This document shows positions 1-64,000 of a stretch of DNA of 64,000 nt, piece by piece. This DNA comes from Candidatus Magasanikiibacteriota bacterium (GTDB lineage: Bacteria; Patescibacteriota; Patescibacteriia; Magasanikbacterales; UBA922). The position numbers and the translations under genes were made by a program. How positions within the stretch are numbered: position 1 is the stretch's first letter; each line of letters begins with the position of its first letter. The notes under the pieces were generated by a model, which saw nothing but the letters and a program-made list of their open reading frames with translations, did no database searches and was not told the DNA's origin. The stretch is from contig DMXO01000005.1 in assembly GCA_003482855.1 (NCBI GenBank), positions 10,736 to 74,735 on the forward strand, given 5' to 3'.

Positions 1-407
1 ACAAAAATTATATTGATCGCGTTGACCATACACTGAATTTGATTACTGGTCAGAGACCTATCCGTAACAAAGCAAAGAAATCCATTTCCAACTTCAAAAT
101 TAGAGAAGGTATGGAAATTGGTTCTTCTGTCACATTGAGAGGTCCACAAATGTATAATTTTCTATATAAATTAATCAATTTAACTTTTCCTCGCGTTCGT
201 GACTTTCGAGGTATCAGTCCAAAAAGTTTCGATGGGCAAGGTAATTATTCGATAGGATTCAAAGAACAGCTTGCATTTCCTGAAATTGGTGGCGAAGCAG
301 CAGATATTATTCATGGATTGCAGATCGTGGTATCAACTACTGCACGGACAAACGAAGAAGGTCGTGCATTACTTGAAAAAATGGGTTTTCCATTTAACAA
401 GAAATAA
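1..407 (+). CDS. rplE: 50S ribosomal protein L5, 5'-truncated at the window edge (C-terminal ~135 aa present)
   Basis: The frame is open from nt 3, so the listed ORF 39..407 is only the first Met in the window. L5 C-terminal region conserved. Followed immediately by S14. Confidence 0.85.
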
Positions 408-425
408 TTGACAGGCAGAATATAT

Positions 426-614
426 ATGGCTACACAAGCACAAAAGGCAAAGACATTTAAACATAAACCAAAGTATAGTACTCGTATAGTACTTCGTTGT
501 TGGAAGTGCGGGCGAAAACATGGGTATATGAGAAAATTTGGTTTATGTCGTATATGTTTTAGAGAGTTGGCAAGTAAAGGTCTTATACCTGGTGTTAAAA
601 AATCAAGTTGGTAA
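426..614 (+). CDS. rpsN: 30S ribosomal protein S14, type Z (zinc-binding, ~62 aa)
   Basis: Four Cys (CWKCGRKHG...CRICFRE) and a C-terminal IPGVKKSSW typical of S14-Z. Likely start ATG 426; the ORF track starts at TTG 408. Confidence 0.9.
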
Positions 615-651
615 TTATTTTATATTATATATTTAGTACATAATAATCATT

Positions 652-1041
652 ATGATGACTGATCCTATTGCAGACATGCTTACACGAATTAGAAACGCTC
701 AGAGGGCACAGAAGCGATTTGTTGAGATTCCTTTTTCAAAGGTGAAATTTGCGATAGCAAAAATTTTGTCTGAGCAAGAATATCTTGGCTCAGTAGAGAA
801 GTCTGAAGGTATGCCTGCGTTGATAAAAGCTGAATTACGATATAATGGAAAAACTCCGGTCATATCAACTTTGAATCGTGAAAGTACGCCAGGTCACAGA
901 AAATATCGTAAAACTCAAGAATTACCCCAAGTGCTCAATGGGTACGGTATTGCTATTGTTTCCACTTCCCAAGGTATTATGACTGCTTTGGAAGCAAAAC
1001 AAAAAGGAATTGGTGGAGAGTTGTTGTGTACTGTTTATTAA
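652..1041 (+). CDS. rpsH: 30S ribosomal protein S8
   Basis: 129 aa; N-terminal DPIADMLTRIRNA and C-terminal GGELLC motifs; sits in the spc order. Confidence 0.95.
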   Translation: MMTDPIADMLTRIRNAQRAQKRFVEIPFSKVKFAIAKILSEQEYLGSVEKSEGMPALIKAELRYNGKTPVISTLNRESTPGHRKYRKTQELPQVLNGYGIAIVSTSQGIMTALEAKQKGIGGELLCTVY

Positions 1042-1068
1042 TATTTAGAAATCTTTTAGCTTAGACTT

Positions 1069-1614
1069 ATGTCACGTATAGGAAAAAAGACAATTGAGAT
1101 ACCACAAGGTGTGACTGCTGAAATAAAAGACAGCGTGTTGACTGTAAAAGGACCAAAAGGAACACTTACACGTGTTATACATCCACATGTTACTATGCAG
1201 ATTGTTGATAATGCAATTACGACTGATGTTGGTGACAAAGAAGAGAAAAAAGAACGTGCATTGTGGGGTACATTTGCTGCTCACGCAAGAAACATGGTAA
1301 TAGGAGTTACACAAGGTTACAAAAAACAGCTTGAAATCAATGGTGTTGGTTACAAAGTGGCTATGCAGGGTAAGGATCTCAAATTTGAAGTTGGTTTTTC
1401 ACATCCTGTTATTTTCAAAGTTCCTGCAGAAGTCGTAGCATCAGTAGACAAAAATGTTATTACTCTTGAAAGTTTTGATAAAGAATTTCTTGGCAGTACT
1501 GCTGCAGAGATTCGCTCTATAAAGAAACCAGAACCATACAAAGGTAAGGGTATCAAATATATTGAAGAAGTGTTGAGACACAAGGCTGGTAAGACTGCTA
1601 CAAAGGGTGCATAA
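1069..1614 (+). CDS. rplF: 50S ribosomal protein L6
   Basis: 181 aa; MSRIGKKTIEIP...VKGPKG signature; spc order. Confidence 0.95.
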   Translation: MSRIGKKTIEIPQGVTAEIKDSVLTVKGPKGTLTRVIHPHVTMQIVDNAITTDVGDKEEKKERALWGTFAAHARNMVIGVTQGYKKQLEINGVGYKVAMQGKDLKFEVGFSHPVIFKVPAEVVASVDKNVITLESFDKEFLGSTAAEIRSIKKPEPYKGKGIKYIEEVLRHKAGKTATKGA

Positions 1615-1638
1615 TTTTAATGTTGAAAGATTTTTATT

Positions 1639-2007
1639 ATGAAAATAACTACTAAACAACAACAGAGATACCGTAGACATATACGTTTTCGTTCTCGTGT
1701 ACAAGGTACGTCCGAACGCCCTCGCATGAGTGTGTATCGCAGTTTGACTGGTATGTATGTACAATTGGTAGATGACACCAATAGCAAGACATTGGCAAGT
1801 ATCCATAGCAAAACAATAAAAACAAATGTTGATGCAGGTGAGCGAAAGGGGAAAACGGCTGTTTCTTATATATTAGGTAAACAAATTGGTGAAAAAGCAA
1901 AAGAACTTGGTATTATATCTATCGTGTTTGATAGAGGTGGATTTACGTATCAAGGTCGTGTACAGGCGCTTGCAGAAGGCGCACGTGATGCTGGACTCAA
2001 ATTTTAA
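1639..2007 (+). CDS. rplR: 50S ribosomal protein L18
   Basis: 122 aa; RPRMSVYRS...YQGRVQALAEGARDAGL. Confidence 0.92.
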   Translation: MKITTKQQQRYRRHIRFRSRVQGTSERPRMSVYRSLTGMYVQLVDDTNSKTLASIHSKTIKTNVDAGERKGKTAVSYILGKQIGEKAKELGIISIVFDRGGFTYQGRVQALAEGARDAGLKF

Positions 2008-2039
2008 TATTATATATTTACGTTTCCATAAAAAGGTAT

Positions 2040-2678
2040 ATGGCTAAACCACAACGAAATAGAAAAGATAGAGGACCAAAAGAAAGACCTGAATTTGACC
2101 AGGCTATTCTTGATCTCGCACGTGTGACTCGTGTTACCAAAGGTGGAAAACATCTTAGTTTTCGTGCTCTCGTGCTCATTGGAGATAGAAAAGGCCGTGT
2201 AGGTTATGGAGTTGAAAAGGGCGCTGATGTACAGATTGCCGTAGACAAGGCAGTCAACCAAGCAAAAAAGAATATTATTGTTGTTCCATTTGATAAAAAT
2301 ACTATACCTCATCGTGTTGAGGCAAAGTATAAATCTGGCAAAGTCATGGTAAAGCCAGCCCCAAAAGGTTCTGGTATCATTGCTGGTAGTGCTATCCGCT
2401 CAGTACTTGAACTTGCTGGTGTGCCAAATGCGAGCGCAAAAATGTTGGGTAAAACAAATAATAAAATTATAAATGTAAAGACAACATTCAAGGCGCTTGA
2501 ATCTTTTAAGCCAAAAGCTGTTGAGGATGCAAAGAGACGTAGAGATGCAGTGAAGCAAAATGTTTCAAAGAAAATAGAAACAGTTGAGGTTGCCCCAGAA
2601 AAAAAGGCAGACGATACGGTGAAAAAAACTAAAAAATCTGCTCCTAAAAAAGTAGAGCAAAAAGAACAAAAGAACTAA
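2040..2678 (+). CDS. rpsE: 30S ribosomal protein S5 with a K/E-rich C-terminal extension
   Basis: S5 core (RVTRVTKGGKHLSFRALVLIGD...) plus a ~60-aa lysine-rich tail. Confidence 0.92.
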   Translation: MAKPQRNRKDRGPKERPEFDQAILDLARVTRVTKGGKHLSFRALVLIGDRKGRVGYGVEKGADVQIAVDKAVNQAKKNIIVVPFDKNTIPHRVEAKYKSGKVMVKPAPKGSGIIAGSAIRSVLELAGVPNASAKMLGKTNNKIINVKTTFKALESFKPKAVEDAKRRRDAVKQNVSKKIETVEVAPEKKADDTVKKTKKSAPKKVEQKEQKN

Positions 2679-2695
2679 TCAAAGAATTTACTTGT

Positions 2696-3136
2696 ATGGC
2701 TTTATCTCCATCTACAATTTCATCTCGACGGATCAAAAAGAATACCAAACGCGTAGGCCGTGGCAATGGAAGTGGCAAAGGTACATATTCTGCTCGTGGT
2801 CTCAAGGGGCAACGCGCTCGATCTGGTGGTAAACGTGGCTTGCTCAAGCGTGCGTTCAAAGCACAACTTCAAAAAGTACCAAAATCCCGTGGATTTCGTA
2901 GTATAGCTATCCGGCCAGAGACTATTACACTTGCAGTTCTTGAAAGAAAGGCTGAACAGGGAATCGAAATCACACCATTTTATCTGAAACAGATAGGTCT
3001 CATAAAAAAAGCACAAAATGGTGTAAAAATAGTTGCAAGCGGTGAACTCAAGAAAAAACTCAATTTCAAAGGATGTCTTGCAACCAAAAAAGCCCTTGAA
3101 ATAATTGAGAAAGCAGGTGGAAAGCTGGTATACTAA
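2696..3136 (+). CDS. rplO: 50S ribosomal protein L15. It follows S5 directly, with no L30 gene between.
   Basis: 146 aa; GRGNGSGKGTYSARGLKGQ motif. Confidence 0.92.
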   Translation: MALSPSTISSRRIKKNTKRVGRGNGSGKGTYSARGLKGQRARSGGKRGLLKRAFKAQLQKVPKSRGFRSIAIRPETITLAVLERKAEQGIEITPFYLKQIGLIKKAQNGVKIVASGELKKKLNFKGCLATKKALEIIEKAGGKLVY

Positions 3137-3173
3137 GTACCAGTTTTTGTCCTTATTATAACAGTAACAATGT

Positions 3174-4445
3174 ATGTGGGAAAAAATTCAGCGAACGTGG
3201 AAAATCAAAGATTTACGTAATAGAATTTTATTTGTTCTTGCGATGCTTGTTATTTTTCGTCTTGTTGCTCATATACCAGTGCCAGGTGTTGACACTGAAA
3301 ATTTGAAACGATTCCTCGAGGGTAATCAGGTGCTGGGTCTTCTCAATATTTTTTCTGGTGGCACCATGGAAAATTTTTCTCTTATCATGCTTGGTGTTGC
3401 ACCATATATTACCGCATCTATCATATTTCAGTTGTTGGCTATGATTGTTCCTAGCCTTGAAGAGCTCACCAAAGAGGGAGAGAGCGGACAGCAAAAGATC
3501 AACATGTATACTCGTCTTGCCACAGTGCCACTCGCATTACTTCAGGCATTTGGTATGATCAAACTTCTCGGACAATCACAATTCAGTATTGTAGGTGATC
3601 TCACCACCTATACGTATGTGTCTATTATGATTACCATTACTGCAGGTACCGTGTTTCTCATGTGGATTGGTGAGCTTGTTTCAGAAAAGAATATTGGTAA
3701 TGGTATATCTCTTTTGATTTTTGCAGGTATTGTTTCTTCATTACCAACCGTAGTACAAAACGCAATTGTCAACTATAACCCATCACAGGCATATCTATAT
3801 CTTATGTTTGTCGGACTTGCGATTGTTACTATCGTTGGCGTAGTCATCATTAATGAAGGACAACGAAATATTCCTGTAAGTTATGCAAAACAAGTAAGAG
3901 GCAATCGTACATTTGGGGGGAATAGTAGTCATTTGCCGTTACGTGTGAATATGGCTGGTGTTATCCCTATCATTTTTGCAATTTCTGTTGTATTATTTCC
4001 TTCGATGATTGCCCAGTTTTTTGTGAATGGCACTGGTTTTATGGCAAGCGCGAGCCGTCATGTCGTGGCATTATTTAATAACCAATTATTTTACGGTATA
4101 TTGTATTTCTTGCTTGTATTTGGTTTTACGTATTTTTACACCGCAGTTATTTTCCATCCGCAAAAAATGGCAGAGAACTTACAGCGTCAGGGTGCTTTTA
4201 TCCCCGGTATTCGTCCAGGCAAAGAAACTGAAAAATATTTGCAAAGTACTATGAGTAGATTGTTGTTTTCAGGGGCTCTATTTCTCGGATTGATTGCCAT
4301 CTTACCTCTTATAGTACGTGCATTTACTGGTTCTCAGTCTCTTGTGATTGGTGGCACGAGTTTGCTTATCGTCGTGAGTGTGGCAATTGAAATGGCCAAA
4401 CAGATTGAAAGCCAAATCAAGATGCATGAGTACGACCGAGTTTAG
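3174..4445 (+). CDS. secY: Preprotein translocase subunit SecY
   Basis: 423 aa, 10 TM helices, conserved SecY N-terminal region; position after rplO. Confidence 0.95.
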   Translation: MWEKIQRTWKIKDLRNRILFVLAMLVIFRLVAHIPVPGVDTENLKRFLEGNQVLGLLNIFSGGTMENFSLIMLGVAPYITASIIFQLLAMIVPSLEELTKEGESGQQKINMYTRLATVPLALLQAFGMIKLLGQSQFSIVGDLTTYTYVSIMITITAGTVFLMWIGELVSEKNIGNGISLLIFAGIVSSLPTVVQNAIVNYNPSQAYLYLMFVGLAIVTIVGVVIINEGQRNIPVSYAKQVRGNRTFGGNSSHLPLRVNMAGVIPIIFAISVVLFPSMIAQFFVNGTGFMASASRHVVALFNNQLFYGILYFLLVFGFTYFYTAVIFHPQKMAENLQRQGAFIPGIRPGKETEKYLQSTMSRLLFSGALFLGLIAILPLIVRAFTGSQSLVIGGTSLLIVVSVAIEMAKQIESQIKMHEYDRV

Positions 4446-4622
4446 GTTTTAGGTAATTAGGGGAAAATAGGAAATTTTACGAGACCTGCTTTACGAGCGG
4501 GTTTTTTATTGAGGTTAGAATTTTTATCACCTAACACCTATAACCTAAATACCTAAGGTAGGATGGTTGTCAAGAGACAACTCGTATGTTATATTATCTG
4601 TGCTTAAATAAGCTTATAATAT

Positions 4623-4949
4623 ATGGCCACAGGATTTTTTAGCTATTTGTTTGGCTTTGGGACAGGGAGTACATCTCTTTCTTCCAACGAACACGCAGTT
4701 TCAAGAGAAGATATTGAGAGGCTTGTTTCCACGTCTCGGATTGGAAGTTTGGACAATGTACACCAGGCAGAAGTCATTCGCGAAGCAATCATACAGCGAA
4801 GAGGGGGGGGTGGTAAGATTTCTATAAAACAAATAGATGAAATATTGCGAAAGTTAGAAAATAGCAAAGAAAGTCATGCAAGGATTAGTGAATTTGATAG
4901 AAAAGGAGTGCTTAAGCAGTTTGAAGAGTTTTTTGCAAAATACAACTAA
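4623..4949 (+). CDS. Hypothetical protein (108 aa) inserted between secY and adk; contains a G8 homopolymer.
   Basis: ORF with upstream -35 TTGTCA / -10 TATATT-like promoter at ~4567-4600. GGGGGGGG at 4802-4809 encodes RRGGGG. No recognisable family. Confidence 0.4.
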   Translation: MATGFFSYLFGFGTGSTSLSSNEHAVSREDIERLVSTSRIGSLDNVHQAEVIREAIIQRRGGGGKISIKQIDEILRKLENSKESHARISEFDRKGVLKQFEEFFAKYN

Positions 4950-4974
4950 ATAATTTCGAAATTACATTTAATGT

Positions 4975-5640
4975 ATGAAGAAAATTATAATCCTCATGGG
5001 TGTTCCTGGTAGTGGAAAAGGAACTCAAGCTCGAAAATTAGCCACACGTTATGGTTATGCGCATATATCTACTGGAGATTTATTGCGTGCTTTGGACGCA
5101 GATCCACATGCAGACCCAGCTGATAAACAAATGCTTGCTGATACGATGAAGACAGGTAAACTTGTGCCCAATGAATTGACCTACAAATTGGCTTTTAAAG
5201 AAATAGAAAAAAATTTACAGGCAGGCAAAGGCGTTATTTTGGATGGCGCTATTCGCAGTGTAGAACAGGCTCAAGAATATCAGAAATTTTTTGAAAAAAA
5301 TAATGTTTTGGGTGAAGTTCTCGTAGTTGAAATAAAATTGTCTGATGAGACCAGCTGGAACCGATTAACCAAAAGAAAAGTGTGTCCTTCATGTGGATTT
5401 ATTTTGCCTTTTTCACCAGAAAATGAATTGAAAAAACAATGCCCTGAGTGTAATGGAGAATTAATCGTACGCAAAGATGATAACCCAGACACTATTAAGC
5501 AGCGTATTGCTGATCAAGGAAATATTGCTATTGGCTCTATTTTGGATTACTACAGGGACAGGGATGTGTTGTTTTCAGTCGATGGTGAACGCAGTATTGA
5601 TGAAGTGGATGAACACATGTCGAAATTACTAGAGGAATAA
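4975..5640 (+). CDS. adk: Adenylate kinase with a Zn-binding LID (CPSCG...CPEC)
   Basis: P-loop GVPGSGKGTQA, four Cys in the LID, 221 aa. Confidence 0.95.
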   Translation: MKKIIILMGVPGSGKGTQARKLATRYGYAHISTGDLLRALDADPHADPADKQMLADTMKTGKLVPNELTYKLAFKEIEKNLQAGKGVILDGAIRSVEQAQEYQKFFEKNNVLGEVLVVEIKLSDETSWNRLTKRKVCPSCGFILPFSPENELKKQCPECNGELIVRKDDNPDTIKQRIADQGNIAIGSILDYYRDRDVLFSVDGERSIDEVDEHMSKLLEE

Positions 5641-5657
5641 TATTCCTCTTTTTCTTT
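5631..5657 (+). terminator. Rho-independent terminator after adk
   Basis: Perfect 8-bp stem AGAGGAAT/ATTCCTCT with a 3-nt loop, overlapping the adk stop, followed by TTTTTCTTTT. Confidence 0.6.
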
Positions 5658-5694
5658 TCGTATAGTATACTTATTCAATTGATGTATACATGTT

Positions 5695-6942
5695 ATGAAA
5701 CAAGCCCTTAAACATTTTTTCATACCTCACGAAGGGAATAATTATCATCCGCATATTTTGCATACCAAGCGGGCAATTATGTATAGTGGTATTTTTTTGG
5801 CTACCAAATTTATTGTTATTAGTTTTGCTGTTTTGTTGCCATTGCAAGTATTTGTTATGCCAGACGTCTTGCAGGTACAGCAAGAACAAATTATTGCTCT
5901 GACCAATGATATGCGTGCACGCAAAGGATTGCCTCTGCTTCATGATCAGACAAAATTATATGTATCGTCTCAGATGAAAGCAGATGATATGGCAGCAAAG
6001 CAATATTTTGAACACGTGGGTCCTGATGGGAAAGGACTCAAGGATTATATGTATGCAGCTCAGTACGATTATCGTTACGCAGGAGAGAATCTTGCAATGG
6101 GATTTAGCAACGCACAGGAGCTCGTGTATGCGTGGGCCAATAGCCCTACTCACTATGCCAATCTTATAGATACTGATTATAATGAGTTCGGTGTAGGGCT
6201 TGAGGTGGGTGAATACAATGGTGTACCGACGATATATGTGGCCCAGCATTTTGGCTCTCCTAGCATCACTACAAGCACACAAGAGGCAAATGAAAGCCCA
6301 GTGACTTCTACCTTCGTAGGTGAAGTAGCATCTAGCAAATTAGATACATCAGAAATTTATGTCGAGGCATCTGACGTTATCCACGAAAAAAATATTGCTC
6401 AATCCAATATACATGTAAATTCACCATCCATTGTATATAATAAAGATGTTTCTCGTGTATTTTGGCGTGAAGAAGACGGAAGGACAGTGCTTACTGCCAA
6501 AGCATATATCGTGGGGGATGTAGTATCTGCTATAGTTCGTGTGAATCAATATAGCATTGAGTTATTTCCCTCAGAGCAGCCGTTTGTATATCACGGAGAA
6601 ATCACAGTATTTGATTCGAGCGATAATTTGTTCAAGGTGATAACAACGCCTACTATCGCTATCAATGGTGTGAAGGACGTTTTTACGCAAGATACAATTT
6701 TGTGGAATACTGTCAAAGTCGTAGCACCCACACCTATGGAAAAATACACCCAGGCAAAAACATTGCTTGGTGGATTTACTCGTATCTTTGATATATCAAG
6801 GGGAATTTATCTGGGTTTTATCATCTTTTTTAGCATCGCCCTTGCTTTAAAAATTTTTATCGAATTTAGGAAACAACACCCTCATGTCATATTGCAGACC
6901 ATACTACTTATTGGACTTCTTGTTATATTATTTGAAGTATAG
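5695..6942 (+). CDS. CAP/SCP (YkwD-like) domain protein with an N-terminal TM anchor and a C-terminal TM segment
   Basis: CAP-domain motifs (HS-like region ...GENLAMGFSNAQELVYAWANSPTHYANL...EFGVG). Hydrophobic N- and C-termini. Confidence 0.65.
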   Translation: MKQALKHFFIPHEGNNYHPHILHTKRAIMYSGIFLATKFIVISFAVLLPLQVFVMPDVLQVQQEQIIALTNDMRARKGLPLLHDQTKLYVSSQMKADDMAAKQYFEHVGPDGKGLKDYMYAAQYDYRYAGENLAMGFSNAQELVYAWANSPTHYANLIDTDYNEFGVGLEVGEYNGVPTIYVAQHFGSPSITTSTQEANESPVTSTFVGEVASSKLDTSEIYVEASDVIHEKNIAQSNIHVNSPSIVYNKDVSRVFWREEDGRTVLTAKAYIVGDVVSAIVRVNQYSIELFPSEQPFVYHGEITVFDSSDNLFKVITTPTIAINGVKDVFTQDTILWNTVKVVAPTPMEKYTQAKTLLGGFTRIFDISRGIYLGFIIFFSIALALKIFIEFRKQHPHVILQTILLIGLLVILFEV

Positions 6943-7208
6943 CTTCTATAAAAACAAAACCCAGCTTACCTGTGAGACGTCCTAGAATGTCTCACGATAA
7001 GCCGGGCTTTGAAATTACCCTGCGTTTGTAAAGAACAGCAGAGTGAAAGGACAAATACCAATTCTCGAGAAATGAACGTGCCAACTACCCATAGTGGCTC
7101 GTTCTTTTTTGGTAGGCAAGTAGTATAGCAGATCGTGTATAGTTTGTGGAGGGTAGTACAATGTTGATAACTTGCCTTTTTAGTGTCTTATTGATAAGAT
7201 ATTTCTAT

Positions 7209-8057
7209 ATGTCATATATAAAAACATCCGAAGAAATAAAACTTCTTATAGAAGGAGGCAAAATTCTGGGTGAGATTTTGGAAGAAATTTCACACATGGC
7301 AGTGCCCGGAGCTACTGCTTTTGATATTGATGCGCGCGCTGAAAAGCTTATCAAAAAAGCAGGTGGGAGGCCTGCATTCAAAGGTTATCGCGGACGTAAA
7401 TATGATCCACCATTTCCTTCTACTATCTGTGCGTCGCTCAATGAGGAACTTGTACATGGCATTGCAACCAAAGAAAAGATTTTGAAAGACGGAGATATTT
7501 TTAGTATTGATATCGGGATGGAATATCCCGTTAGAAGTTCCAAGATACAAGAAACAATTTCCAAAAAAATTTCAAATTACAAATCTTCACGAGGGTATTT
7601 TACGGACACGGCTATTACCGTGATTGTTGGTGAAGTTCCAGAGAAAACAAAACAACTGTTGAATGTGACTAAAAAAGCATTGGAAATCGGAATTAAACAA
7701 TGCACGGTCGGGAATACAGTTGCAGATATTGGCCGTGCAATCCAAGATTATGTAGAGCCACAAGGCTATGGTATTGTGCGTGATTTGGTAGGGCATGGAG
7801 TTGGTCATGCAGTGCACGAGGATCCACGCGTCCCCAATTTTTATGAAAAAGATGGTGAACAGTGGGAATTACGTCCTGGTGTAGTGATTGCTATAGAACC
7901 TATGATATCAATAGGAGATTATATGGTCGAGACAGCTGATGATGGATGGAGTATATCTATGAAAGACAAAAGTTTGTGCGCTCATTTTGAACACACTATT
8001 GTTATTACCGAAGATGGACCGTTGGTAATTACAAGGAGACCATGTGAAATTTTTTAA
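7209..8057 (+). CDS. map: Methionine aminopeptidase type I with an internal ~35-aa insert
   Basis: Map core motifs (FSIDIGME, HGVGHAVHE, EPMI). The ORF track starts at GTG 7146; ATG 7209 (MSYIKTSEEIKLL) fits the Map N-terminus. Confidence 0.85.
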   Translation: MSYIKTSEEIKLLIEGGKILGEILEEISHMAVPGATAFDIDARAEKLIKKAGGRPAFKGYRGRKYDPPFPSTICASLNEELVHGIATKEKILKDGDIFSIDIGMEYPVRSSKIQETISKKISNYKSSRGYFTDTAITVIVGEVPEKTKQLLNVTKKALEIGIKQCTVGNTVADIGRAIQDYVEPQGYGIVRDLVGHGVGHAVHEDPRVPNFYEKDGEQWELRPGVVIAIEPMISIGDYMVETADDGWSISMKDKSLCAHFEHTIVITEDGPLVITRRPCEIF

Positions 8058-8069
8058 TAACCAAAATAT

Positions 8070-8185
8070 AAATAAAATCCTAAACTCGAAATCCTAAACA
8101 AACTCAAATTACGTAATCTCAAATGTTTAAAACATTATTAATTTGAATATTTGAATTTGTTTAGAGTTTAGAATTTAGTACTTAA
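8070..8185. repeat. MITE-like imperfect palindrome (family A); arms 8075-8109 and 8149-8178
   Basis: Left arm AAATCCTAAACTCGAAATCCTAAACAAACTCAAAT pairs with right arm ATTTGAATTTGTTTAGAGTTTAGAATTTAG. The centre holds the palindrome AATGTTTAAAACATT. A related copy lies at 63551-63713. Confidence 0.55.
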
Positions 8186-8192
8186 ATTTTTT

Positions 8193-8570
8193 ATGAATGT
8201 TCTTGCCATAGATTATGGTAGAAAGAAGATTGGTCTTGCTTGGCTCCAAGAAGGTCTTGATGTTGTTTTACCTTTTGGTCAGATTCAAACCAAGCGATTC
8301 AAATATGAGCTTGCTAAAATTATTCAAGAAGAGAACATAGGTAAGGCAGTAGTGGGGCTTCCCCTCGGCATTAATGGGGAAGAAAATGAAAATACACAGC
8401 GTGTGCACGATTTCGTAGAAGTATTGAAGCAAAAAATAAATATACCCATTGAATTTATGGATGAACGTTTCACAACAGCTCAGGCAAAGCGTATGGATGG
8501 GGGAGTTAGTCTTGATGAGAAGGCAGCTATGCTTATTTTACAAGCGTATTTGGATAAAAGTAAACAATAA
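8193..8570 (+). CDS. ruvX: Putative pre-16S rRNA nuclease / Holliday-junction-resolvase-like YqgF (RuvX)
   Basis: 125 aa, N-terminal LAIDYGRKKIGLA RNase-H-like motif. Confidence 0.8.
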   Translation: MNVLAIDYGRKKIGLAWLQEGLDVVLPFGQIQTKRFKYELAKIIQEENIGKAVVGLPLGINGEENENTQRVHDFVEVLKQKINIPIEFMDERFTTAQAKRMDGGVSLDEKAAMLILQAYLDKSKQ

Positions 8571-8613
8571 AATAGTAAATAGAATCTGTTTGCTATCTAT
8601 TGTTTATTAAATT

Positions 8614-9261
8614 ATGCAGGCAATTATCCTTTCCCGTCGAGATTTCCGCGAGTATGATCAGATAATATCAGTGTATACGAAGGAACAGGGTAAACTCGAA
8701 CTTCTCGCGCGTGGTATAAAAAAAATTACTAGCAAAAATTCGGCTCATATTGAGCCGTTTTCTGTCGTGGATATTGATATAGCAGAGGGGCATGAGATAA
8801 ACCATCTTACCAAAGTACAACCAGTTGAATATTTTAAAAACATTAGACAAGATTTGCAAAAAAGTTTAGCAGCACAATATGTCGTCTCCATCACTGATAA
8901 ATTCGTGCAAGTGGGGGAGCGGGATGAACGGATTTTTGAGGGGCTCAAGACATGGCTTGAATTTTTAAATATCCCAATATCCCAATATCCCAATATCTTA
9001 ATAATTGATTGTTATATTGTTGAATTGTTATATTGTCTGGGCTTTGCCATGAGTGAGGATCCAAAAATGAAGCGATGGAAGCAGAAGCTTGAGATTATGG
9101 AACGTGGGGATTGGCAAGTCGTTGCCCAACTTGAATATGATGAACAGTTACACAAAAAAATATATGAGTTTTTGTTATATCATACAGAACGAAAAGTGCC
9201 AGATTGGGCCAAAACTTGCATGATTGAGCCAAATTTGGTAGTATCAATGAACGATAAGTAA
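8614..9261 (+). CDS. recO: DNA repair protein RecO (lacks an obvious Zn-finger)
   Basis: N-terminal OB-fold pattern MQAIILSRRDFREYDQIISVYTKEQGKLELLARG. Contains an (AATATCCC)x3 tandem repeat at 8972-8996. Confidence 0.7.
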   Translation: MQAIILSRRDFREYDQIISVYTKEQGKLELLARGIKKITSKNSAHIEPFSVVDIDIAEGHEINHLTKVQPVEYFKNIRQDLQKSLAAQYVVSITDKFVQVGERDERIFEGLKTWLEFLNIPISQYPNILIIDCYIVELLYCLGFAMSEDPKMKRWKQKLEIMERGDWQVVAQLEYDEQLHKKIYEFLLYHTERKVPDWAKTCMIEPNLVVSMNDK

Positions 9262-9272
9262 TAATTTAGTGT

Positions 9273-9935
9273 ATGCTCTCTCTTTGGTTTTATAGTTTAT
9301 TTTTTCGTGAAATCACAATTGGTACATGGCAGAAAATGCCAGAAAATTTAGCTAATTTGAGCGAAAAAATAATAAAAAATGAATCGGTTCAAGGTAAAGT
9401 TTTTCGTCCTACTCCGCAAAAGAGTTGGTTTATAACTATCCTAACTACTGTAATTTTTGTTGGGTTTTTTGTCTGGCTATTTGTGCTAGGTGGTGGAATT
9501 GGTTTTTTTTATTATATTTGGTCAAAAATGCAATGGTTCTTGGTATTAATATTATTTTTTGCAATTTATTTTTTTTATTACTCTTTACTTAGTAATTGGT
9601 TTTTCCCTAGTTGGTTGAAGAAGAAACATAATCATTATTTTATATATATCGGTCCAGAGGGAATTTTGAGAAAAGATTATTTTCGTGCTTGTTTTATACC
9701 ATGGTCAATAGTCAGTGGAGCTACGGTGAGACATGGTTATTGGGGAGAGGATGGTTCTAGCCTGTCACTAGACTTATTTATTAAAGATCATAAAGTCTGG
9801 AATCCAATGTTGGTAAATGCTTATGCATATGGTTCATTTTGGTATGGACTGGTCACGTATGATATAGGAGATATGCGTTTGATTGCAAATACTATACATA
9901 ATTATGCTAAACAAATTGGTTATCAAATAAATTAA
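9273..9935 (+). CDS. Hypothetical aromatic-rich integral membrane protein
   Basis: 220 aa, ~4 TM segments rich in F/W/Y; no family recognised. Confidence 0.5.
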   Translation: MLSLWFYSLFFREITIGTWQKMPENLANLSEKIIKNESVQGKVFRPTPQKSWFITILTTVIFVGFFVWLFVLGGGIGFFYYIWSKMQWFLVLILFFAIYFFYYSLLSNWFFPSWLKKKHNHYFIYIGPEGILRKDYFRACFIPWSIVSGATVRHGYWGEDGSSLSLDLFIKDHKVWNPMLVNAYAYGSFWYGLVTYDIGDMRLIANTIHNYAKQIGYQIN

Positions 9936-9940
9936 ATACT

Positions 9941-11236
9941 ATGCATATATTAATCAAAAATATTTCACACTATGTTGGCCAAGAAATAACTTTGAAAGGT
10001 TGGCTCTATAACAAACGTTCTTCTGGCAAGATCGCATTTTTGGAAGTGCGCGATGGGACTGGTTTTATTCAGACTGTCGCGGTCAAAGATAACGTAAGCG
10101 AACAAATCTGGCAGGATATTGAAAAGACAACACAAGAATCTTCGCTCGAAGTTACGGGCATTGTTTCCAAACATCCCAAAAAAGAAAACGTATACGAGTT
10201 ACAAATTACTAGTTACGAGTTACTACAGCAAGCAGTTGATTACCCAATAGCACTCAAAGATCACGGTCCTGAATTTCTTATGGATAATAGACATTTATGG
10301 CTTAGATCAAAACGACAATGGGCTATTTTGCGCATTCGTGACATGGTAGAGATGGCTATCAATGAATATCTACATACAGAGAATTTTATTCGAACCGATT
10401 CTCCTATTTTTACACCAAACGCGTGTGAAGGTACTACTACATTATTTCCAGTTCCTTATTTTGATTTAGGCGAAGCATATCTTTCCCAATCAGGGCAATT
10501 ATATATTGAAGCAGCTATTGCCTCAGTCGGTCGATGCTATGATTTTGGGCCAGTGTTTCGCGCGGAGAAATCAATGACCAAACGACATCTGACTGAATTT
10601 TGGATGATGGATGCCGAGGGTGCATTTGTTGGGCATGACGAGAACTTGCGCATCCAAGAAGGATTGGTGAAGGCAATTATAAAGAAGTGTCTTGAGAATT
10701 GTACGCAAGAATTTGAAATTCTTGAACGCAATCCAGAACCATTAAAAAAAGTTTTGGAAAAATCATTTACCCGTTATACCTATGAAGATGCTATCAAGAA
10801 GTTGCATGAGCTTGGCAGTGACATCCAGTATGGCGAAGATCTGGGGAATGATGATGAAGGACTTCTGACCAAAGATAGTGATGTGCCAGTGTTTATCGAA
10901 AAATGGCCAAAGAGTATCAAACCATTTTATATGAAAATCGATGCGACAAATCCAGACCGAGTTTTGAATGATGATCTCATAGCAATAGAAAATGGTGGAG
11001 AGATAATTGGTGGTTCACAACGTGAAGATAATTTTGATTTACTATTGGAACGTATACGCGAAGAAAAACTTCCAGAAAAAGATTATGAGTGGTATACAGA
11101 TTTACGTAAATATGGGAGTGTTCCCCATTCGGGATTTGGTATTGGTGTCGAGCGCATGGTGCGATGGATTTCCCAGGCAGAGCATATTCGCGAGTGTATC
11201 CCATTCCCTAGGTTAGTGAATAGATTGAAGCCGTAG
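9941..11236 (+). CDS. asnS: Asparaginyl-tRNA synthetase
   Basis: Class IIb aaRS of 431 aa. Motif 2 region FGPVFRAEKSMTKRHLTEFWMMDAE matches AsnRS (FRAE) rather than AspRS. Confidence 0.85.
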   Translation: MHILIKNISHYVGQEITLKGWLYNKRSSGKIAFLEVRDGTGFIQTVAVKDNVSEQIWQDIEKTTQESSLEVTGIVSKHPKKENVYELQITSYELLQQAVDYPIALKDHGPEFLMDNRHLWLRSKRQWAILRIRDMVEMAINEYLHTENFIRTDSPIFTPNACEGTTTLFPVPYFDLGEAYLSQSGQLYIEAAIASVGRCYDFGPVFRAEKSMTKRHLTEFWMMDAEGAFVGHDENLRIQEGLVKAIIKKCLENCTQEFEILERNPEPLKKVLEKSFTRYTYEDAIKKLHELGSDIQYGEDLGNDDEGLLTKDSDVPVFIEKWPKSIKPFYMKIDATNPDRVLNDDLIAIENGGEIIGGSQREDNFDLLLERIREEKLPEKDYEWYTDLRKYGSVPHSGFGIGVERMVRWISQAEHIRECIPFPRLVNRLKP

Positions 11237-11306
11237 TTTATAAGCAGAGTAAGCAAAAATGTAGGCTTAATCTGCCTAATTTGCTTATTCTGCTTATAGC
11301 TTTGTT

Positions 11307-12410
11307 ATGTCCAAAAATAGAAACAAAAAATCGTCATATCATGGTTTACCAGAAGCTTTCTTAGAGAGGCTGTCATCTATTGTCGGTCTTTCTTATGTTG
11401 AACAAATCAAAAAAGCATTTGTTGAGCGTCCAACGACGTTTCGGGTAAACACACTCAAAGCACTGAAGCACGAGATCACTGAAGTACTCATACAAAATGG
11501 TTTTAAAATAAGACAAGTCCTATGGTATAAAGACGCTTTTATTTTGTTAAACAAAACAAAAAGAGAATTGACCGATTTAGATATATATAATGAAGGAAAG
11601 ATATATATACAGAGTTTGGCCAGTATGATTCCTCCGCTCGTGTTGGATCCACAACCAGGGGAAAAGATATTGGATCTGACTGCAGCCCCAGGAAGCAAGA
11701 CTTCGCAAATTGCAGCTCTGATGAAAAAAGAGGGAGAACTCGTAGCAAACGATAAAAATAAAATACGGTTTTTTAAGTTGAAGCATAATTTGGAGGGGTT
11801 AGGAATCCTGAATCCCGAGGAACGAGAGGTGAAGGATCTTTCGGAGGAAATGTCTGTTGACAAAACATTGAACATTTTGGAAGAGACAGACAGCGATAAG
11901 AAAGATTCCTCGTCACCCTCGAGGATTCCTCGGAATGACAATTTTTGTACTCTCCGCATGGAAGATGGTTATCATCTATGCAAGGAATATCCGGAGTATT
12001 TTGACAAGATTCTGCTTGATGCGCCGTGCAGTGCTGAGACGCGTTTTGTGGAGTCAGATATAAAGACCTATGGCTATTGGAAAGAGCAAAAAATAAAAGA
12101 AATGGCGTTTACTCAGCGTGGTCTATTATTTGCCGCGTGGAGCGCACTTAAACCTGGTGGAACGCTTGTGTACTCTACGTGTACTTTTGCACCAGAGGAA
12201 AATGAATTGCAGATTACGAGATTTTTGGAAAAGATTACTAATGTTGAAATACTCAACATTAATGGTGTAGACATTAAGAAATTATCTATAGTAAAAGAGT
12301 GGAAGGGGAGGGTCATCGATAAAGAAGTTCAAAAAAAAGCGCTTCGCATCATGCCGGACAAAGAAATTGAAGGTTTTTTTGTGATTAAAATGAGAAAATT
12401 GGTTGTCTAA
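11307..12410 (+). CDS. 16S rRNA m5C methyltransferase, RsmB/RsmF (NOL1/NOP2/Sun) family
   Basis: SAM motif LDLTAAPGSKT and catalytic LLDAPCSAE; 367 aa with a low-complexity insert. Confidence 0.8.
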   Translation: MSKNRNKKSSYHGLPEAFLERLSSIVGLSYVEQIKKAFVERPTTFRVNTLKALKHEITEVLIQNGFKIRQVLWYKDAFILLNKTKRELTDLDIYNEGKIYIQSLASMIPPLVLDPQPGEKILDLTAAPGSKTSQIAALMKKEGELVANDKNKIRFFKLKHNLEGLGILNPEEREVKDLSEEMSVDKTLNILEETDSDKKDSSSPSRIPRNDNFCTLRMEDGYHLCKEYPEYFDKILLDAPCSAETRFVESDIKTYGYWKEQKIKEMAFTQRGLLFAAWSALKPGGTLVYSTCTFAPEENELQITRFLEKITNVEILNINGVDIKKLSIVKEWKGRVIDKEVQKKALRIMPDKEIEGFFVIKMRKLVV

Positions 12411-12427
12411 AAAATAATTATAAATTA

Positions 12428-12458
12428 AAACACGCTGGAAAACGGCGTGTTTGTTGTT
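12428..12458 (+). terminator. Rho-independent terminator after the rsmB-like gene
   Basis: 8-bp stem AAACACGC/GCGTGTTT followed by TTGTTGTT. Confidence 0.65.
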
Positions 12459-12683
12459 AACCAGGACTTGCACACTATCATCCAGACCGGCCAGAACCCC
12501 CAGATGAAATTACTACATATTATCTACACATCGTGTTTACGTAACTGGCAAGATACAAACTAATCAGTGCCGGTGGTTTTGCTTGTGAGTAAGTATTGGG
12601 GATAAGGAGAAAATATGATACACTATATATGTAATATGTGATATACTACATTTACATATTCAAAACGGCTAACATTATTTTTC

Positions 12684-15600
12684 ATGAGTCGTTTTATTTC
12701 AGGTTATATAGCGCGCATGAGACATTCTGTCTCATTGAGAGCGCCCAAATTTGGGAGCCGATGGACACATCGAGTATTTTTTGTTGCTGTAGTTGTGTTC
12801 GGTGTCCTTGCTGTAGGGCAGGTAGTAGGTGCTCTTGATATAGTAGGTGGCCTTATCAGCGCAGTATCATGGATCATGCTTACCGTAGCCCAGATTTGTA
12901 TTGCACTTACTATATTTTTTCTTAGATTTTTTATTACACTTGCAAGCTACAACAACTATATAGATGTGAGTGTGGTGAAACTTGGTTGGGCCATGGTGCG
13001 TGATGTGGCAAATATGTTTTTTGTGGTGGCGCTTCTGATTATCGCGTTTGCTACTATCCTCGGACTTGAACAATATGAATGGAAAAAGGGCTTAGTCAAG
13101 CTTGTGATCATGGCTATTTTCATCAATTTTAGTAATCTCATTGCTCAACTTATTATTGATGCCGCGCATGTATTTACCATTACATTTCTCAATGCAATAT
13201 CAGCAACTGCCGGTGGCAACCTGATCAACATGTTTAAGCTTGACACGATTGTGACCATGGTAAGTGGCAAAGATCTAGGTGTGACTCCAGAATCAGCACA
13301 AACTGCCATACTCGGCGCTTCGGTTGTCGCGACATTGTTTGCCATTCTCTCAGCGGTTGCGCTTGGCTCGTATGTGATTGTCATGGCGATCCGTGTCGTG
13401 GTATTGTGGGCACTTATTATACTTTCTCCTCTTGCGTATGTGCTGTATGCAGTACCAAAGGGTGAAAAGTACGCTCAGCAGTGGTGGAGCGAATTTACCA
13501 AGCATGTTGTTGTCGCGCCGGTTATGGTTTTCTTTTTGTGGCTTGCGTTTGCCACACTTGGCTCAGGACAAATCTTGAATGAGATTGTAGGACCAGGAGT
13601 GGTGCCTCTCCAGGTGGGTGAAGAAGTACAGTCAGTGTCCCTATCAAATGTATCTTCATGGGAAAACATGGCAAATTATCTTATCGCGCTTGTATTTCTC
13701 ATGATTGGTCTCAAGATGACTCAGGAGAGTGGTGCCCAAGGTGCTGGACTTGTTGGTGGCGCAGTAAACTTTGGCAAGAAAGTGGCAACTATTGCAACGG
13801 GCTATGCTGCAGGTAGGTGGCTTGTAGGTGGAGCTGCAAAAGTTGCGGGTGGTGTTGCAAAAGGCGCCCTTTGGTATGCACCTGCTATTGGTGGAGAGAA
13901 ATGGGCTACAAGAGGCAAAATTATTGGCAATGCAGTGAAAGGTTGGTATAGAGGCAAAGGATATGAGACAACTGATGAAGGTGAACATATACGCCAAGAG
14001 ATAGAAGAAAAGCGTGAATTATTGGATAATGCCAATAGCCCAGAGCGACGGGCTGCGATTGCAAAACAAATAGAACAATTGAAAAAAGAAGAGACATCAA
14101 TAGGGGAGAAGAAAGCCGATGGTTCAGAAGGTGCATATAAAAGTGAGGCAGAAAAGAAGGCGGCGCTCGAATCAAAGCAAGCAGAAATACAGAGAAACGA
14201 AAAAATGCTTGAACAATCTCAAGGTATGACTGAGACCCAGAGAGCAGGTCTCAAGGAAGAAATAGAAGGACTTGAAAAAGAAATGCCTAAGCATATGGGT
14301 GGTGGTATGTTTGGTTATTTTGCACGCAAAGATATTCAATTACAAAAACAATTGGCAAAAACAGAAAAACAACAAGATTTTAGAAAACAAATTCTGTGGA
14401 AACGTGTAGGCTCTGAAGCAGGTGGCAATGTCATGGGTTTGAGTATTGGTATGGGAGGCAGAGGCCTTGGTTTTGGCAAGACAGGTAAGTACAGAATTTT
14501 TGGTGATAAATATAAGCAAGAAGTCAGAGAATGGGCAAAAGATGCAGAAGGTAAAGATATTGTGGGGCAACAAGCTGTGTATTTGGAGGGTTCAAAAAAA
14601 GGACAGAAAAAATGGAAACAAAAATATGCAGGCAGTGATGCCCAAGATCGTGTAGAGCGTGGGTGGTTTCAAGCAGAAGAAGAACGTTCAAAATCGAAAG
14701 ATTCTGAATATGAAACTCTAGGTAAATTGGAAGTGTTGAAAAAATCACGTCTCAAATATGATGTCGAGAGCGGAAAATTTGCTTATGAGACTGCGAAGGG
14801 TACTATGGACCAGCGTATCGCAAGTCATACTATAGCAGGAGAAGTGCATCATGCAGCCATAGAGAAGCTCGAAGCAGAGGGGCGTCTCAATCTCATGCTC
14901 GGCAAAGTGAGTCTCAAAGCTTTTACAGTCAAAGGTGTCAATGATTTGTTTGAAAAGCAGTCTATGGCAAAAGTGTACAAAGATGCGCTTGCTTCTGTGG
15001 AAGATACCAAGCTCAATGATAAACTGTCTGAAAAAATGAAATATGGGACTGGGCTGGACAAGATAGCATCACTCGTAGAGTCAGGTATGTTTGGTACGCC
15101 TGAAGAAATAGGAGCCATAGAAAAAGCCCAAAAAGAATTAGATGCTATAAAAAAAGAAAGAGAAGTAGCAAGAAAGGATGTGGTAGAAACAAACACAAGT
15201 TTGGCCGCTTTGGTAAAGAAAGAACAAGATGGTGCTGAGGTTAGCGAAGATGACAAAAAAGATTTGGTATCAGCTCGCGCCACACTTGAAGATATAGAAG
15301 AAGAGGAAAATAGAGGTGATTTAACTGACGAAAGAAGAAAAGAACTTGATGAACTCAAAGCGTATGCGCAGGAAGAAATTGCAAGTATAGAAGCGCGGCA
15401 GGATATGGCAGGATCTTTGACTTCGGAAGAAGCAATAGAAAAAGCTAAATTGGAAAGGGAAAAGACAGAGAAAGAAGAAAAAATGATTGCTTTGCTCAAA
15501 AAAGAAACAGAAGTAAAAAATCGTTTGAAAACAGCGCGTGGAGTTTTTGGACAACATGCAGAACGATTGCGTGATGGTGATGAGACAATTCTTGATCAAT

Positions 15601-17447
15601 ATCAACAACAGCTTGGTGTACTTGCGTCTGGGGAAGATGCTAAGGCAGCTGCTCTTGAACAAGAAGCAGCAACAGAAAGAGATGCAGAAAAAAAGGCAGA
15701 TAAACAAAGAGAAGCTCAAGGACATAGAGCCAAAGCAGCAGACTATAGAACTACGCATGGAATTTTTGAGAAGCAGAGATCTACTCTTGGACAAGGTGGT
15801 GTTGCTTGGCAGTATGGCCTTGCCAAGGCAAAACAAGCTGAACAAAAAAGATCTCATGATTATGAACACAATTTACTCTTGTCTGATTCAGAGCAGCGCT
15901 CTATTTGGGATAAACGTGGTATCAATACGCCAACAAATGCCATGCGTGAAATGATTGAACAAATGGAAAAAGATTTTTCTCAGATGTCGTACGAGACGTT
16001 TGTCGAAAGTTCTGGCAAAATGTTTATTGAGATGGCTGAGAAGTCTGCCAAAGGTACGATTACTAATGCTGATAGAGCCGCACTCGCAGGATTTTTCAAG
16101 CGTGGGTTCAATGAATCATGGGTTGATGATGTCATCATTGGTGTGATGACCAATGAAGAATCGCGCGCTGCTATTGGTTCACAATTAGGATGGCGTGACG
16201 CAGGATTTTCTCCAGACAAAATTCGTGATCTTGAGATGTTTATTGCATCAGGTGGAAACACCAAATTTGCAAAAAATAATGTTGTTATATCTGAGATAGT
16301 AGATGAAGCAATGAATGGTGACAAAGAATATAGGATGAGTGTTGCTCAGGTATATGAGGGTCTTAATACAGGTGTTTTCAAAAAAGAGGATGGCACCAGC
16401 TTTAGTCCTGAAGCCATACAAAAATTGAAAGCAGCCACACGGAAACGTCTCACTGAAGAGAATCGCGTGTTGACTACATACCAACAAGATTTATTTGACA
16501 AATTTTTAGCAACCGAAGCCAAACAGATTGAAGGGTCTGCACAACAGCGAGGTGAGGTTATGAAGCATTATCTCGATACTCTAGAAGAAAGTCAGGGATC
16601 AATGGAGTGGTTTGGCAACTTGCGTAATGAGGCTATTCGCAATGGGCATGGTGAAAATGCTGGTTGGGCTTTGTCGCACGACGTAGGCGGTGGCAAATCT
16701 ATGTATATTGCTTCAGGTGTGCGCATGGCACGTGATCATGTATATTTTGACTTGAACAAGACTGATCAATATATGCGTTCAAAAGCGCACCCACATTCAG
16801 ACGTGAACTTGGCTATTGGTGGCGAAGGTGAAGATTACGGACAGATTTCAACAGAGATTCGAGATTATGATTACAAAACCATGCGTGGCGATATTGTGGA
16901 CGCCAATGGTCATCGTGGTACAACTGCGCGTACGATACAGTTCCACATGGGGTTGTCATCTGCAGACAAGACTGCTGATCAAAAAGATTCTAATGGATTT
17001 TTTGCTGTTGGTAAAGCAAAGAGTACGCGTGCTGTATGGAGAAAGAATCAGGCGCTCGCATTTAAGCTTGCAAAAGAAAAGAGACTTAAATTATCCAATG
17101 GCGTTACGGTAAATGAAGCTGATGAAAATAAACGAGAAGAAGCTCTTGCTGCTATGATGGTCATGAAAAACATCATGGTTCCGCAGATGCGCGCAAACAT
17201 GAATGACTTCCTCATGACTGCGGCCGTTGCTTCTGGTATGAGCGCATATGATGGAGTCAAGGGTAATATGCGTCTTTCACTGCCTTATTTTGAAAAAGAT
17301 GGAAGCGTACATTATAAATCTTTCTCGAGAGCCCAAGATTTTATAGGTGCCGTAAGGTCAGGTATGTTTGGAGAACATTTTGGTGGTATACCAAATTTCA
17401 AGCCGTCTGATTCAGGCAGACCAGATCAGGATCATACGCCTTCCTAG
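12684..17447 (+). CDS. Giant VirB6/TrbL-like polytopic membrane protein (1587 aa)
   Basis: Residues 1-330 have ~7 TM helices with TrbL/VirB6-like spacing. A Gly-rich linker follows, then a ~500-aa E/K-rich coiled coil (res ~430-1000), then a ~580-aa C-terminal domain. Sits in a locus with VirB3- and VirB4-like genes. Confidence 0.6.
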   Translation: MSRFISGYIARMRHSVSLRAPKFGSRWTHRVFFVAVVVFGVLAVGQVVGALDIVGGLISAVSWIMLTVAQICIALTIFFLRFFITLASYNNYIDVSVVKLGWAMVRDVANMFFVVALLIIAFATILGLEQYEWKKGLVKLVIMAIFINFSNLIAQLIIDAAHVFTITFLNAISATAGGNLINMFKLDTIVTMVSGKDLGVTPESAQTAILGASVVATLFAILSAVALGSYVIVMAIRVVVLWALIILSPLAYVLYAVPKGEKYAQQWWSEFTKHVVVAPVMVFFLWLAFATLGSGQILNEIVGPGVVPLQVGEEVQSVSLSNVSSWENMANYLIALVFLMIGLKMTQESGAQGAGLVGGAVNFGKKVATIATGYAAGRWLVGGAAKVAGGVAKGALWYAPAIGGEKWATRGKIIGNAVKGWYRGKGYETTDEGEHIRQEIEEKRELLDNANSPERRAAIAKQIEQLKKEETSIGEKKADGSEGAYKSEAEKKAALESKQAEIQRNEKMLEQSQGMTETQRAGLKEEIEGLEKEMPKHMGGGMFGYFARKDIQLQKQLAKTEKQQDFRKQILWKRVGSEAGGNVMGLSIGMGGRGLGFGKTGKYRIFGDKYKQEVREWAKDAEGKDIVGQQAVYLEGSKKGQKKWKQKYAGSDAQDRVERGWFQAEEERSKSKDSEYETLGKLEVLKKSRLKYDVESGKFAYETAKGTMDQRIASHTIAGEVHHAAIEKLEAEGRLNLMLGKVSLKAFTVKGVNDLFEKQSMAKVYKDALASVEDTKLNDKLSEKMKYGTGLDKIASLVESGMFGTPEEIGAIEKAQKELDAIKKEREVARKDVVETNTSLAALVKKEQDGAEVSEDDKKDLVSARATLEDIEEEENRGDLTDERRKELDELKAYAQEEIASIEARQDMAGSLTSEEAIEKAKLEREKTEKEEKMIALLKKETEVKNRLKTARGVFGQHAERLRDGDETILDQYQQQLGVLASGEDAKAAALEQEAATERDAEKKADKQREAQGHRAKAADYRTTHGIFEKQRSTLGQGGVAWQYGLAKAKQAEQKRSHDYEHNLLLSDSEQRSIWDKRGINTPTNAMREMIEQMEKDFSQMSYETFVESSGKMFIEMAEKSAKGTITNADRAALAGFFKRGFNESWVDDVIIGVMTNEESRAAIGSQLGWRDAGFSPDKIRDLEMFIASGGNTKFAKNNVVISEIVDEAMNGDKEYRMSVAQVYEGLNTGVFKKEDGTSFSPEAIQKLKAATRKRLTEENRVLTTYQQDLFDKFLATEAKQIEGSAQQRGEVMKHYLDTLEESQGSMEWFGNLRNEAIRNGHGENAGWALSHDVGGGKSMYIASGVRMARDHVYFDLNKTDQYMRSKAHPHSDVNLAIGGEGEDYGQISTEIRDYDYKTMRGDIVDANGHRGTTARTIQFHMGLSSADKTADQKDSNGFFAVGKAKSTRAVWRKNQALAFKLAKEKRLKLSNGVTVNEADENKREEALAAMMVMKNIMVPQMRANMNDFLMTAAVASGMSAYDGVKGNMRLSLPYFEKDGSVHYKSFSRAQDFIGAVRSGMFGEHFGGIPNFKPSDSGRPDQDHTPS

Positions 17448-17476
17448 TTTGACTAATTCGGGATAATGATATTTTT

Positions 17477-18649
17477 ATGTTTTCACTTGATTTCATACTT
17501 GCACAATTATATCCCTATAAGAAATTAGAAGATCTCCAAAAAATACTGGATGATGATTTTCGCGACCCTATGTTGTACCCAGAGTATGACACCTGGACAT
17601 GGAAAGAAGTGAAACAAGAGGATCTATCCGCTTTGGAAGTTCAGATACGCCTTATAAAGACTTTGTTTTCCACACAGTATCTGTATGACGGGACAGTTCA
17701 GCTTATCATGGATTCATTTGAGAAATGGAGCAAGAGTGGCACGATTGTATTTGAAGGAGTAACTCCTGATGACCAATTATTTTTGGAACGATATTATTGT
17801 TTTTTGGGATGGCTCCATTTTGCCCATATTACGTATGCACGCAAATTATATTTGCTTGAGTCACGCTTTTTGCCGTTGGCTATTGTGTGGGATATTCCCG
17901 TATACAGTAACACGCAGGACTACTTTGCTCAGTATATATATGTAGATGGCTTGCGTGAGGACAGTACCGTATTTGCTGATGCTATGGGTCGCAATGAGAC
18001 ACCCTTGGGTTTACCAGAAAAAGGAGCAAAGACGATAGGTGAGTGGATGGTGATATTCGACGAGTTTGAAGGTAGCTCTATACCTACGCGCGTGGATGAG
18101 TTTATGAATGACAAGATGGAAATCCAACGCCTCAACGAAGATGAAAAGAAAATTTTGTACAAAATTATTACTTTGTATTGGGGATTGCGCGGAGGTTTCA
18201 TCTATCGTGAGATAGAAAATGAAGTGCCTGGCTCATATACCGAGAAAGCAAAAAAGGAAAATAAATCAGTTGATGATTATTATCTTGAGGCATTATACGA
18301 GGCTACGAGAGAGCAATTCAAACAATGGCTTACGACATGTGGCGAGGCGGCGTATTGGATGTATCTGACCAAAAAAGATCAAAATTTTATAAAAAAGTTG
18401 ATTTATATTTTGCTCGAAAAAGCAAATTTGGATGATGATGACGAAGCTCAGATGCTCATTGAATTTTTTATGGTTCTTGAAGAATTTGGTTTGACTGGCT
18501 TAGAGGATGTTATTTATTTTGATGAATCAAAAGGAGGTTTTGCATGGGATGAAGATAGACTGGTAGGACTTCAACCAATCATCGGTGGAAGCGAGCCTGA
18601 CACCAAATCAGGAGACAAGAAACCACCAAAAGAATTATTTGCAGGATAG
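17477..18649 (+). CDS. Hypothetical acidic cytoplasmic protein (390 aa) in the T4SS-like locus
   Basis: ORF; no TM; no recognisable family. Confidence 0.5.
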   Translation: MFSLDFILAQLYPYKKLEDLQKILDDDFRDPMLYPEYDTWTWKEVKQEDLSALEVQIRLIKTLFSTQYLYDGTVQLIMDSFEKWSKSGTIVFEGVTPDDQLFLERYYCFLGWLHFAHITYARKLYLLESRFLPLAIVWDIPVYSNTQDYFAQYIYVDGLREDSTVFADAMGRNETPLGLPEKGAKTIGEWMVIFDEFEGSSIPTRVDEFMNDKMEIQRLNEDEKKILYKIITLYWGLRGGFIYREIENEVPGSYTEKAKKENKSVDDYYLEALYEATREQFKQWLTTCGEAAYWMYLTKKDQNFIKKLIYILLEKANLDDDDEAQMLIEFFMVLEEFGLTGLEDVIYFDESKGGFAWDEDRLVGLQPIIGGSEPDTKSGDKKPPKELFAG

Positions 18650-18653
18650 ATAT

Positions 18654-19895
18654 ATGGCAGATGGCACAACACAACCTACCATACTTATAAAAAAGGCCGA
18701 CGGTAGTACGGTTCGTGTTTCGCTTGATGAATTTCGTAAACAAAAAAAGGGGAGTGAAACTTTGTCTACATCATCATCAGACGTACAGGATGTAAAAGGT
18801 ACTTTAGTTACAGATGAATTTCCTCAGATTGAAATAGAAAAAGGAAAAATTATCCCAGATAAACAACCAAAAGACGTACAGGCTCCTAGACCACGCCCTG
18901 TCCCTCTCTATACCATTCAAGATTTGAAAGATACACAATCCAAAGATGTAGAAACTAGACAAGAAGTAAAGAATATTGAGGTTGAAGATAATACACTACA
19001 AGTGGCATCTCCTCATGAACTATCTACGACAGCACCAGTGTCGCGTATATTTGTGGATGAAGCTCAGGCACAGGCCGAAGAACACTTGCCAATGGATTTT
19101 TCTTCCCTTTTGGAAGAAGATATGTCTGAGGTAGATACTCTGAAACAAGAGGGAACTACTCATGAGACTCATGAACAGCTACAGACACAAGTATCTGCGC
19201 CAAGAGTTGGTGTAGTGGATACTCTCGAACCACGTCTCAAATCTCTCATCATTTCATTTGAAAAAGGTGTGAGAGATGAACATCAGTTTGTCGAGTATGC
19301 CATGCGTAGCATTGAACAAGGAGGCCTAGGGATGACAGAGGACATGGCTTATAGGACACTGAGTGAAGTGAAAAAGAGTACGCCACAGATACAGAAACAA
19401 CCTATTATTGCCAAAAAAATGGTGAAGCAAGGTGCGCCTTCCATGGATACATCAAACCATGTAGTTCAACCACCCAAATTGACGCGCGTAGATACGGCTC
19501 TCCCGCCACGCATGGTACATGTATCACCCCCCTCAGTGAGGCACGATATTGTACCGGGCATGGGAGTGCAAAAAGCTATGGGACCTATTGAAGAAATAAA
19601 AGAGTTTACGCTTATTGATCTGCGTCGTCTGTCTCGTGATGCAAACACGGCAGCAGATATGCTCTATGCCAAATTCAATGGATGGAAAGAAGAATCTTTT
19701 CTTCTTTATATGGATGTCCGCAGTGCATGGAGACAAAGTCCTCTCTATAGAGAATATATTTCTATTACGACACGAGCATTGGATACGCATATGCATGTGC
19801 AGGATGTTATTGAGGCACAATCATCGTCATCTGGTGGATTGACATTTAGAGAATACATGGGCCTTGTGTCTTTCAACAAAAAATTGGGAATATAA
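18654..19895 (+). CDS. Hypothetical protein (413 aa), likely largely disordered, in the T4SS-like locus
   Basis: ATG 18654 lies just after the upstream stop; the ORF track's 18585 start overlaps the previous gene. Pro/Gln/Thr-rich. Confidence 0.5.
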   Translation: MADGTTQPTILIKKADGSTVRVSLDEFRKQKKGSETLSTSSSDVQDVKGTLVTDEFPQIEIEKGKIIPDKQPKDVQAPRPRPVPLYTIQDLKDTQSKDVETRQEVKNIEVEDNTLQVASPHELSTTAPVSRIFVDEAQAQAEEHLPMDFSSLLEEDMSEVDTLKQEGTTHETHEQLQTQVSAPRVGVVDTLEPRLKSLIISFEKGVRDEHQFVEYAMRSIEQGGLGMTEDMAYRTLSEVKKSTPQIQKQPIIAKKMVKQGAPSMDTSNHVVQPPKLTRVDTALPPRMVHVSPPSVRHDIVPGMGVQKAMGPIEEIKEFTLIDLRRLSRDANTAADMLYAKFNGWKEESFLLYMDVRSAWRQSPLYREYISITTRALDTHMHVQDVIEAQSSSSGGLTFREYMGLVSFNKKLGI

Positions 19896-19898
19896 TAT

Positions 19899-20330
19899 AT
19901 GCAACAGTTTATCGTACCACAATTTATTGATGTGGAAGACAAAATATTTGGTCCTATTACGACACGGCAATTTTTGATTCTTTTGGTTGCCGGTATTACT
20001 ATTTTTTTTACCTATCGGTTTGGAGATTTTTCTTTATTTATTGTTATGCTTGCTCTTGGTGGTGGGTCGTCGCTTGTATTTGCATTTGTACGCATCAATG
20101 GACAAGCATTTCATTATTTTCTTTTAAATATTATTCAAACTGTCCGGAGACCATCACGAAGAATATGGTCGAAGAGGTATACCAAAAGGGATTTGGATTA
20201 TCTGCGTAAACAGACGGTAGAAGAACAAGTAGAACAAGAAAAAAAGAAACCAGCAAGGAGAGAACATATTAGAGACTTGGCGTTACTCGTGAATACGGGC
20301 GGTTTTTATCGACCAGAAGATGATCTATAA
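19899..20330 (+). CDS. PrgI/VirB3-like small membrane protein
   Basis: 143 aa, two TM helices after a QFIDVEDKIFGPITTRQF motif, directly upstream of the VirB4-like gene. This arrangement is typical of Gram-positive T4SS. Confidence 0.45.
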   Translation: MQQFIVPQFIDVEDKIFGPITTRQFLILLVAGITIFFTYRFGDFSLFIVMLALGGGSSLVFAFVRINGQAFHYFLLNIIQTVRRPSRRIWSKRYTKRDLDYLRKQTVEEQVEQEKKKPARREHIRDLALLVNTGGFYRPEDDL

Positions 20331-20336
20331 TAATCT

Positions 20337-21023
20337 ATGAAAAGCAAAAAAGCACAACAAAAAAATTCTAAACAACCGGCAACACAACTCCATCTTCCTA
20401 TTGCTGAAATAAAGGACGGTGTGGTGATTCTCAAAGATGGCACCTTGCGCGCGGTAATGTTGGCATCGAGTATCAATTTTGCACTCAAATCTGAAGATGA
20501 ACAAAATGCTATTATTTCATCATATGTTGGTTTTCTCAATTCAATTGATTTCCCTATACAAATCGTTGTCCAGTCACGTCGATTGCAGATCAAGCCGTAT
20601 GTAGAACATCTCATCGATATCGAACAAAAGCAAACCAATGAACTTTTACGTGTACAAATAGCAGACTATCGCGCATTTATCGAAGAGCTTGTTGACATCG
20701 GCAAAATTATGACCAAGAGATACTATGTTGTGGTACCCTATGATCCTATTTCAAATAAACAGAAAAGTTTTTGGTCAAGATTCAAAGAGGTCATTAAGCC
20801 GGCATTTACACTGCGACTCAAAGAAGAACGTTTCCAACAACGTAAAGGTGATCTTGATTTGCGTGTGCGTCATGTGAGTAGCGGTTTGTCGGGGATCGGC
20901 CTCGAAGTCGCTCAACTGGATACTCAAGCGCTTATTGAGTTGTATTATGGCACCTACAATCCCGATATATCATTTGCTGAACAACTTGGCGATATACAAA
21001 AGCAACAAATAGAATATACCTAG
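20337..21023 (+). CDS. VirB4/ConE-like N-terminal domain (228 aa); apparently the first piece of a split VirB4
   Basis: IAEIKDGVVILKDGTLRAVMLASSINFALKSEDEQNAIISSYVGFLNSIDFPIQIVVQ resembles the start of Gram-positive VirB4 (ConE/TcpF/PrgJ). Ends LIELYYGTYNP. Confidence 0.5.
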   Translation: MKSKKAQQKNSKQPATQLHLPIAEIKDGVVILKDGTLRAVMLASSINFALKSEDEQNAIISSYVGFLNSIDFPIQIVVQSRRLQIKPYVEHLIDIEQKQTNELLRVQIADYRAFIEELVDIGKIMTKRYYVVVPYDPISNKQKSFWSRFKEVIKPAFTLRLKEERFQQRKGDLDLRVRHVSSGLSGIGLEVAQLDTQALIELYYGTYNPDISFAEQLGDIQKQQIEYT

Positions 21024-21110
21024 AGTATAGATTGTATATATATCTTGGGAGAGAAGTGCAGAGGTTATGTTGTTATCTTGAGATTTAAAGAAGTTTTAAA
21101 AATTTTTAAT

Positions 21111-21242
21111 TTGTCTAATTCATCTAATTTTCTAATAAAATTTCTAATAAAAAAATTCAAAATTAAATTTTGCACGATATTAGATAATTTGAGATTTTAT
21201 TAGAAATTAGACAATTAGGTGAATTAGAAATTTGTAGACAGT
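21111..21242. repeat. MITE-like imperfect palindrome (family B) inside the 272-bp gap between the VirB4 pieces
   Basis: Left arm TTGTCTAATTCATCTAATTTTCTAATAAAATTTCTAATAAAA and right arm TTTTATTAGAAATTAGACAATTAGGTGAATTAGAAATTTG are reverse complements. A related copy lies at 53149-53250. Confidence 0.55.
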
Positions 21243-21295
21243 TATACATATTTGTACCGTCAATTTAAAATATAAACATTTGGTACATGTAAATT

Positions 21296-23185
21296 TTGTT
21301 AAGTGTATTTATGCCATTTAAACCCGTTAGTTTTGGAAAATCAAAAGCAATGACACCAGTTCGTACTCCCAAAGATGCGGAGCAAGAGCGGGTTCAAAGC
21401 GAGATGGTCACTCTCGAAGAGGAACGCCTCTATCGTGAGGGTACTGTTGCGATACGTGACCTCATTGCCCCATCAGCACTCAATATCGAGGCGAGCTTTT
21501 TGCAGCTTGGCACGACATTTTTGCGTACTATTTTTGTCGTGAGTTACCCACGTTACATTTCAGTTGGCTGGAGTGCACCTATACTCAATCTCAATCTGAC
21601 TATGGATGTGAGTATGTTTTTTTACCCTGTGAATTCTGCCATTATCCTGAAACAATTAAAAAAGAAAGTGGGCGCTTTGCAAGCTCAGCTCTCTGCGGAT
21701 GCTGAAAAAGGTGCCCCTCGTGATCCATTACGTGAGACAGCGTTACGTGACATTGAACAACTTCGAGATGATCTTACACAGGGCATTGAACATTTTTTTC
21801 AATTTGCTTTTTATATAACCCTATATTCAGATTCCAAAGAAGATTTGGAAAAAGTCACCGAAGATATACATAATATTTTTGGTTCCAAGCTTATCCACAG
21901 TAAACATGTACTGTACCAAGCTGAGCAAGGATTCAATTCTACGGCCCCTTTGGGCATTGATGAACTCGTGATTTCATTCAACATGAATTCATCTCCTATA
22001 GCTGCGTCGTTCCCATTTATTTCTTCTGAACTTACAAGTGATGATGGTATTTTGTATGGTATCAACAAACACAACAACAGTCTCATATTATTTGACCGTT
22101 TTTCATTGCAAAATGCCAACATGGTTGTATTTGCCACGTCTGGTGCTGGTAAATCATATGCAGTCAAGCTCGAGATTTTGCGCAGTCTTATGATGGGCGT
22201 GGATATCATTGTTATTGACCCTGAAATGGAGTATGTACATCTGTGTGAAGCAGTAGGAGGTACTTATATCAATATTTCACTTGCCTCAGAGAGCAAGGTC
22301 AATCCGTTTGATTTGCCACGTCCTGTCGGCCAACAAATATCTACCGAAGATGTTATACGTAGTGCGGTCATTACGCTCAAAGGATTGCTTCGTATCATGT
22401 TTGGTGCCATGACTTCGCAGGAAGATTCTATTTTGGATCGTGCATTACTTGAGACATATGCAAAAAAAGATATTACTGCGGCAAGCGACCTTGCCACAGT
22501 TGAGCCGCCGATTATGCAAGATCTGCTTGATGTACTCGAGGGCATGGAAGGCGCTGAAAATTTGGTTGTCAAATTGCAAAAATATACTGAAGGTACTTTT
22601 TCTGGGTTGTTCAATTCTCCGACCAATGTAAATACGAGTAATCAGCTTGTCATCTTTAGTGTTCGCGATTTGGAAGATGAATTGCGTCCTATGGCTATTT
22701 ATACATTGGTCAACTATATTTGGAATATCGTTCGTAGCGAACGAAAGAAGCGTCTCCTCATGATAGACGAGGCATGGTGGCTCATGATGCACGAAGATAG
22801 TGCCAAATTTATGTATGCGCTCGTGAAACGTTGCCGTAAATATTATCTTGGTGTTACGACGATTACTCAGGACGTCAATGATTTCTTGCGCTCTCCTTAT
22901 GGTCAAGCAATTGTGAACAACTCCGCGCTCCAACTATTGCTTCGCCAGTCACCATCCGCTGTAGATGTCATTCAAAAGACATTTATGTTGACTGAGGGTG
23001 AAAAGTATTTGTTGTTGGATAGCCCTGTGGGTCAGGGAATTTTCTTTGCAGGCAATAAGCACGCTGCTATTCAAGTCATTGCATCATATACCGAAGATCA
23101 ACTTGTTACTTCCAATCCCCAACAATTGCTCGAGATAGAGCGTGCAAAAAAAGAATTTGAAGAACAGATGATGCAAAATAAATAA
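21296..23185 (+). CDS. VirB4-like type IV secretion ATPase (C-terminal 629 aa; second piece)
   Basis: VirB4 mid-domain pattern IAPSALNIEASFLQLGTTFLRTIFVVSYPRYISVGW. Walker A FATSGAGKSYAVK; Walker B LLMIDEAWWLM. TTG start at 21296; ATG at 21311. Confidence 0.8.
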   Translation: MLSVFMPFKPVSFGKSKAMTPVRTPKDAEQERVQSEMVTLEEERLYREGTVAIRDLIAPSALNIEASFLQLGTTFLRTIFVVSYPRYISVGWSAPILNLNLTMDVSMFFYPVNSAIILKQLKKKVGALQAQLSADAEKGAPRDPLRETALRDIEQLRDDLTQGIEHFFQFAFYITLYSDSKEDLEKVTEDIHNIFGSKLIHSKHVLYQAEQGFNSTAPLGIDELVISFNMNSSPIAASFPFISSELTSDDGILYGINKHNNSLILFDRFSLQNANMVVFATSGAGKSYAVKLEILRSLMMGVDIIVIDPEMEYVHLCEAVGGTYINISLASESKVNPFDLPRPVGQQISTEDVIRSAVITLKGLLRIMFGAMTSQEDSILDRALLETYAKKDITAASDLATVEPPIMQDLLDVLEGMEGAENLVVKLQKYTEGTFSGLFNSPTNVNTSNQLVIFSVRDLEDELRPMAIYTLVNYIWNIVRSERKKRLLMIDEAWWLMMHEDSAKFMYALVKRCRKYYLGVTTITQDVNDFLRSPYGQAIVNNSALQLLLRQSPSAVDVIQKTFMLTEGEKYLLLDSPVGQGIFFAGNKHAAIQVIASYTEDQLVTSNPQQLLEIERAKKEFEEQMMQNK

Positions 23186-23207
23186 ATTTACTACTAAATA
23201 ATATTAT

Positions 23208-23798
23208 ATGCTTTCCCTACGTCAGAGAATATTTGCAATTACGGGCGTGATATCTGCTATCCTTATTATTATCGTGTTATTTTTTGTACTTAGGTCACGT
23301 GACACAGATGTCTCTACACAGACATCTACTTCGACTGACGTACTTACCATAGAAGACACGGTCCGTCAAAATATCCAAGTGCCCAATAATCAACAAGTAA
23401 ATCGTGCGCCTGTTGACCCTGAAGAAAATTATGTGAAGCAGCTTGCGCGTATTTTTGTTGAACGATATGGTACGTATTCAAATCAAAATGAAGATATTCA
23501 TATTGCCGACGTGGATGACATCATTACTTCACGAATGCGTACATGGATACAGTCAAGCACATCCACTGACAGTCGTGTATATGAGGGCGCTACGACTCTC
23601 GTATTGAGTAGCCATATAAAACAATATGACACGCAAGCTGGCACCGCGATTGTGGCTATCGAAGTACAACAAGAAGTCATGAGACAGACAGATGCTTTAG
23701 GCACTATATCAGAGGATACGATTTTGAGGGAGGCAGATGTGAATTTGATCAAAGTGGATAACACATGGAAAGTAGATGGCTTGTGGTGGCAAGATTAA
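23208..23798 (+). CDS. Bitopic membrane protein (N-terminal TM plus ~160-aa extracytoplasmic domain); possible VirB8-like component
   Basis: 196 aa; single TM at residues 10-28; lies directly after the VirB4-like gene. The VirB8 assignment is speculative. Confidence 0.35.
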   Translation: MLSLRQRIFAITGVISAILIIIVLFFVLRSRDTDVSTQTSTSTDVLTIEDTVRQNIQVPNNQQVNRAPVDPEENYVKQLARIFVERYGTYSNQNEDIHIADVDDIITSRMRTWIQSSTSTDSRVYEGATTLVLSSHIKQYDTQAGTAIVAIEVQQEVMRQTDALGTISEDTILREADVNLIKVDNTWKVDGLWWQD

Positions 23799-23816
23799 TT
23801 TTTAAGTTGGAGGGAG

Positions 23817-24524
23817 ATGAACATAAAAGCAATATACAAACAGGGGATATGTATAACCAAAGATATTTTGTTTCCTGCATATTGTCTTGGGTGTGGTAAA
23901 GAGGGTATATTGGTGTGCAAAGATTGTTTGCAGACACTCGATTGTTCGGGTGTTTTTTGTTGTCCCGTGTGCCATGCTTCTTCCCTAAATGGTAAGGTCT
24001 GCGAGATATGTATGGCGCAGTCGTATTTGGACCGACATGTAGCAATTACTCAGTACAAAGAAAAAGGCCTTGTAGGAGATATGTTGCATATGTTCAAATA
24101 TTCATATGTAGAAGATATGGCACAAATACTGCGCGACATGGCAATCAAATTTTCACAGGTATATTCATTTGACGTGGATATTGTAGTTTGTGTCCCCTTG
24201 CATCGTAGGAGATTGGCACAACGCGGATTCAACCAAGCAGAAGAGATCGCGCGTATTAGTTCACAAGTTTTTGACATACCTTTTCACAGTATCTTGAGAC
24301 GGTGTCGTCACACTAGGCAGCAAGCAAAGCTGAATCGTGAAGGTAGATTAGTCAATCTTATTGACGCATTTGAAATTATAAAAAATGATTTTGATTTGAA
24401 TAATAAGAGGGTTTTGCTCGTAGATGATGTACTGACAACAGGATCAACTATGCAAGAATGTGCAAAGGTTTTGAAAGGGGCTGGCGCAAAAGAAGTGATA
24501 GGATTTAGTGTGGCGCGTGGATAA
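23817..24524 (+). CDS. comFC: ComF family protein (ComFC; phosphoribosyltransferase-like with an N-terminal Zn-ribbon)
   Basis: Four CxxC pairs in the N-terminal half. PRTase motif VLLVDDVLTTGSTM. Confidence 0.8.
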   Translation: MNIKAIYKQGICITKDILFPAYCLGCGKEGILVCKDCLQTLDCSGVFCCPVCHASSLNGKVCEICMAQSYLDRHVAITQYKEKGLVGDMLHMFKYSYVEDMAQILRDMAIKFSQVYSFDVDIVVCVPLHRRRLAQRGFNQAEEIARISSQVFDIPFHSILRRCRHTRQQAKLNREGRLVNLIDAFEIIKNDFDLNNKRVLLVDDVLTTGSTMQECAKVLKGAGAKEVIGFSVARG

Positions 24525-24553
24525 AAAAGAAGATACCAGTGTATCTTCTTTTT

Positions 24554-24643
24554 TGGCGGAGAGAGTGGGATTCGAACCCACGGTGGACTTTCATCCACAA
24601 CAGTTTTCAAGACTGCCGCCTTAAACCACTCAGCCATCTCTCC
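24554..24643 (-). tRNA. tRNA-Ser (anticodon UGA), type II, CCA encoded
   Basis: Minus-strand clover-leaf: GGAGAGA acceptor, anticodon loop CUUGAAA, long variable arm, GGTTCGAAT T-loop, discriminator G. Confidence 0.85.
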
Positions 24644-24728
24644 ATTTAAATAATTAGAACTAGTATCTATCTCGCTTACGCGAGTCTGGCGGACTGTGTC
24701 CGTCGTAGCTCGCTTTGGCGAGCGAAGG

Positions 24729-24815
24729 CGGAGAGGGCGGGATTCGAACCCGCGAGGGAATTGCTTCCCTAACACATTAGCAGCGTGCCGCTTTCGGCCA
24801 CTCAGCCACCTCTCC
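24729..24815 (-). tRNA. tRNA-Ser (anticodon GCU), type II
   Basis: Acceptor GGAGAGG/CCTCTCC, anticodon loop CUGCUAA, long variable arm, T-loop TTCGAAT, discriminator G. Confidence 0.85.
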
Positions 24816-24874
24816 ATTGGGATTTGTTACGCTACGTTGGGCAAGTGTGTAGGGCGTAGCATAAAGGAGTCCTG

Positions 24875-24961
24875 CGGAGAGTGAGGGATTCGAACCCCCG
24901 GTCCCCTTGCGGAGACTGCAGTTTAGTAAACTGCTGCTATCGACCACTCAGCCAACTCTCC
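24875..24961 (-). tRNA. Type II tRNA (Ser-like identity: G73, GGAGAGU acceptor) with anticodon loop UUACUAA, i.e. an apparent ACU anticodon
   Basis: Manual fold: acceptor GGAGAGT/ACTCTCC; D-arm GCT...AGC; anticodon stem GCAGT/ACTGC; loop TTACTAA; 17-nt variable arm; T-arm GGGGG-TTCGAAT-CCCTC. Anticodon identity needs tool confirmation. Confidence 0.7.
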
Positions 24962-24987
24962 TTGTATATATGATAAACGGCGTACAT

Positions 24988-25016
24988 ATTGTATATTATT
25001 TAGCGTAGATAGTCAA
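24988..25016 (-). promoter_or_regulatory. Sigma70-type promoter for the tRNA-Ser cluster
   Basis: On the minus strand: -35 TTGACT (complement of 25011-25016), 17-bp spacer, -10 TACAAT (complement of 24988-24993). Lies 25-30 nt upstream of the first tRNA 5' end. Confidence 0.6.
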
Positions 25017-25071
25017 TCGTATTATTGTGGGTACTTTGCGTGCGTTTGGTTTTTTGCTATACTTCCGATAT

Positions 25072-25527
25072 ATGAAACACACAGATGACAATGCATTTGC
25101 CATGATTTTGGAACAGACACAGACAGGTAGTTCTCAAGCGCCTGCCAAGCCTATTTCTTTGGATGAAACAAATTATTGGAGTGAGGATCACAATGAAGGC
25201 AAACTAGCTGTAGATGTAGCAGAAGATGCTACTGACTTGTTTGTCGTATCTACTATGGCAGGATCTACTCCTGAAAAGATAGAGGTATACGTACACAATG
25301 ATCTGCTCACGATCCGTGGTGTACGCAGTACGCCTCTTGACCATGAAAAAGAAATAACGTATTTTTATACCGAATGTTTTTGGGGCACATTTTCTCGTAC
25401 CATTGTGTTACCGACTGACGTAAAAGGCGATTTGGCTCATGCTACATATCACAATGGTATTTTGTTGGTTAAAATTCCCAAACGTCAAGCAGACGCAAAA
25501 ATTGAAGTTGAAATTATTGATGAATAA
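25072..25527 (+). CDS. Hsp20/alpha-crystallin family small heat-shock protein
   Basis: Alpha-crystallin domain (...LLTIRGVRS...ECFWGTFSRTIVLP...GILLVKIPK). ATG 25072 sits right after a -35 TTGCGT / -10 TATACT promoter, so the mRNA may be leaderless. Confidence 0.8.
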   Translation: MKHTDDNAFAMILEQTQTGSSQAPAKPISLDETNYWSEDHNEGKLAVDVAEDATDLFVVSTMAGSTPEKIEVYVHNDLLTIRGVRSTPLDHEKEITYFYTECFWGTFSRTIVLPTDVKGDLAHATYHNGILLVKIPKRQADAKIEVEIIDE

Positions 25528-25541
25528 TTATTATATATTAT

Positions 25542-27563
25542 ATGAGTCTCAAAGGATTCTTTTCAGAACATCTAAAGACGATACAGTTTTCATGGCGTCG
25601 TGTATGGATTGTCGTAGTTGTCATTGTTGCATTCGTGTTCATGTTTGGCGTGGGCGCGCTGGTATATGGTCGCACCTATGAGGATAGAGTGTTGCCCGGA
25701 ATATATGTAGGAGATGTTCATGTTGGTGGTATGGACGAAGAGGATCTTACCGAATATTTACAAAACATGCAGACCAAACTTTTGAGCGAAGGAATACATG
25801 CGACATTCAAACTTAATGACCAAGAAACTAATTTTATTATACGCCCTGAAGTCGTTGGAGAAGAATCAGTTGTCGAGCTTGTAGATTTTGATGTAGCGCA
25901 AGAGACTGAATACATATTATCTTACCGAAAAGATCACAATGCAGTGGCAGATACATTTTCTGCTATATGGACACGTCTGACAAAGCCTCACATACATTTG
26001 AGCGGTGTAACTTTGGATAAACAGGCTATACTTGAAGAAATCCAGCTTGTTCTCAAAGGTTATATATCTGAGCCTCGTGATGCATCTGTAGATATTCTTT
26101 CTATTGATCCTCTCCAATATGAGGTTACTTCATCAAGTGTGGGTGTTTCATTTGACTATGATCGTGTGGCGGGGCTCATTGTCCAATCTTGGTCAGATCT
26201 CGAGACTCCTGAAATTACTATTGCTTCGTTTGAGAAATCGCCAGATGTTGTTGAATCAGATGTTGAACCCATACTGGGTCGTTTACCAAAAGTCTTTGAG
26301 CATGGACGTCTGGATATCAAATATACTGACCCTCATACGAAACAAGAATATACTTGGTATGTTTCTTTGGAAGAGATGGCAGAGTGGCTTGAGATTCAAA
26401 AACAAGAAGGTAGTGGATTTGTATTTGGTCTCAATGTCGCTTCAACCACAGAATTTTTGCAAGGTGATATAGCAGACCTCGTAAATATCGAACCTCAAGA
26501 TGCAAAATTTCAAGTCGGTTCATATGGCAGAGTAACTGAGTTTCAAGGTTCACGCCCTGGAGTTACTGTTGATGTGGAAAATACATACAAGGCAATCAAT
26601 GATGCTATTGTAGAGCGCACACTCCATGACGAGGGCATTACCAAAGCGGTTACGTTGTTGAATAAGCAAGTCGAACCAAATGTAAAAACAGGTGAGGTCA
26701 ATGATCTAGGTATCTCCGAGATTTTGGGTATTGGACATTCAAAATTTCTTCATAGCACTCCCAATCGTTTAAAAAATATTCGTCATGCAGCGTATGACAA
26801 GCTCGATGGACTTCTGATCAAACCTGGTGAAGAGTTTTCTCTTATCAATACACTTAAACCATTCACTGTGGAGGGTGGATATTTTGCAGATTATACGATC
26901 AAGGGGGATAAAATGGTCAAAGAGATTGGTGGAGGATTGTGTCAGATAGGTACGACCATGTTTCGTGCGGCTATGAACTCCGGGCTCAACATTACTGAAC
27001 GTCGTGAGCATTCACTTGCTGTGCCATACTATAATGATTTGACCAATGGCAATCCAGGGGTAGATGCTACTATATATGATCCTCATCCAGATTTTCGGTT
27101 TGTCAATGACACGGGTAATTATGTTTTGATTACAGCCGATTTGAATTTAGATACAGCTGATTTGAGGTTTTATTTCTGGGGTACGAGCGACGGAAGAAAG
27201 GGGTACTATACTGCGCCACAAGTATCCAAATGGATTCCTGTGGGTGAACCTCGTATGATTGAGACGACAGATCTCGCACCTGGAGTACAGGAATGCCAGT
27301 ATGCATATACAGGAGCTCATGCATCATTTACATATATTATAGAAATGCCAAATGGTGAAAAAAAAGAACGTGTATTTAATAGTTATTATCGTCCGCTGCC
27401 AAAAATTTGTCTTATTGGTGTAGAAAAGAAAGTAGAAACATGTGAAGAAGGTACAAATTGCGAGATTCCTGCAGATGGTGAAGGTGCGAATACGACTGTC
27501 GATGGGGTGAATGATGCCGTAGTTGAAGATGTTATTATTAATGATGAAAGTGTAGAAGGATAG
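25542..27563 (+). CDS. VanW-domain protein with an N-terminal TM anchor
   Basis: VanW core GGGLCQIGTTMFRAAMNSGLNITERREHSLAVPYY; 673 aa; single N-terminal TM. Confidence 0.75.
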   Translation: MSLKGFFSEHLKTIQFSWRRVWIVVVVIVAFVFMFGVGALVYGRTYEDRVLPGIYVGDVHVGGMDEEDLTEYLQNMQTKLLSEGIHATFKLNDQETNFIIRPEVVGEESVVELVDFDVAQETEYILSYRKDHNAVADTFSAIWTRLTKPHIHLSGVTLDKQAILEEIQLVLKGYISEPRDASVDILSIDPLQYEVTSSSVGVSFDYDRVAGLIVQSWSDLETPEITIASFEKSPDVVESDVEPILGRLPKVFEHGRLDIKYTDPHTKQEYTWYVSLEEMAEWLEIQKQEGSGFVFGLNVASTTEFLQGDIADLVNIEPQDAKFQVGSYGRVTEFQGSRPGVTVDVENTYKAINDAIVERTLHDEGITKAVTLLNKQVEPNVKTGEVNDLGISEILGIGHSKFLHSTPNRLKNIRHAAYDKLDGLLIKPGEEFSLINTLKPFTVEGGYFADYTIKGDKMVKEIGGGLCQIGTTMFRAAMNSGLNITERREHSLAVPYYNDLTNGNPGVDATIYDPHPDFRFVNDTGNYVLITADLNLDTADLRFYFWGTSDGRKGYYTAPQVSKWIPVGEPRMIETTDLAPGVQECQYAYTGAHASFTYIIEMPNGEKKERVFNSYYRPLPKICLIGVEKKVETCEEGTNCEIPADGEGANTTVDGVNDAVVEDVIINDESVEG

Positions 27564-27638
27564 TGTTTTTTGAGGTAATCTGTGTATAAAAATTTGGCTT
27601 AAATTAGCCAAATTTTTTATTTTTCACCCCTACTACTC

Positions 27639-27667
27639 TTGACAAATGTAGCTCAATATGGTATTAT
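27639..27667 (+). promoter_or_regulatory. Strong sigma70-like promoter (TTGACA, 17 bp, TATTAT) with no CDS downstream
   Basis: TTGACA 27639-27644; TATTAT 27662-27667; the following ~515 nt have no ORF of 60 aa or more in any frame. Confidence 0.6.
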
Positions 27668-27674
27668 GTCAGGT

Positions 27675-28192
27675 CTTTTAAAATTAAGATAAGGATATAG
27701 AAAACTATGTGTTTTGCTGTCCTGTACAGTAAAAGCACATACTCTCCTGTGTCCTTGTATAGATCAAACTTGAGTAGACTTGTTGTAAAGTAATGAACAT
27801 AAAAGTACGTATCAGTTTGTCTATAGTATCTCTTGAAGAGATAGGGCGAGGATATAGAGTTAATACGGATTTGTTTAGTAGTATCTGGTCAAGTACGTAT
27901 TACCCTGTATCTTCACCATAGGAGGACAGGAACGACCCCGAAGAACTTTCGCTACCGCTTTAGTTTTCGGGGCGGGACGAGGATTCAGAATCGTACATAT
28001 TTTAAAAGAGAGACAATGAAATAAATATGTATAATCCTGTATCCACGACAAGCATGGGGGTGTATTATAGGCTAAAACAGGCTACGGCTCGTTTCTGACC
28101 TAGAATACACCTTCTTGGGTACAGTATTTAGGGAATTTTCCCTAATTTATATGCTAAAGCCCTCTACTTTTTATAAAGTAGGGGGTTTTTAT
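27675..28192 (+). ncRNA. Candidate structured ncRNA (~515 nt) of unknown class, bounded by a promoter and a terminator
   Basis: ORF-free; consensus promoter upstream. Ends at an 11-bp-stem terminator (CCCTCTACTTT/AAAGTAGGGGG plus T5) at 28160-28192. Several internal hairpins, e.g. CCCCGAA...TTCGGGG. Confidence 0.35.
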
Positions 28193-28211
28193 TTTACGTT
28201 GTGATTTTACC

Positions 28212-28240
28212 TTGACAATGTGGTTATTTTGTGCTATACT
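28212..28240 (+). promoter_or_regulatory. Second sigma70-like promoter (TTGACA, 17 bp, TATACT)
   Basis: TTGACA 28212-28217; TATACT 28235-28240. Confidence 0.6.
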
Positions 28241-28246
28241 ATGCTG

Positions 28247-28430
28247 TTTTAATACAATCAATTTTTGTACTTAAAATAAGTTCATTAAAAATTTTCCAAC
28301 GCGTAAAATAGTGTTTTTATGATAAATATTATTTTTCGCGTTGGAAGAATAACACCCATACAGTGTGGGTGATCTATATAAGGTGGTCTTTGCCAAACCA
28401 TCTATCCAGTCGCTAGTGACTGTTTTTTTA
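28247..28430 (+). ncRNA. Candidate small RNA (~185 nt) ending in a hairpin plus T7 at 28406-28430; could alternatively be a 5' leader of the downstream GC-rich gene
   Basis: Hairpins CCAACGCG...CGCGTTGG and CACCCA-TACAG-TGGGTG; terminator-like CAGTC-GCTAGT-GACTG followed by TTTTTTT. Only a 17-codon ORF lies inside. Confidence 0.3.
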
Positions 28431-28487
28431 ATCAAGTCCTTCTGGTAGAGATTGATCATCTCTACTGGACGCCTGAAATGGTGAAAA

Positions 28488-29060
28488 ATGGGCGGCTTGT
28501 TCGGCAGACGAGTCAACTTTGAGGGGGTTCCCTTGAAGCAGATCATCCTAGTGTTGGTGCTGGTGCTCTGCAGCCTGGTGGGCTGCGCGACGACGGGATC
28601 CGTCCGGACGGATGTGGCGAGCCAGGTGACGAATGTCACCAATCATGGCTCGTTCATCAGGATCGGAGCGGAAGAGGGCATCGCGTTCGATCGGTTCAAG
28701 GAAGATCTCAGATCGGAGACTCGTCCGGTTCTCGTCATCTTTGGCGAGAGCTGGTGCCCTGCATGTGGGAACCTCGAAGAGTTCTGGGCAGGCCAGGAGA
28801 TCACAGAGCTCGGGGTCTACACCATCGACCTCAAAGATGGCGGTGTTGCTGAGATGATCACCCAGGGCCTGTACGAGCCGGTCATTCCTCTCGACTGGAA
28901 CGTTATCCCGGTCTGTGTGCTTCTTCTTCCGGGTTCTCCGATCATGGTTGGTCGTGGCGTCTACGATTGTGGAGAAGCCGTGCTCGAGCGCATCCAGTTC
29001 GAGAAGGACCATCCCGAGAGTCCCACCACGCACCCGTCCAGGCCCAAGGTTCGGACCTAG
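28488..29060 (+). CDS. Thioredoxin-fold (WCPAC) lipoprotein encoded on a ~60% GC island
   Basis: Signal peptide plus lipobox LVGC|A; TlpA/ResA-like motif VLVIFGESWCPACGNL. GC content and GC3 are far above the flanking DNA. Confidence 0.65.
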   Translation: MGGLFGRRVNFEGVPLKQIILVLVLVLCSLVGCATTGSVRTDVASQVTNVTNHGSFIRIGAEEGIAFDRFKEDLRSETRPVLVIFGESWCPACGNLEEFWAGQEITELGVYTIDLKDGGVAEMITQGLYEPVIPLDWNVIPVCVLLLPGSPIMVGRGVYDCGEAVLERIQFEKDHPESPTTHPSRPKVRT

Positions 29061-29261
29061 CTTCCCCTTAAGGATCACCGACTACATCGCCCACATTCGT
29101 GGGGGTGCGGTGGACCCTTCCCCGATTGTGACTTCCCTGCGTGGCAGGTGGACTTGTTCTGAGTGATTGAAGCGCCTCGCTTCTCATGCAGACAGTCTGC
29201 CTGCCGGGGACCAATGAAAAAATCACCTTCGTTGAAATTATGGTGAGCAAAGGAGGAAAAA

Positions 29262-29306
29262 CAAAAAATCACCTTTCAGCTTCGTTCAAGGTGATTTTTT
29301 GTTTTT
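29262..29306. terminator. Bidirectional rho-independent terminator shared by the GC-rich gene (+) and clpP (-)
   Basis: 12-bp stem AAAAATCACCTT/AAGGTGATTTTT with an 11-nt loop, flanked by an A-run upstream and a T-run downstream. Confidence 0.65.
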
Positions 29307-29313
29307 ATCGAAT

Positions 29314-29907
29314 TTATGTGATTACTTTGTCGACTATTCCATACGCGACTGATTCTTCTGCACTCATGAAGTAGTCTCTGTCACTATCTTTTTCGATTTC
29401 GGCCATTGGTTTATTTGTATGCTGTTGCAATATATGATTGAGCCTGTCTTTGATTTTGAGGATTCGTTCGGCATGGATTTTTATATCACTTGCTTGACCT
29501 TGGGTGCCACCCATGACTTGATGAATCATAACCTCGCTATTGGGAAGACAAAATCTTTTTCCTTTTGCGCCAGCGGCCAGAAGTACTGATGCCATACTCG
29601 CAGCCATACCTATACAGATGGTAGATACATCTGGTTTTATATATTGCATAGTATCATAAATAGCAAGTCCTGCGGTCACAGATCCACCTGGTGAATTGAC
29701 ATACAGTTTTATATCTTTTTCTGGGTCTTGGTTTGCGAGAAATAACATTTGGGCTATTACAATATTTGCTACATGATCGTCTATTTCAGTACCAAGAAAA
29801 ATAATACGGTCCTTGAGTAATCGCGAATAGATATCATAAGCACGCTCGCCATGAGTAGTTTTTTCTATGACTGTTGGTATGAGGATTTGGGATCTGACGT
29901 CTTTCAT
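29314..29907 (-). CDS. clpP: ATP-dependent Clp protease proteolytic subunit
   Basis: 197 aa; ClpP Ser/His/Asp context (GMAASMAS...MIHQ). Confidence 0.95.
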
Positions 29908-29942
29908 AGTTTAGATTAATTAGTATATACCTATATTGTACC

Positions 29943-30941
29943 TTATTTTCTAGTCTTTTCAAGTGTGGACCAAATATTTTCCAGTGCTTTTTCTATGGGA
30001 CCTTGTATGCTGAACCCCGCGGCTTTTTTGTGTCCACCTCCTCCAAAAGATTGAGCTATTTTTGATACATCTACAGTATCTCGCATGGTGCGCATACTTA
30101 CTTTTATAGTTCCATCCTGTCGTTCTCGCAAAACAAGTGTTGCATTTCCCTCATTGAGATTGTTCATAAGATTGGCGATACCCTCGAGATCTTCCTCATG
30201 GAGTCCGCAGGCGGCGAGATCTTTTTGCGTGACGTATGTGTATACGAAATCAAATGGCTTTTTATATTCGAGTCTATTCAATACCATACCCCAGAGTTTG
30301 AAGGTGGGGAGATTTTTGTCTTGTAATATGTGTTTTCGTATATGGTTGAGCTTGGCACCGTGCCGTATCAGGTTGCTTGCAATTGCAAGTGCATGGCGAG
30401 AAGTGCCTGCATTGGAGAAATTTCCCGTGTCAGTAATCAAGCCAGTGAGTAATGACGTAGCTATAGTATGGTTAATTTCCATTTTATTGAATACGAGATA
30501 TTTATACAAAATTTCAGTCGTTGATGAAGATGTATCAATGACTAAATTGAGATTACCAAATCGCTCGTTGCTCACATGATGATCGATATTTATGATATAG
30601 GTATCGATTTGGTGTTTTATCAATTCATCAATACCTGCATATCTCAGGTCGCCAGAATCACATACAATGATCGCTCCATATGTCTGTTTCCATACAGTCT
30701 CATCACTCGTTATATGCTTGGTATGTGGCAAAAAATGGAATTGGTCTGGAGTAGGTGTAACACAGAACAAGGTATATTTTTTGTTGAGCATAGTAAACAT
30801 CTCTCCGAGGGCGTTGGCAGATCCGAGTGCATCCCCATCGGGATGCTCATGTATGACAACCAAAAAATTGTCCTTTTCAAGGATTTTTTCATGGATAAGT
30901 TTTGCCGTTCGTTGAGGCATATGATATCTATGTTCAAACAT
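29943..30941 (-). CDS. nrnA: DHH/DHHA1 phosphoesterase (NrnA-like oligoribonuclease / pAp phosphatase)
   Basis: HEHPDGDALGS, IDHH and GGGGHKKAAG motifs; 332 aa. Confidence 0.8.
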   Translation of the reverse strand: MFEHRYHMPQRTAKLIHEKILEKDNFLVVIHEHPDGDALGSANALGEMFTMLNKKYTLFCVTPTPDQFHFLPHTKHITSDETVWKQTYGAIIVCDSGDLRYAGIDELIKHQIDTYIINIDHHVSNERFGNLNLVIDTSSSTTEILYKYLVFNKMEINHTIATSLLTGLITDTGNFSNAGTSRHALAIASNLIRHGAKLNHIRKHILQDKNLPTFKLWGMVLNRLEYKKPFDFVYTYVTQKDLAACGLHEEDLEGIANLMNNLNEGNATLVLRERQDGTIKVSMRTMRDTVDVSKIAQSFGGGGHKKAAGFSIQGPIEKALENIWSTLEKTRK

Positions 30942-31057
30942 GAAGTTTGAATAGAATTATGTTTTTTGAAGATAAACAAGCTAGCCATTATATAGATAAA
31001 TAAAATAATTGTCAAGGCTCATAGAAACGTGTATACTATATTCGCTTTAGCATATTT

Positions 31058-34000
31058 ATGTACGTAAAAAGTTTAGAAATCAACGGCTTCAAGTCGTTTG
31101 CAACCAATACGATTCTCGAATTCCCGGCTCCCAAGCTCGGGCGTCATAGTATCACCGCAATTGTAGGGCCAAATGGTAGTGGTAAAAGTAATGTATCTGA
31201 CGCTATACGGTGGGTGCTCGGGGAACAGAGTATGAAACACTTGCGTGGTAAAAAGAGCGAAGATATTATCTTTGCTGGGTCAGAAGGCAAAGGCAAAATG
31301 AGCCTCGCGAGTGTAACTATGATTCTCGACAATTCAGACCATCGGGCTCCTGTTGATTATGATGAACTCATAATCGCACGTAGGCTTTATCGTTCAGGAG
31401 AGAGTGAATACCTATTGAATGGACAGCAGGTCAGATTGTTTGATTTACAAATTTTACTAGCTCAAGGACAGTTTGGACAAGGATCTTATTCTGTTATTGG
31501 TCAGGGCACGATTGATCGCCTATTGCTTCAGACTCCGGCAGAACGCAAAAGTTTTTTTGATGAAGCTGTTGGCATAAAAGAATTTCAGATCAAACGCCAT
31601 CACGCTGCTTTGAAATTACAAAAGACGCAAGAAAATATTTCGCAGGCAGAAACATTGCTTCAAGAAATAGAACCCCGACTCAAATCACTGAAGAGACAAG
31701 TGCATAAACTTGAGAAGCGCCAGGAAGTGGAAATACACCTCCGTGAATTACAGGAACAATATTACGTTACTTTACATATCAATCTTTCAGACAATATAGG
31801 CACGCTTCAGACTGATTTTGATAGTGTCAATATTGTATATAATGGAGCACATAGACGTCTGACTGCTATTCAAGAAGAACTCGCAACGCTCGCACAAGAA
31901 AAATCGCGTCGAGAAGTATTTGAAGAATTGCAACGAGAGCTGTCTCATTTACAACAGGAAAAGAATACCCTCGACCGTGATCATGCCATTGTAGTAGGCA
32001 AATTGCAAACTGAATTTAGTAAGGCAGGGAAACAAAATGTTTCGTGGCTTGAAAATAAAGTAGGGGAATTTGAATCCAAAGAAAAGGAATTAAAAGAAGA
32101 AATGGAACTAGAGAAAAATAAACAGACAAAGAGTGAAACCGAGATAAAAAATCTTGCGGATATACTGGAAGAATTACAAAATAAGAAAATTGTCTTGCAC
32201 AACAAACAAATAATGTGTGAACAGCAATTGCAAGAATTGAGGCAGGGGAGAGATGAAGTGCAATTTGAGGGTTTGCGCGCAGTCAATGCTATATTACAGC
32301 ATGCGCAAGAATTTGGCGGGAATGTATATGGAGTCGTAGCCCAGCTTGCACGTGTGGATGAAAAATATCGTCTCGCGCTCGAAGTCGCAGCACAAGCACA
32401 TCTAGCCTCTATCGTTGTAGAGCATGATAATGTAGGTCAGCGATGTATTGAATTTTTGAAAAAACAGCAACTTGGATTTGCAACATTTTTGCCTCTCAAT
32501 ACTATCAAGTCACGCATCATACCAAGCGATATTGTGGAGTTGACAGGACGCAAAGGAGTATATGGACTTGCATCTCAATTGGTAGATTATGATGCTATGT
32601 TTGATCATGTCTTCTCATACATATTTGGTTCAACACTTATTGTTGAGGATATCAATGTAGCGCGAGAGATTGGTATTGGTCGTGTGCGCATGGTTACGCT
32701 TGAGGGAGATGTGCTCGAAACAAGTGGTTCGATGAAAGGCGGTTTTCGTCACAAACGTCGTGGTGTATTGTCCTTTGCCCGTGGTGCGCAACAATTTTCT
32801 GAACATGCTATAGAAAAGTTGGAAGAAGAATTAGTATATACCAAAGGAGAAAAAGATAAACTTGAAATTGAAATTGAAAATAAAAAAGGAATACTCTCGG
32901 ATTTGAGGACTACATCACAGGTCATAGGAGAGAAAGTGGGGATGATTGGCGGACGTCTTAATGATATTGTCAGCGAGTTGTCGCGGCTTAAGCAGGAGCT
33001 TTCGGTATATTCGTTGTCAAAAGGAGAATATAGCGACATGATGGCGGAGTTTGCACAAGAAAAAGAAGATATTGCAAAGCATATCCGTGCCATTGAAAAA
33101 AATATTATAGATGTTCGTCACAAAGTGGATGCACTGAACGATGAGGAAGAAAAAAAGCGTGAGCGTATTTTTTCTTTGCAAGATGAAATGCAAAAAGAAC
33201 AGACAGAATTGAATAACGTAGGTGACAAGAGACATATATTACAAGTCGAAATAACTAAATTACAAACACATCAGGAAGATTTGGAACAAGAAATATTCGG
33301 TGAATTACGTGAAGGCGTGGGAGCTCTCATGGAAAAAGGCTGGACTCGCATAGATGAAGGTAATTTGGAAGAGACAAAGATAGAGATTGAAAAACTCAAA
33401 TACCAGCTGAGCCTTATCGGAGGCATAGACGAGGAAGTGATGGGTGAATATGAAGAGACGAAAGAGCGCTATGAATTTTTATCTACTGAATTAGACGACC
33501 TGCATAAAGCATCTCTTGATTTGGAAAAAATGATTGCTGAGCTCGACAAGCTTATGAAAAAGAAACACGCTGAAAGTTTCAAAAAAATTAAGAAAGAATT
33601 TGCACGTTATTTCAAATTATTGTTTGAGGGTGGTGAGGCAGAACTTGTTGAGCTGTATGATTTTGAAAAAGATGCAAGTACATTGTCTGCAGATGAAAAC
33701 GATGATGTGGGTGTGACAGAAGAACAGCCTGTTGATACAGGTGATGAAGTCGTGTCTGATACAAAACGCCGAAAGAAAATATTGCAAGGGGTTGAAGTAT
33801 ACGCATGTCCTCCGGGAAAGAAGATCAAAAATATTACAGCGCTTTCTGGTGGAGAACGTACGATGACATCTATTGCATTGCTGTGCGCGATTTTGCATAC
33901 CAATCCGTCCCCATTTGTTTTGTTGGATGAAGTAGAGGCAGCGCTTGACGAAGCGAATACACTTCGTTTTACCAAAATTTTAAATGAGCTCGCGGAGCAG

Positions 34001-34123
34001 TCGCAATTTATCATTATCACACACAATAGAGTGACTATGCATGCAGTAGACGTATTGTATGGAGTGACTATGGGGAATGATGGGATGAGTAAACTCGTCA
34101 GTGTCAAATTGGATAGAGAATAA
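31058..34123 (+). CDS. smc: Chromosome segregation protein SMC (1021 aa)
   Basis: N-terminal Walker A GPNGSGKSN; central hinge; long coiled coils; C-terminal signature LSGGERTMTSIALL plus Walker B LLDEVEAALD. Promoter TTGTCA/TATACT at 31009-31037. Confidence 0.85.
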   Translation: MYVKSLEINGFKSFATNTILEFPAPKLGRHSITAIVGPNGSGKSNVSDAIRWVLGEQSMKHLRGKKSEDIIFAGSEGKGKMSLASVTMILDNSDHRAPVDYDELIIARRLYRSGESEYLLNGQQVRLFDLQILLAQGQFGQGSYSVIGQGTIDRLLLQTPAERKSFFDEAVGIKEFQIKRHHAALKLQKTQENISQAETLLQEIEPRLKSLKRQVHKLEKRQEVEIHLRELQEQYYVTLHINLSDNIGTLQTDFDSVNIVYNGAHRRLTAIQEELATLAQEKSRREVFEELQRELSHLQQEKNTLDRDHAIVVGKLQTEFSKAGKQNVSWLENKVGEFESKEKELKEEMELEKNKQTKSETEIKNLADILEELQNKKIVLHNKQIMCEQQLQELRQGRDEVQFEGLRAVNAILQHAQEFGGNVYGVVAQLARVDEKYRLALEVAAQAHLASIVVEHDNVGQRCIEFLKKQQLGFATFLPLNTIKSRIIPSDIVELTGRKGVYGLASQLVDYDAMFDHVFSYIFGSTLIVEDINVAREIGIGRVRMVTLEGDVLETSGSMKGGFRHKRRGVLSFARGAQQFSEHAIEKLEEELVYTKGEKDKLEIEIENKKGILSDLRTTSQVIGEKVGMIGGRLNDIVSELSRLKQELSVYSLSKGEYSDMMAEFAQEKEDIAKHIRAIEKNIIDVRHKVDALNDEEEKKRERIFSLQDEMQKEQTELNNVGDKRHILQVEITKLQTHQEDLEQEIFGELREGVGALMEKGWTRIDEGNLEETKIEIEKLKYQLSLIGGIDEEVMGEYEETKERYEFLSTELDDLHKASLDLEKMIAELDKLMKKKHAESFKKIKKEFARYFKLLFEGGEAELVELYDFEKDASTLSADENDDVGVTEEQPVDTGDEVVSDTKRRKKILQGVEVYACPPGKKIKNITALSGGERTMTSIALLCAILHTNPSPFVLLDEVEAALDEANTLRFTKILNELAEQSQFIIITHNRVTMHAVDVLYGVTMGNDGMSKLVSVKLDRE

Positions 34124-34291
34124 ACTAAGATGGAGATAAGAAATATAGGCCGCCCAGTAGGCGGTTTTGGCTTACTATTGACAATTTTTTTTAGATTTGA
34201 TACACTTTCTGCGTTCTACTAAAACCGTCCGCACCGGGACATCTAACCGGTACGCTCTCAAACCGTTTTAGTCAGACTAATTACAAATATT

Positions 34292-34756
34292 ATGTTAATG
34301 ATTCGTTTACAACGAATAGGTAAGAGAAAACAGCCTACATATCGTCTTATTGTCAATGAAAAGGGCCGTGATACCCAAGCAAAGAGTTTGGAAATTTTGG
34401 GTCATTATAGTCCTACTGAAAATCCAAAAGTTATTCAGTTTGATGCAGAGCGTATCAAATATTGGATTTCAAAAGGCGCACAAGCATCAGGAACTGTAAA
34501 TAATTTGCTTATTAAACTTGGTATCATAGAAGGAAAGAAAATGAAGTCAGTGACTATTACCAATAAACGCAGAGCAAAAATGGGTGCGAAAAAGGCAGAG
34601 GCAGAAGCAAAGATGAAAGAAGTGGAACAAGCTGCAGCACAGGCAAAGGCAGCCGCAGAGGAAGCTGCAAAAGCTGCGGCACAAGCTGAAGCTGAAAAGC
34701 CTGTGGAAGAAGTCAAGGTAGAAGAAGCTCCTGCAGAAGAAAAAAAGGAAGTTTAA
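34292..34756 (+). CDS. rpsP: 30S ribosomal protein S16 with an A/K/E-rich C-terminal extension
   Basis: N-terminal 80 aa are classic S16 (MLMIRLQRIGKRKQPTYRLIV...), followed by a low-complexity tail. Confidence 0.9.
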   Translation: MLMIRLQRIGKRKQPTYRLIVNEKGRDTQAKSLEILGHYSPTENPKVIQFDAERIKYWISKGAQASGTVNNLLIKLGIIEGKKMKSVTITNKRRAKMGAKKAEAEAKMKEVEQAAAQAKAAAEEAAKAAAQAEAEKPVEEVKVEEAPAEEKKEV

Positions 34757-34772
34757 TAACTCAAATATCTAA

Positions 34773-34806
34773 AAATCCGTCATTACAATGGCGGATTTTG
34801 TTTATA
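34773..34806 (+). terminator. Rho-independent terminator after rpsP
   Basis: 9-bp stem AAATCCGTC/GGCGGATTT, loop ATTACAAT, then TTTGTTT. A TTGACG / 17-bp / TATAAT promoter follows at 34815-34843. Confidence 0.65.
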
Positions 34807-34962
34807 AACCACCCTTGACGTGCTCATACGTGTGTGTTATAATTTTTTCGCGATTGAACAATCTGCCACATGCTTGCCTGTGCAGGCAGGTAGATCCGGC
34901 TTTGTCGAGAGCCATTCGTTCTTTCACATGTTTATTTATCTATTGTAATTATCAGAAACGAT

Positions 34963-35283
34963 ATGGAACAAGATCAACAGTTTCTTGAGTTCGTCATAAG
35001 GGCGATTGTGAATAACCCAGACAAGGTAAAAGTAACCCGCACCGTAGATGAGCGTGGTGTGCTTATGACCTTGGATGTAGAACCTAGTGATATTGGGTAC
35101 GTTATTGGTCGTCGTGGTAACACAGTACGCGCTATCCGTACTCTCTTGAAAGTTGTCGGCGCAAAGAATAACGCGCTTGTAAATTTGAAAATCAATGAAC
35201 CAGAAGGTGGACGTCGTGAAAGACCAGTTGTCTCTTCACACCAAGACGTTGACACAAGTGCAATTGATAATCTCGACATTTAG
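34963..35283 (+). CDS. KH-domain RNA-binding protein (KhpA/YlqC, UPF0109)
   Basis: 106 aa; KH motif VIGRRGNTVRAIRTLL; the usual position after rpsP. Confidence 0.8.
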   Translation: MEQDQQFLEFVIRAIVNNPDKVKVTRTVDERGVLMTLDVEPSDIGYVIGRRGNTVRAIRTLLKVVGAKNNALVNLKINEPEGGRRERPVVSSHQDVDTSAIDNLDI

Positions 35284-35411
35284 TCTATTGCATATTTTAC
35301 AAAGCCCCATCTAAGATGGGGCTTTTGATATGAAAGAAAAAACGGATTTTTTGACAGATATTTATCTTGACGTGTGAATTTTTTTATTGTATAGTATGCG
35401 GGCTTTTGCAA

Positions 35412-35485
35412 GGACTCATAGCTCAGTTGGTTAGAGCGCCACATTGACATTGTGGAGGTCAGAAGTTCGACTCTTCTTGGGTCCA
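35412..35485 (+). tRNA. tRNA-Val (anticodon GAC)
   Basis: Acceptor GGACTCA/TGGGTCC; D-arm AGCTCAGTTGGTTAGAGC; anticodon loop TTGACAT; T-loop TTCGACT. Promoter TTGACG/TATAGT at 35367-35395. Confidence 0.85.
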
Positions 35486-35553
35486 CTAGGATAAAAAATA
35501 AGTATACACTTGAAAAAATATTTATATTTGTGTATAGTATTTCCGTTTTAAAT

Positions 35554-35627
35554 GGGCGCGTAGCTCAGTTGGTTAGAGCGCAACACTGATAATGTTGAGG
35601 TCCCCGGTTCGATTCCAGGCGCGCCCA
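35554..35627 (+). tRNA. tRNA-Ile (anticodon GAU)
   Basis: Acceptor GGGCGCG/CGCGCCC; anticodon loop CTGATAA; T-loop TTCGATT. Promoter TTGAAA/TATAGT at 35510-35538. Terminator hairpin AAAGGTC/GACCTTT at 35630-35660. Confidence 0.85.
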
Positions 35628-35721
35628 CTAAAAAGGTCATAAAAAAGGACCTTTTTAATTTGCATTTTGTTTATATTTACGATATAATTTGTGTGTATTA
35701 AAAAAGTTATAAACATATCTA

Positions 35722-36372
35722 TTGTCTATGAAAGAGAAGGTTCCAAATCAAGAAAACGAAGATGTACAAGACAACAGTAATGACGAAGTACATGAGAAAG
35801 GTTTTTTGAGTAAAGCTGCTTTATTTTTTTTGGAAATTATCAAAATTGTAATTTTGGCAGGTATTACTATAGGTCTGGTGCGTTATTTTTTGTTCAAACC
35901 TTTTTACGTCAAAGGTCAGTCCATGGAGCCAGCATTTTATGAAAAAGATTATTTGATTATTGATGAAATTACGTATCGTTTTCGTGAGCCAGAACGTGGA
36001 GAAGTCATCGTCATCAATTCACCAGTGAACAGTGATCATTATTTGAAACGTATCATTGGTTTACCTGGAGAGCGAATAAAGATAGAGGACAATAAAGTGG
36101 TTGTGTATAATGATGAAAATCCTCGTGGTATGGTTTTACAAGAAATATATTTGGAAGAGGAAACACCCGGTTCTATTAGTATGACCCTTGGTGACAAACA
36201 ATACTTTGTATTGGGTGATAATCGTGATGCGAGCTATGATTCTCGTAGATTTGGTGCCATTGAACGAGGAGAAGTTATTGGTAGAGTGTGGTTTCGCGGT
36301 TGGCCATTTAGTCGTATCTCAACGTTTGACGTTCCTCAATATAATTTAACATCAGATAATAATGACATCTAA
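35722..36372 (+). CDS. lepB: Signal peptidase I
   Basis: Catalytic S and K boxes (GQSMEPAF; YLKRIIGLPGE; VLGDNRDASYDSR). Confidence 0.9.
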   Translation: MSMKEKVPNQENEDVQDNSNDEVHEKGFLSKAALFFLEIIKIVILAGITIGLVRYFLFKPFYVKGQSMEPAFYEKDYLIIDEITYRFREPERGEVIVINSPVNSDHYLKRIIGLPGERIKIEDNKVVVYNDENPRGMVLQEIYLEEETPGSISMTLGDKQYFVLGDNRDASYDSRRFGAIERGEVIGRVWFRGWPFSRISTFDVPQYNLTSDNNDI

Positions 36373-36381
36373 TATTTTCGT

Positions 36382-37809
36382 ATGTCTCGAACAAAGCATG
36401 TATCTCCAAAAAAAATTTCTGCAAAAAAAATTGCAGGGCATAAAAAATCTTTAGCCAAGCCATTAATGACCGAGAAAATGACTACTGAGAAAAGGGAAAA
36501 GCAGCCAAAAGGTCCTGCACAACTATATACAGTTTTGCGTGGTATGAAAGATATTCTTCCTAAAGATGGGGAGATGTGGCAGCACATATATCATACTGCA
36601 GAAAATATTGCGGCTGCATATGGCTTTTCATATGTGGAGACACCAGTACTTGAACAATCATCTTTATTTATCAGATCGATTGGCAAAGGAACTGATGTTG
36701 TAGATAAAGAAATGTATACATTTGATGATAGAGATGGAACCAAAGTATGTTTACGACCAGAAATGACTGCTTCTGTTGCTCGTGCATACATGAATCATGG
36801 TTTGCAGACATTGCCACAACCAGTGAAGGTATGGTATTGGGGTCAGATGTTTCGTCACGATAGACCTCAAGCAGGACGATACCGTCAGTTTCATCAATTT
36901 GGGTGTGAAATTCTTGGAGAACATAGTCCTGTTGTAGATGCAGAATTGGTAGTTGTCGCATACAATATGCTGAGAGACTTGGGTATAGAAACCCAAGTGA
37001 AAGTCAATAGCATAGGTACATTAGAAGATAGACAAAATTATATTGTTGAATTGGTTGGTTATTTGCGAAGTAAAAGAAGTTATTTGAGTGAAGATTCAAA
37101 AAAACGCATCAACAAAAATCCATTGCGTATTTTGGATTCAAAATTGGAACAAGATATTGCAGTAGTGGAAGAAGCACCTCAAATTATTGATTGGTTGAGT
37201 GACACTTCGAAGAAGTTTTTTATGGATGTTATTGAATATCTAGATGAAGCAGGTGTTCCCTATGTACTTACTCCTACGCTTGTACGCGGATTGGATTATT
37301 ATACTGACACCGTGTTTGAATTATTTGCTGATGGACAGGCTGAAGGATCTCAGAGTGCACTTGGCGGTGGTGGACGATATAATGGTCTTGTCGCCCAACT
37401 AGGTGGTGTTGATACCCCCGCAGCTGGCTTTTCGCTTGGAATAGAACGTATAGTGTCAATATTAAGGGACAGAGAGGGAGCAAAAGAAAAAGCAGAAGAA
37501 AATAGTATAAAACAAAAACCAGGTGGTATATTTTTTGCCCAACTTGGAGATCAAGCACGGAAGCGCTCTCTTCATCTGATAGAGGATTTACGAAGAGAGG
37601 GGATCGTACTATATCATAATCTTGCGAAGTCATCCCTCAAAGCTCAGATGGAAATTGCGAACAAACTCGGTGTTTCTCATACATTGATTTTGGGACAGAA
37701 AGAAGTGCAAGACGGGACAGTGCTCGTGCGAAATATGGAATCGGGTATTCAAGAAGTAGTAGATCAAAAGAAGGTAAAGAATACGATACGAAAGATACGC
37801 GGTGTATAA
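36382..37809 (+). CDS. hisS: Histidyl-tRNA synthetase with a K-rich N-terminal extension
   Basis: Class II motifs and HisRS-specific regions (LRPEMTASVARA; WYWGQMFRHDRPQAGRYRQFHQFG; GGGRY). Confidence 0.9.
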   Translation: MSRTKHVSPKKISAKKIAGHKKSLAKPLMTEKMTTEKREKQPKGPAQLYTVLRGMKDILPKDGEMWQHIYHTAENIAAAYGFSYVETPVLEQSSLFIRSIGKGTDVVDKEMYTFDDRDGTKVCLRPEMTASVARAYMNHGLQTLPQPVKVWYWGQMFRHDRPQAGRYRQFHQFGCEILGEHSPVVDAELVVVAYNMLRDLGIETQVKVNSIGTLEDRQNYIVELVGYLRSKRSYLSEDSKKRINKNPLRILDSKLEQDIAVVEEAPQIIDWLSDTSKKFFMDVIEYLDEAGVPYVLTPTLVRGLDYYTDTVFELFADGQAEGSQSALGGGGRYNGLVAQLGGVDTPAAGFSLGIERIVSILRDREGAKEKAEENSIKQKPGGIFFAQLGDQARKRSLHLIEDLRREGIVLYHNLAKSSLKAQMEIANKLGVSHTLILGQKEVQDGTVLVRNMESGIQEVVDQKKVKNTIRKIRGV

Positions 37810-37885
37810 TTTGACTTTTTACTTTTTTTTGTGTAATATATAAACAATTTATTTATTAAGTTATATTCACTGGGAGGTGAATAAT

Positions 37886-38131
37886 GTGTCAGAAATAAAA
37901 AGAAAAAAGAATGAGTCTTTTGAAGGATTCATGCGTCGTGTGAAGCAAACATGGTTGCGTTCTGGTAAAATACTCCAGGCACGCAAGATTCAATATTTTG
38001 TTCCAGCCAAGAGTAAAAATACACAACGAAAACAGGCTGTTGCACACGCAAAACTCGTTTCAAGGACAGACTACTTGCGCAAGACGGGCAAATTGCCACC
38101 TGAAGAAAACAAGAAAAACAAGAAAAAATAG
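37886..38131 (+). CDS. rpsU: 30S ribosomal protein S21
   Basis: 81 aa, basic, S21-like (FEGFMRRVKQTWLRSGKILQARKIQYF). GTG 37886 lies 6 nt after RBS GGAGGTGA; the ORF track starts at the upstream GTG 37877. Confidence 0.7.
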   Translation: MSEIKRKKNESFEGFMRRVKQTWLRSGKILQARKIQYFVPAKSKNTQRKQAVAHAKLVSRTDYLRKTGKLPPEENKKNKKK

Positions 38132-38134
38132 TCT

Positions 38135-38581
38135 ATGTCATTACTTGAGTCACTTGTTGCACAACAGCAAGAGGCAAGAAAAAGTCATAATAAAGAAAGG
38201 CTCTCTGTACTACAGATGGCTCTTTCTGCTGTCAAGAATGAACAAATAGAATTACGTCGAGAACTAGTGGATGTCGATGTAGTCGCAGTATTGCAGAGGC
38301 TTGTCAAACAAATTCGTGATGCTCGCCAAGATTTTGAAATAGGCAAACGGCAAGATTTGATTGATCAGGCAGACTTTGAAATAGGAGTCCTTTCTTCATT
38401 TTTGCCGAAGCAATTGAGTGAAGGAGAAGTAGAACAAATTGTGCATCAGATTATTGAAGAAATAAAACCCGCAGGTCCGCAAGATTTTGGTAAAGTGATG
38501 GGATCTGTAATGTCAAAATTGAAAGGTCAGGCAGATGGTACCGTGGTACAGTCAGTTGTTCGTCGTTTATTGTCTAAATAG
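38135..38581 (+). CDS. yqeY: GatB/YqeY-domain protein
   Basis: 148 aa; YqeY family fold; conserved rpsU-yqeY adjacency. A 15-bp-stem terminator follows at ~38600-38640. Confidence 0.8.
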   Translation: MSLLESLVAQQQEARKSHNKERLSVLQMALSAVKNEQIELRRELVDVDVVAVLQRLVKQIRDARQDFEIGKRQDLIDQADFEIGVLSSFLPKQLSEGEVEQIVHQIIEEIKPAGPQDFGKVMGSVMSKLKGQADGTVVQSVVRRLLSK

Positions 38582-38679
38582 TTTTCGTGTTATACGTTTT
38601 GTGTTTTTATGAATGCTACTGAGTTTAATCAGTACATTCATAGTAGAATATTTACTCATTTCGAGTCTAAGGTTTTCCC

Positions 38680-40905
38680 ATGCTCCCTTGGATTCTCAAA
38701 ATTAAGCTGAATAAAAAAACTGCTATAGCTTTCTTTGCTCTCGTGGTAGTTTTTTGTTTTTTAATTCCTCATGTAAGTGTATCAAATGTTTTGGCACAAG
38801 ATACTGATACATTTGGTGTAGCGCCTATTGATCAGGATATTCTTTTGACAAATACTGATATTAGGGTTGTTGTTGTCAAAATAATCAATACTATCTTGGG
38901 TTTATTAGGCCTTATTGCTTTGTCCCTCATATTATATGCAGGATTTGTCATCATGACATCTGGTGGACAAGAGGACAAGATAGCCCAGGCACGAAAGACT
39001 TTGATAAACGCAGTTATTGGTCTTGTTATTATATTGTCAGCATGGGCAATCGTTCGTTTTGTATTCAATGCATTGACCGGAGGATTCAATGAGCCTGGTG
39101 GAGAAAGGCCTCCAGTTATGGCGACCTTTAGCGGTTCAGGAGCGCTTGGTCGCGTGGTGAAAGACCATTATCCATTTCGAGATGCGACTGATGTCGCGCG
39201 CAATACGAGCATTGTGGTGACATTTGGTCTTGCCATTGATCCTGCAAGCATTGCAATAAATACCAATGGGACATGTTGGGGTGGAGACAACAATCCAACA
39301 GATGTATGTGGAGAAGGAAGTGTTCCTTATTTTGGTGATTGTTTTGATACTAACAATGATGGGGCTATTAGTTGGTCCAATGAGTGCGATCAACTCAATA
39401 CCTCTACAATCAAGATCGATTTGGCTGATCGCGTAGATACGTCGCTTGAACAAGATGATGACGCTGGACTTGCAGCAGCGGTTGTAGCCAGTTATGAAGG
39501 TGCGGGTGGGCCAAATGACAAGAATGTATTTACGGTGGTATTTAAACCTTTGGAATATTTGGGTAGCCAAACAGAAAAACAATTATATACTGTTGATTTG
39601 AGATATGAAATTTATAAAAAAGGACTTGGGGAAAGTATATTTGATGGACAATTTGTTCCCAAATATCACTGGAGTTTTGAAACAGGTACAGGACTTGACC
39701 TTAGCCCTCCCCATGTAGAGAGCGTATACCCAGATCAGGGTGGTGAAGTAGCCAAAAATACTATTGTACAAATCAATTTTGACGAGGCAGTAGATCCAAC
39801 GACAGTACAAGGATTGGTGAGTCAGCAGGGTGTTTTTGAAAATATATTACTCAATACACAGATAGGTGGTGTCGACACATCAGTGACTGGTACATGGAAA
39901 ATTACCAATGGATACAAAACCGTTGAATTCATATCAGATGAGCCGTGTGGTCTCAATAGCTGTGGTGAGATGATGTACTGTCTGCCAGTAGACTGTAGTG
40001 GTACTGGAGTAGATACATGTGTCAAAGGATATGCCGCACTTGTGCGTACAGCAGAGTGGACACAAAATGCCGAAGCTCCTTTTGAAGCGCAACCTTTTTC
40101 TGGTGTGTACGACCTTGCATTCAATGGTCTTGATAATGTAAATGATAACACTGGATTTGATGAAGTATTGAATAAACCAGCAGGCGCGGCATATACAGGC
40201 AAGGTTATTAACTCTGGCGAAACAAACCCAGATAACTACTGGTGGAATTTTAATGTAAAAAATGAAATAGATCGATCGACTCCATATGTGGAGTCAACCA
40301 AGCCTGGTGTAGATGCACAAGAAATAGATGGTGAGGCTTCTCTCGAAATTGGGTTTAGTAAAGTGATGTGGCTGAGCACCATGAATGATATATTACTCAC
40401 TGAATATCCGGTGCATGTATGCGCCAATGCCGCGGTAGGTGATGTGCGTCCAGAGGATGTGGTGTGTGAGATGAGTGAGAGATTGGATGATATATGGTTT
40501 AGCACAGGTGCAAAAATGCTCAACAACAAAACAACATCATATACCAAACATCGTACATTTGGGCCAAATGGCATTGATCTCTATTATTTTCCTTCGGTGC
40601 CAAGTACGGTCAAAAGTGCTAACCAAAATTGTGTATACCCTGGTCGTGGACCGTGGGATGGAGATTCTGCATTGCCTGGTCAGGCTTCAGAGTGTAGTGT
40701 TGCATTTGATTCCAATGGCACTATTTTGTCGACCACAGGCTGTGTTGGTGTCACGACGGTGAGTAGTACTGATACAGGGTGTGTTTATACTGGTGTCACG
40801 GTTACTGATCAAAATGATTCTGATATGTTGAAATCAGATGTAGGAGAATGTATTAATATACTTAGAAATGAAGATATAAGTCCAACAAGATATCAGGGTC
40901 TATAA
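38680..40905 (+). CDS. Surface protein (741 aa): signal peptide, VirB2/TrbC-pilin-like two-helix N-terminal module, then Ig-like (Big/SbsA-type) extracellular domains
   Basis: Residues ~40-135 (QDTDTFGVAPIDQ...IRVVVVKIINTILGLLGLIALSLILYAGFVIMTSGGQEDKIAQARKTLINAVIGLVIILSAWAIVRFV) match the T4SS pilin pattern and are ~65% identical to the N-terminus of the next ORF. Downstream has repeated P.VES..P..G..V.....I.I.F....D Ig-like units. Confidence 0.6.
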   Translation: MLPWILKIKLNKKTAIAFFALVVVFCFLIPHVSVSNVLAQDTDTFGVAPIDQDILLTNTDIRVVVVKIINTILGLLGLIALSLILYAGFVIMTSGGQEDKIAQARKTLINAVIGLVIILSAWAIVRFVFNALTGGFNEPGGERPPVMATFSGSGALGRVVKDHYPFRDATDVARNTSIVVTFGLAIDPASIAINTNGTCWGGDNNPTDVCGEGSVPYFGDCFDTNNDGAISWSNECDQLNTSTIKIDLADRVDTSLEQDDDAGLAAAVVASYEGAGGPNDKNVFTVVFKPLEYLGSQTEKQLYTVDLRYEIYKKGLGESIFDGQFVPKYHWSFETGTGLDLSPPHVESVYPDQGGEVAKNTIVQINFDEAVDPTTVQGLVSQQGVFENILLNTQIGGVDTSVTGTWKITNGYKTVEFISDEPCGLNSCGEMMYCLPVDCSGTGVDTCVKGYAALVRTAEWTQNAEAPFEAQPFSGVYDLAFNGLDNVNDNTGFDEVLNKPAGAAYTGKVINSGETNPDNYWWNFNVKNEIDRSTPYVESTKPGVDAQEIDGEASLEIGFSKVMWLSTMNDILLTEYPVHVCANAAVGDVRPEDVVCEMSERLDDIWFSTGAKMLNNKTTSYTKHRTFGPNGIDLYYFPSVPSTVKSANQNCVYPGRGPWDGDSALPGQASECSVAFDSNGTILSTTGCVGVTTVSSTDTGCVYTGVTVTDQNDSDMLKSDVGECINILRNEDISPTRYQGL

Positions 40906-40912
40906 TTGTATT

Positions 40913-43900
40913 ATGATGAAATCGTCCCGAAAAACATTATTACTAGGATTACTCCTTTCTTTCGTACTTGGAGGATTTTTGTTTTATGTTTCTCCTATTT
41001 TTGGACAGACAACTGATACGTTTGGTGTAGCACCGATAGATCAAAATTTAATTTTGGGCCAGAGTGACATACGCGTGACTGTGGTAAAAATTATTAATAT
41101 CGCCCTTGGTTTGCTTGGTATCGTGGCTCTGGGTATCGTGTTGTACGGCGGGTTTGTGTATATGACTGCAGGTGGTGCAGAGGATAAAGTTGCAACCGCG
41201 CGGAAGATACTCGTCAATGGCACGATAGGGCTTGTTATTATTTTGTCTGCGTTTGCCATTACGCGATTTGTACTCAACAAACTTATACAGGCGACCGGTG
41301 CCAACACAACCACTGAAAATTTGGATGGTAGTTGCAGTGAACCAGGTACTCCATATTATGAGAAATATCATGGTACTGTTGTATGCGATGCATTCTGTAA
41401 TTTGTATCAAAGCCAGTGTTGTTATGCAGAACATTTTGTTGTGAAGAGTATCACTCCAAGCACACCAAGTGCAGGAGATACGACAGACATGTACAATATT
41501 ATCATCCGTGCTTTATTCAGTAATGAGGTTGCAGGCCCTGCCAATCAAGTTTTACAAATATTCAAAAAGAATGGCACCCAGAAAGAAAACATCACTGATC
41601 AATTTTCATTTAATTATGATGGAAATGGTACTATAGTGGAAGCTATACTTAATGGACATGTGTGTGATGAAACTTTGTACCCCAGTGAACATTGTTTTGA
41701 TCCAGGAGAATACGAAGTCTTGGTAATGAATGTAAAAGATAAGCAAGGAAATGAACTTGAGGCTCAGACAGATTGTGGGACATTCCCCAAAGATGCTTCT
41801 TTCAAGACAGGAGAACGTACCCGAGACCAACTTATATTTATGACTCCTGCATCTGCAGGGGGGCCATATGATGTTGGTCAATACACACTTTTGACTGCCC
41901 TGAAAGAGGTTGATATTACTCATGGTATCGAACAAGTATGGAATCCGTTTGATACACAAAGTGGGTGTGTAGTGACCGGCAATTGGAGACGTATTACTGA
42001 AGTACCAGGTCACGAAGGGGATACCGGTTTTGTCGAAATTATAGATAGTGAGAGACAACTTAGACAATATCCTATTTATGTAGTGTCTGCCAATGAAAAT
42101 GCCAATGTCACATGTAGTGGCAGTGTTATAGGAGTTACTCAGGTTCGTTTTGAGACGTATACGCCGACTTCTTCTCTGGTTACTGGTCTTATATATGTAC
42201 AAGGTAAAACAGATGATGATGAGGTAGACCTGCAGAGGGTGTATCAAGAGACAGATATATCTGGATGGAAAAAAGTCGGTGGCGACGGGCATACCTATAC
42301 ATTGGGGAATTATGATGATTTTGTAGACAAGACACCGCCTGTGGTAGATCCATTGACTGCAAATGGAACTGCTGGTGATGGCGTGAGACTTGTTCAAGGA
42401 ATTGAATATCCTTTTGTGACAACTTTGCGTGACACCAATGGCAACGCATATGGTGACTTACATATTTATAAACAGGGATCAGCAAGTGCTATTCTTGATG
42501 AGTTTATTGATGGACCACGTGTATTGGATGGTTCTAGTGGTCCATTTGTTGTGAATTATGGTTTTAGGGTTCCCTATAGTTTTGAATTTAATACAAATTA
42601 TGTCGCAGAAATACGCGCGTATGATATAGATAGCAATGAGACATTGGAACAGATAGTATTCCGTGTCGTGCCAGAATATTGTGATGAGCCTGAGCATGCA
42701 GAAGATCCTGTGTGTATTGGTAGCAATGGCACATGTAAAGTTCAGGCAGATTGTGCTGCGTGGCTCAAATGTCTTGATACTGATGGATCTTTGTGCCAGA
42801 CAGGGGATACTCTTTGTGAATGTACGTCGTGGCCATATATAGAAAGTGTTACGCCACTCAATGGCGCTTCTGGTAATTGGGTCACTATTCAAGGAAAAGG
42901 TTTTGGCGATGAGGAAGGTTCATTGGCTTTCAATTACGTAGATGGTAATAGTGATAAAGATTACGAGGACGCGGGTGACACGCGCACTAGTATGAATTTG
43001 GCCCAATGTCGCGGTACTGATGTGTGGAAAGATACATGGATTATTGCCGAAGTCCCTGTGCAGGCAGGTACTGATTTACCCGCTCCAAACATATCTGTTA
43101 GACATACAACAACAGGATATACTGATTATACTACTGATGACTTTGGCCCCGTTGTTGGCACGTTTACTTACAATGACACCAAACGTCCGGGTCTATGTAG
43201 TGTACAAGTGTCAGAGGATACTGCATTTCCTCTTGTTGATGGCACAGTGACCGTATTTACCGCAAGTTCTACGTATGGTGTACCTTCTACTCCTATACAG
43301 GCTTTTGGTAAAGGGTTTGGATCATATGCCACAAATAATGTACTTGATTTCGGTGGTGTGGCTGCGTCAGTAGGTTCAGGATCTTGGAGTGAAGAGATCA
43401 TTACTTCAGTAGTACCGTTTGTTTCTCCTGGACGCATAGCAGTGAGTGTTGTCGCAAGCAGTGGAGAGAGAAGTAATCCTGTTCCTTTTGATGTATATTC
43501 TTTGCAAGATCTCAATCCTCCGGTGATCACTGCGATAGATCCAGCAACTACGACACCGGGGAGTTATATTACGATATACGGGTCAAATTTTGGCAATAAC
43601 CAGGGAATTGTAAAGATTGGCGGTTTGCCATCTGCTGCATTGCCTGAATATTGTGGTGACACCTGGTCAGATACCCAAATTGTCGTTAAAGTCCCAAGCA
43701 CTATTCTTGACGCAAGTGGAACTAGTGAAGTGTTGCCAGTAGTTGTTGAGCGTACTGACAATGGACTCAAGAGTAACGGCAGTGATAAAGCTGGTATTAT
43801 AGTTGGCCCACCGCGACCAAGTATTTGTAAATTGGATCCAGAGACTGGTCCTGCTCCGCTGTCTGGGAGTAATAGACTGACACTCAAAGGTGAAAATTTT

Positions 43901-46900
43901 TCAGCTTCACCAAATATATATTTTTGGGGTCCAGAATCCACGAGTACTGTGATGAGTACATGGCTATATGAGTCTTTTGCAAGTGGTAGGATAGTGAATG
44001 AGGTAGCAGACAAACATATTACTACGCCTATCCCCGTGAATACGCTCAAAGGATATTCCATGGTGACTGGTCCTATACATGTCATAAGTACTACCGGCGA
44101 ATTAAGCAATAGTGTGCGTTATAATGTAACTGACTGTCGTGAACCAAATGCAGGGACTATCTCAGGTTTTCAATGTTGTACTGAAGGAAAAGAAGCTGGT
44201 AGATGGAAGCACGATTCATTTATTTGCGAAGGCGGTACGCGTGATGCTGGTTATGTATGGCGTATGACCACAGGCAAAATTCCCGATCAATTTTTTGTTG
44301 TTGAATCCTGTTCAGAAAGTGCTCCATCTCCAACGCCGTGGGAATCATGGCCACAAGGTAAAGTAGCTTGTCTCAATGCACAACTTCAGGCGCGATTTAG
44401 TTTGCCTGTAGATCCAGATACTGTGGGCATAGGAACCATTAATACGGCAAATGTCGGCGTATTTACTTGCGGTCAAGGACAGACAGCAGACTGTATTAGC
44501 GCACGACAAAATGTTTCACCCAATTTTACATCAGACATATGGGGTTCTGACATGTTTGTTTTGAGGCCTATTGCTGGGGATTTGCAGCCAAATACCTGGT
44601 ATCGTATAGCCTTTTCTCAAAATGTTGCATCGCTCCGCGAAGAGATGAGACTTGGAGTGAGTGTTACTACTACAGAAAATCTTTTGGCTACGCGTCCTTG
44701 TGATACCGATGGCGACGGAACGCTTGATGCGGCATATTGTTTTGATTTTAGGACAGGGGATGTGGATGAGATTTGTACACTGGTCGGAGCAGGGATGTAC
44801 AAAGATGAATATACGACCAAGATGCTTGGTGTTGTACAGGATTCACGATACGGCAAAATCTATCAACTCAATAAAATTTTTGATCCATACGATCCAGACA
44901 TTCATCCATTGTATTATTTTGTGTATGGTATTGCCAACCAAGAGTGTACGGTCATCAATGTAGACAACAAACCTTGGGATTGGGGCGATGATGAAAACAC
45001 ACCAGCAACAGGACACAAGTTTCCCGGCGATTCGTATGTGCATTCACGTGGTGTGGCCAAAGCATGGGAGCATTATCCAGAAGGGTATGACATTTTTGCG
45101 TATATAGATGAAAATCAAGACCTTGAACCTGAAGGGCCCACTGGCCCTACTGTCGTCGACGTGCTTCAACTTGCGGGTGTAGAGTACGCAAATGGATATG
45201 ACGACGGAAGAGCTTTATTGCCGGGTGATACTATAGACGATGTCAATTTAAATTTTTCTGAATCATTTAATATACGTTTTGATTTTTCTATCACTGATAT
45301 AGATGCGATGAATGCTAATTATCATTATTTGTTAGGTTCTGATGCTTTTTTCGTCTATTTAAATAGACAGGCAGAGGCATTTATTTCGTTATTTTATCTT
45401 ACCAGTGGTGGCAACAGTTTGTATCTTGATGATCCTGATGCGGTAGATATACTGGTAGAAGGACAAAGATATGTGTATGAGATAGATTTTAATAAACAGG
45501 ACATGCTCTTGAGACTCTTGCGGGATGGAAATGTCGTGAACTCAGTGCAGGTTACTGCTCAAATGGAGATGGCCCAAATTCCATCATCGGGTACAGTATG
45601 GGCCCATGATAATACTATCATTGACCTCTTGAAAATGTATGATTTGGAGATTACCAAAGGAGAAGAAACATCAGGACAGGGTCCAGATATATCGCGCATA
45701 ACAGCCACCAGTACTCTGTATATCGACCTTGGAGATCCAAAAGTTTTGAGTAAATGGCCACTTTGTATAGAAGCATGTATCAATGCTGAGATTGGTGCGC
45801 AGTTTGACCAGATAATGGATATGACGACATATGCAAATCATATACAGCTTTTTGAATGTAATAATGGAGAAACATGCACATCTTTGACAGAAATTCCTGT
45901 CACTATAGCAGACAGTAGTAGTGAGACTATTGTACGCGCATATGCTGATCCGCCAGGAGATGCATATTATCTTGAAAAAAATACATGGTATCTGGTCAAG
46001 ATATTGGATGGCATCCATGCCATTGGAAGTGCAAAGTATGGTGAAGATGGAACTATAATTCAAGGTGTTCAAGGAAAATCTGTTGTACCGACTCAATGGA
46101 AATTTAGAACGAAAAATTCAGAAGAGCCTTGTGTGATAGATAATGTACAGCTCTATCCTGATCCATTTACGGCGACATACATTGGTCAGAAACAACAATA
46201 CACTGCTTTGCCAAAAGGAGCTCCTGACGCATGTAGTCCTTATGGCCAATTCTTGAATCCATGGGATTATGGTTGGGAATGGGATGTGGCACATGATCAT
46301 ATCGCCACAACAACCAACTTTAGCATGTCAACGGTGTTCAACAAGGCATGTACTATTAATTGTTTGCCCGCAGGGAGTGACATTACGAAAGGAAGCTATA
46401 CAACATATCCTATTTGTGGTAATGGTGTTATTGATGTTGGTGAAGATTGTGACATCGCGAGCACTACGCCACGTACCAACCAAGGTGGCGCTCCTAGTAT
46501 TGCAGAAAACCCAGGAATTAGTTGTTCATATATATGTCTTCGCCCTGGCAATGGTAACAAAGGAGAACCGGGCACTGAAGGAGTCTGTGGAAATGGAATA
46601 GCCGATTATTATCAAGGTGAAGAATGTGATTTCAATGATCCTCAGCTTATAATTATCGATAGTGATGGTAATGAAAGAGATTACCGACCTTATTGTAGCG
46701 ACACATGTCAGTGGACTGGGTCAACACCAGAAAAAACCGGAGAACTTGCCAAGCCCGTGTGTGGAAGTAGTGGGGTTACACCAGGAGAGGATTGCGATAT
46801 ATCTGATGACACAACCAAGATAGGTTGTTCAAGTGTGTGTTTACATAGTGGTACGCCACTTATGCAACATTGGTGCGATACCGCTCCTGCATCTGCACAA

Positions 46901-49900
46901 AGTGCTTGCAAATATGCCACGAGTGTCTGCGGTAATGGAGAATTGGAACTGGGAGAAGAGTGTGAAGTGGGCATAAATGACGCAACAGTAAGTGAATGTA
47001 GTGATTGGTGTTTGCTCAAAAATGTATGTGATTCATCTCTCAAACAGTGTGATTATGAAGATGATGAAGGCTGTGCTCCAGATTGCACATGGCTTGGTTC
47101 GTCTATTCTTTATTCGCAGTCCTCACTCTGTTGGGATGGTGTTGCTGGTATTGGCGAATATGCGGGAAGTAATGCCTTTGCACCCTATCTTAGCTGTGAA
47201 GTAAGCCCAACGCAGGCACATAATCCACTCGGGGGCAATCCTGTCCAGCTTGTGACTGCCAAAGGAGAAGTGCCTCCTGAAGGTACGACTGATACAGGGT
47301 TGATAGACGAAGATGGTGATGACATTGCAGAATTACAGAGGACACAGATATTTGCAGATCCAACCACATATCGCAATCCGGATGGGAGTGTGAGCTCTAC
47401 TGTTGGCGATATTGAAGGTGCAGGCCAATATTCACTCCAATGTGGATACACTGAATATACCGAACAACAAATAGAAGAAGAGGAATATACAACTTTGAAT
47501 GATTGTCCTCAAAATACACAAAATCGATTTGGTGTTGCATCTAACTCATGTTGTTATATCCGTCCAGAACGTGTAGACCAATATCCCGCAGTAAATCAGG
47601 GTATTAGTGATAGTAATTCAGTATGTCGTAATACATATCTAGAAGTGGAGTTTAATCATGTAATGGATACTACGTCATTTACCAATAATACATACGTGGT
47701 ACAAGGGTATGAAGAAACACTATATCCAGACTTTAGTTGTGCAGAACATGGTGGAGAGGACATCACGCTTGCGATGAATACTATGCTTGGTATATCTCCT
47801 GATATCGCTCCACAAGGCTTTTGGAGCAAGGTATGGCATGGTATCAAGACATTTTTTGTAAAATTGTTTAGTAGAGATGCCTATGCAGTAGAACCAAATG
47901 CCGGCCTTTCAGGGACTATCACGTGGTGCAAGAGTGATATCAAATTAGATAACGCTGTCTTTCCTGTTCTTGACGAAGATGGAGAGACCACTGCGAGCAA
48001 AGCTGCATTATATTTGAATAAAGCACTAGACGAAAATGTGTATGTTGCTGTCATGTTGGAAGGTGGTGCAACCAAGATCAGAGACACAGAAGGTGTGGGT
48101 ATTCGCAAGCCATTTTCTGGTTATGAGGGTACAGACTATTGGATTTTTAGGACAGGAAGCGAAATATGCAAGATAGACCATATAAATGTAGAACCGTCTG
48201 GGTATTTGTTCAGGACTCCTGAGTCGCAAAGAATATTTGAGGCACAGGTTATTAGTAATACGGGCGGCCAGCTTATTGTACCTATTCCGGATGTGTATTA
48301 TTGGGAATGGGCATGGCATCCACAAAATAACCCCATATTCAATATTCCATCTGACAATCATCCTTATACCAATGTGACGACAAAAGGCGTAGAAGGTCAC
48401 CTTAATGCTATGGGTCAAGCAGAAGTAACGGTAGATATATTTGAAGAAAATAATCAGCTTGGTCAAAAGTTTAATGATTTGTTTGATCTCACCGCATTTT
48501 TCTGTGTGAATCCATGGCCACATATGGATACCTCCATACAAGGTACTACACAAGCAACTATTGATCCGGGGTTTTTTGAAGAAGAGCAGTATCATTTCTC
48601 TATGCTGTATTGTGCGGATGATGGCAATCCTCTCACTATAAGTGATGATCTCCCTTTGTTTGATAATATTTTGGCAGTAACCAATTTGGCAGATCTTGGA
48701 GGAGGTGGTGATGCTACTACTGACACATTATTGCGTTATTTACTATTCTCGAGTACGACCGAAGATGTCATCGGTATTCAGATTTTTGATAATCCTCCAA
48801 AGTCTGATGGTTCGCGACAAACACTTGATGAATGGTATACCAAACGATTTGAAAATATCGGTGCTATGCAACGTACGAGCGTAGCTGATTTTGATGCTTT
48901 GACTGATGGAAGTAATTTTTATATCAATGTATATGATTTTTCTCAAACTGCCCCAACAGACATAGGCATTGTTCATAATTATGTATATCTGTTTAGTGTG
49001 GATGTGAATGCGAACATACAGACCAAGAAAGCCTTTGAACAGATCATTGGTTTGCTTGAAGTAAATACCAATTTTACTGACTGGGGTAAATGTCTGGATA
49101 ATAATGTGCCTCATCATACCTACACGCAGATACCGGTTCGTACGCACGATGATGATATTGTCGAAGTAGATTGTGTCACTGATTTTGATTGTCTCAATAG
49201 TGAAGGCATTCCTTTGTCAGAGACAGGCTTGGAGACAAACGGCGTGTGTTCAAATCAAAAAACAAAATTTTTGCGTGATATAAAACGTTTGCAAGATTTG
49301 CGCACTGCTCAATTCAAAATAGACGATTATTTCAATAATGCATTTGGCACGCCAGATTTCGTCGGAGGCCTTGAGAGTGGATCGTTCATCCAGGGGTATA
49401 CCAATTCAAAATGGCAAACTTCATGGGGAAGGCTTAGTTCTTATATGGGAGGACTTCCTATAGATCCTATCAATGTATGGGTAGGATGTAGTGACCACGA
49501 TAGCGAGACATGTTGGAATTCAGTCAGTTCTACATTCAAATGTCCCCAAGCAGCACAAGTATATGAATACAAATATAATGATGCTGCAGAATCTTATTAT
49601 CTATTTGCACCGTTTGAATTTTTTAAATCGAGTGATCCTTTTGTAAGTCAGTTTATTGATACAAGTAATATTGTATTTGGTAGGAGTTGTTTGCCAGGGG
49701 ATGTGGCTGCAGCATACCAAGGAACTTGTGGAGATGGGATAGTGAATCCAGCGCTTGAAGAATGCGATCCACCAGAGAAAGAAAAGATAGTCCATCAGAC
49801 ATACAATGGGTCAGGCCAAATTATTTCATGTTCGGCAAATCAATATGCTATTGCGACTTGTAGTGATATTTGTGAATGGAATTATGGTGCCTGTACTCTT

Positions 49901-52588
49901 GGAGAAGTAGGGACATGTGGTGACGGTATCGTACAATGGCAACAGGGTGAGACCTGTGATCTTGGAGAAAACAATGGACAATACGGCAAATGCGATCCGC
50001 CGGGTGTTTCGAATGATTCAAGTACTCCTGTAAATGAATCTCTAGGTTGTCGCTCAGAGGGCAGGCTTGGAGGTTATTGTGGGGACAACAGTCTCAATCA
50101 ATCTGCCAATGGCGATCCGCTTGAGTTTTGCGATGAAATCAATGGCGTTTGTACATACATTACTGATGAAGGACAACTCATCAAACCAAAAGTTCAAATT
50201 GTATTGGATAGGTCGGGTTCAATGAAGTATTGTACTGATGGTACGCACAGTGGCAGCGAGGCGTGGTGTAATGGAATAGTGGATAATCCAAATAGCAGAT
50301 GGATATTGGCAAAGACAGGTCTGCAAAATATATTTGACGATTTTTCAAATTTTGCTCGATTTACGTTGCATGTTTTTTCTGCTGATTATTTGAGCACCAA
50401 AAAATGTGTGACGCAGATTGGTAGTGAGAATAATTTTATTACCCAGTTGGATGATATCGATCCATTGGGTGGCACGCCAACAAAAAATGCTTTGGAAGAT
50501 ATATATGATAAGAGGAATATTCTCTTTGGTACTGATCCTACAGTGCCTCGTACGGTTATTTTAGTGACAGATGGAGACCCGTCTGATGTTACGGGAGTTT
50601 GCACGGGTAATACTGTGGCGAATACAAAACAAGTGATTGAAGATTTAAGTAGAGAAGGTATTTCTACTTTTGTTGTCGGTTTTGGGGATGTAGGTGCAAC
50701 ACTCAGTAATAATCTCAATATATTTGCTGAAGCAGGAGGTACTGATAATCCTGGCAGTGAAGATAGATTTTATGAAGCAGATAGCCCAGATAGCCTTCTA
50801 AATGTGTTTGAACAAATTTTGGCCTGCCAGTCATACAGCAAGGTCAGGAGAGGTTCTTGCACATTTGATTGCCAGAATTTTGGTGGACATTGTGGCGATG
50901 GAGTTACTCAATGGGATTATGAAGAGTGTGATGATGGTAATACCAATAATATTGATGCGTGTCTGAGTAATTGTACGCTTAAATCAGGCGCAGTATGTGG
51001 AAATAACACAAAAGAGGGCACTGAACAATGTGATGATGGTAATAACACAGATGGAGATGGATGTACTGCAACCTGCGCTATAGAGATTACTGAGACTACT
51101 GATCCGTTTTGTGGTGACGGAGAAGAGAATCTGCCAGGAGAAAGATGCGATAAAGGTACAGAAAATGGAGTTGTCTGTATCCCAGAGTATAATGGCTCAT
51201 GTACGTATTGTACCGAGAGTTGTATTATAGAGACAGTGGATTCAGAAAAACGTTGTGGCAATGGGAAAGTTGACTATAACGGTTCCCAAGCTTTGGAAGC
51301 ATGTGATTATGTACTTGATGGTCAAGGTGCCCAATCCACCATATACATGGCTACTTCTACTTCAGCTGACGGGCAACTCTTGTGGACATGTAGTAATGAA
51401 TTGATTCTACAGCATTCTTCCGTAAATGAGATCCGTGGTTCTTTGTCATGCGATGATACATGTCAAACACTCAATACTGATAGATGTGTTCAGTGTGGGC
51501 TCAAAGAACTAGCCAAGGGTGGTGTGAAACCAAAGATGGCAGTACTTAATGTGATGACAGGGCAACCGGGGGATTCAGATTGGGCAAATGTCGCGGGTAA
51601 TTCTATAGACGTTGAGTCTATATGGGAAGGTATGTATGCACGTTATTATAGATTGTCTCAAAGTGGAAATACGTCTGACCCTGGTTATATGGGGAGTGGC
51701 GCTTTGAAAGATGTTACACCATATACAGACCAACATATGGTTGCCTCTGGTGATAATGGCACTCTAAGTCAGGATGCATGGGGTATTGAAACAAATAAGC
51801 AGTGTTCTGATTTTTACAGTATTTATTATAATAAGAATACTATTAAACAAAAATTTTTTGGTGGCAGTGCCACTCTTACAGACTACTTAGCGAGCGGTAG
51901 TTATTTCCCATATCCAGTTGATGGCGAGGCAGGAGTAGTGGAGCGCGATTTCGTCGTATCTCCCGCAGTCAAATCCGGAGACATACGCGTGGTCGTGCGT
52001 TGGGATAGAAGCAAGGATCCCAGTGTTGATTTTGCCGGAGCATTTTGGCGAGATGGAAATGGCTTCTCTTCGTATTCAAGTGCGTTGAGCAATTCCAAAT
52101 TATGCAGAGCTATAACTCTTGCTACAGACGGATATTGGAAACCGGATCCTGTTGATCCTGCTTGTGTTTCAAATATAGATAAAGCGTGGACACATTTTTA
52201 TGTCAAAGGTAATGACATAGGAGTACAGTCATATACATTTAGTCTTGATGGCAATACGAATCATAAGGCTATAGGTTTTGTCGTTATGTCGCCCAATGGT
52301 CCTATAGGTCAGTATCTTGATTATGACATATGGGTAGATGTATATTTACCGTATGCCAACCAAGTGCCCGCCTATTCTATATATAAGCCAGCAACATTTC
52401 ATATTAGCCAAGCAGAGTCATCAGACAACACAATGTCTTTGTATTGGCATGTGTTCAATATCGTAAAAGCAGGGAATATATATGTTCCAGTTGATGCATA
52501 TTCTTCAGACAATAGCGGTGGTACTATAGAAACAGATCTATGTCAGGTTCGTGAAAATATGCCGAGTACTACTAAATGTCAATTTTAG
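40913..52588 (+). CDS. Giant surface protein (3891 aa): VirB2/TrbC-pilin-like N-terminal module plus IPT/TIG-like, Ig-like, more than 10 Myxococcus-type Cys-rich repeats (CGDG...EECDDGN...DGC) and a vWA domain
   Basis: The N-terminal ~130 aa are paralogous to ORF 38680. IPT-like GASGNWVTIQGKGFG / GSYITIYGSNFG. Cys-rich repeats around 46.4-47.1 kb and 49.7-51.3 kb. vWA domain with a MIDAS motif (VLDRSGSM...T...VTDGDP) at ~50.2-50.7 kb. Confidence 0.7.
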   Translation: MMKSSRKTLLLGLLLSFVLGGFLFYVSPIFGQTTDTFGVAPIDQNLILGQSDIRVTVVKIINIALGLLGIVALGIVLYGGFVYMTAGGAEDKVATARKILVNGTIGLVIILSAFAITRFVLNKLIQATGANTTTENLDGSCSEPGTPYYEKYHGTVVCDAFCNLYQSQCCYAEHFVVKSITPSTPSAGDTTDMYNIIIRALFSNEVAGPANQVLQIFKKNGTQKENITDQFSFNYDGNGTIVEAILNGHVCDETLYPSEHCFDPGEYEVLVMNVKDKQGNELEAQTDCGTFPKDASFKTGERTRDQLIFMTPASAGGPYDVGQYTLLTALKEVDITHGIEQVWNPFDTQSGCVVTGNWRRITEVPGHEGDTGFVEIIDSERQLRQYPIYVVSANENANVTCSGSVIGVTQVRFETYTPTSSLVTGLIYVQGKTDDDEVDLQRVYQETDISGWKKVGGDGHTYTLGNYDDFVDKTPPVVDPLTANGTAGDGVRLVQGIEYPFVTTLRDTNGNAYGDLHIYKQGSASAILDEFIDGPRVLDGSSGPFVVNYGFRVPYSFEFNTNYVAEIRAYDIDSNETLEQIVFRVVPEYCDEPEHAEDPVCIGSNGTCKVQADCAAWLKCLDTDGSLCQTGDTLCECTSWPYIESVTPLNGASGNWVTIQGKGFGDEEGSLAFNYVDGNSDKDYEDAGDTRTSMNLAQCRGTDVWKDTWIIAEVPVQAGTDLPAPNISVRHTTTGYTDYTTDDFGPVVGTFTYNDTKRPGLCSVQVSEDTAFPLVDGTVTVFTASSTYGVPSTPIQAFGKGFGSYATNNVLDFGGVAASVGSGSWSEEIITSVVPFVSPGRIAVSVVASSGERSNPVPFDVYSLQDLNPPVITAIDPATTTPGSYITIYGSNFGNNQGIVKIGGLPSAALPEYCGDTWSDTQIVVKVPSTILDASGTSEVLPVVVERTDNGLKSNGSDKAGIIVGPPRPSICKLDPETGPAPLSGSNRLTLKGENFSASPNIYFWGPESTSTVMSTWLYESFASGRIVNEVADKHITTPIPVNTLKGYSMVTGPIHVISTTGELSNSVRYNVTDCREPNAGTISGFQCCTEGKEAGRWKHDSFICEGGTRDAGYVWRMTTGKIPDQFFVVESCSESAPSPTPWESWPQGKVACLNAQLQARFSLPVDPDTVGIGTINTANVGVFTCGQGQTADCISARQNVSPNFTSDIWGSDMFVLRPIAGDLQPNTWYRIAFSQNVASLREEMRLGVSVTTTENLLATRPCDTDGDGTLDAAYCFDFRTGDVDEICTLVGAGMYKDEYTTKMLGVVQDSRYGKIYQLNKIFDPYDPDIHPLYYFVYGIANQECTVINVDNKPWDWGDDENTPATGHKFPGDSYVHSRGVAKAWEHYPEGYDIFAYIDENQDLEPEGPTGPTVVDVLQLAGVEYANGYDDGRALLPGDTIDDVNLNFSESFNIRFDFSITDIDAMNANYHYLLGSDAFFVYLNRQAEAFISLFYLTSGGNSLYLDDPDAVDILVEGQRYVYEIDFNKQDMLLRLLRDGNVVNSVQVTAQMEMAQIPSSGTVWAHDNTIIDLLKMYDLEITKGEETSGQGPDISRITATSTLYIDLGDPKVLSKWPLCIEACINAEIGAQFDQIMDMTTYANHIQLFECNNGETCTSLTEIPVTIADSSSETIVRAYADPPGDAYYLEKNTWYLVKILDGIHAIGSAKYGEDGTIIQGVQGKSVVPTQWKFRTKNSEEPCVIDNVQLYPDPFTATYIGQKQQYTALPKGAPDACSPYGQFLNPWDYGWEWDVAHDHIATTTNFSMSTVFNKACTINCLPAGSDITKGSYTTYPICGNGVIDVGEDCDIASTTPRTNQGGAPSIAENPGISCSYICLRPGNGNKGEPGTEGVCGNGIADYYQGEECDFNDPQLIIIDSDGNERDYRPYCSDTCQWTGSTPEKTGELAKPVCGSSGVTPGEDCDISDDTTKIGCSSVCLHSGTPLMQHWCDTAPASAQSACKYATSVCGNGELELGEECEVGINDATVSECSDWCLLKNVCDSSLKQCDYEDDEGCAPDCTWLGSSILYSQSSLCWDGVAGIGEYAGSNAFAPYLSCEVSPTQAHNPLGGNPVQLVTAKGEVPPEGTTDTGLIDEDGDDIAELQRTQIFADPTTYRNPDGSVSSTVGDIEGAGQYSLQCGYTEYTEQQIEEEEYTTLNDCPQNTQNRFGVASNSCCYIRPERVDQYPAVNQGISDSNSVCRNTYLEVEFNHVMDTTSFTNNTYVVQGYEETLYPDFSCAEHGGEDITLAMNTMLGISPDIAPQGFWSKVWHGIKTFFVKLFSRDAYAVEPNAGLSGTITWCKSDIKLDNAVFPVLDEDGETTASKAALYLNKALDENVYVAVMLEGGATKIRDTEGVGIRKPFSGYEGTDYWIFRTGSEICKIDHINVEPSGYLFRTPESQRIFEAQVISNTGGQLIVPIPDVYYWEWAWHPQNNPIFNIPSDNHPYTNVTTKGVEGHLNAMGQAEVTVDIFEENNQLGQKFNDLFDLTAFFCVNPWPHMDTSIQGTTQATIDPGFFEEEQYHFSMLYCADDGNPLTISDDLPLFDNILAVTNLADLGGGGDATTDTLLRYLLFSSTTEDVIGIQIFDNPPKSDGSRQTLDEWYTKRFENIGAMQRTSVADFDALTDGSNFYINVYDFSQTAPTDIGIVHNYVYLFSVDVNANIQTKKAFEQIIGLLEVNTNFTDWGKCLDNNVPHHTYTQIPVRTHDDDIVEVDCVTDFDCLNSEGIPLSETGLETNGVCSNQKTKFLRDIKRLQDLRTAQFKIDDYFNNAFGTPDFVGGLESGSFIQGYTNSKWQTSWGRLSSYMGGLPIDPINVWVGCSDHDSETCWNSVSSTFKCPQAAQVYEYKYNDAAESYYLFAPFEFFKSSDPFVSQFIDTSNIVFGRSCLPGDVAAAYQGTCGDGIVNPALEECDPPEKEKIVHQTYNGSGQIISCSANQYAIATCSDICEWNYGACTLGEVGTCGDGIVQWQQGETCDLGENNGQYGKCDPPGVSNDSSTPVNESLGCRSEGRLGGYCGDNSLNQSANGDPLEFCDEINGVCTYITDEGQLIKPKVQIVLDRSGSMKYCTDGTHSGSEAWCNGIVDNPNSRWILAKTGLQNIFDDFSNFARFTLHVFSADYLSTKKCVTQIGSENNFITQLDDIDPLGGTPTKNALEDIYDKRNILFGTDPTVPRTVILVTDGDPSDVTGVCTGNTVANTKQVIEDLSREGISTFVVGFGDVGATLSNNLNIFAEAGGTDNPGSEDRFYEADSPDSLLNVFEQILACQSYSKVRRGSCTFDCQNFGGHCGDGVTQWDYEECDDGNTNNIDACLSNCTLKSGAVCGNNTKEGTEQCDDGNNTDGDGCTATCAIEITETTDPFCGDGEENLPGERCDKGTENGVVCIPEYNGSCTYCTESCIIETVDSEKRCGNGKVDYNGSQALEACDYVLDGQGAQSTIYMATSTSADGQLLWTCSNELILQHSSVNEIRGSLSCDDTCQTLNTDRCVQCGLKELAKGGVKPKMAVLNVMTGQPGDSDWANVAGNSIDVESIWEGMYARYYRLSQSGNTSDPGYMGSGALKDVTPYTDQHMVASGDNGTLSQDAWGIETNKQCSDFYSIYYNKNTIKQKFFGGSATLTDYLASGSYFPYPVDGEAGVVERDFVVSPAVKSGDIRVVVRWDRSKDPSVDFAGAFWRDGNGFSSYSSALSNSKLCRAITLATDGYWKPDPVDPACVSNIDKAWTHFYVKGNDIGVQSYTFSLDGNTNHKAIGFVVMSPNGPIGQYLDYDIWVDVYLPYANQVPAYSIYKPATFHISQAESSDNTMSLYWHVFNIVKAGNIYVPVDAYSSDNSGGTIETDLCQVRENMPSTTKCQF

Positions 52589-52607
52589 AAAAGGGTAAAT
52601 AATTTTT

Positions 52608-53069
52608 ATGCACACGACAAGAAATATTTTATTCATAGTTGCTCTTATTTTTCTTTTGGGATTGGGTGTGTTTTACATATTCTTTTTTATGAAGAAACCC
52701 ATGCCTATACAGCAAACAAATAATGATATACAACAAGTGGATACTACAAATAAGATACAACAGCAGATACAAGAAACAACAGGAATGGACGTATCAATAA
52801 ATCTAGATGATTTCAAACCCTCATCTCCAAAAGAAATGCCTGAGTGGTATGCCACAGACAAAGATGAAGATGGTCTAACCGATGAAGAAGAACAAAGACT
52901 TGGTACAAATGTATGGGAACCAGATAGTGATGGGGATGGATTGCCCGATAAGGTAGAAATAGAGAAATACAAGACAGATCCTATGAAACCAGATAGTGAT
53001 GGAGATACATACTGGGATGGATTGGAAATTACCAATGGATATAATCCGTTGGGAGAAGGGAAGATATAA
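52608..53069 (+). CDS. Small TM-anchored protein (153 aa) with a C-terminal triple dockerin/EF-hand-like Ca-binding repeat
   Basis: N-terminal TM; Q/N-rich linker. C-terminus DKDEDGLTDEEE...DSDGDGLPDKVE...DSDGDTYWDGLEITNGYNPLGEGK, with Dx(D/N)xDGxxDxxE loops. Confidence 0.55.
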   Translation: MHTTRNILFIVALIFLLGLGVFYIFFFMKKPMPIQQTNNDIQQVDTTNKIQQQIQETTGMDVSINLDDFKPSSPKEMPEWYATDKDEDGLTDEEEQRLGTNVWEPDSDGDGLPDKVEIEKYKTDPMKPDSDGDTYWDGLEITNGYNPLGEGKI

Positions 53070-53148
53070 TAGTCTTCCCAATGCCGTGATTGTAAGATAC
53101 CATGTAAGAATTCCAAGCGCTGTCTGTACTTTTATGGGATAGTAAATT

Positions 53149-53250
53149 CATCTAATTCACCTAATTTTCAATTCACCTAATAAAAATTTAAAATCAAAAT
53201 GCTAAAAAATGTATATTTTTTGAATTTTATTAGATGAGTTAGGTGAATTG
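53149..53250. repeat. MITE-like imperfect palindrome (family B copy)
   Basis: Arms CATCTAATTCACCTAATTTTCAATTCACCTAATAAAAA and TTTTTGAATTTTATTAGATGAGTTAGGTGAATTG. Shares words with the element at 21111-21242. Confidence 0.5.
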
Positions 53251-53344
53251 CAATTTAGCGAATTTATTAACTGTAAGAGCATAAACAACGCTCATAATTC
53301 TAACATTTTTATCCACGTGATTAATTATTATCCTATATTATTCT

Positions 53345-54331
53345 ATGTTTGATGATCAACAACCACAAAATTTGGGCAATGTACCAGGTAATCTCCCTAC
53401 GGGAGAGCCTGAAGATGTGTTTGCAAATATCGAGCTAGCATCATCTCGTCTAGCAGATGTACCATCCGACCCTGTTGCAGAGGAGCCCCTTGTCCCCACA
53501 AGTGCTCTTGGCGCGGGCATTTTGCGTCCCAAAGCAGTGGCTACCCCTACACCATTACCAGATACGTATGGCCCTGTAGAACCCCCTATGCCACCTATGA
53601 GACCGTCAACCGTTCCGGTAACGTCTCCAAATACAATCAATCAAACAGACGGTGGTGTGTTAGGGTCAAATAATGACATGGCGCCTGGCATGTTTGATAA
53701 TGTTGCTCCTTCTATGACTGTGCCACCACCAGGTATGACACCAAATGGTGGTAATCAAAACCAGATGTATGACCTCAAAGAACCTATAGGGAATAAGAAA
53801 ACTATTTTGTGGATTATTATTGTAGTTATTGTTGTGGTTTTGGGAGCTGGGAGCGTATGGATTTATACATCTTTTATGAGAGACAAAGATACATCTACCA
53901 ATGACTTTGATGTACCAACCGTGTCAGAGGGTTCTGTAGATGTAGAAAACACAGTCAATACATCGAATTCTTCTCTTGATACACAAAATGGTTCAACACA
54001 AACATCTGGACAAGATACGAATACTACGGGTAATAATACTACCGTAGATTTACAAGATAGAATTCTGTTTGGCGAGCCTATAGATACGGATGGTGATGGA
54101 CTTGATGATGTGCGTGAAGCTGATCTCGACACTGATCCGCTCAATTGGGATACTGACGGAGATGAGCTTGGCGATGGGGACGAGGTCACGATATGGAAGA
54201 CAGACCCGTTGGATTCTGATACAGATGGTGATACGTATTTGGACGGGGTGGAAATCAAAAATGGGTATAGTCCCACAGGCTCAGGCAAGTTGTTTGAACC
54301 ACCTACAAGCACTGACGGCATATCTCAATAA
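53345..54331 (+). CDS. TM-anchored protein (328 aa): Pro-rich N-terminal region, TM, S/T/N-rich linker, C-terminal triple dockerin-like repeat
   Basis: C-terminus DTDGDGLDDVRE...DTDGDELGDGDE...DSDTDGDTYLDGVEIKNGYSPTGSGK is paralogous to ORFs 52608 and 54334. Confidence 0.55.
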   Translation: MFDDQQPQNLGNVPGNLPTGEPEDVFANIELASSRLADVPSDPVAEEPLVPTSALGAGILRPKAVATPTPLPDTYGPVEPPMPPMRPSTVPVTSPNTINQTDGGVLGSNNDMAPGMFDNVAPSMTVPPPGMTPNGGNQNQMYDLKEPIGNKKTILWIIIVVIVVVLGAGSVWIYTSFMRDKDTSTNDFDVPTVSEGSVDVENTVNTSNSSLDTQNGSTQTSGQDTNTTGNNTTVDLQDRILFGEPIDTDGDGLDDVREADLDTDPLNWDTDGDELGDGDEVTIWKTDPLDSDTDGDTYLDGVEIKNGYSPTGSGKLFEPPTSTDGISQ

Positions 54332-54333
54332 AT

Positions 54334-55530
54334 ATGTTTTGGAGTAAACACGCGAAAAAAAATAAAGTGTCTTCTTCTGAAGGGGAATTATCCGCCGTTA
54401 TTTTGACTATTCCTGATATTTTTTATGGTGGGCAAGATCCTACTATTTATCATACTCAAGAAAAAGTAGGCCTGCATAGCAATAATGACATGTCTACATC
54501 TGCACAGGTAGACACAAAAAAGATTATACCACATAAGACTTCTATTTTTTCAGGAAAAAAAGTTTGGATTATTGGATCTATCTTTTTGGTTGTGGCCGTA
54601 GGTATTATTTCTTGGTATTATATTGCACAGTATCGCGGTGCTCAACAAATGCTCGCGCAGAAAAATCAGACCAACACTACTAGACAAACACAGCAAACGT
54701 CGACGACCACCACACGTGAAATTATACCGACTGCGACATCGACGGTGACTGTCACGAGTTCAAATGAATTGCCTCCTGCAACGAGTACACCATCACTTGT
54801 GTCTGCTTTTTTTGAGTTTCCTACCTCAGTATCAATAGATACCGCAGATTTGGATAGTGATAGTCTTACTGATATTGAAGAAGAACTTTTTGGCATAGAT
54901 AGTGGTACGTGGGATACTGATCAAGATGGGTATTATGATGGACAAGAAATATTTAATCTTTACAATCCTAAAGGATTTGCTCCCGTGAAGTTGATTGACT
55001 CAGGACTCGTACGAGAGTATATCAATCCTTTGGGGTATCGTATTTATTATCCCTTTTTTTGGCAGGAAGGCGATGTCGATCCACAGGAGAGACAAGTTTT
55101 ATTTAGTGCTATTTCAGGTGATTATATAGAAGTAAGGGTCTCACAAAAGGAACAGAATCAGTCTTTTGTCCAATGGTTTGGGAGAAATGCTGAGGGGCAA
55201 CGTTATGCTGATTTGGTTGAATTTGAAAATAGGTTCAAACAAAAGGGATATCGTAGGAAGGACAGTCTCGTTGCTTATTTTGATAGTGATACCTATGTGT
55301 ATATATGTATATATCACCCAAAGGATAGAGGACCTATTGCTTTTCGTCATGTGATGCAGATGATGTATCAGAGTTTTCGTATTCAAAAGACTGATATAGA
55401 TATACCAGATCAGGCGCCGTTGCCTGATGCCAATGCGTCAAGCACCACACGTTCGACAAGTACCATTTTTTCTACTGACACGGCTACAAACACACAGCCG
55501 GCTATAGGTACAACGTCGACAAATATATAA
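54334..55530 (+). CDS. TM-anchored protein (398 aa) with a degenerate dockerin-like repeat followed by a ~200-aa globular C-terminal domain
   Basis: TM at residues ~75-97; T/Q-rich linker; DLDSDSLTDIEE...DTDQDGYYDGQEIFNLYNPKG matches the motif of the two upstream paralogs. Confidence 0.5.
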   Translation: MFWSKHAKKNKVSSSEGELSAVILTIPDIFYGGQDPTIYHTQEKVGLHSNNDMSTSAQVDTKKIIPHKTSIFSGKKVWIIGSIFLVVAVGIISWYYIAQYRGAQQMLAQKNQTNTTRQTQQTSTTTTREIIPTATSTVTVTSSNELPPATSTPSLVSAFFEFPTSVSIDTADLDSDSLTDIEEELFGIDSGTWDTDQDGYYDGQEIFNLYNPKGFAPVKLIDSGLVREYINPLGYRIYYPFFWQEGDVDPQERQVLFSAISGDYIEVRVSQKEQNQSFVQWFGRNAEGQRYADLVEFENRFKQKGYRRKDSLVAYFDSDTYVYICIYHPKDRGPIAFRHVMQMMYQSFRIQKTDIDIPDQAPLPDANASSTTRSTSTIFSTDTATNTQPAIGTTSTNI

Positions 55531-55535
55531 ATAAT

Positions 55536-55988
55536 GTGGAGGAGAATGTTTTGTTTATGGAATGTCTTGTTTTTTCTTCTGTACAACGTGTTGAATTTTC
55601 CCGCAAGAAAATTGAACACGTTGTTTTATTTGTACTGAAACAAGTAAAGATAAATGGCTCGGTGAGTGTTCATCTCATAGGTGACAAAAAGATGAGATCA
55701 CTCAATGCTACATACCGAGGAAAAGACAGTACTACTGATGTTTTGTCTTTTGCCATGGGAGATAATAAAGAGCGTATATATGGTGGAGAAGACGAGCTGG
55801 GAGATATATTTATCTCCATTCCACAGATTAGACGCCAGGCATCTACATATAGAGTTCCTTATGCACAAGAATTTACACGTATGCTCGTGCACGGAGTTTT
55901 GCACATTGTAGGGTTTGATCACATACATGAAACAGACGCACAAAAAATGTTTTCTTTGCAAGAACATCTTATAACAGAGTGCATATGA
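55536..55988 (+). CDS. ybeY: rRNA maturation endoribonuclease YbeY
   Basis: Zn-binding motif HGVLHIVGFDH; 150 aa. The true start may be the internal Met at ~55557. Confidence 0.85.
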   Translation: MEENVLFMECLVFSSVQRVEFSRKKIEHVVLFVLKQVKINGSVSVHLIGDKKMRSLNATYRGKDSTTDVLSFAMGDNKERIYGGEDELGDIFISIPQIRRQASTYRVPYAQEFTRMLVHGVLHIVGFDHIHETDAQKMFSLQEHLITECI

Positions 55989-56359
55989 ATATCAAGAGAT
56001 TATTTCAAAGTTTTGTAAATGCATGGCGAGGGATCGTATTTACCTTTCGTCATGAACAAAATTTTAGAGTACAGCTTTTATTTTCTGTTATTGTTGTGAT
56101 AGGCATGTTTTTATTTCATCTGCGTTCGTATGAACGTATCGTTGTGCTTCTTTTGATAATACTGGTCATAGTCCTCGAATTGGTGAATACGACTATAGAA
56201 AAATTTCTTGATTTGATGAAGCCACGATTGCATACCCATGTGGAAGTGATAAAGGACGTGATGGCTGCTGCCGTACTTATTGCCTCGGTTGGTGCTTTGA
56301 TTATTGGATGTATTATTTTTATACCACATATTATAGTTGAGTTGTCAGTATTTTCATGA
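55979..56359 (+). CDS. dgkA: Diacylglycerol/undecaprenol kinase family (DgkA)
   Basis: 126 aa, 3 TM; conserved ELVNTTIE motif; overlaps the ybeY stop by 10 nt; conserved ybeY-dgkA adjacency. Confidence 0.8.
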   Translation: MHMNIKRLFQSFVNAWRGIVFTFRHEQNFRVQLLFSVIVVIGMFLFHLRSYERIVVLLLIILVIVLELVNTTIEKFLDLMKPRLHTHVEVIKDVMAAAVLIASVGALIIGCIIFIPHIIVELSVFS

Positions 56360-56392
56360 TATACTGCTCATAGCATATATAGTATTTATAGT

Positions 56393-57652
56393 ATGGCGCG
56401 TAATAGGACATATACCGAAATAGTAACAGGCCTTGATGTAGGATCAAGCAGCGTTCGTGTTGCCGTAGGTCAGCTTGTGGTGTCAAAAGATCATCCACAA
56501 CAACTTCAAATTGTTAGTTCGATCGAGGTGCCTTCTGAAGGTATACAAAAGGGCCAAATCACGAGTATTGAAGATACTGTTTCTGCTGTTTCCAATGCTT
56601 TGGAGCAGGCCGAAAAAATGGTGGGAGTTCCTATAGAACATGTCTGGGTTGGTGTTTCTGGTAACCAGATTATTTCACAAGAGAGTAAAGGAGTCATCGC
56701 AATATCTCGTACAGATGGGGAAGTTGCTGAAGAGGATATTGACCGGGCAGTAGATGCTGCAAAAGCGATATCTACGCCTCTTAATTATGAAATTTTACAT
56801 GTATTACCTCGCAGTTTTAGTGTGGATGGACAAACAGGAATCAAAGACCCGGTAGGGATGACAGGCATACGACTTGAAGTGGATACGAAGATAATTCATA
56901 GTGTAACATCTCATATAAAGAATTTGAGTAAAGTAGTATATCGCGCTGGAGTGGATATAGATGATTTTGTGTTGTCTATATTGGCTGCAGGAGAGGTAGT
57001 GATCAACAGCCGACAAAAAGAGCTGGGATGCGTAGTGGTAAATATTGGCGGTCCTACGACGAGCATGGTTGTATATGAAGATGGAGATGTTCTTCATACA
57101 TCAGTCATACCTATTGGTTCGTCTCATATTACCAATGATTTGGCTCTGGGGCTCAAGACATCTATTGATGTGGCTGAGAGAGTCAAAAAGGAATATGGTG
57201 AATGTGTGAGTAGGGGCATCAATAAAAAAGAAATTGTTGATTTGAAGGATGTTGGTGCAGATAAATCAGAAATAGTGACCAGATATTATATTGCTCAAAT
57301 TATTGAAGCACGCGTGTCTGAAATTCTTGAAAAAGTTGATGAAGAACTTGCGTCTATTGAACGTAGCAATATGTTGCCCGCAGGAGCTGTTTTCATAGGA
57401 GGCGGTTCAAAAGTAAATGGCATTATAGATATAGCTAAGCAAGTGCTTTCGTTGCCTGCCCAGCTTGGGTATCCGCTCGGTGTAGATAGTATATCAGACA
57501 AGATAAGTGATATCTCATTTGCGCCAGCTATAGGATTGGTAAAGTGGGGGAGCGCGTTAACACACGATGGAAAGCGTAAACCATTTATGTCGAATTTTAA
57601 GGGGAAGATGAGTGATAGAGTTAAAGGGATTTTCAAGAGTCTCATACCATAG
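56393..57652 (+). CDS. ftsA: Cell division protein FtsA
   Basis: Actin-like ATPase of 419 aa (LDVGSSSVRVAVG...; GGGS motif) directly upstream of ftsZ. Confidence 0.9.
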   Translation: MARNRTYTEIVTGLDVGSSSVRVAVGQLVVSKDHPQQLQIVSSIEVPSEGIQKGQITSIEDTVSAVSNALEQAEKMVGVPIEHVWVGVSGNQIISQESKGVIAISRTDGEVAEEDIDRAVDAAKAISTPLNYEILHVLPRSFSVDGQTGIKDPVGMTGIRLEVDTKIIHSVTSHIKNLSKVVYRAGVDIDDFVLSILAAGEVVINSRQKELGCVVVNIGGPTTSMVVYEDGDVLHTSVIPIGSSHITNDLALGLKTSIDVAERVKKEYGECVSRGINKKEIVDLKDVGADKSEIVTRYYIAQIIEARVSEILEKVDEELASIERSNMLPAGAVFIGGGSKVNGIIDIAKQVLSLPAQLGYPLGVDSISDKISDISFAPAIGLVKWGSALTHDGKRKPFMSNFKGKMSDRVKGIFKSLIP

Positions 57653-57869
57653 AATATTGGTTATATTGTTTTGTAGCGTATATATACGTCTAAAAGACGT
57701 TTTTTTGTTATTTATTATGGTACACACTTTATAGTGCTTGACACTCTTGGCCAAAACTTATAAACTATGAGTATTGAATACATATATTTTCCAAATACTA
57801 TTTATTTGAATACAGATTGTGTTCAAATAAATATCTAGGGAGTTGACTTTACACTTAGAATAAAAACGT

Positions 57870-59108
57870 ATGCCACAAATAAAACCAGATGTCGAAACAT
57901 TCGCTAAGATAAAAGTTGTAGGTGTGGGAGGATCAGGAGGTTCAGCAGTCAATAGGATGGTCGAAAGTCGCATACGCGGTGTTGATTTTTTGGCATTGAA
58001 TACAGACGTACAGGCCCTTCACCACAATAGTGCCCAAAAGAAATTGCATATTGGTAAGACAGTCACCCGTGGGCTTGGGGCCGGTATGGATCCAGACAAA
58101 GGCAAACGAAGCGCGGAAGAAGCACAAAATGAAATTAGAGAAGCACTCAAAGATACTGACATGATTTTTATTACATGTGGACTTGGTGGTGGCACAGGAT
58201 CAGGAGCGGCCCCTGTCGTGGCAGAGATAGCTCGCGATATGGGTATACTCACGGTAGCTGTAGTGACGAAGCCATTTTCTTTTGAAGGTCCACAACGAAA
58301 AATGATCGCTGATAGGGCATATGAAGAATTAGTGAGAAGTGTAGACACTATCATTACTATACCCAATGATCGAATTCTTCAAATTATTGACAAGAAGACA
58401 TCACTCCTTGATGCATTCAAGATTGTGGATGATGTTCTGCGTCAAGGTGTGCAGGGTATTTCTGAGTTGATCACGGTTCCAGGTCTTATCAATGTCGATT
58501 TTGCTGATGTAAAGACTATTATGAGTGATACAGGATCTGCGCTTATGGGTATAGGTGTTGGCACAGGAGACAATCGTGCAGTCGAAGCAGCCAAAGCTGC
58601 TATATCAAGTCCGCTTTTGGAAATATCTATTGACGGAGCGCGCGGTATTTTATTCACTATTACTGGTGGCACTAGTCTTGGTATGCAAGAAGTCGCAGAA
58701 GCAGCAAAAGTTATCACAAGTTCAGCTGATGACAATGTACAGGTAATCTTTGGTGCTGTAGTGGATGAACATATGGGCGAAGATGTGAGGGTTACTGTTG
58801 TTGCAACTGGATTTGAAGATCGTGAGCGAGAAAGTGTTGTCAATGCTGATTCAAAGAATGCTGGGCTTGATGTATTTACTGCAAAACGCCCTAAATTTAA
58901 ATCAAATTTATTTACCAAACGTCATGAGATGCCTGAGGAAGAAAAAGAAGAAGCGCCACAGCCACCGGTTGCTACATTTACGAGAAAATCAGTTGGTAAT
59001 GATATGTTTCAATCTACTATTCCACAGACGCCAAAGATTCCATCTGCGTCAGAAGAAGATGACGACTTAGAAATTCCAGCATTTATCCGTAAGAAAATGG
59101 GAATGTAA
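57870..59108 (+). CDS. ftsZ: Cell division protein FtsZ
   Basis: Tubulin signature GGGTGSGAAPVVAEIA; T7 loop; promoter TTGACA/TAAACT at 57738-57766; terminator hairpin at 59131-59163. Confidence 0.97.
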   Translation: MPQIKPDVETFAKIKVVGVGGSGGSAVNRMVESRIRGVDFLALNTDVQALHHNSAQKKLHIGKTVTRGLGAGMDPDKGKRSAEEAQNEIREALKDTDMIFITCGLGGGTGSGAAPVVAEIARDMGILTVAVVTKPFSFEGPQRKMIADRAYEELVRSVDTIITIPNDRILQIIDKKTSLLDAFKIVDDVLRQGVQGISELITVPGLINVDFADVKTIMSDTGSALMGIGVGTGDNRAVEAAKAAISSPLLEISIDGARGILFTITGGTSLGMQEVAEAAKVITSSADDNVQVIFGAVVDEHMGEDVRVTVVATGFEDRERESVVNADSKNAGLDVFTAKRPKFKSNLFTKRHEMPEEEKEEAPQPPVATFTRKSVGNDMFQSTIPQTPKIPSASEEDDDLEIPAFIRKKMGM

Positions 59109-59227
59109 GTCAATTCATACACAGTATATAAAAAAGTCCTCTCAATTTGAGAGGACTTTTCTTATATGCAGGTGAATGATATACTAGATGTGCTCTATAT
59201 TTAACTGAAGTTTTTTGCTTAATCAAT

Positions 59228-59686
59228 ATGTATTGTCCAGTTTGTCGTTCAAAAGAGACAAAAGTGGTGGATTCTCGCGTAACACACGAAGGCACCATGA
59301 TCCGCAGGAGACGAGAGTGTGTTACTTGCCAATATCGTTTTTCTACAGTCGAAGAAATGGAACTTCTCGATATTGTGGTAGTAAAGAATGACGGACGCAG
59401 GGAATCATATTCACGCACTAAGTTGGAACGCGGTATTATACATTCTCTTGCCAAAAGACCTTATACCCAAGATTTTTTTGATCGGATGATTCATGGTATT
59501 GAACGTGATATTTACAAAAAAAATAAGCGAGAAATTACCAGCAGAGAAATAGGTGAGATCGTCATGAAGCATTTGCGTAAGTTTGATAAGGTAGCATATA
59601 TTAGATTTGCATCCATTTACCGCGCTTTTGAAGATGTGAATAAATTTCAAAAAGAAGTGCGTTCACTACAAAAAAAAACCAAATAA
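59228..59686 (+). CDS. nrdR: Transcriptional repressor NrdR
   Basis: Zn-ribbon MYCPVCRS...CVTCQYRF plus ATP-cone; 152 aa. Confidence 0.95.
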   Translation: MYCPVCRSKETKVVDSRVTHEGTMIRRRRECVTCQYRFSTVEEMELLDIVVVKNDGRRESYSRTKLERGIIHSLAKRPYTQDFFDRMIHGIERDIYKKNKREITSREIGEIVMKHLRKFDKVAYIRFASIYRAFEDVNKFQKEVRSLQKKTK

Positions 59687-59706
59687 TATATTAACTTTGT
59701 GATTTT

Positions 59707-60177
59707 ATGTCTCAGCATACACATAAGAAGCATGAGTCTCCAGAGGAGGCAATGCCCCAAAAGACAGTAGGTGATGAAGAAAAACACGGCATAGATATCC
59801 AACAAAATTCTGCCACGATAAACGATTCTTCACAGACACACGGAGAATTAAAGGATTTGATTGAAAAAAATATCAAATGGTCGCAGGTTATCTATAACCA
59901 AAATAAGAAAATAAAGCATCGTCTCACGCTCATGGTTGTTGGAAGCTATCTACGTCTCGTCCTTATTCTGGCCCCTATTATTCTTGGTATTATTTATCTG
60001 CCCCCGCTTCTCAATAATTTATGGAATCAATATAGTGATTCGCTTGGTTTGCAAGGAGTCTCTTTTTCAGAAATATCAGATTTGTTGAAAACACGCACAG
60101 GTGGCACGCAAATACAAATTGATGCTAACCAGTTGCAAGAATTATTGAAACAAAACACTCCAAATAATAGCAGGTAA
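59707..60177 (+). CDS. Hypothetical protein with one TM segment (156 aa)
   Basis: ORF; central hydrophobic helix; no family recognised. Confidence 0.45.
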   Translation: MSQHTHKKHESPEEAMPQKTVGDEEKHGIDIQQNSATINDSSQTHGELKDLIEKNIKWSQVIYNQNKKIKHRLTLMVVGSYLRLVLILAPIILGIIYLPPLLNNLWNQYSDSLGLQGVSFSEISDLLKTRTGGTQIQIDANQLQELLKQNTPNNSR

Positions 60178-60188
60178 AGTATATACGT

Positions 60189-60485
60189 ATGACGCCATTT
60201 CAAAAGTCTGTGTATCGTGCCACTATGCGGGTACCCAAAGGCAGCGTAACAACATATGGGCGTATCGCTAAGTCTATTGGTTCACTAGGAGCAGCTCGTG
60301 CAGTGGGCAATGTACTCAATAAAAATATTGATACAGTCCATATCCCATGCCATCGGGTGGTTTGTGCCAATGGGAAGGTTGGTGGCTATGTACATGGCCA
60401 AAGAGAAAAAATAAGGAAATTACGTCATGAGGGTGTCGTAATTAAAAAAGGACGCGTAGACGAGAGTCATATAATAGATGTATAA
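60189..60485 (+). CDS. Methylated-DNA-[protein]-cysteine S-methyltransferase DNA-binding domain protein (Ogt-like, 98 aa)
   Basis: Active-site PCHRVV motif and a helix-turn-helix; the short form lacks the N-terminal domain. Confidence 0.8.
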   Translation: MTPFQKSVYRATMRVPKGSVTTYGRIAKSIGSLGAARAVGNVLNKNIDTVHIPCHRVVCANGKVGGYVHGQREKIRKLRHEGVVIKKGRVDESHIIDV

Positions 60486-60535
60486 GATATAAAAATTAGC
60501 CAGTATGTTGGCTAATTTTGTTTGTATAGAGAGTT

Positions 60536-62830
60536 CTAATAATTGAATGTATATATTTTGTTGTCACTCAAGACAAATATACTTTTATCTTCTTCTGATA
60601 CTACCATATCTGATATATTATTCCACGCATCATTTGTATATTGACTTACGAAGTTTCCATCTTTGTCTATAATGACGACGCGTTTATTTGTTGGTTCTGC
60701 TATGTATATGCTATCTGTGTCCGCGTATGTCCATATATTTATTGGATTTTGGAGGACTGGGTCAAGACCAGTGATTGAGAAAGTTTGTTCAGTACTGGCA
60801 TAGAATTTGAAGATGGTCCCATCTGCATTGAGCACATAGATATCACCATCTACTGCGAGGGCAACTGCAGATGCAAGAGAATTTGTTTTTGAGGAAATCC
60901 AAGGAGTGCCGCGGTCATATCCTGTTTGTGTCGGGTTGTGTTTGTAGATTTGGTCTCGGTCTTTACTCAATGTGTATATCCGTTGGTTGTATATGGCAAG
61001 GTCAGTAATAGATGGATTGTCAGCATCGTACGAGATATCTTTGACTGACAAGGCGCGTGTTTCTTTGTTATATTCGACAATACTATTGGTATCCTTTATA
61101 AAAACAATTTTGTCATTTTCTTTTGGTACGTCGGCGCGTCCGATATGTTTGATAGTATCGTGCGATATAGTATCCAATTGTTTTGTAATTGGATCTACAC
61201 TGTAGAGAAAATCATCGTCAGGGCCAAATGCAATAATTTTGTCATCGAGATACGCTAAGTATAGCGCATGCGCCTGTGGGTTGGTTTGTGTTAGATCCGC
61301 AAGCATTTCTGTGTCGACCATTGTTATTTTTCTTAATTTTATAAGTAGACCATCTATCGTATCATACAATGTTCGTGCTTGGTTTTGGTCCTCTTCTTCT
61401 TTTTGGGGTAATGTATCCGCTAATCGCCGTGCTTCTTGTAATATACTGAGTGCCTTGTCTTCCTCCCCATAGAGTATGTGGGCTTCTGCCTCGTGTGTTT
61501 TTTCCTCAATGTTTTGGACAAGATTTGTATATTGAATTTGCTTCGCTTCACGATTTTCTTTTATTTTTATGTAGATTATACTACCCGCGAGGATCACTGC
61601 AAATACGATGAGCGCAATAAATAATACTCTGCTCACCATCCCCATGTTTTCTATTTGTTCTTGTTTTGTACGGACATACGACCTTGTTTTGTCTATGATG
61701 AGAGAGCGCTGTCCATTTCTATTGGTGATGAGGAAAAATAGATGGACCAGTATTGCCCCCATCCATAGTATTATTTTTTTTGCAACAAAATAAAAACCTG
61801 TGGCTATGACAACGATAGAGCGCCCGACCATAATAAGGATTTTTTCAGTCAGTTTTTCTTGAGGTTGTCCTTCAGATGGGCGATAATTTGTCTCCACTGC
61901 GCCGTGACGGATTTTTTTGGTAGTATCTTTGTTTCTCTTTTCTGCTTTTTGTGCTCGGGATGATCCGTGTTGCTTCAGACGTGATAGGAAATTCTGTGTA
62001 CCTTCTCTCACATGCTTGAGAAGAGGAGGCGAGAGGGTTTCTTCGGTTGTACGGGCTGTATTTAGAAAATTGTTCATTGAGGCCTGGGATCCTATATCTA
62101 CTGATTCTTTTTTGTATAGGGGAGTGTCTCGAGGTATTGTTTTTGGTATGTGAAACAATACACCTCCAAATGAATATTTGTTTGATAGACTTTCAAGTAC
62201 TTTGGTAATATGCGCAGTACTTTGTCGTGTTGTCCTGTTTTGGAGTATTTTGCGGACCCGATCAGAAGAGAAATAGTCGTCTACATGTGGTGTCGCAATA
62301 TATACGTAGTCACCGGCATTGATAACACCTTCTACGACGGCTGAGAAAAGCTGAGTGTGTGTGTCAGCACTTTCTTCTATAATTGAAGTTTCTTTTATTT
62401 CCTCATGAGACGCATAGTATAGTATGGCCTTGGGAGAACCATGATAGGCAAGTACGAGACGTCTATTTTGCAAGATACCGACAATAGAATGCACTACGCT
62501 ATTTGGGTAGTTGAGTACATGATGGCTTTGTTTGTTGATATCCTGGAGTATGTGTTCAAAAGTGTTTTCAGTAAAGTCATTTGTTTCATAATATTGACTT
62601 TCTATAGTATCGATGATTTCCTGAAGTTGTGTAATTTGCTCTGGGTGGTTATTCGTTACCTCTACTAGCGCAAAAAAATAACCCCGTTCTTTTTCTTCTT
62701 CGGTTACTGGCTCCGCGATATGGAGTAATACATGTGAAGCTTGTTGGTCACTTCCTTCTACAAAAAATTCTTGAATTTCCAATTTATTGTCCATATATAA
62801 AAACAAGACCTCTTTGACTTTTGGTGTCAC
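60536..62830 (-). CDS. Hypothetical membrane protein (764 aa) with two central TM helices and a C-terminal beta-propeller-like repeat region
   Basis: Long minus-strand ORF. Repeated DG(D/N)IYVLN...G.I.KF-type strands in the C-terminal 300 aa. Confidence 0.5.
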   Translation of the reverse strand: MTPKVKEVLFLYMDNKLEIQEFFVEGSDQQASHVLLHIAEPVTEEEKERGYFFALVEVTNNHPEQITQLQEIIDTIESQYYETNDFTENTFEHILQDINKQSHHVLNYPNSVVHSIVGILQNRRLVLAYHGSPKAILYYASHEEIKETSIIEESADTHTQLFSAVVEGVINAGDYVYIATPHVDDYFSSDRVRKILQNRTTRQSTAHITKVLESLSNKYSFGGVLFHIPKTIPRDTPLYKKESVDIGSQASMNNFLNTARTTEETLSPPLLKHVREGTQNFLSRLKQHGSSRAQKAEKRNKDTTKKIRHGAVETNYRPSEGQPQEKLTEKILIMVGRSIVVIATGFYFVAKKIILWMGAILVHLFFLITNRNGQRSLIIDKTRSYVRTKQEQIENMGMVSRVLFIALIVFAVILAGSIIYIKIKENREAKQIQYTNLVQNIEEKTHEAEAHILYGEEDKALSILQEARRLADTLPQKEEEDQNQARTLYDTIDGLLIKLRKITMVDTEMLADLTQTNPQAHALYLAYLDDKIIAFGPDDDFLYSVDPITKQLDTISHDTIKHIGRADVPKENDKIVFIKDTNSIVEYNKETRALSVKDISYDADNPSITDLAIYNQRIYTLSKDRDQIYKHNPTQTGYDRGTPWISSKTNSLASAVALAVDGDIYVLNADGTIFKFYASTEQTFSITGLDPVLQNPINIWTYADTDSIYIAEPTNKRVVIIDKDGNFVSQYTNDAWNNISDMVVSEEDKSIFVLSDNKIYTFNY

Positions 62831-62939
62831 TATTATTATACTATACTTCGTAAAAGCTTAAAAGGCCTGGGAGGTTTAAAAGTCTTGGGAAAGTCTTTTG
62901 AGCCTTTTAAGCTTCATAAGCCTTTTAAGTCTTTTCTAT

Positions 62940-63548
62940 ATGCTTGAACAACTATTTGGTTCAAAGACCAGATTGAAATTATTACGTGTCTTTTTTCGAG
63001 AGCCAGAACAATCTTTTTTTGTGCGTGAATTATCCCGCCATGTTGGCGTTCAGATCAATGCTATTCGTCGTGAGCTAGAATTACTTTTGAGACTTGATAT
63101 TATCCAAGAGAAAGAGGAAAAAAGAAAAAAAGAAGAAGTAGCAGAAACTGGCGAGGCAGGGGCGACACTACGTAGATATTACCAGCTCAACCCCGATTCT
63201 ATTATCTGTTCTGAACTTCAGGCGCTTTTGCTCAAAGATACGATTATAGATCAAAAAGAATTTATAAAAGAACTTGAAGAAAAAACTGGTGATATAAAAC
63301 TCCTTGTACTTACGGGGAGGTTTACGAGTGCCCAAAAGGCGCCAACAGACATACTTATTGTAGGGAAGATTAAACCTCGCGCCTTAGCCAAGATAGTTGA
63401 ACAATACGAAAAGAATCTTGGATTTGATATTAGATATACGGTCATGAGTAAGGATGAATTCACCGATCGCAGGTATGTGATGGATAAATTTATATATGGA
63501 GTTTTTGAAGCAGACCATTTGAAGGTGGTGAATGATTTAGGTGTCTGA
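62940..63548 (+). CDS. Hypothetical protein (~200 aa); possible start 62898
   Basis: ORF preceded by a palindromic AAGCTTAAAAGGC/GCCTTTTAAGCTT region. Central E/K-rich segment. No family assigned. Confidence 0.45.
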   Translation: MLEQLFGSKTRLKLLRVFFREPEQSFFVRELSRHVGVQINAIRRELELLLRLDIIQEKEEKRKKEEVAETGEAGATLRRYYQLNPDSIICSELQALLLKDTIIDQKEFIKELEEKTGDIKLLVLTGRFTSAQKAPTDILIVGKIKPRALAKIVEQYEKNLGFDIRYTVMSKDEFTDRRYVMDKFIYGVFEADHLKVVNDLGV

Positions 63549-63550
63549 GA

Positions 63551-63713
63551 TACATAAGATAAATAAAATCCGAAATTCTAAACTCTAAATCCGAAACAAA
63601 TTCAAACTATCAAAATCCTAATGTCCAAAAAACAATCGCGTTTAGAGTTTTGTTAATTTATATTTTGGTTATTGTTTAGGATTTCGAGCTTAGTGCTTAA
63701 TTTATCTTATGTA
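63551..63713. mobile_element. MITE-like element (family A) with perfect 14-bp terminal inverted repeats TACATAAGATAAAT / ATTTATCTTATGTA; it fills the whole intergenic space
   Basis: TIRs at 63551-63564 and 63700-63713. Internal arms AAAATCCGAAATTCTAAACTCTAAATCCGAAACAAATTCAAA vs TTTAGAGTTTTGTT...TTGTTTAGGATTTCGAGCTTAG are related to the 8075-8178 element. Confidence 0.55.
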
Positions 63714-63726
63714 TTTACTTATAGAT

Positions 63727-64000
63727 ATGTCTATTCGCGACAGCATTCATCTTGCTTTGTTTAATGCTGATTCGCGAGAAGATAAAGTATTTGAGGGTCG
63801 TAATCGCGAGCTTCTTTTTTGTATTGATCAACTAGTAAAAAGTAGAAAGTTAAAAGTAGAAAGTGAAGAAATAGAGGGGATTATAGTGGTAGTTGGCGCT
63901 GGGTCGTTTACGAGTACACGGATTGCATGTGTGGTGGCAAACACGTTTGCGTATGTAAAACAAATTCCACTGTTAGCTATTTTGATTGAACGGGTGGATC
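63727..64000 (+). CDS. tsaB: tRNA threonylcarbamoyladenosine biosynthesis protein TsaB (YeaZ)-like, 3'-truncated at the window edge
   Basis: N-terminal GIIVVVGAGSFTSTRIACVVANTFA matches the TsaB/YeaZ GxGSFTGxRIG motif. Confidence 0.5.
   Translation, partial: MSIRDSIHLALFNADSREDKVFEGRNRELLFCIDQLVKSRKLKVESEEIEGIIVVVGAGSFTSTRIACVVANTFAYVKQIPLLAILIERVD

Follow-up and report, generated by a model that had tools for sequence, protein, structure and literature searches.

A conserved Patescibacteria-type T4SS operon with a terminal comF gene in Candidatus Magasanikbacteria

Introduction

A large fraction of bacterial diversity belongs to the Patescibacteria, which seem to live on other cells. Few machines have been shown to be essential for this lifestyle; one of them is a conserved T4SS encoded on the chromosome, its essentiality being established in Saccharimonadia. 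What, then, is a T4SS-like locus that ends in a competence-type gene and adjoins a cluster of tRNA genes: an integrated island, a DNA-uptake apparatus, or a resident part of the chromosome? We address this question for a locus of the ultrasmall Candidatus Magasanikbacteria (Patescibacteria/CPR, class ABY1), using a 64 kb stretch of DNA, referred to here as the window. Our analysis indicates that the locus is very probably a vertically inherited chromosomal core operon for a Patescibacteria-type T4SS, derived from the monoderm MPF-FATA conjugation machinery.

Results

Gene order and transcription unit

The locus comprises an extended VirB6/TrbL-like gene, two genes of unknown function and genes for PrgI/VirB3, a TrsD-like protein, VirB4, a bitopic protein and ComF, followed by three tRNA-Ser genes (Table 1). 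All eight ORFs and their order, as listed in a first-pass annotation of the sequence, are present on the plus strand, and gene calls made independently on identical public contigs concur with them. The coordinates hold overall with two corrected starts, the third gene beginning at ATG 18654 rather than GTG 18585 and virB4 at ATG 21311 rather than TTG 21296. The T4SS-like reading of the locus is likewise upheld by VirB3, VirB4, VirB6-like and VirB8-like parts, with ComF in the same predicted unit.

A terminator that had been placed at 12428 was confirmed as a hairpin by folding; a consensus terminator scan missed it. On the upstream side, this hairpin would delimit the transcription unit. On the other side, a second hairpin separates comF from the convergent tRNA-Ser genes, with a 15-bp stem that has an A-run on one side and a U-run on the other. 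The tight gene spacing between these two hairpin terminators suggests that the genes from the VirB6-like one through comF form a single predicted transcription unit. No gene for a VirB1-like hydrolase was found in the operon.

Table 1. Coordinates of the annotated features (window numbering)
Feature	Position	Strand	Basis or remark
Intrinsic-terminator-like hairpin	12428..12452	+	After rsmB; 10-bp stem then UUGUUGUU; dG -15 kcal/mol, z -4.5
T4SS operon and ComF gene	12684-24524	+	Eight ORFs
Extended VirB6/TrbL-like polytopic membrane protein, 1587 aa	12684..17447	+	TM and composition profile
Soluble acidic protein, 390 aa	17477..18649	+	Poorly conserved accessory gene
Conserved protein, 413 aa	18654..19895	+	Clade-specific T4SS-associated gene
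PrgI/VirB3-like small membrane protein, 143 aa	19899..20330	+	PF12666
TrsD-like protein, 228 aa	20337..21023	+	NF041427, PF26593 TraC-like
AT-rich palindromic repeat element	21111..21233	.	Inverted repeats; fold z -3.2
VirB4 ATPase, monoderm (CD1110 / MPF-FATA) type, 624 aa	21311..23185	+	NF045971
VirB8-like bitopic protein, 196 aa	23208..23798	+	Fold search with predicted structure
ComF (ComFC)-type protein, 235 aa	23817..24524	+	Last operon gene
Bidirectional terminator-like hairpin	24522..24555	.	Between comF and convergent tRNA-Ser genes; dG -15.3 kcal/mol, z -6.8
Three tRNA-Ser genes (UGA, GCU, ACU)	24554-24961	-	ARAGORN, Rfam
Two pilin-domain genes, 741 aa and 3,891 aa	38680..52588	+	PF18895

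The VirB4 motor and its neighbours

The predicted motor of the T4SS is VirB4, which passes the cutoff of the CD1110-type model NF045971 (1.3e-103; 347.7 bits, cutoff 325) and matches PF19044 (8.8e-30) and the VirB4 structure 4ag5 in the PDB (4.8e-47). The protein retains an intact Walker A motif (SGAGKS) and an intact Walker B motif (LLMIDEAW), and its best plasmid matches come from monoderms at 29-35% identity. For comparison we used species-level Magasanikbacteria genomes chosen by VirB4 similarity (the best 80 of 456), the VirB4 relatives in these best 80 of 456 being almost all from Patescibacteria/Magasanikbacteria, as judged from record titles or locus conservation. Across them VirB4 is 75-92% identical. 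Its median identity of 80% equals that of ClpP (80%), with 74% for AsxRS and 49% for SMC; conservation at the level of ClpP suggests strong purifying selection, the VirB4 value being inflated relative to an unbiased sample because these 80 relatives were selected by VirB4 similarity.

The 143-aa protein encoded further upstream had been called PrgI/VirB3-like, and it scores above the cutoff of the PrgI family PF12666 (E 2.8e-9; 37.8 bits, cutoff 27). It carries a hydrophobic hairpin at residues 20-64 and shows 63% median identity among the relatives.

VirB4 had been described as lying in two pieces, which turn out to be an ancestral trsD and virB4 gene pair. The 228-aa protein matches the TrsD model NF041427 (1.1e-6) and also VirB4 and TrsD/TraD models, the VirB4 ones over their N-terminal parts. 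By these matches, it appears to be a homologue of the N-terminal domain found in long VirB4 proteins, encoded by a separate gene and not a fragment. In all 77 of 77 relatives trsD ends in its own stop codon, apart from virB4, with differing frames and spacers, and in Pontibacillus a protein 31% identical to it (4e-29) is encoded by a separate gene upstream of a CD1110-type virB4. An alternative genetic code or a frameshift behind the split was ruled out by stops in all frames of the spacer and by the conserved split.

This arrangement bears on the idea of a decaying, non-functional T4SS in which a stop codon and an insertion have cut the VirB4 gene in two. Such decay would account for VirB4 homology that is divided between two ORFs, with 287 non-coding bases, including a repeat element, between them, but it is extremely improbable given the two-gene arrangement, with its varied frames and spacers, in 77 of 77 relatives and also in a Firmicute system. 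Moreover, both ORFs are full length and well conserved (median identities of 72% for the TrsD-like protein and 80% for VirB4), the ATPase motifs are intact, and TrsD is recognised as a family of its own (NF041427; PMC12102498).

Membrane and accessory proteins

The 1587-aa protein is predicted to have about seven TM helices at residues 31-293, followed by a Gly-rich segment and about 1,190 charged, E/K-rich residues. The protein itself gave no match in Pfam, NCBIfam or PDB profile searches or in tblastn against plasmids, and hhalign against its Firmicute (Pontibacillus) counterpart reached a probability of just 18%. Its orthologues are more informative: the homologue P0013 (46% identical) matches PF04610 TrbL at 28.5 bits (cutoff 25.9), PF04610 is matched by 9 of 36 orthologues, and a near-identical JGI variant bears a weak PF19590 TrbL_3 match. 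The N-terminal domain is kept in 57 of the 80 relatives (best 80 of 456). The proposed VirB6/TrbL-like identity is thus supported only transitively, via the orthologues and with a consistent topology, and not by a direct match of the window protein.

In the bitopic 196-aa protein, a disordered linker joins an N-terminal TM helix to a C-terminal NTF2-like domain, for which VirB8 structures were the best fold match; the fold was taken from an AlphaFold model built on an alignment of nine sequences. It matched none of the VirB8, TraE and PrgL sequence profiles, a PDB profile search was also empty, and among its orthologues PF04335 was found in 1 of 38 and PF05309 in 2 of 38 (E about 0.015). The earlier VirB8-like candidacy therefore keeps its bitopic topology and its predicted VirB8-like fold and lacks a sequence-family match; on the structural model, assignment as a VirB8-fold component is well supported.

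The two genes between VirB6 and VirB3 differ in their distribution. The 390-aa protein has no Pfam, NCBIfam or PDB match and no TM helix, and was found in just 10 of the 80 relatives (best 80 of 456) at 23-45% identity. The gene for the 413-aa protein is universally co-located with the T4SS locus, and its product combines an N-terminal beta-hairpin motif (PTILVKKADGT) with disordered linkers and two helical domains.

Missing conjugation parts and nearby pilin-domain genes

As the first-pass annotation had stated, VirD4, relaxase and VirB11 are absent among the scanned ORFs of at least 100 aa across the 64 kb window. Its doubt about a conjugative role is well founded: with none of these three found in the window, the machine most probably does not serve conjugation. 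The set expected of a conjugative element, namely a relaxase, a coupling protein and an integrase with att repeats at a tRNA, was not found in the window. Distant VirD4 homologues are reported for many Patescibacteria (PMC12102498).

Two pilin-domain genes lie 15.5 kb, or about a dozen genes, downstream of virB4. Both match the T4SS_pilin family PF18895 above its cutoff (2.4e-10 for the 741-aa protein and 3.7e-6 for the 3,891-aa protein). In each, an N-terminal VirB2-like domain, with a signal-like helix and a two-helix hairpin, is fused to large Ig-like (Big_5), TIG and VWA surface regions. These giant proteins are probably extracellular parts of the same T4SS.

Genomic context and inheritance

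The locus had been interpreted as an integrated island beside a tRNA cluster. The cluster itself is real, with tRNA-Ser genes for UGA, GCU and ACU found by both ARAGORN and Rfam. The island reading is contradicted by a flat GC content of about 0.40 with no anomaly in GC or skew, by flanks of ribosomal and other housekeeping genes, by the absence of a tRNA-derived direct repeat (the left border holds no copy of a tRNA end), and by synteny. The synteny comparison with related genomes that had been suggested as a check was run and speaks against an island: the locus is conserved with the same gene order in 80 species-level relatives (best 80 of 456). The operon and ComF are syntenic across these 80 genomes, many of which also share Hsp20-VanW-ClpP and the tRNA-Ser genes in synteny. 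A tRNA-Ser gene lies within 1.5 kb of comF in 37 of 70 relatives, in either orientation. The tRNA-Ser cluster is a neighbour by synteny, not a site of integration, and the locus is vertically inherited and not an inserted island.

The same evidence weighs on the related proposal that the locus is what remains of an integrative conjugative or mobilisable element that entered at the tRNA-Ser cluster and lost its relaxase and coupling protein. The adjoining tRNA genes, a terminator on each side, the kinship of VirB4 to conjugative ATPases of Firmicutes and Actinobacteria, and a recent insertion of a repeat element within the operon would all fit such an origin. We nevertheless rate it very improbable, because GC and skew are without anomaly, neither an integrase or recombinase domain nor a directly repeated tRNA end was found in the window, the locus occupies the same context in 80 species-level genomes, and VirB4 is as conserved as ClpP. 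Furthermore, the tRNA genes lie on the minus strand and point their 3' ends at comF, and relatives keep them in synteny in either orientation.

Comparison with known systems

Loci of this kind were already published in 2023-2025, and the system is not of a new type. According to the literature, members of the Patescibacteria T4SS clade possess TrsD, PrgI, VirB6 and VirB2-like pilins and usually lack a relaxase (PMC12102498). The window locus resembles the systems of this clade (Wang et al. 2023, Southlakia epibionticum SEML1_0006-0019; Quiñonero-Coronel et al. 2025) in its chromosomal location, monoderm-type VirB4, separate TrsD, PrgI/VirB3, candidate VirB6 and nearby VirB2-like pilin genes, and in the absence of a relaxase or coupling protein beside virB4. 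With the ABY1 loci of the survey it shares a nearby comF and detectable VirB8-like proteins. It differs from the clade as follows: the pilin domains are fused to giant surface proteins 15 kb away instead of forming an array of small pilins within the cluster, no peptidase or lysozyme gene follows virB4, the VirB6-like protein is extended (1,587 aa), and two additional clade-specific genes lie between VirB6 and VirB3.

Among the Gram-positive MPF-FATA systems (pGO1/pSK41 Trs, pCF10 Prg, pIP501 Tra and C. difficile CTn2 CD1110), counterparts include the CD1110-type VirB4, which scores above the trusted cutoff, the PrgI-family VirB3, a separate TrsD as in the pGO1 subclass, the predicted VirB8-fold bitopic protein (compare PrgL, TraM and TcpC), and the order VirB6-like, VirB3, VirB4, VirB8-like. 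Unlike these systems, the locus has no detected relaxase, coupling protein or oriT and no VirB1-like hydrolase, occupies a conserved chromosomal site rather than a plasmid or ICE, and encodes a VirB4 just 29-35% identical to VirB4 proteins of plasmids.

An 897-kb replicon of Pontibacillus sp. ALD_SL1 (NZ_CP062975.1, 351.8-361.4 kb), typed as non-mobilizable, shows a similar order of genes for a pilin-like protein, a large membrane protein and VirB3-like, TrsD-like and VirB4 proteins. Here the TrsD-like protein is 31% and the short CD1110-type VirB4 34% identical to those of the window, and the membrane protein has 779 aa and matches the VirB6-like profile of the window just weakly. In contrast to the window, the Pontibacillus locus belongs to a free-living Firmicute, and its next gene encodes a large peptidoglycan endopeptidase, in place of the VirB8-like gene and comF.

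ComF and the question of DNA uptake

The last operon gene had been annotated as ComFC. In favour of this, the protein combines a double zinc ribbon (PF18912) with a phosphoribosyltransferase domain (PF00156), and its Cys motifs and VLLVDDVLTTGST are present. The best family was TIGR00201 comF at 2.3e-27, with a score of 96 bits that lies below the curated cutoff of 233; PRK11595 GntX followed at 1.7e-26. The gene starts 18 nt after the VirB8-like gene. In relatives the median gap is 27 nt, with at most 60 nt in 53 of 71, and comF keeps its operon-final position in about 70 of 71; comF is therefore predicted to be co-transcribed across the clade.

Helicobacter ComB and archaeal Ced are precedents for DNA import by a T4SS, and the first-pass annotation leaned towards DNA uptake after the ComB pattern. 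By analogy, the T4SS could import DNA from the host or the environment, with ComF receiving the incoming single strand. Consistent with such a role are the tight, conserved placement of comF just described, the absence of relaxase and VirD4 among the scanned window ORFs, and the presence of RuvX and RecO 3-4 kb upstream. A 2025 survey also placed comF, recG and radA close to virB4 in ABY1 and raised the possibility of coordination (PMC12102498). However, the conserved adjacency of comF by itself cannot establish coupling, since synteny extends just as well to the housekeeping neighbours, and for the same reason the 80 genomes amount to roughly one evolutionary observation. ComF also evolves fast, with a median identity of 42.5% in relatives against 80% for VirB4, and the window contains no ComEC, ComEA or DprA.

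Neither precedent is closely matched. The Helicobacter pylori ComB T4SS likewise operates without VirD4, VirB11 and relaxase, and an association with competence genes is conceivable in the window as well. ComB is, however, a diderm system with a VirB7/9/10 outer-membrane core, and no such core was detected here: VirB9 and VirB10 had no matches among the scanned window ORFs, VirB7 having no usable profile. As for Ced, the window holds neither a CedB-type ATPase nor CedA, CedA1 or CedA2; the CedB model NF041017 reached just 44.6 bits against a cutoff of 700, and no CedA-like match was seen. In Southlakia, moreover, the single patescibacterium tested genetically, cells tolerate the loss of comEC, comF and dprA, but the T4SS is essential, and competence relies on ComEC (PMC10633639; PMC12857230). 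Taken with these points, DNA import by this T4SS is unlikely.

A bolder variant is that ComF was recruited as a cytoplasmic part of the T4SS in Magasanikbacteria/ABY1, with single-stranded nucleic acid moved in or out at the site of host contact and the 413-aa and TrsD-like proteins replacing the coupling protein. We regard this as quite unlikely. If true, it would amount to a monoderm, ComEC-independent route of DNA/RNA import built on a conjugation-type motor.

Proposed function

For the favoured Patescibacteria-type T4SS, models of R388 and Gram-positive systems suggest how the parts could fit together. VirB4 hexamers would dock on PrgI/VirB3, VirB6 and VirB8 would form a translocon in the cytoplasmic membrane, and the VirB2-like pilin-domain proteins would supply an extracellular filament or adhesin reaching the host cell. 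By analogy with Southlakia, the assembly would be an envelope-spanning device for an epibiotic lifestyle that transfers proteins or other macromolecules where the two cells meet, and such a device for epibiosis seems more likely than a conjugation apparatus. ComF may work with the machine, for instance in dealing with single-stranded DNA at its cytoplasmic face. The window offers a clean and complete ABY1 example, with extended VirB6, VirB8-fold protein, 413-aa protein, ComF and pilin-domain giants, and may be useful as a template for annotation and for the design of experiments.

A repeat element in the trsD-virB4 spacer

The palindromic repeat lies within the 287-nt spacer between trsD and virB4. 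In relatives this spacer ranges from -32 to 472 nt, with 13 nt in the closest one, and an Rfam search of the window spacer gave no match. A second copy at 53145-53249, in the pilin cluster, raised the idea of an operator shared by the T4SS genes. This was rejected: at least 115 copies, nearly all intergenic, occur in metagenome contigs, lying beside unrelated genes on diverse contigs, and none was found in the T4SS loci of relatives. The repeat thus appears to be a lineage-specific insertion that lies outside the machine.

Composition and boundaries of the T4SS operon

The gene order that a first-pass annotation had read from the sequence is present: eight ORFs lie in one direction with very short gaps and encode products of 1587, 390, 413, 143, 228, 624, 196 and 235 aa, in agreement with the gene calls of identical public contigs. 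Two starts were corrected, and that of virB4 is the start position in all relatives. The transcription unit is bounded at both ends by hairpins. Three parts were supported by HMM annotation with scores above curated cutoffs or strong E-values: the PrgI/VirB3 protein matches PF12666 at 2.8e-9, VirB4 is of the monoderm CD1110 type (NF045971, 347.7 bits versus a cutoff of 325) and matches PDB 4ag5 at 4.8e-47, and the TrsD-like protein aligns to long VirB4 models over their N-terminal portion.

Coordinates of the operon and other features of the window
Feature	Positions	Description
CAP-domain gene	5695-6942	415-aa protein
Upstream hairpin	12428-12452	upstream end of unit; dG -15 kcal/mol, z -4.5
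T4SS operon	12684-24524	+ strand
Third gene, corrected start	18654	ATG
virB4, corrected start	21311	ATG
Downstream hairpin	24522-24555	downstream end of unit; dG -15.3 kcal/mol, z -6.8
Three tRNA-Ser genes		downstream of comF, strand opposite to operon
tRNA-Ser(ACU)	24874-24961	- strand
741-aa and 3,891-aa genes, adjacent	38680-40905 and 40913-52588	signal-like helix, then VirB2-like T4SS pilin domain PF18895 above cutoff
TSP3-repeat proteins	52608-54331	after the 741-aa/3,891-aa pair
Palindromic intergenic element	21111-21233 and 53145-53249	short-unit arrays in inverted orientation; also in metagenome contigs L084-L198

VirB4 had been described as lying in two pieces, which proved to be two separate genes. 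In 77/77 relatives trsD ends at its own stop codon and virB4 begins at a homologous Met, with spacers of -32 to 472 nt and variable frame relations. Since this arrangement is kept in all these relatives and in a Pontibacillus replicon alike, the two-gene state is old and functional; the separate protein is named TrsD in the literature (PMC12102498).

The giant protein has the "extended VirB6" architecture: residues 31-293 contain about seven TM helices, and ~1,190 charged residues come after them. It has no family match itself; its homologue P0013 (46% identical) matches Pfam TrbL/VirB6 above cutoff, TrbL is matched by 9 of 36 Magasanikbacteria orthologues (best E 3e-6), and a near-identical variant is weakly annotated as TrbL_3. 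The giant protein is probably VirB6, an assignment that is transitive via relatives. The 413-aa protein occupies the same position in 73 of the 80 relatives and combines a conserved hairpin at its N-terminus with two helical domains; a search for a structural match found none. The 390-aa protein and the C-terminal region of the giant protein are poorly conserved and match nothing.

Conservation and chromosomal setting

The 196-aa and 413-aa proteins match those of a Candidatus Magasanikbacteria MAG at 100% identity. The source organism belongs to the Patescibacteria group, and Magasanikbacteria are placed in class ABY1 by GTDB. Quiñonero-Coronel et al. 2025 described a VirB4 clade of Patescibacteria with a relationship to MPF-FATA, in which TrsD, a protein separate from VirB4, is the most abundantly retrieved component, PrgI, VirB6 and VirB2-like pilins are included, relaxases are almost absent, VirB8 homologues are nearly restricted to ABY1, and comF, recG and radA lie near virB4 in that class (PMC12102498). 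The central observation of the first-pass annotation is real, yet the class was already published: the locus is a textbook example of the chromosomal T4SS of Patescibacteria, in the ABY1/Magasanikbacteria form.

Scanning one genome per species for VirB4 yielded 456 relatives, of which the best 80 (75-92% identity) were kept; almost all of these 80 are Magasanikbacteria by title or locus. A Magasanikbacteria-type locus with VirB4 76-86% identical also occurs in many public MAG records that bear the title 'uncultured Gammaproteobacteria bacterium' (e.g. L004-L006, L010-L012), and these titles are probably wrong taxonomic labels.

The locus had been proposed to be an island integrated beside a tRNA cluster. 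This reading was rejected on the same locus order and housekeeping neighbours across relatives. The order VirB6-like N-domain, ..., 413-aa protein, PrgI, TrsD, VirB4, 196-aa protein and ComF recurs in essentially all 80, followed by Hsp20-VanW-ClpP-SMC wherever the contig extends far enough and, in closer relatives, preceded by the tRNA ligase and RsmB. The window itself starts within the ribosomal spc operon (L5, S8, L6, L18, S5, L15, SecY, Adk, Map) and continues through RuvX, RecO, Asp/Asn-tRNA ligase and RsmB to the locus, beyond which lie Hsp20, VanW, ClpP, an NrnA-like protein, SMC and S16. GC is flat at ~0.40, no tRNA-end repeat was found at the left border, and no VirD4/FtsK, relaxase, VirB11 or recombinase domains occur among the scanned window ORFs of at least 100 aa, which bears out the claimed absence of the first three. 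A CAP (cysteine-rich secretory protein) domain gene separates adk from map in the tail of the ribosomal operon, where the other genes are housekeeping ones.

Among the best 80 of 456 relatives, median identities are 80% for VirB4, a value inflated by picking loci on VirB4, 80% for ClpP, 74% for the tRNA ligase (AsxRS), 72% for TrsD, 63% for PrgI and 49% for SMC. Even allowing for the VirB4-based selection, this is the pattern of a strongly constrained core gene.

The variable, rearranging spot is the comF-hsp20 boundary, not the T4SS operon. The interval spans 0.5-7.9 kb among the 80 relatives, and in 37/70 loci comF has tRNA-Ser genes, in either orientation, no more than 1.5 kb away. One relative (L002) has comF inverted and displaced. 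One tRNA-Ser of the window carries the anticodon ACU, its loop sequence being UUACUAA, and the same tRNA-Ser(ACU) stands beside tRNA-Ser(GCU) and tRNA-Ser(UGA) in 9/70 relatives with an examinable comF end; A at position 34 is unusual in bacterial tRNA other than tRNA-Arg(ACG).

A T4SS-like cluster was found in a Firmicute replicon typed as non-mobilizable (Pontibacillus sp. ALD_SL1, NZ_CP062975.1, 351.8-361.4 kb). Its genes stand in the same order as here: they encode a pilin-like protein, then a large membrane protein of 779 aa, a VirB3-like protein of 116 aa, a TrsD-like protein of 274 aa (31% identical to the window's, 4e-29) and a short CD1110-type VirB4. A 1,050-aa peptidoglycan endopeptidase is encoded next, with the flagellar genes flgM, flgK, flgL and fliD a few kb downstream. 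The patescibacterial system may have a free-living counterpart in this cluster.

ComF and the role of the system

ComF shows the expected double zinc ribbon and PRTase, and its best HMM families are ComF/GntX with scores under curated cutoffs. Its gene follows the VirB8-like gene after 18 nt (median 27 nt in relatives; at most 60 nt in 53/71), and because the gaps are short and no terminator was found between the two genes, co-transcription is likely. This closeness would fit the earlier suggestion that the T4SS imports DNA in a ComB-style uptake. However, the whole neighbourhood is syntenic, so the adjacency amounts to roughly a single evolutionary observation and no proof of a functional link. 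There is also indirect evidence against the uptake idea: Southlakia needs its T4SS and the pilins of that system to grow epibiotically, whereas comEC, comF and dprA are dispensable there and transformation proceeds via ComEC (Wang et al. 2023, PMC10633639; 2025 review, PMC12857230). We consider DNA import quite improbable.

By the Southlakia analogy, this conserved chromosomal operon, in a window free of conjugation-specific genes, would serve in contact with the host and in transferring macromolecules, not in conjugation. On R388 and Gram-positive T4SS models, a VirB4 hexamer would be anchored by VirB3/PrgI, TrsD would supply its missing N-domain, and the membrane channel would be built from the VirB6-like and VirB8-like proteins. 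An external filament or adhesin would come from the VirB2-like domains of the 741-aa and 3,891-aa proteins (38680-52588). As the pilin domain of both runs on into Big_5, TIG and VWA surface domains, these proteins are predicted to be giant adhesins with a pilin anchor, not small pilins. In the 80 relatives, the sequence up to 10 kb from virB4 gave no pilin-domain match. A metagenome contig (L170) carries about ten tandem VirB2-like pilin-domain genes, which share 27-51% identity with the pilin domains of the window; it exemplifies the pilin arrays reported in Patescibacteria.

Dispersed palindromic element

The element is built of the units TAATTCACC, TAATTTC and TAATTGTC ... TAATAAAAT, an AT-rich centre, and ATTTTATTA ... 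GGTGAATTA. The window contains 8 occurrences of its motif AATTCAYCTAAT versus 1.6 expected, and 7/8 fall in the two element spacers. No copy was found in 1.3 Mb of sequence from the T4SS loci of the 80 relatives, and neither an Rfam match nor literature on such an element was found. A metagenome scan detected it in at least 115 contigs; among the matches listed, 115/122 copies lie outside open frames beside unrelated genes, and proteins encoded on the host contigs share 25-79% identity with those of the window. The element looks REP/MITE-like and appears spread over diverse Patescibacteria.

Follow-up and report, generated by a model that had tools for sequence, protein, structure and literature searches.

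In the ultra-small, Magasanikbacteria-type CPR bacterium examined here, VirB4 is very probably encoded by a native and ancient pair of genes, and the palindrome found between them sits in an intergenic junction that was already present. The two-gene arrangement of TrsD and VirB4 in Patescibacteria is itself known and published. The initial annotation of the window (the whole stretch of 64,000 nucleotides analysed here) described two ORFs in different frames, at 20337-21023 (228 aa) and 21296-23185 (629 aa when read from a TTG), separated by a gap containing a MITE-like inverted repeat, and it offered a choice between a virB4 gene disrupted by a repeat insertion and a VirB4 made in two pieces, the second from an internal TTG or ATG start. 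Both ORFs exist as described, and their frames do differ (20337 mod 3 = 0; 21296 and 21311 mod 3 = 2). The locus, which is chromosomal and lies among housekeeping genes, risks being annotated as a disrupted virB4 pseudogene when by the evidence below it is a normal, conserved trsD-virB4 pair.

Two proteins that tile one VirB4 model

The first gene, ORF1 (20337..21023, + strand, ATG start), encodes a TrsD-like or 'TraC-like' (PF26593) protein of 228 aa, a separately encoded homologue of VirB4's N-terminal part, as the initial annotation had proposed. In NCBIfam profile searches it matched three VirB4 models in their N-terminal positions, namely VirB4_plasma (90-238 of 894, E 4.8e-11), CD1110 (11-105 of 752) and TIGR00929 (4-141 of 792), and it also matched positions 21-149 of 201 in the TrsD/TraD model NF041427 (E 1.1e-6), with a score of 28.6 bits that is far under the curated cut-off of 200 bits. 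Judged from its sequence, ORF1 is thus a distant relative of TrsD and not a member of that family at the NCBI threshold. The PF26593 assignment stands in the precomputed annotation of a protein identical to ORF1 and of all 120 homologues listed with it, and went unreported in the Pfam scan performed here, the model possibly being missing from the Pfam copy used. Searches of PDB sequences with ORF1, as a single sequence or as a 48-sequence profile, gave no meaningful match, and it was the fold search alone that worked: with an AF2 model (pLDDT 79, low at residues 217-228) as the Foldseek query, the top 14 PDB matches were all TrwK/VirB4, at probability 1.00. The gene also has the expected position, standing alone directly upstream of a VirB4-like ATPase gene and downstream of a VirB3-like gene, an order around a protein of ~200-230 aa that was checked in the window, in 78 relatives and in the staphylococcal plasmid pSK41.

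The second gene, ORF2 (21311..23185, + strand), encodes a VirB4-type T4SS ATPase of 624 aa that lacks a TrsD-equivalent N-terminal region. The assignment of a VirB4 ATPase with Walker motifs to this ORF is borne out by its score of 347.7 bits (E 1.3e-103) against NF045971, 'VirB4-like conjugal transfer ATPase, CD1110 family', for which the cut-off is 325, by the Walker A sequence GAGKS and the DEAW motif visible in the translation, by Pfam matches to P-loop_TraG (E 8.8e-30), DUF87 and AAA_10, and by matches to the VirB4 C-terminal domain structure 4AG5 (E 4.8e-47) and to TrwK 446-735. The ATG at 21311 (MPFKP...) is its conserved start, as the 78 relatives and also an independent gene caller indicate, and ORF2 homologues share the beginning M-[PA]-F-[KRQ]-P; translation probably does not begin at the in-frame TTG at 21296. 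The host genome is essentially without Shine-Dalgarno motifs, so an argument from ribosome-binding sites is uninformative here. With the start at 21311, ORF2 has 624 aa, the spacer runs over 21024-21310 (287 bp) and the two proteins add up to 852 aa; the initial annotation was therefore right that an AT-rich spacer separates two pieces, one of them possibly read from an internal ATG, whereas its TTG start and the lengths that it gave (272 bp for 21024-21295, and 857 aa) need correction.

Alignment of both ORFs to VirB4 profiles, a check that the initial annotation had recommended, showed that they tile three models without overlap. ORF2 by itself does not cover a full model, beginning at position 172 of CD1110, 292 of VirB4_plasma and 237 of TIGR00929, and the N-terminal positions absent from it are those matched by ORF1: the two follow one another at 11-105 and 172-730 (of 752) on CD1110, 90-238 and 292-888 on VirB4_plasma, and 4-141 and 237-726 on TIGR00929. 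In this respect, and in the structural matches of ORF1 to TrwK chains and of the ORF2 ATPase domain to 4AG5 and TrwK, the pair resembles the canonical single-chain VirB4 proteins (R388 TrwK, Agrobacterium VirB4, F TraC), from which it differs in being two polypeptides whose new termini carry, by profile arithmetic, ~40-80 additional residues of poor conservation.

The surrounding genes belong to the same kind of system. Directly upstream of ORF1 lies a gene for a small PrgI-family (VirB3-like) membrane protein of 143 aa (19899..20330, + strand), which matched PF12666 over the cut-off (E 2.8e-9) and was called in independent assemblies as well. It is preceded by co-directional genes for proteins of 1587, 390 and 413 aa (12684..19895, + strand), the order of this upstream cluster being kept in L081-L086. 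The 1587-aa protein has a weak TrbL_3/VirB6-like match, obtained on the homologous gene in another assembly, and the 390-aa and 413-aa proteins gave no family match. VirB2-like pilin-domain proteins are encoded in the vicinity of trsD-virB4, and no relaxase was found among the window ORFs scanned.

The locus is very probably a chromosomal, monoderm, MPF-FATA-like T4SS of a Candidatus Magasanikbacteria-type Patescibacterium. The TrsD-like ORF1 corresponds by homology to the first ~180 residues of a canonical VirB4, the portion of the N-terminal domain that adjoins VirB3, and ORF2 to the rest of that domain together with the ATPase domain. Both genes are intact and would be translated separately, ORF2 from the ATG at 21311, and their products may assemble non-covalently with PrgI/VirB3 into a VirB4-like unit.

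An ancient split shared with relatives

It is the comparison with other species that decides between a broken gene and a native pair. The pseudogenisation proposed in the initial annotation holds that a single ancestral virB4 was recently broken by insertion of the palindrome, leaving two non-functional fragments, and the locus has that appearance, with an AT-rich repeat between two VirB4-related ORFs in different frames and a spacer longer than in any other of the 79 species compared. The search for an uninterrupted gene in related genomes, however, found none: each of the 78 orthologous loci in other species has this stop and restart and 0 are fused, most of them lacking the repeat and having a gap of 1-15 bp (range 1-176 bp, median 15). 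Nor do ORF1 and ORF2 look like fragments, being 55-92% identical to their orthologues with conserved termini. Homologues of ORF1 number 6918, of which the best 120 are all 211-258 aa long at 71-97% identity, and among 2467 cluster representatives the best 150 have 124-443 aa with identity down to 37%; no fused form occurs among either the best 120 homologues or the best 150 representatives. Because relatives show the two-gene arrangement without the repeat, the very observation that the initial annotation had named as speaking against disruption, pseudogenisation is refuted, and we give it almost no credence. Independent assemblies, made from different samples, agree at 100% identity over the whole locus including the spacer, and for that reason it is not an assembly artefact.

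A related suggestion would be that a single polypeptide is made from both ORFs, through frameshifting, translational bypass or an intron lying in the spacer. Beyond the tiling of ORF1 and ORF2 on one VirB4 model nothing speaks for this, and several observations speak against it: the spacer holds 6, 12 and 8 stop codons in its three frames, its length and the frame relation of the two genes vary freely among relatives (30, 28 and 20 of the 78 fall into the three relations, without frame constraint), no intron or other RNA family is matched at E<=1, and ORF2 homologues always start at the conserved ATG. At 287 bp, moreover, the spacer falls short of the length that a group I or II intron needs. 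Recoding or splicing is accordingly a vanishingly improbable account of the locus. The spacing of 1-15 bp in most relatives suggests that the two separately encoded proteins are produced by translational coupling.

The same division is found outside the CPR bacteria. The staphylococcal plasmids pSK41 and pGO1 have the same gene order and sizes, which in pSK41 comprise a 135-aa gene, trsD (traD) of 227 aa and a 672-aa DUF87/VirB4-like trsE (traE). The split point is also the same, residue 50 of ORF2 aligning to residue 36 of TraE (26% identity over 542 aa), and a break at the same point in pSK41 is a further argument against recent disruption. The ORF1 profile aligns to residues 31-216 of the 227 in pSK41 TrsD over 176 columns (E 1.3e-4, hhalign), with a probability of only 53% and 23% identity. 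The two systems differ in that the trsD-traE gap of pSK41 is 14 bp and the window spacer 287 bp, and in that pSK41 is a conjugative plasmid with a relaxase and a coupling protein whereas the window locus is chromosomal. The shared split point with pSK41/pGO1 lends support to a descent of the CPR system from monoderm conjugation machinery, a view already in print.

TrsD together with VirB4 in the MPF-FATA-related T4SS of Patescibacteria has been catalogued by Quinonero-Coronel et al. 2025 (PMC12102498), and according to that work 1664 of 2272 homologues are associated with virB4 and TrsD is counted among the essential genes of a cultivated relative, Ca. Southlakia epibionticum. These systems are like the one in the window, with adjoining chromosomal genes for PrgI/VirB3-like, TrsD-like and VirB4 proteins and VirB2-like pilin-domain proteins nearby; there is no essential difference from them, and what the present locus adds is the 287-bp palindrome-bearing spacer. 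The passages of PMC12102498 that were consulted contain no mention of intergenic repeats.

The spacer and its palindromic element

The spacer (21024..21310) has 21% GC, as against ~40% in the window, and stops in all three frames. About 130 bp of it (21111..21242) form a palindromic element with inverted repeats I1-I4, in which a left arm of tandem TCTAAT-containing units of 8-12 nt is followed by a variable centre and a mirror-image right arm of ATTAGA units; ~150 bp of the 287 bp are AT-rich sequence outside the element. The outer arms (21114-21136/21206-21228) are 23 nt long and 91% complementary, and the inner arms lie at 21129-21148/21187-21206. This arm pattern has 3 matches in the window and 0 in 100 dinucleotide-preserving shuffles, and the element holds 4 of the window's 8 occurrences of TCTAAT and 4 of its 20 of ATTAGA. 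The minimum free energy fold of the spacer is dominated by the palindrome hairpin.

Several classes of functional element were considered for this sequence. An intrinsic terminator was rejected, as the stem is AT-rich, no T-run follows it (the 3' flank reads ...GAATTAGAAATTTGTAGAC) and no terminator-like site was called in 21024-21310. A promoter-like TATACA-17-TAAAAT at 21243-21271 matches at 9 of 12 positions, and the claim of a promoter was dropped since such sites are no more frequent in the spacer region than in shuffles. Rfam searches of the spacer returned nothing at the gathering cut-off or at E<=1. Short-period repeats might also represent a guide-RNA array of the TIGR or CRISPR kind, elements known from CPR bacteria, and both the 8-12-nt units and the occurrence of TIGR systems in Patescibacteria (PMC12045711) would fit. 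A TIGR array is, however, a direct tandem array of two alternating 8-12-nt repeats (edge and loop) with 9-nt spacers, a period of ~36 nt, usually 5-15 units and an adjoining Nop-domain Tas gene (PMC12045711), whereas the palindrome here is a single one with mirrored arms and units without spacers, and the neighbouring genes scanned include neither a Nop nor a Cas gene. The TIGR assignment was rejected on this definition, and a guide-RNA array of any kind is exceedingly unlikely.

What the palindrome does resemble is a dispersed repeat. A second copy of the family lies at 53140..53270, between the genes at 52608-53069 and 53345-54331, and the two copies have in common the arm motifs TTCATCTAATT / TTAGGTGAATT and the inner boundaries CTAATAAAA / TTTTATTAG. 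Metagenome contigs yielded about 37 related elements, of which the 29 examined are all intergenic and 0 lie inside genes; where the flanking genes are co-directional, 8 are in sense and 13 in antisense orientation. In a G-U test, itself biased by the search pattern, the fold energies of the metagenomic elements in sense and antisense favoured neither strand consistently. The element has terminal inverted repeats and multiple dispersed copies, as MITEs do, so that the MITE-like inverted repeat of the initial annotation is upheld as a member of a dispersed REP/MITE-like family. No target-site duplication of the TCTAAT-type element was detected by an automated boundary search that arm indels hampered, no filled/empty site polymorphism was seen, and no transposase turned up in the scanned ORFs of the window, a set that excludes those at 39-6942. 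In relative L002, three near-identical copies of a hairpin peculiar to that genome occupy three successive junctions of the trsD-virB4 operon, and no flanking duplication is visible in this sharply bounded trio.

Intergenic palindromic repeats of bacteria include REP/BIME, Correia/CREE, RUP/BOX, ERIC and MITEs, and a REP is a G+C-rich palindrome of 20-40 bp with a conserved GTAG/CGTC head and an associated RAYT transposase. The palindromes described here are similar to these repeats in being short, non-coding, hairpin-forming and multi-copy, in being confined, in both orientations, to intergenic DNA between tightly spaced genes, and in differing from one genome to another (intergenic repeats are surveyed in PMC3184786 and PMC3733652). 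They differ from REPs in being very AT-rich and ~90-130 bp long, and are further set apart by arms of tandem 8-9-nt sub-units, unequal in number between the arms, around a variable centre. Comparison of the copies and a scan of ORFs revealed neither a GTAG/CGTC head nor a transposase, RAYT or other, nor a target-site duplication. The window element, at ~130 bp in a spacer of 21% GC and with no RAYT in the scanned ORFs, does not belong to the REP/RAYT elements proper.

Hairpins at this and other gene junctions

Whether the hairpin has a purpose specific to this locus is a separate matter. It might be a regulatory device selected here to tune the TrsD:VirB4 ratio, whether by terminating or attenuating transcription between the cistrons, by offering RNase a processing site, by stabilising the mRNA, or by serving a DNA-binding protein that recognises TCTAAT units as its operator array. 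In ~30% of relatives the junction is at least 60 bp long, and most such junctions fold into a long hairpin; hairpin density in the trsD-virB4 junction is 5-fold higher (2.9 per kb of intergenic DNA, compared with 0.58). The window spacer has, in addition, weak collinear similarity to the spacers of relatives L012, L008 and L019, from which it appears that the insert may have been retained in a subclade with them. Comparable hairpins, often of other motifs, nevertheless occur in 5-15% of all gene junctions of Magasanikbacteria-type genomes, and when counted per junction their frequency here (11-15%) is not clearly different from that at other co-directional junctions (5-13%), with p 0.25-0.58 at two of three thresholds and a marginal excess at the strictest (8/72, 11%, against 27/574, 4.7%; p 0.046). 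Against a dedicated device stand also the 55 of 78 relatives whose junction, at under 60 bp, is too short for a hairpin, the lack of relationship between the hairpin sequences of most species, and the presence of the same element families at unrelated junctions in both orientations; and the missing T-run, terminator call and Rfam match count against it as well. Palindrome-type hairpins thus show no clear excess at the trsD-virB4 junction, and because the density enrichment largely vanished in the per-junction test, a locus-specific hairpin was dropped as the main explanation and is considered distinctly improbable.

On the preferred reading, of a native gene pair, the ~130-bp palindrome was inserted into, or only tolerated in, an existing junction, and did not split a gene. 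The hairpin presumably forms in the transcript and would at most modulate the relative expression of the two cistrons, conceivably through mRNA stability or processing as with REP-type elements elsewhere.

Only the AT-rich palindromes of tandem units in CPR junctions may be new as a family; their arms consist of 8-9-nt sub-repeats, their centres vary and their motifs change from genome to genome, and no description of them in Patescibacteria was found in the searchable literature. It is a speculative and rather unlikely proposition that these form an undescribed CPR-wide intergenic class with an RNA-level role in punctuating operons, by differential stability or processing, in which case the palindrome would uncouple TrsD-like and VirB4 cistrons that are normally coupled in translation. 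Such AT-rich palindromes could have effects on operon expression and may lead gene callers astray; at the present locus they behave like ordinary REP/MITE-like repeats.

Identity and layout of the two genes

The TrsD-like gene ORF1 (20337-21023, 228 aa from an ATG start) and ORF2, the VirB4-type type IV secretion system (T4SS) ATPase gene ending at 23185, both lie on the + strand in different frames, as the initial annotation had described them. ORF2 had been read as 21296-23185 (629 aa from TTG), and here only the start required revision. Its homologues in 78 orthologous loci from other species begin at an ATG aligned to residue 6 of the TTG-initiated frame, and an independent gene caller reports 624 aa; the true start is therefore placed at ATG 21311 (MPFKP...), and relatives share the conserved N-terminal motif M-[PA]-F-[KRQ]-P. 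With this start the spacer covers 21024-21310 (287 bp, 21% GC vs ~40% for the window) and the two products total 852 aa. Contigs assembled separately from different samples (Logan, JGI, ENA) carry the entire locus with its spacer at 100% identity, so it is no assembly artefact. Among 29 + strand genes checked in the window, Shine-Dalgarno-like motifs are almost absent from the 25-nt leaders; only the gene at 23817 is preceded by GGAGGGAG, and the other leaders are plain AT-rich sequence.

ORF2 scores 347.7 bits against the VirB4-like CD1110 family model (curated threshold 325, E 1e-103), and among solved structures it matches the C-terminal domain of VirB4 (4AG5, E 5e-47) as well as residues 446-735 of TrwK. 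For ORF1 there are matches to three VirB4 models at their N-terminal positions and to the stand-alone TrsD/TraD family, and the two proteins tile each of the three models with zero overlap: TIGR00929 (ORF1 4-141, ORF2 237-726), CD1110 (11-105, 172-730) and VirB4_plasma (90-238, 292-888). For an AlphaFold2 model of ORF1 (pLDDT 79) the 14 best PDB matches are all R388 T4SS chains of TrwK/VirB4, with a probability of 1.00 and TMq values reaching 0.55; the matches that follow have a probability of at most 0.35. The profile and fold matches bear out the proposal that ORF1 resembles the N-terminal part of VirB4. The protein is called TrsD-like because it does not reach the NCBI TrsD cut-off (28.6 vs 200 bits); its precomputed Pfam label is PF26593 'TraC-like', and a PrgI-family (VirB3-like) gene lies directly upstream.

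A split that the insert did not cause

Two readings had been offered for this arrangement, disruption of a virB4 gene by the repeat and a two-piece VirB4 expressed from an internal TTG/ATG start. Among 80 orthologous loci from different species, 78 carry both genes, and in 78 of 78 these are separate ORFs, including relatives from which the repeat is absent; pseudogenisation by repeat insertion is thereby refuted on the criterion that the initial annotation itself had set, and the two-piece reading is correct, with its start at ATG 21311. Junctions in the 78 loci measure 1-176 bp (median 15) and are distributed modulo 3 as 30/28/20, which indicates no frame relation between the genes. ORF1 homologues number 6918; the best 120, most of them from Candidatus Magasanikbacteria, are all 211-258 aa long at 71-97% identity. 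When 1.84 billion cluster representatives were searched exhaustively, the best 150 were all 124-443 aa, at identities down to 37%, and no fused ~850-aa protein was among them. Read-through, frameshifting or an intron joining ORF1 to ORF2 can be ruled out, since the spacer holds 6, 12 and 8 stop codons in its three frames and has no RNA family match even at E<=1.

The same layout is found in staphylococcal pSK41, where a 135-aa gene precedes trsD (227 aa), and a gap of 14 bp separates trsD from the gene for a 672-aa DUF87/VirB4-like ATPase (TraE). ORF2 aligns to TraE at 26% identity over 542 residues (E 4e-48); since the alignment begins at residue 50 of ORF2 and residue 36 of TraE, pSK41 and the window share the split point; the ORF1 family profile aligns to residues 31-216 of the 227 of pSK41 TrsD (E 1.3e-4). 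PMC12102498 counts 2272 homologues, 1664 of them virB4-associated, and remarks that in Ca. Southlakia epibionticum the TrsD homologue is listed as essential. The trsD-virB4 arrangement was thus already known, published for this phylum and long familiar from pSK41/pGO1.

A native two-piece VirB4 is the best-supported reading. The TrsD-like protein would provide the first part of the VirB4 N-terminal domain, the part that adjoins VirB3 in single-chain VirB4, and ORF2 would provide the rest of that domain together with the ATPase; the two products presumably assemble together. In most species the genes lie near enough for translational coupling. In the window genome a REP/MITE-like palindrome fills the junction, where its hairpin may influence the relative expression of the two genes.

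The palindromic element and related hairpins

The AT-rich palindromic insert of the initial annotation is evident in nested inverted repeats at 21114-21136/21206-21228 (23 nt, 91% complementary) and 21129-21148/21187-21206, within an element at 21111-21242. Tandem units with a TCTAAT core, at 21114, 21123, 21131 and 21143, make up its left arm and are mirrored by ATTAGA units in the right arm; half of the TCTAAT hexamers of the window (4/8) fall in the element. The arm sequence has three matches in the window vs none in 100 dinucleotide-preserving shuffles, and a second, related palindrome occupies another intergenic region at ~53140-53270. The ~150 bp of the spacer outside the element (21024-21110, 21243-21310) include two smaller predicted hairpins, at ~21041-21083 and at ~21254-21288 (TGTACC...GGTACA).

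A single metagenome scan with two shared 11-mers returned 64 loci, of which ~37 are clear relatives of the same architecture: on one side of a variable centre stand arms of TTTCTAAT/TCATCTAAT/TCACCTAAT units that end in CTAATAAAAT, and on the opposite side ATTTTATTAG(GTGAATTAG)n. All 29 elements examined are intergenic, usually 10-40 nt from the neighbouring genes, and they occur in both orientations between co-directional genes (8 sense, 13 antisense).

Where relatives have trsD-virB4 junctions of at least 60 bp, these nearly always fold into a long hairpin of the same tandem-unit design, usually with a different unit (TACGAAA, AAAGTC, AGCAC, CCAGAAT and others), and the hairpins recur at other sites of the same genomes. 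In another Magasanikbacteria genome (L002) each of three successive T4SS-operon junctions holds a TACGAAA-type palindrome of ~78 nt (4938-5015, 5450-5532, 6704-6783), and the three copies are near-identical. Intergenic hairpins of this design at 11239-11298 (TAAGCA) and 62852-62934 (AAAAGNCTT) in the window have other units, and one genome thus holds several tandem-unit families. Enrichment at the trsD-virB4 junction, suggested by a first estimate, was not confirmed by a per-junction test; hairpins are found in 11-15% of these junctions, and for the other junctions between co-directional genes the share is 5-13% (p 0.05-0.58). The locus L001, with an ORF1 80% identical, has a 13-bp junction and L006 an unrelated hairpin, which shows that the junction inserts turn over. 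Weak similarity of the window spacer to those of L012, L008 and L019 (z 3-4.5 vs mononucleotide shuffles) is suggestive only. The ~120-bp spacers of the L012, L014 and L019 subclade (e.g. L012 6658-6775) contain TTGACATTTGAGCTTTGAAATTTGTAATTA upstream of virB4, a promoter-like TTGACA-17/18-TAATTA motif. A perfect 19-bp intergenic stem at 29257-29306, just downstream of a - strand ClpP gene (29314-29907) and after the + strand ORF 28488-29060, has a terminator-like position.

As to class, the element differs from a REP in size, composition and head motif, from an intrinsic terminator in having neither a G+C stem nor a T-run, and from a TIGR array by definition. The description 'MITE-like' holds for its inverted ends and multiple dispersed copies. 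No target-site duplication was found: none is visible around the three L002 palindromes inspected, and an automated search says little here since the arms differ by indels. Nor was a cognate transposase found among the window ORFs scanned. The insert behaves as an ordinary intergenic repeat, and no description of the tandem-unit palindrome design in CPR (Patescibacteria) genomes was found in the searchable literature.

Neighbouring genes and record labels

Two genes downstream of virB4, at 23817-24524, lies a comFC-like gene whose product has a double zinc ribbon and a phosphoribosyltransferase domain; every independent assembly shows this order, which places a competence-type gene beside the T4SS cluster. 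Three tRNA-Ser genes follow in tandem on the - strand (24554-24961), of which that at 24874-24961 is assigned anticodon ACT by ARAGORN, an A34 anticodon being unusual for bacteria. Further downstream, ~17 kb from the trsD-virB4 cluster, the adjacent genes 38680-40905 and 40913-52588 encode giant surface proteins of 741 and 3891 aa; each starts with a T4SS_pilin domain (VirB2-like, PF18895), after which come adhesin-type domains (Big_5, TIG and VWA).

Many public MAG records with a typical Patescibacteria T4SS cluster are titled 'uncultured Gammaproteobacteria bacterium' (L005, L007, L008, L013, L015-L017 and many others), one is titled 'Acutalibacteraceae' and one 'Vicinamibacterales'; either the taxonomic labels appear to be wrong or the contigs appear to be contaminants.

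What the first reader, a model, noticed from the sequence alone, without database searches (positions are those of the whole stretch)
28470..29215. ~0.75-kb island of ~60% GC in a ~38% GC genome, encoding a thioredoxin-like lipoprotein
Base composition jumps abruptly. The CDS 28488-29060 is GC3-rich (codons such as CTG, GGC, GAG dominate), unlike all other genes here. It encodes a lipobox (LVGC) signal and a WCPAC thiol-disulfide oxidoreductase motif. The island lies between two ncRNA candidates and a bidirectional terminator that contains a duplicated AAAAAATCACCTT word. This is either a recent horizontal acquisition from a high-GC donor or an assembly chimera.
Basis: seen in the sequence. 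Interest (0 to 1): 0.6.

Follow-up and report, generated by a model that had tools for sequence, protein, structure and literature searches.

The report
GC-rich thioredoxin lipoprotein gene cassette
A 0.72-kb GC-rich stretch in an AT-rich ultra-small (CPR, Magasanikbacteria) bacterium is real, not an assembly error. It carries an orphan surface redox-protein gene, and related bacteria hold other GC-rich secreted-protein genes at the same spot, so it looks like a swappable accessory cassette.

Summary
GC is 0.586 between change-points 28490 and 29209, against 0.397±0.027 for the rest of the window. The ORF's GC3 is 0.74, against 0.32±0.04 for 36 other ORFs (z≈11). An assembly chimera is excluded: 14 of 15 contigs from independent assemblies are 99.98-100% identical to the window wherever they overlap it. 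The CDS is a real gene for a lipoprotein with a thioredoxin fold (lipobox LVGC, WCPAC, conserved cis-Pro). It is nearly an orphan: exhaustive HMMER over 1.84 billion representatives found one full-length homolog, at 31% identity. That homolog lies in a sister Patescibacteria genome (GC 0.36), at a different locus, and is also a GC-rich island (GC 0.57, GC3 0.70). The window's site, between a conserved ncRNA terminator and the clpP terminator, is empty in two related species. In two others it holds different GC-rich units encoding unrelated secreted Cys-rich proteins. Each unit has its own promoter, an AT-rich leader, a GC-rich CDS and a structured GC-rich 3' flank. The best reading is a laterally exchanged accessory cassette at a hot spot. 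The donor is unknown. "Simple recent HGT from a high-GC donor" is only partly supported.

The parts
27639..28195 (+). Context: a conserved non-coding transcription unit that forms the left neighbour of the insertion site. Promoter at 27639-27667, terminator at 28156-28189.
   Evidence: Promoter and terminator scan. Alignable in five species, with a roughly 110-nt nearly invariant core. The consensus is a long hairpin. No Rfam family reaches its gathering score.
28196..29256 (+). Whole accessory unit (~1.06 kb), present in this species but absent from the empty sites of species C (L013) and D (L031).
   Evidence: In C and D the ncRNA terminator is followed after about 50 nt by the clpP terminator. 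The right-hand limit is approximate, 29210-29256.
28212..28240 (+). Sigma-70-type promoter of the unit: TTGACA, 17-nt spacer, TATACT, with TG before the second hexamer.
   Evidence: 11 of 12 matches. Similar promoters sit at the same relative position in the units of species B and E.
28241..28487 (+). AT-rich leader. Inverted repeat 28294-28316/28324-28346, hairpin 28353-28371, terminator-like hairpin 28407-28422 plus T7, hairpin 28442-28468, SD-like GGTGA at 28480-28484.
   Evidence: GC is 0.29-0.40 in 200-bp windows. No Rfam match above threshold. Function is inferred as an attenuator or operator and was not tested.
28488..29060 (+). CDS of a 190-aa thioredoxin-fold lipoprotein. A possible alternative start is TTG 28533, preceded by GAGGGGG at 28521-28527.
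   Evidence: ORF. Codon-position GC 0.61/0.42/0.74. One full-length homolog, E 8e-20, with conserved motifs. Thioredoxin topology in the model and Foldseek hits.
28575..28586 (+). Lipobox L30-V-G-C33, the predicted lipidation cysteine.
   Evidence: Read. The lipobox position is conserved as L-T-S-C in P0122.
28752..28766 (+). Active-site motif W89-C-P-A-C93.
   Evidence: Invariant W-C-P-x-C in both family members. Matched by the Thioredoxin_7 and Thioredoxin models and by DsbE/CcmG chains.
28905..28910 (+). I140-P141, the putative cis-proline loop of the thioredoxin fold, followed by conserved C143.
   Evidence: Invariant in alignment A1. Lies just before predicted strand 142-146. The cis conformation is inferred.
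29061..29209 (+). GC-rich (0.60), strongly structured 3' flank. It starts with the CU-rich tract CTTCCCCTT directly after the stop codon.
   Evidence: MFE -69.6 kcal/mol for the folded stretch 29061-29232, z -4.0 against shuffles. Composition. A CU tract occurs in 5 of 7 units, against 13% of control windows.
29217..29229 (+). Extra copy of AAAAAATCACCTT at the right edge of the island. It is probably a partial duplicate of the terminator's left arm.
   Evidence: D7, I6. Reading the sequence gives AAAAAATCACCTT-CGTT against AAAAAATCACCTT[TCAGCT]TCGTT. Treating it as an insertion scar is inference.
29257..29306 (.). Bidirectional intrinsic terminator shared with the convergent clpP gene (29314-29907, -).
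   Evidence: Perfect 19-bp inverted repeat with A/T runs.

Best explanation
The island is genuine chromosomal DNA of a clonal Candidatus Magasanikbacteria (Patescibacteria/CPR) population.

Structure. It is the GC-rich body (ribosome-binding site, CDS and about 150 nt of structured 3' UTR) of a roughly 1.06-kb accessory transcription unit. The unit brings its own sigma-70-type promoter and an AT-rich leader of about 250 nt. It sits between the terminator of a conserved ncRNA and the clpP terminator. That position behaves as a hot spot. It is empty in two related species. In two others it holds different GC-rich units that encode unrelated secreted cysteine-rich proteins.

Function (inferred). 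The protein is exported by Sec and lipidated at Cys33. It is then held on the outer face of the membrane, where its thioredoxin domain exchanges thiols and disulfides with exported cysteine-containing proteins. The relevant features are WCPAC and the cis-Pro loop, and the proposed role is that of a CcmG/ResA/TlpA/Etrx-type reductase or isomerase.

Origin (inferred). The composition marks DNA that did not evolve under this genome's mutational regime. The most likely route is lateral exchange of such cassettes among related Magasanikbacteria, by recombination in conserved flanks and shared 3' modules. The ultimate source would be a lineage of roughly 60-65% GC that is absent from current databases.

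Shown: reality of the island, coding status, fold and motifs, hot-spot occupancy, cassette replacement between conserved flanks. Inferred: redox role, mode and direction of transfer.
For: Not a chimera.
- 14 of 15 contigs from different runs, assemblers and repositories match the window at 99.98-100% wherever they overlap it.
- ClpP-VanW spacing is identical in all of them.

Coding.
- The GC3>GC1>GC2 pattern appears in this frame only.
- The sole homolog, P0122, aligns end to end.
- The lipobox, WCPxC, IPxC, CGE and the C-terminal PKVxT are all invariant.

Fold.
- The secondary-structure order is the thioredoxin one, with CxxC at a helix N-terminus.
- The top 29 Foldseek PDB hits are all thioredoxins or thioredoxin domains, and nearly all of the 50 listed are thioredoxin-fold proteins.
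- The best solved relatives by sequence are DsbE/CcmG, E 2.6e-4.

Hot spot.
- Species B (NrnA 72% identical) has a GC 0.60-0.65 island at the same site encoding a 198-aa secreted Cys-rich protein.
- Species E (57%) has a GC 0.57-0.67 island there with a 122-aa secreted Cys-rich ORF.
- Species C and D have an empty site.

Cassette replacement.
- At a second locus (TrmB|X|KGG), B carries the thioredoxin homolog and C carries two unrelated GC-rich exported-protein genes.
- B-C homology stops about 25 nt after the promoter and resumes at or just after the stop codon, in a GC-rich 3' flank.
- That flank's last ~95 nt recur at B's other island at 76% identity.

Foreign composition is shared by all seven cargo genes.
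- GC3 is 0.70-0.83.
- RSCU values correlate positively with each other and negatively with host genes.
Against: - No donor was found. The family has only two members among about 15 billion proteins, both in CPR genomes. There was nothing in plasmids, phages, viral or metagenome contigs.
- The two homologs are saturated at synonymous sites: 23 of 52 codons identical against 21.8 expected by chance. Both nevertheless keep GC3 at or above 0.70. This fits in-situ maintenance of GC as well as it fits independent imports.
- The AT-rich leader travels with each GC-rich CDS, which is odd for DNA from a 60-65% GC donor.
- There is no integrase, transposase, tRNA target or direct-repeat boundary near the island.
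- Additional islands in other loci were found by scanning for high GC. 'All cassettes are GC-rich' is therefore partly an ascertainment effect.
- The structure model has low confidence (pLDDT 51), and the redox function is untested.
Confidence: 0.55

Rival explanations
1. Long-term resident cassettes. The GC-rich units are a native gene class of this Magasanikbacteria clade. Their high GC (CDS and 3' UTR) is actively maintained in an AT-rich genome, by selection on the DNA or mRNA or by a biased process. It is not a trace of recent import.
For: - The only homolog is in a sister CPR genome recovered from other samples. It is also GC-rich, and synonymous sites between the two are saturated.
- A common architecture recurs with unrelated CDSs in species down to 52% NrnA identity. 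It comprises a promoter, an AT-rich leader, a strong SD, a GC-rich exported-protein CDS, a GC hairpin and a bidirectional terminator. A post-stop CU tract is present in 5 of 7 units.
- The GC-rich 3' flank is 73% identical overall between B and C and is nearly unchanged in its last ~110 nt. Four-fold degenerate sites of neighbouring genes are only 0.43-0.54 identical.
- One compensatory change is seen in the flank's hairpin stem.
- First-codon-position GC (0.556 against 0.526) and amino-acid composition are only slightly shifted from host proteins, and the largest shift is at third positions.
Against: - No mechanism is known that would hold GC3 at 0.7-0.8 in a genome whose GC3 is 0.32.
- Highly conserved and presumably highly expressed host genes (clpP, rpsP) do not show it.
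- Cassettes are not shared between B and C (NrnA 89%), so each cassette's residence time looks short.
- The conserved 3' flank could equally reflect recent exchange.
- The CU-tract statistic is post hoc and rests on 6-7 partly dependent cases.
Confidence: 0.25
2. One-off recent HGT. A DNA fragment from a high-GC bacterium was integrated directly at this site, and there is no cassette pool in CPR.
For: - The compositional jump is sharp, and codon-position GC fits a genome of roughly 55-63% GC by the standard regressions (my arithmetic from the codon-position values; pooled cassettes).
- The site is empty in species C and D.
- The lipobox and thioredoxin motifs are typical of ordinary bacteria.
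Against: - No homolog exists in any GC-rich genome.
- The same site is occupied by other GC-rich units in B and E, and the only homolog is in B's second island.
- The inserted segment begins with a roughly 290-nt AT-rich promoter and leader.
- There are no mobility genes.
Confidence: 0.15
3. Assembly or binning chimera. A fragment of a GC-rich organism was mis-joined into a CPR contig.
For: - One scaffold (L018, ERZ28563708) departs from the window inside the island at 28932 and carries 358 unrelated bases at its end.
- The NCBI MAG contig of species B starts inside that species' island.
- GC-rich islets are therefore places where assemblies break.
Against: - Both junctions are reproduced base for base in 14 other contigs from different runs and assemblers.
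- The divergent L018 end puts a stop codon in frame and carries an unrelated ORF on the other strand, as expected of a scaffold-end artefact in that one assembly.
- Independent species show the same kind of island.
Confidence: 0.02
4. The GC-rich stretch is a structured non-coding RNA, and the ORF is an accident of GC-rich sequence, where stop codons are rare.
For: - GC-rich islands in AT-rich genomes are often RNA genes.
- An antisense ORF of 176 aa also exists at 28548-29078, and some gene callers chose it (L020).
- The 3' flank is highly structured.
Against: - GC3>GC1>GC2 periodicity is seen in the + frame only.
- A 31%-identical homolog conserves exactly the lipobox Cys, WCPxC and the cis-Pro loop.
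- The thioredoxin family models give sub-threshold hits (E 8e-5 to 2.6e-4), and the low-confidence model's Foldseek hits are thioredoxins.
- No Rfam hit.
Confidence: 0.02

Closest known systems
Membrane-anchored extracytoplasmic thioredoxin-fold oxidoreductases: CcmG/DsbE, ResA, TlpA and the pneumococcal Etrx lipoproteins (family properties from general knowledge)
   Same: - N-terminal signal or lipid anchor.
- Thioredoxin fold with W-C-x-x-C at a helix N-terminus and a cis-Pro loop.
- The best PDB sequence matches are DsbE/CcmG.
- P0122 touches TIGR00385 dsbE.
   Different: - Scores are far below every curated cut-off: Pfam 23.1 against 27, TIGR00385 20 against 123.
- The family has only two members.
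- It has an extra conserved Cys pair, C143 and C161.
- There is no cytochrome-c maturation or CcdA/DsbD gene in the annotated 20-kb neighbourhood.
- It is encoded in a GC-rich islet of a CPR genome.
Small horizontally acquired genomic islets carrying ORFan accessory genes at recombination hot spots
   Same: - Atypical composition.
- Presence, absence and replacement among close relatives at one syntenic site.
- Cargo consists of envelope proteins.
   Different: - No tRNA target, integrase or direct repeats.
- No identifiable donor.
- A recurrent internal architecture and a shared 3' module.
- An AT-rich promoter and leader belong to the unit.
Integron gene cassettes
   Same: - Single compact ORFs followed by a structured 3' element.
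- ORFs are replaced while the 3' element stays, as in B against C at locus 2.
   Different: - No RYYYAAC...GTTRRRY core-site pair in any flank.
- No integrase in the neighbourhood.
- Every unit has its own promoter.
- Units occur singly, not in arrays.
Surface-antigen loci of atypical GC exchanged through conserved flanks, such as O-antigen and capsule loci (general knowledge, an analogy only)
   Same: - Envelope-related cargo.
- Composition persistently unlike the genome.
- Allelic replacement between conserved flanking sequences.
   Different: - One or two small genes instead of operons.
- GC is higher rather than lower than the genome.
- Several loci per genome.

Membership tests
Thioredoxin-fold superfamily | Beta-alpha-beta-alpha-beta-alpha-beta-beta-alpha core topology | tested here: met
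   The AF2 model has the right order: E56-59 H64-76 E81-85 H91-101 E109-113 H119-125 E142-146 E153-156 H160-174 (pLDDT only 51). The top 29 Foldseek PDB hits are all thioredoxins or thioredoxin domains, and nearly all of the 50 listed are thioredoxin-fold proteins.
Thioredoxin-fold superfamily | CxxC active site at the N-terminus of the helix after strand 2, plus a cis-Pro loop | tested here: met
   W89-C-P-A-C93 lies at the start of helix 91-101. I140-P141 lies before strand 142-146. Both are invariant in the only homolog. The cis conformation itself was not testable.
Thioredoxin-fold superfamily | Score above the Pfam gathering threshold (Thioredoxin, Thioredoxin_2, Thioredoxin_7) | tested here: not met
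   The best hit is Thioredoxin_7 at 23.1 bits against a cut-off of 27, E 8.1e-5, covering residues 67-99 only.
CcmG/DsbE (TIGR00385) and the TlpA/ResA type | Full-length match above the curated cut-off | tested here: not met
   P0001 matches no NCBIfam family. P0122 scores 20 bits against a cut-off of 123. The PDB profile hit to DsbE has E 2.6e-4 over about 57 residues.
CcmG/DsbE (TIGR00385) and the TlpA/ResA type | Genomic association with cytochrome-c maturation genes or CcdA/DsbD | tested here: not met
   No such Pfam family appears among the genes called in the roughly 20 kb around the island. The rest of the genome was not examined.
Bacterial lipoprotein | Signal peptide ending in the lipobox [LVI][ASTVI][GAS]C | tested here: met
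   KQIILVLVLVLCSLVGC, with L-V-G-C at residues 30-33. The homolog has L-T-S-C at the aligned position.
Bacterial lipoprotein | Lgt and Lsp present in the genome | not tested
   Lgt (PF01790) is encoded near the homolog in species B. The window's species was not checked beyond the 64 kb.
Horizontally acquired genomic islet | Composition and codon use atypical for the genome | tested here: met
   GC 0.586 against 0.397±0.027. GC3 z=11. RSCU is anticorrelated with host genes.
Horizontally acquired genomic islet | Absent from the syntenic site of close relatives | tested here: met
   The site is empty in species C and D and has different cargo in B and E.
Horizontally acquired genomic islet | Identifiable donor lineage or closer homologs outside the recipient clade | tested here: not met
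   Only P0122, which is in a sister CPR genome. Nothing else was found in 1.84 billion representatives, 5.8 billion clusters, metagenome or viral contigs, plasmids or phages.
Integron gene cassette | attC site with R''/R' core sites (RYYYAAC ... GTTRRRY) 3' of the ORF | tested here: not met
   A regex on both strands of six 3' flanks gave 0 pairs. No dedicated attC model was available.
Integron gene cassette | Integron integrase and attI nearby, with cassettes in an array | tested here: not met
   No integrase-type Pfam family within about 20 kb, and the units are single.

The most novel reading that the evidence does not exclude
Magasanikbacteria carry a previously undescribed class of transcript-sized, GC-rich mini-cassettes. 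Each consists of a sigma-70 promoter, an AT-rich leader, a strong SD, a GC-rich ORF for an orphan exported protein, a GC hairpin and usually a post-stop CU tract. The cassettes occupy recurrent sites next to terminators, and their ORFs are swapped between conserved promoter and 3' modules. Their GC-richness is actively maintained, or continuously replenished from a hidden pool, rather than being a fading trace of a single transfer. Because gene callers trained on the AT-rich host often pick the wrong strand, much of this cargo is invisible in protein databases.
Probability: 0.25. Interest if true: 0.75.

Novelty: new variant of a known kind. Interest (0 to 1): 0.55.

Why it matters
CPR/Patescibacteria are thought to live attached to host cells, and their surface and secreted proteins are the likely tools of that lifestyle. 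If the reading is right, these reduced genomes keep a few hot spots where small exported-protein genes of foreign composition are repeatedly swapped.

The cargo seen here includes a lipid-anchored thiol-disulfide oxidoreductase and cysteine-rich secreted proteins. Together these hint at an extracytoplasmic disulfide system.

It also exposes a practical blind spot. In several public assemblies the gene call on these islands is missing or on the wrong strand. Such cargo is therefore under-represented in protein databases, and contigs tend to break there.

Finally, there is an evolutionary puzzle that can be tested with population and time-series data. Two homologs, saturated at synonymous sites, both keep GC3 at or above 0.70 in genomes with GC3 of about 0.32, and no donor is found.

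Tried and rejected
- Assembly chimera. Rejected on contig concordance. The single discordant scaffold end (L018) is itself an artefact.
- ncRNA instead of a gene. Rejected on codon-position GC, motif conservation and family-model hits, and there is no Rfam match.
- Donor search. All of the following found only the protein itself and P0122:
  - word-seeded search with the single protein;
  - word-seeded search with the two-sequence profile;
  - exhaustive phmmer;
  - profile-derived DNA patterns in metagenome contigs and viral contigs;
  - tblastn against plasmids and phages;
  - an exact island word in viral contigs.
- Integron cassette. No attC core sites and no integrase.
- Target-site duplication or att repeats flanking the island. 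None were found; the 13-mer copies both lie to the right of the island.
- Uptake-sequence idea for the terminator word AAGGTGATTTT. It is not repeated elsewhere in the window.
- Genome-contig scan with the NrnA protein. It found nothing, so neighbours were reached through NrnA homologs instead.
- Strain-level polymorphism for dN/dS or substitution direction. Impossible, because all assemblies of species A and of species B are about 99.98-100% identical.
- The 3' motif in viral contigs. No match.
- Literature searches on GC-rich islands or cassettes in CPR and Magasanikbacteria. Nothing specific was found.
- Cross-similarity among cargo proteins. None beyond the thioredoxin pair.
Full report
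**Observation**

Sliding-window composition shows GC rising from 0.29-0.40 to 0.51-0.60 between about 28,400 and 29,300. A two-break likelihood segmentation puts the edges at 28490 and 29209. All other 700-bp windows give 0.397±0.027 with a maximum of 0.49.

ORF 28488-29060 (+, 190 aa) is present. Its codon-position GC is 0.61/0.42/0.74, whereas its neighbours have GC3 of 0.30-0.37. Among 37 long ORFs of the window it is the only outlier: GC3 is 0.738 against 0.318±0.038, z about 11.

The lipobox LVGC (28575-28586) and WCPAC (28752-28766) are there. The 13-mer AAAAAATCACCTT occurs at 29217 and at 29263, and the second copy is an arm of a perfect 19-bp inverted repeat that terminates the convergent clpP gene.

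**Not an artefact**

The exact protein is encoded on at least 11 contigs. The exact 746-bp island is present in five fetched contigs from Logan, NCBI (GCA_001783195.1), ENA and other runs. A look-up with the neighbouring ClpP brought ten more loci.

Fourteen of the 15 contigs match the window at 99.98-100% wherever they overlap. The ClpP-VanW spacing is always 1,751 bp.

One scaffold (L018) leaves the window inside the island at 28932. Its 358 extra bases put a stop codon in frame and carry an unrelated ORF on the other strand, so that scaffold end is the chimera, not the window. Read depth could not be checked.

**It is a protein gene**

The GC3>GC1>GC2 pattern is specific to the + frame. The antisense 176-aa ORF is the usual by-product of GC-rich DNA, and some pipelines called it instead.

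Pfam gives only sub-threshold thioredoxin hits around the CxxC. An exhaustive phmmer scan of 1.84 billion representatives found one full-length relative, P0122 (181 aa, 31% identity, E 8e-20). All other hits touch only the CxxC region of unrelated thioredoxin-repeat proteins.

The pairwise alignment keeps the following invariant:
- the lipobox cysteine;
- G-E-x-W-C-P-x-C;
- I-P-x-C, the cis-Pro position;
- C-G-E;
- the C-terminal P-K-V-x-T.

An AF2 model from this two-sequence alignment is of low confidence (pLDDT 51). It nevertheless has the thioredoxin strand and helix order with CxxC at a helix N-terminus. Its top 29 Foldseek PDB matches are all thioredoxins or thioredoxin domains, and nearly all of the 50 listed are thioredoxin-fold proteins. 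By profile, the nearest solved sequences are DsbE/CcmG, E 2.6e-4.

I therefore read it as a lipid-anchored extracytoplasmic thiol-disulfide oxidoreductase. It works like CcmG/ResA/TlpA/Etrx, but it is not a member of those families by any curated threshold. A TTG at 28533, preceded by GAGGGGG, is a plausible alternative start and would give the classic MKQIILVLVLVLCSLVGC signal.

**The surprise: the homolog is also a GC island**

P0122 lies on the same 344-kb contig as an NrnA protein 72% identical to the window's, so it belongs to a sister Patescibacteria species ('B'). It sits at a different locus (TrmB | P0122 | KGG-GAPDH). It is again a GC-rich island: gene GC 0.568 and GC3 0.70 in DNA of GC 0.36.

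A profile of the two proteins found nothing else in 5.8 billion clusters or in metagenome or viral contigs. The single protein found nothing in plasmids or phages.

The two genes are saturated at synonymous sites, with 23 of 52 codons identical against 21.8 expected by chance.

**The site is a hot spot**

I followed NrnA homologs into related genomes.

| Species | NrnA identity to the window | Site between the ncRNA and clpP |
|---|---|---|
| B | 72% | GC 0.60-0.65 island encoding a 198-aa secreted, cysteine-rich protein on the strand equivalent to the window's + strand; the database gene call there is on the wrong strand |
| E | 57% | GC 0.57-0.67 island with an uncalled 122-aa secreted Cys-rich ORF |
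| C | 73% (89% to B) | Empty: the terminator of a conserved ncRNA is followed after about 50 nt by the clpP terminator |
| D | 61% | Empty, with the same layout as C |

Relative to the empty sites, the window's insert is about 1.06 kb (28196 to about 29256). It begins with a promoter (28212-28240) and a 250-nt AT-rich leader containing inverted repeats and a terminator-like hairpin. Only the RBS, the CDS and a 150-nt structured 3' flank are GC-rich. The units of B and E begin with a similar promoter within 1-14 nt of the ncRNA terminator.

**Cassette replacement**

At the TrmB|KGG locus, B carries the thioredoxin homolog. C carries two unrelated GC-rich genes, one for a secreted protein and one for a lipoprotein with thrombospondin-type-3 repeats.

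B-C homology runs through TrmB and the promoter to about +25 and then vanishes. It resumes at or just after the stop codon, in a GC-rich 3' flank that ends in a GC hairpin plus CTTCGAATGTTTTACTCTT. This flank is 73% identical overall between B and C and nearly unchanged in its last ~110 nt. Four-fold sites of the neighbouring genes are only 0.43-0.54 identical. Its last ~95 nt recur, with one compensatory stem change, at B's other island.

A third GC-rich gene in B encodes a PgpA-like membrane protein. A species at 52% NrnA identity has a GC 0.53 islet encoding a lipoprotein, which was again called on the wrong strand.

All seven strongly GC-rich cargo genes have GC3 of 0.70-0.83, encode exported or membrane proteins, and share codon usage that is anticorrelated with host genes. 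The extra islands were found by looking for high GC, so their uniform GC-richness is partly ascertainment.

**Interpretation**

The island is best explained as an accessory cassette of foreign composition at a recombination hot spot. It was probably exchanged among related Magasanikbacteria through conserved flanks and 3' modules, with an unknown ultimate source of about 60-65% GC.

The simple 'recent HGT from a high-GC donor' account has three problems:
- no donor exists among about 15 billion proteins;
- the only homolog is in another CPR islet;
- the AT-rich leader belongs to the unit.

The alternative is that GC-richness is maintained in situ. Several observations favour it:
- synonymous sites of the two homologs are saturated, yet both keep GC3 at or above 0.70;
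- the GC-rich flank is conserved;
- first-position GC and amino-acid composition are close to the host's;
- the architecture recurs, including a CU-rich tract right after the stop codon in 5 of 7 units, against 13% of control windows (post hoc).

That alternative lacks a mechanism, and the apparent rapid turnover of cargo between B and C speaks against it.

Integron cassettes were tested and rejected, because there are no attC core sites and no integrase. No mobility gene, tRNA target or flanking direct repeat was found.

**Limits**

- There are no read-level data.
- Strain variation is absent: both species are clonal in public data.
- There are only two family members.
- The structure model has low confidence.
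- Only about 20 kb per related genome was examined.
- Function and transfer route are inferences.

Noticed in passing
window 27639-28195; also L011 ~9385-9790 (-), L013 ~9735-10200 (-), L031 ~5885-6350 (-), L032 ~12886-13290 (-): A roughly 400-550-nt non-coding transcription unit with its own TTGACA/TATTAT promoter and an intrinsic terminator lies between VanW and the cassette site. It is conserved in five Magasanikbacteria species. A core of about 110 nt (CCTGTATCCACGACAAGCATGGGGGTG...ACACCTTCTTGGGTAC) is almost invariant even at 57% NrnA identity and folds into a long hairpin. No Rfam family matches. The window's copy has an extra ~130-nt segment and four copies of a 21-nt repeat.
   Followed up: partly
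L011 8480-9160 (+) vs 8534-9130 (-); L020 900-1430; L032 12100-12650; L034 2821-3408 (-) vs 2569-3420 (+): Public gene calls on GC-rich islets in these AT-rich genomes are often on the wrong strand or missing. The ORF with proper GC3 periodicity and a signal peptide is on the other strand. Protein databases therefore under-represent this cargo.
   Followed up: partly
L018 5977-6334 (ERZ28563708 scaffold_3491); L027 start: One public scaffold switches to unrelated sequence (GC about 0.50) inside the island at window 28932. The species B MAG contig begins inside that species' island. GC-rich islets are assembly break points. L018 also carries a G-to-T difference at about window 29148 in the 3' flank.
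   Followed up: yes
window 24554-24961 (-): There are three tandem tRNA-Ser genes. The third (24874-24961) has an anticodon loop TTACTAA, i.e. anticodon ACU with A34, which is unusual for bacterial tRNA-Ser.
   Followed up: no
window 29257-29306 vs L006 ~16868-16900 (-): The window's clpP/cassette terminator (AAAAAATCACCTT...AAGGTGATTTTTTGTTTT) shares an 18-nt arm with the terminator behind the PgpA-like GC-rich gene of species B. It differs in type from the clpP terminators of species B-E (ACTGGTG/CCAGTGG type). The terminator may travel with cassettes, or the match may be chance.
   Followed up: partly
window 29061-29069; L011 ~8517-8533 (-); L028 ~822-829 (-); L034 3421-3431: A CU-rich, anti-Shine-Dalgarno-like tract (CTTCCCCTT, TTCTTTCCCCTCCCC, CTCCTTCC, CACCCCCTTCC) starts within 0-3 nt of the stop codon in most GC-rich units. 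In the window it could pair with GAGGGGG at 28521-28527. This is a post hoc observation.
   Followed up: partly
L011 ~8225-8315 (-), L013 ~9650-9700, L032 ~13420-13490: Copies of a palindromic repeat (GTCATTCCGAG...CTCGGGATGAC type, and CAACTCACCCCGTCCCGAATACTCGGGAC...) lie beside the cassette site in several species. They may be MITE-like elements.
   Followed up: no
window 40913-52588 (+) and 12684-17447 (+): There are two very large ORFs (3,891 aa and 1,587 aa) of normal composition. The neighbourhood also encodes T4SS-like proteins (PrgI, TraC-like, VirB4/DUF87) and a T4SS-pilin/Big_5 protein.
   Followed up: no
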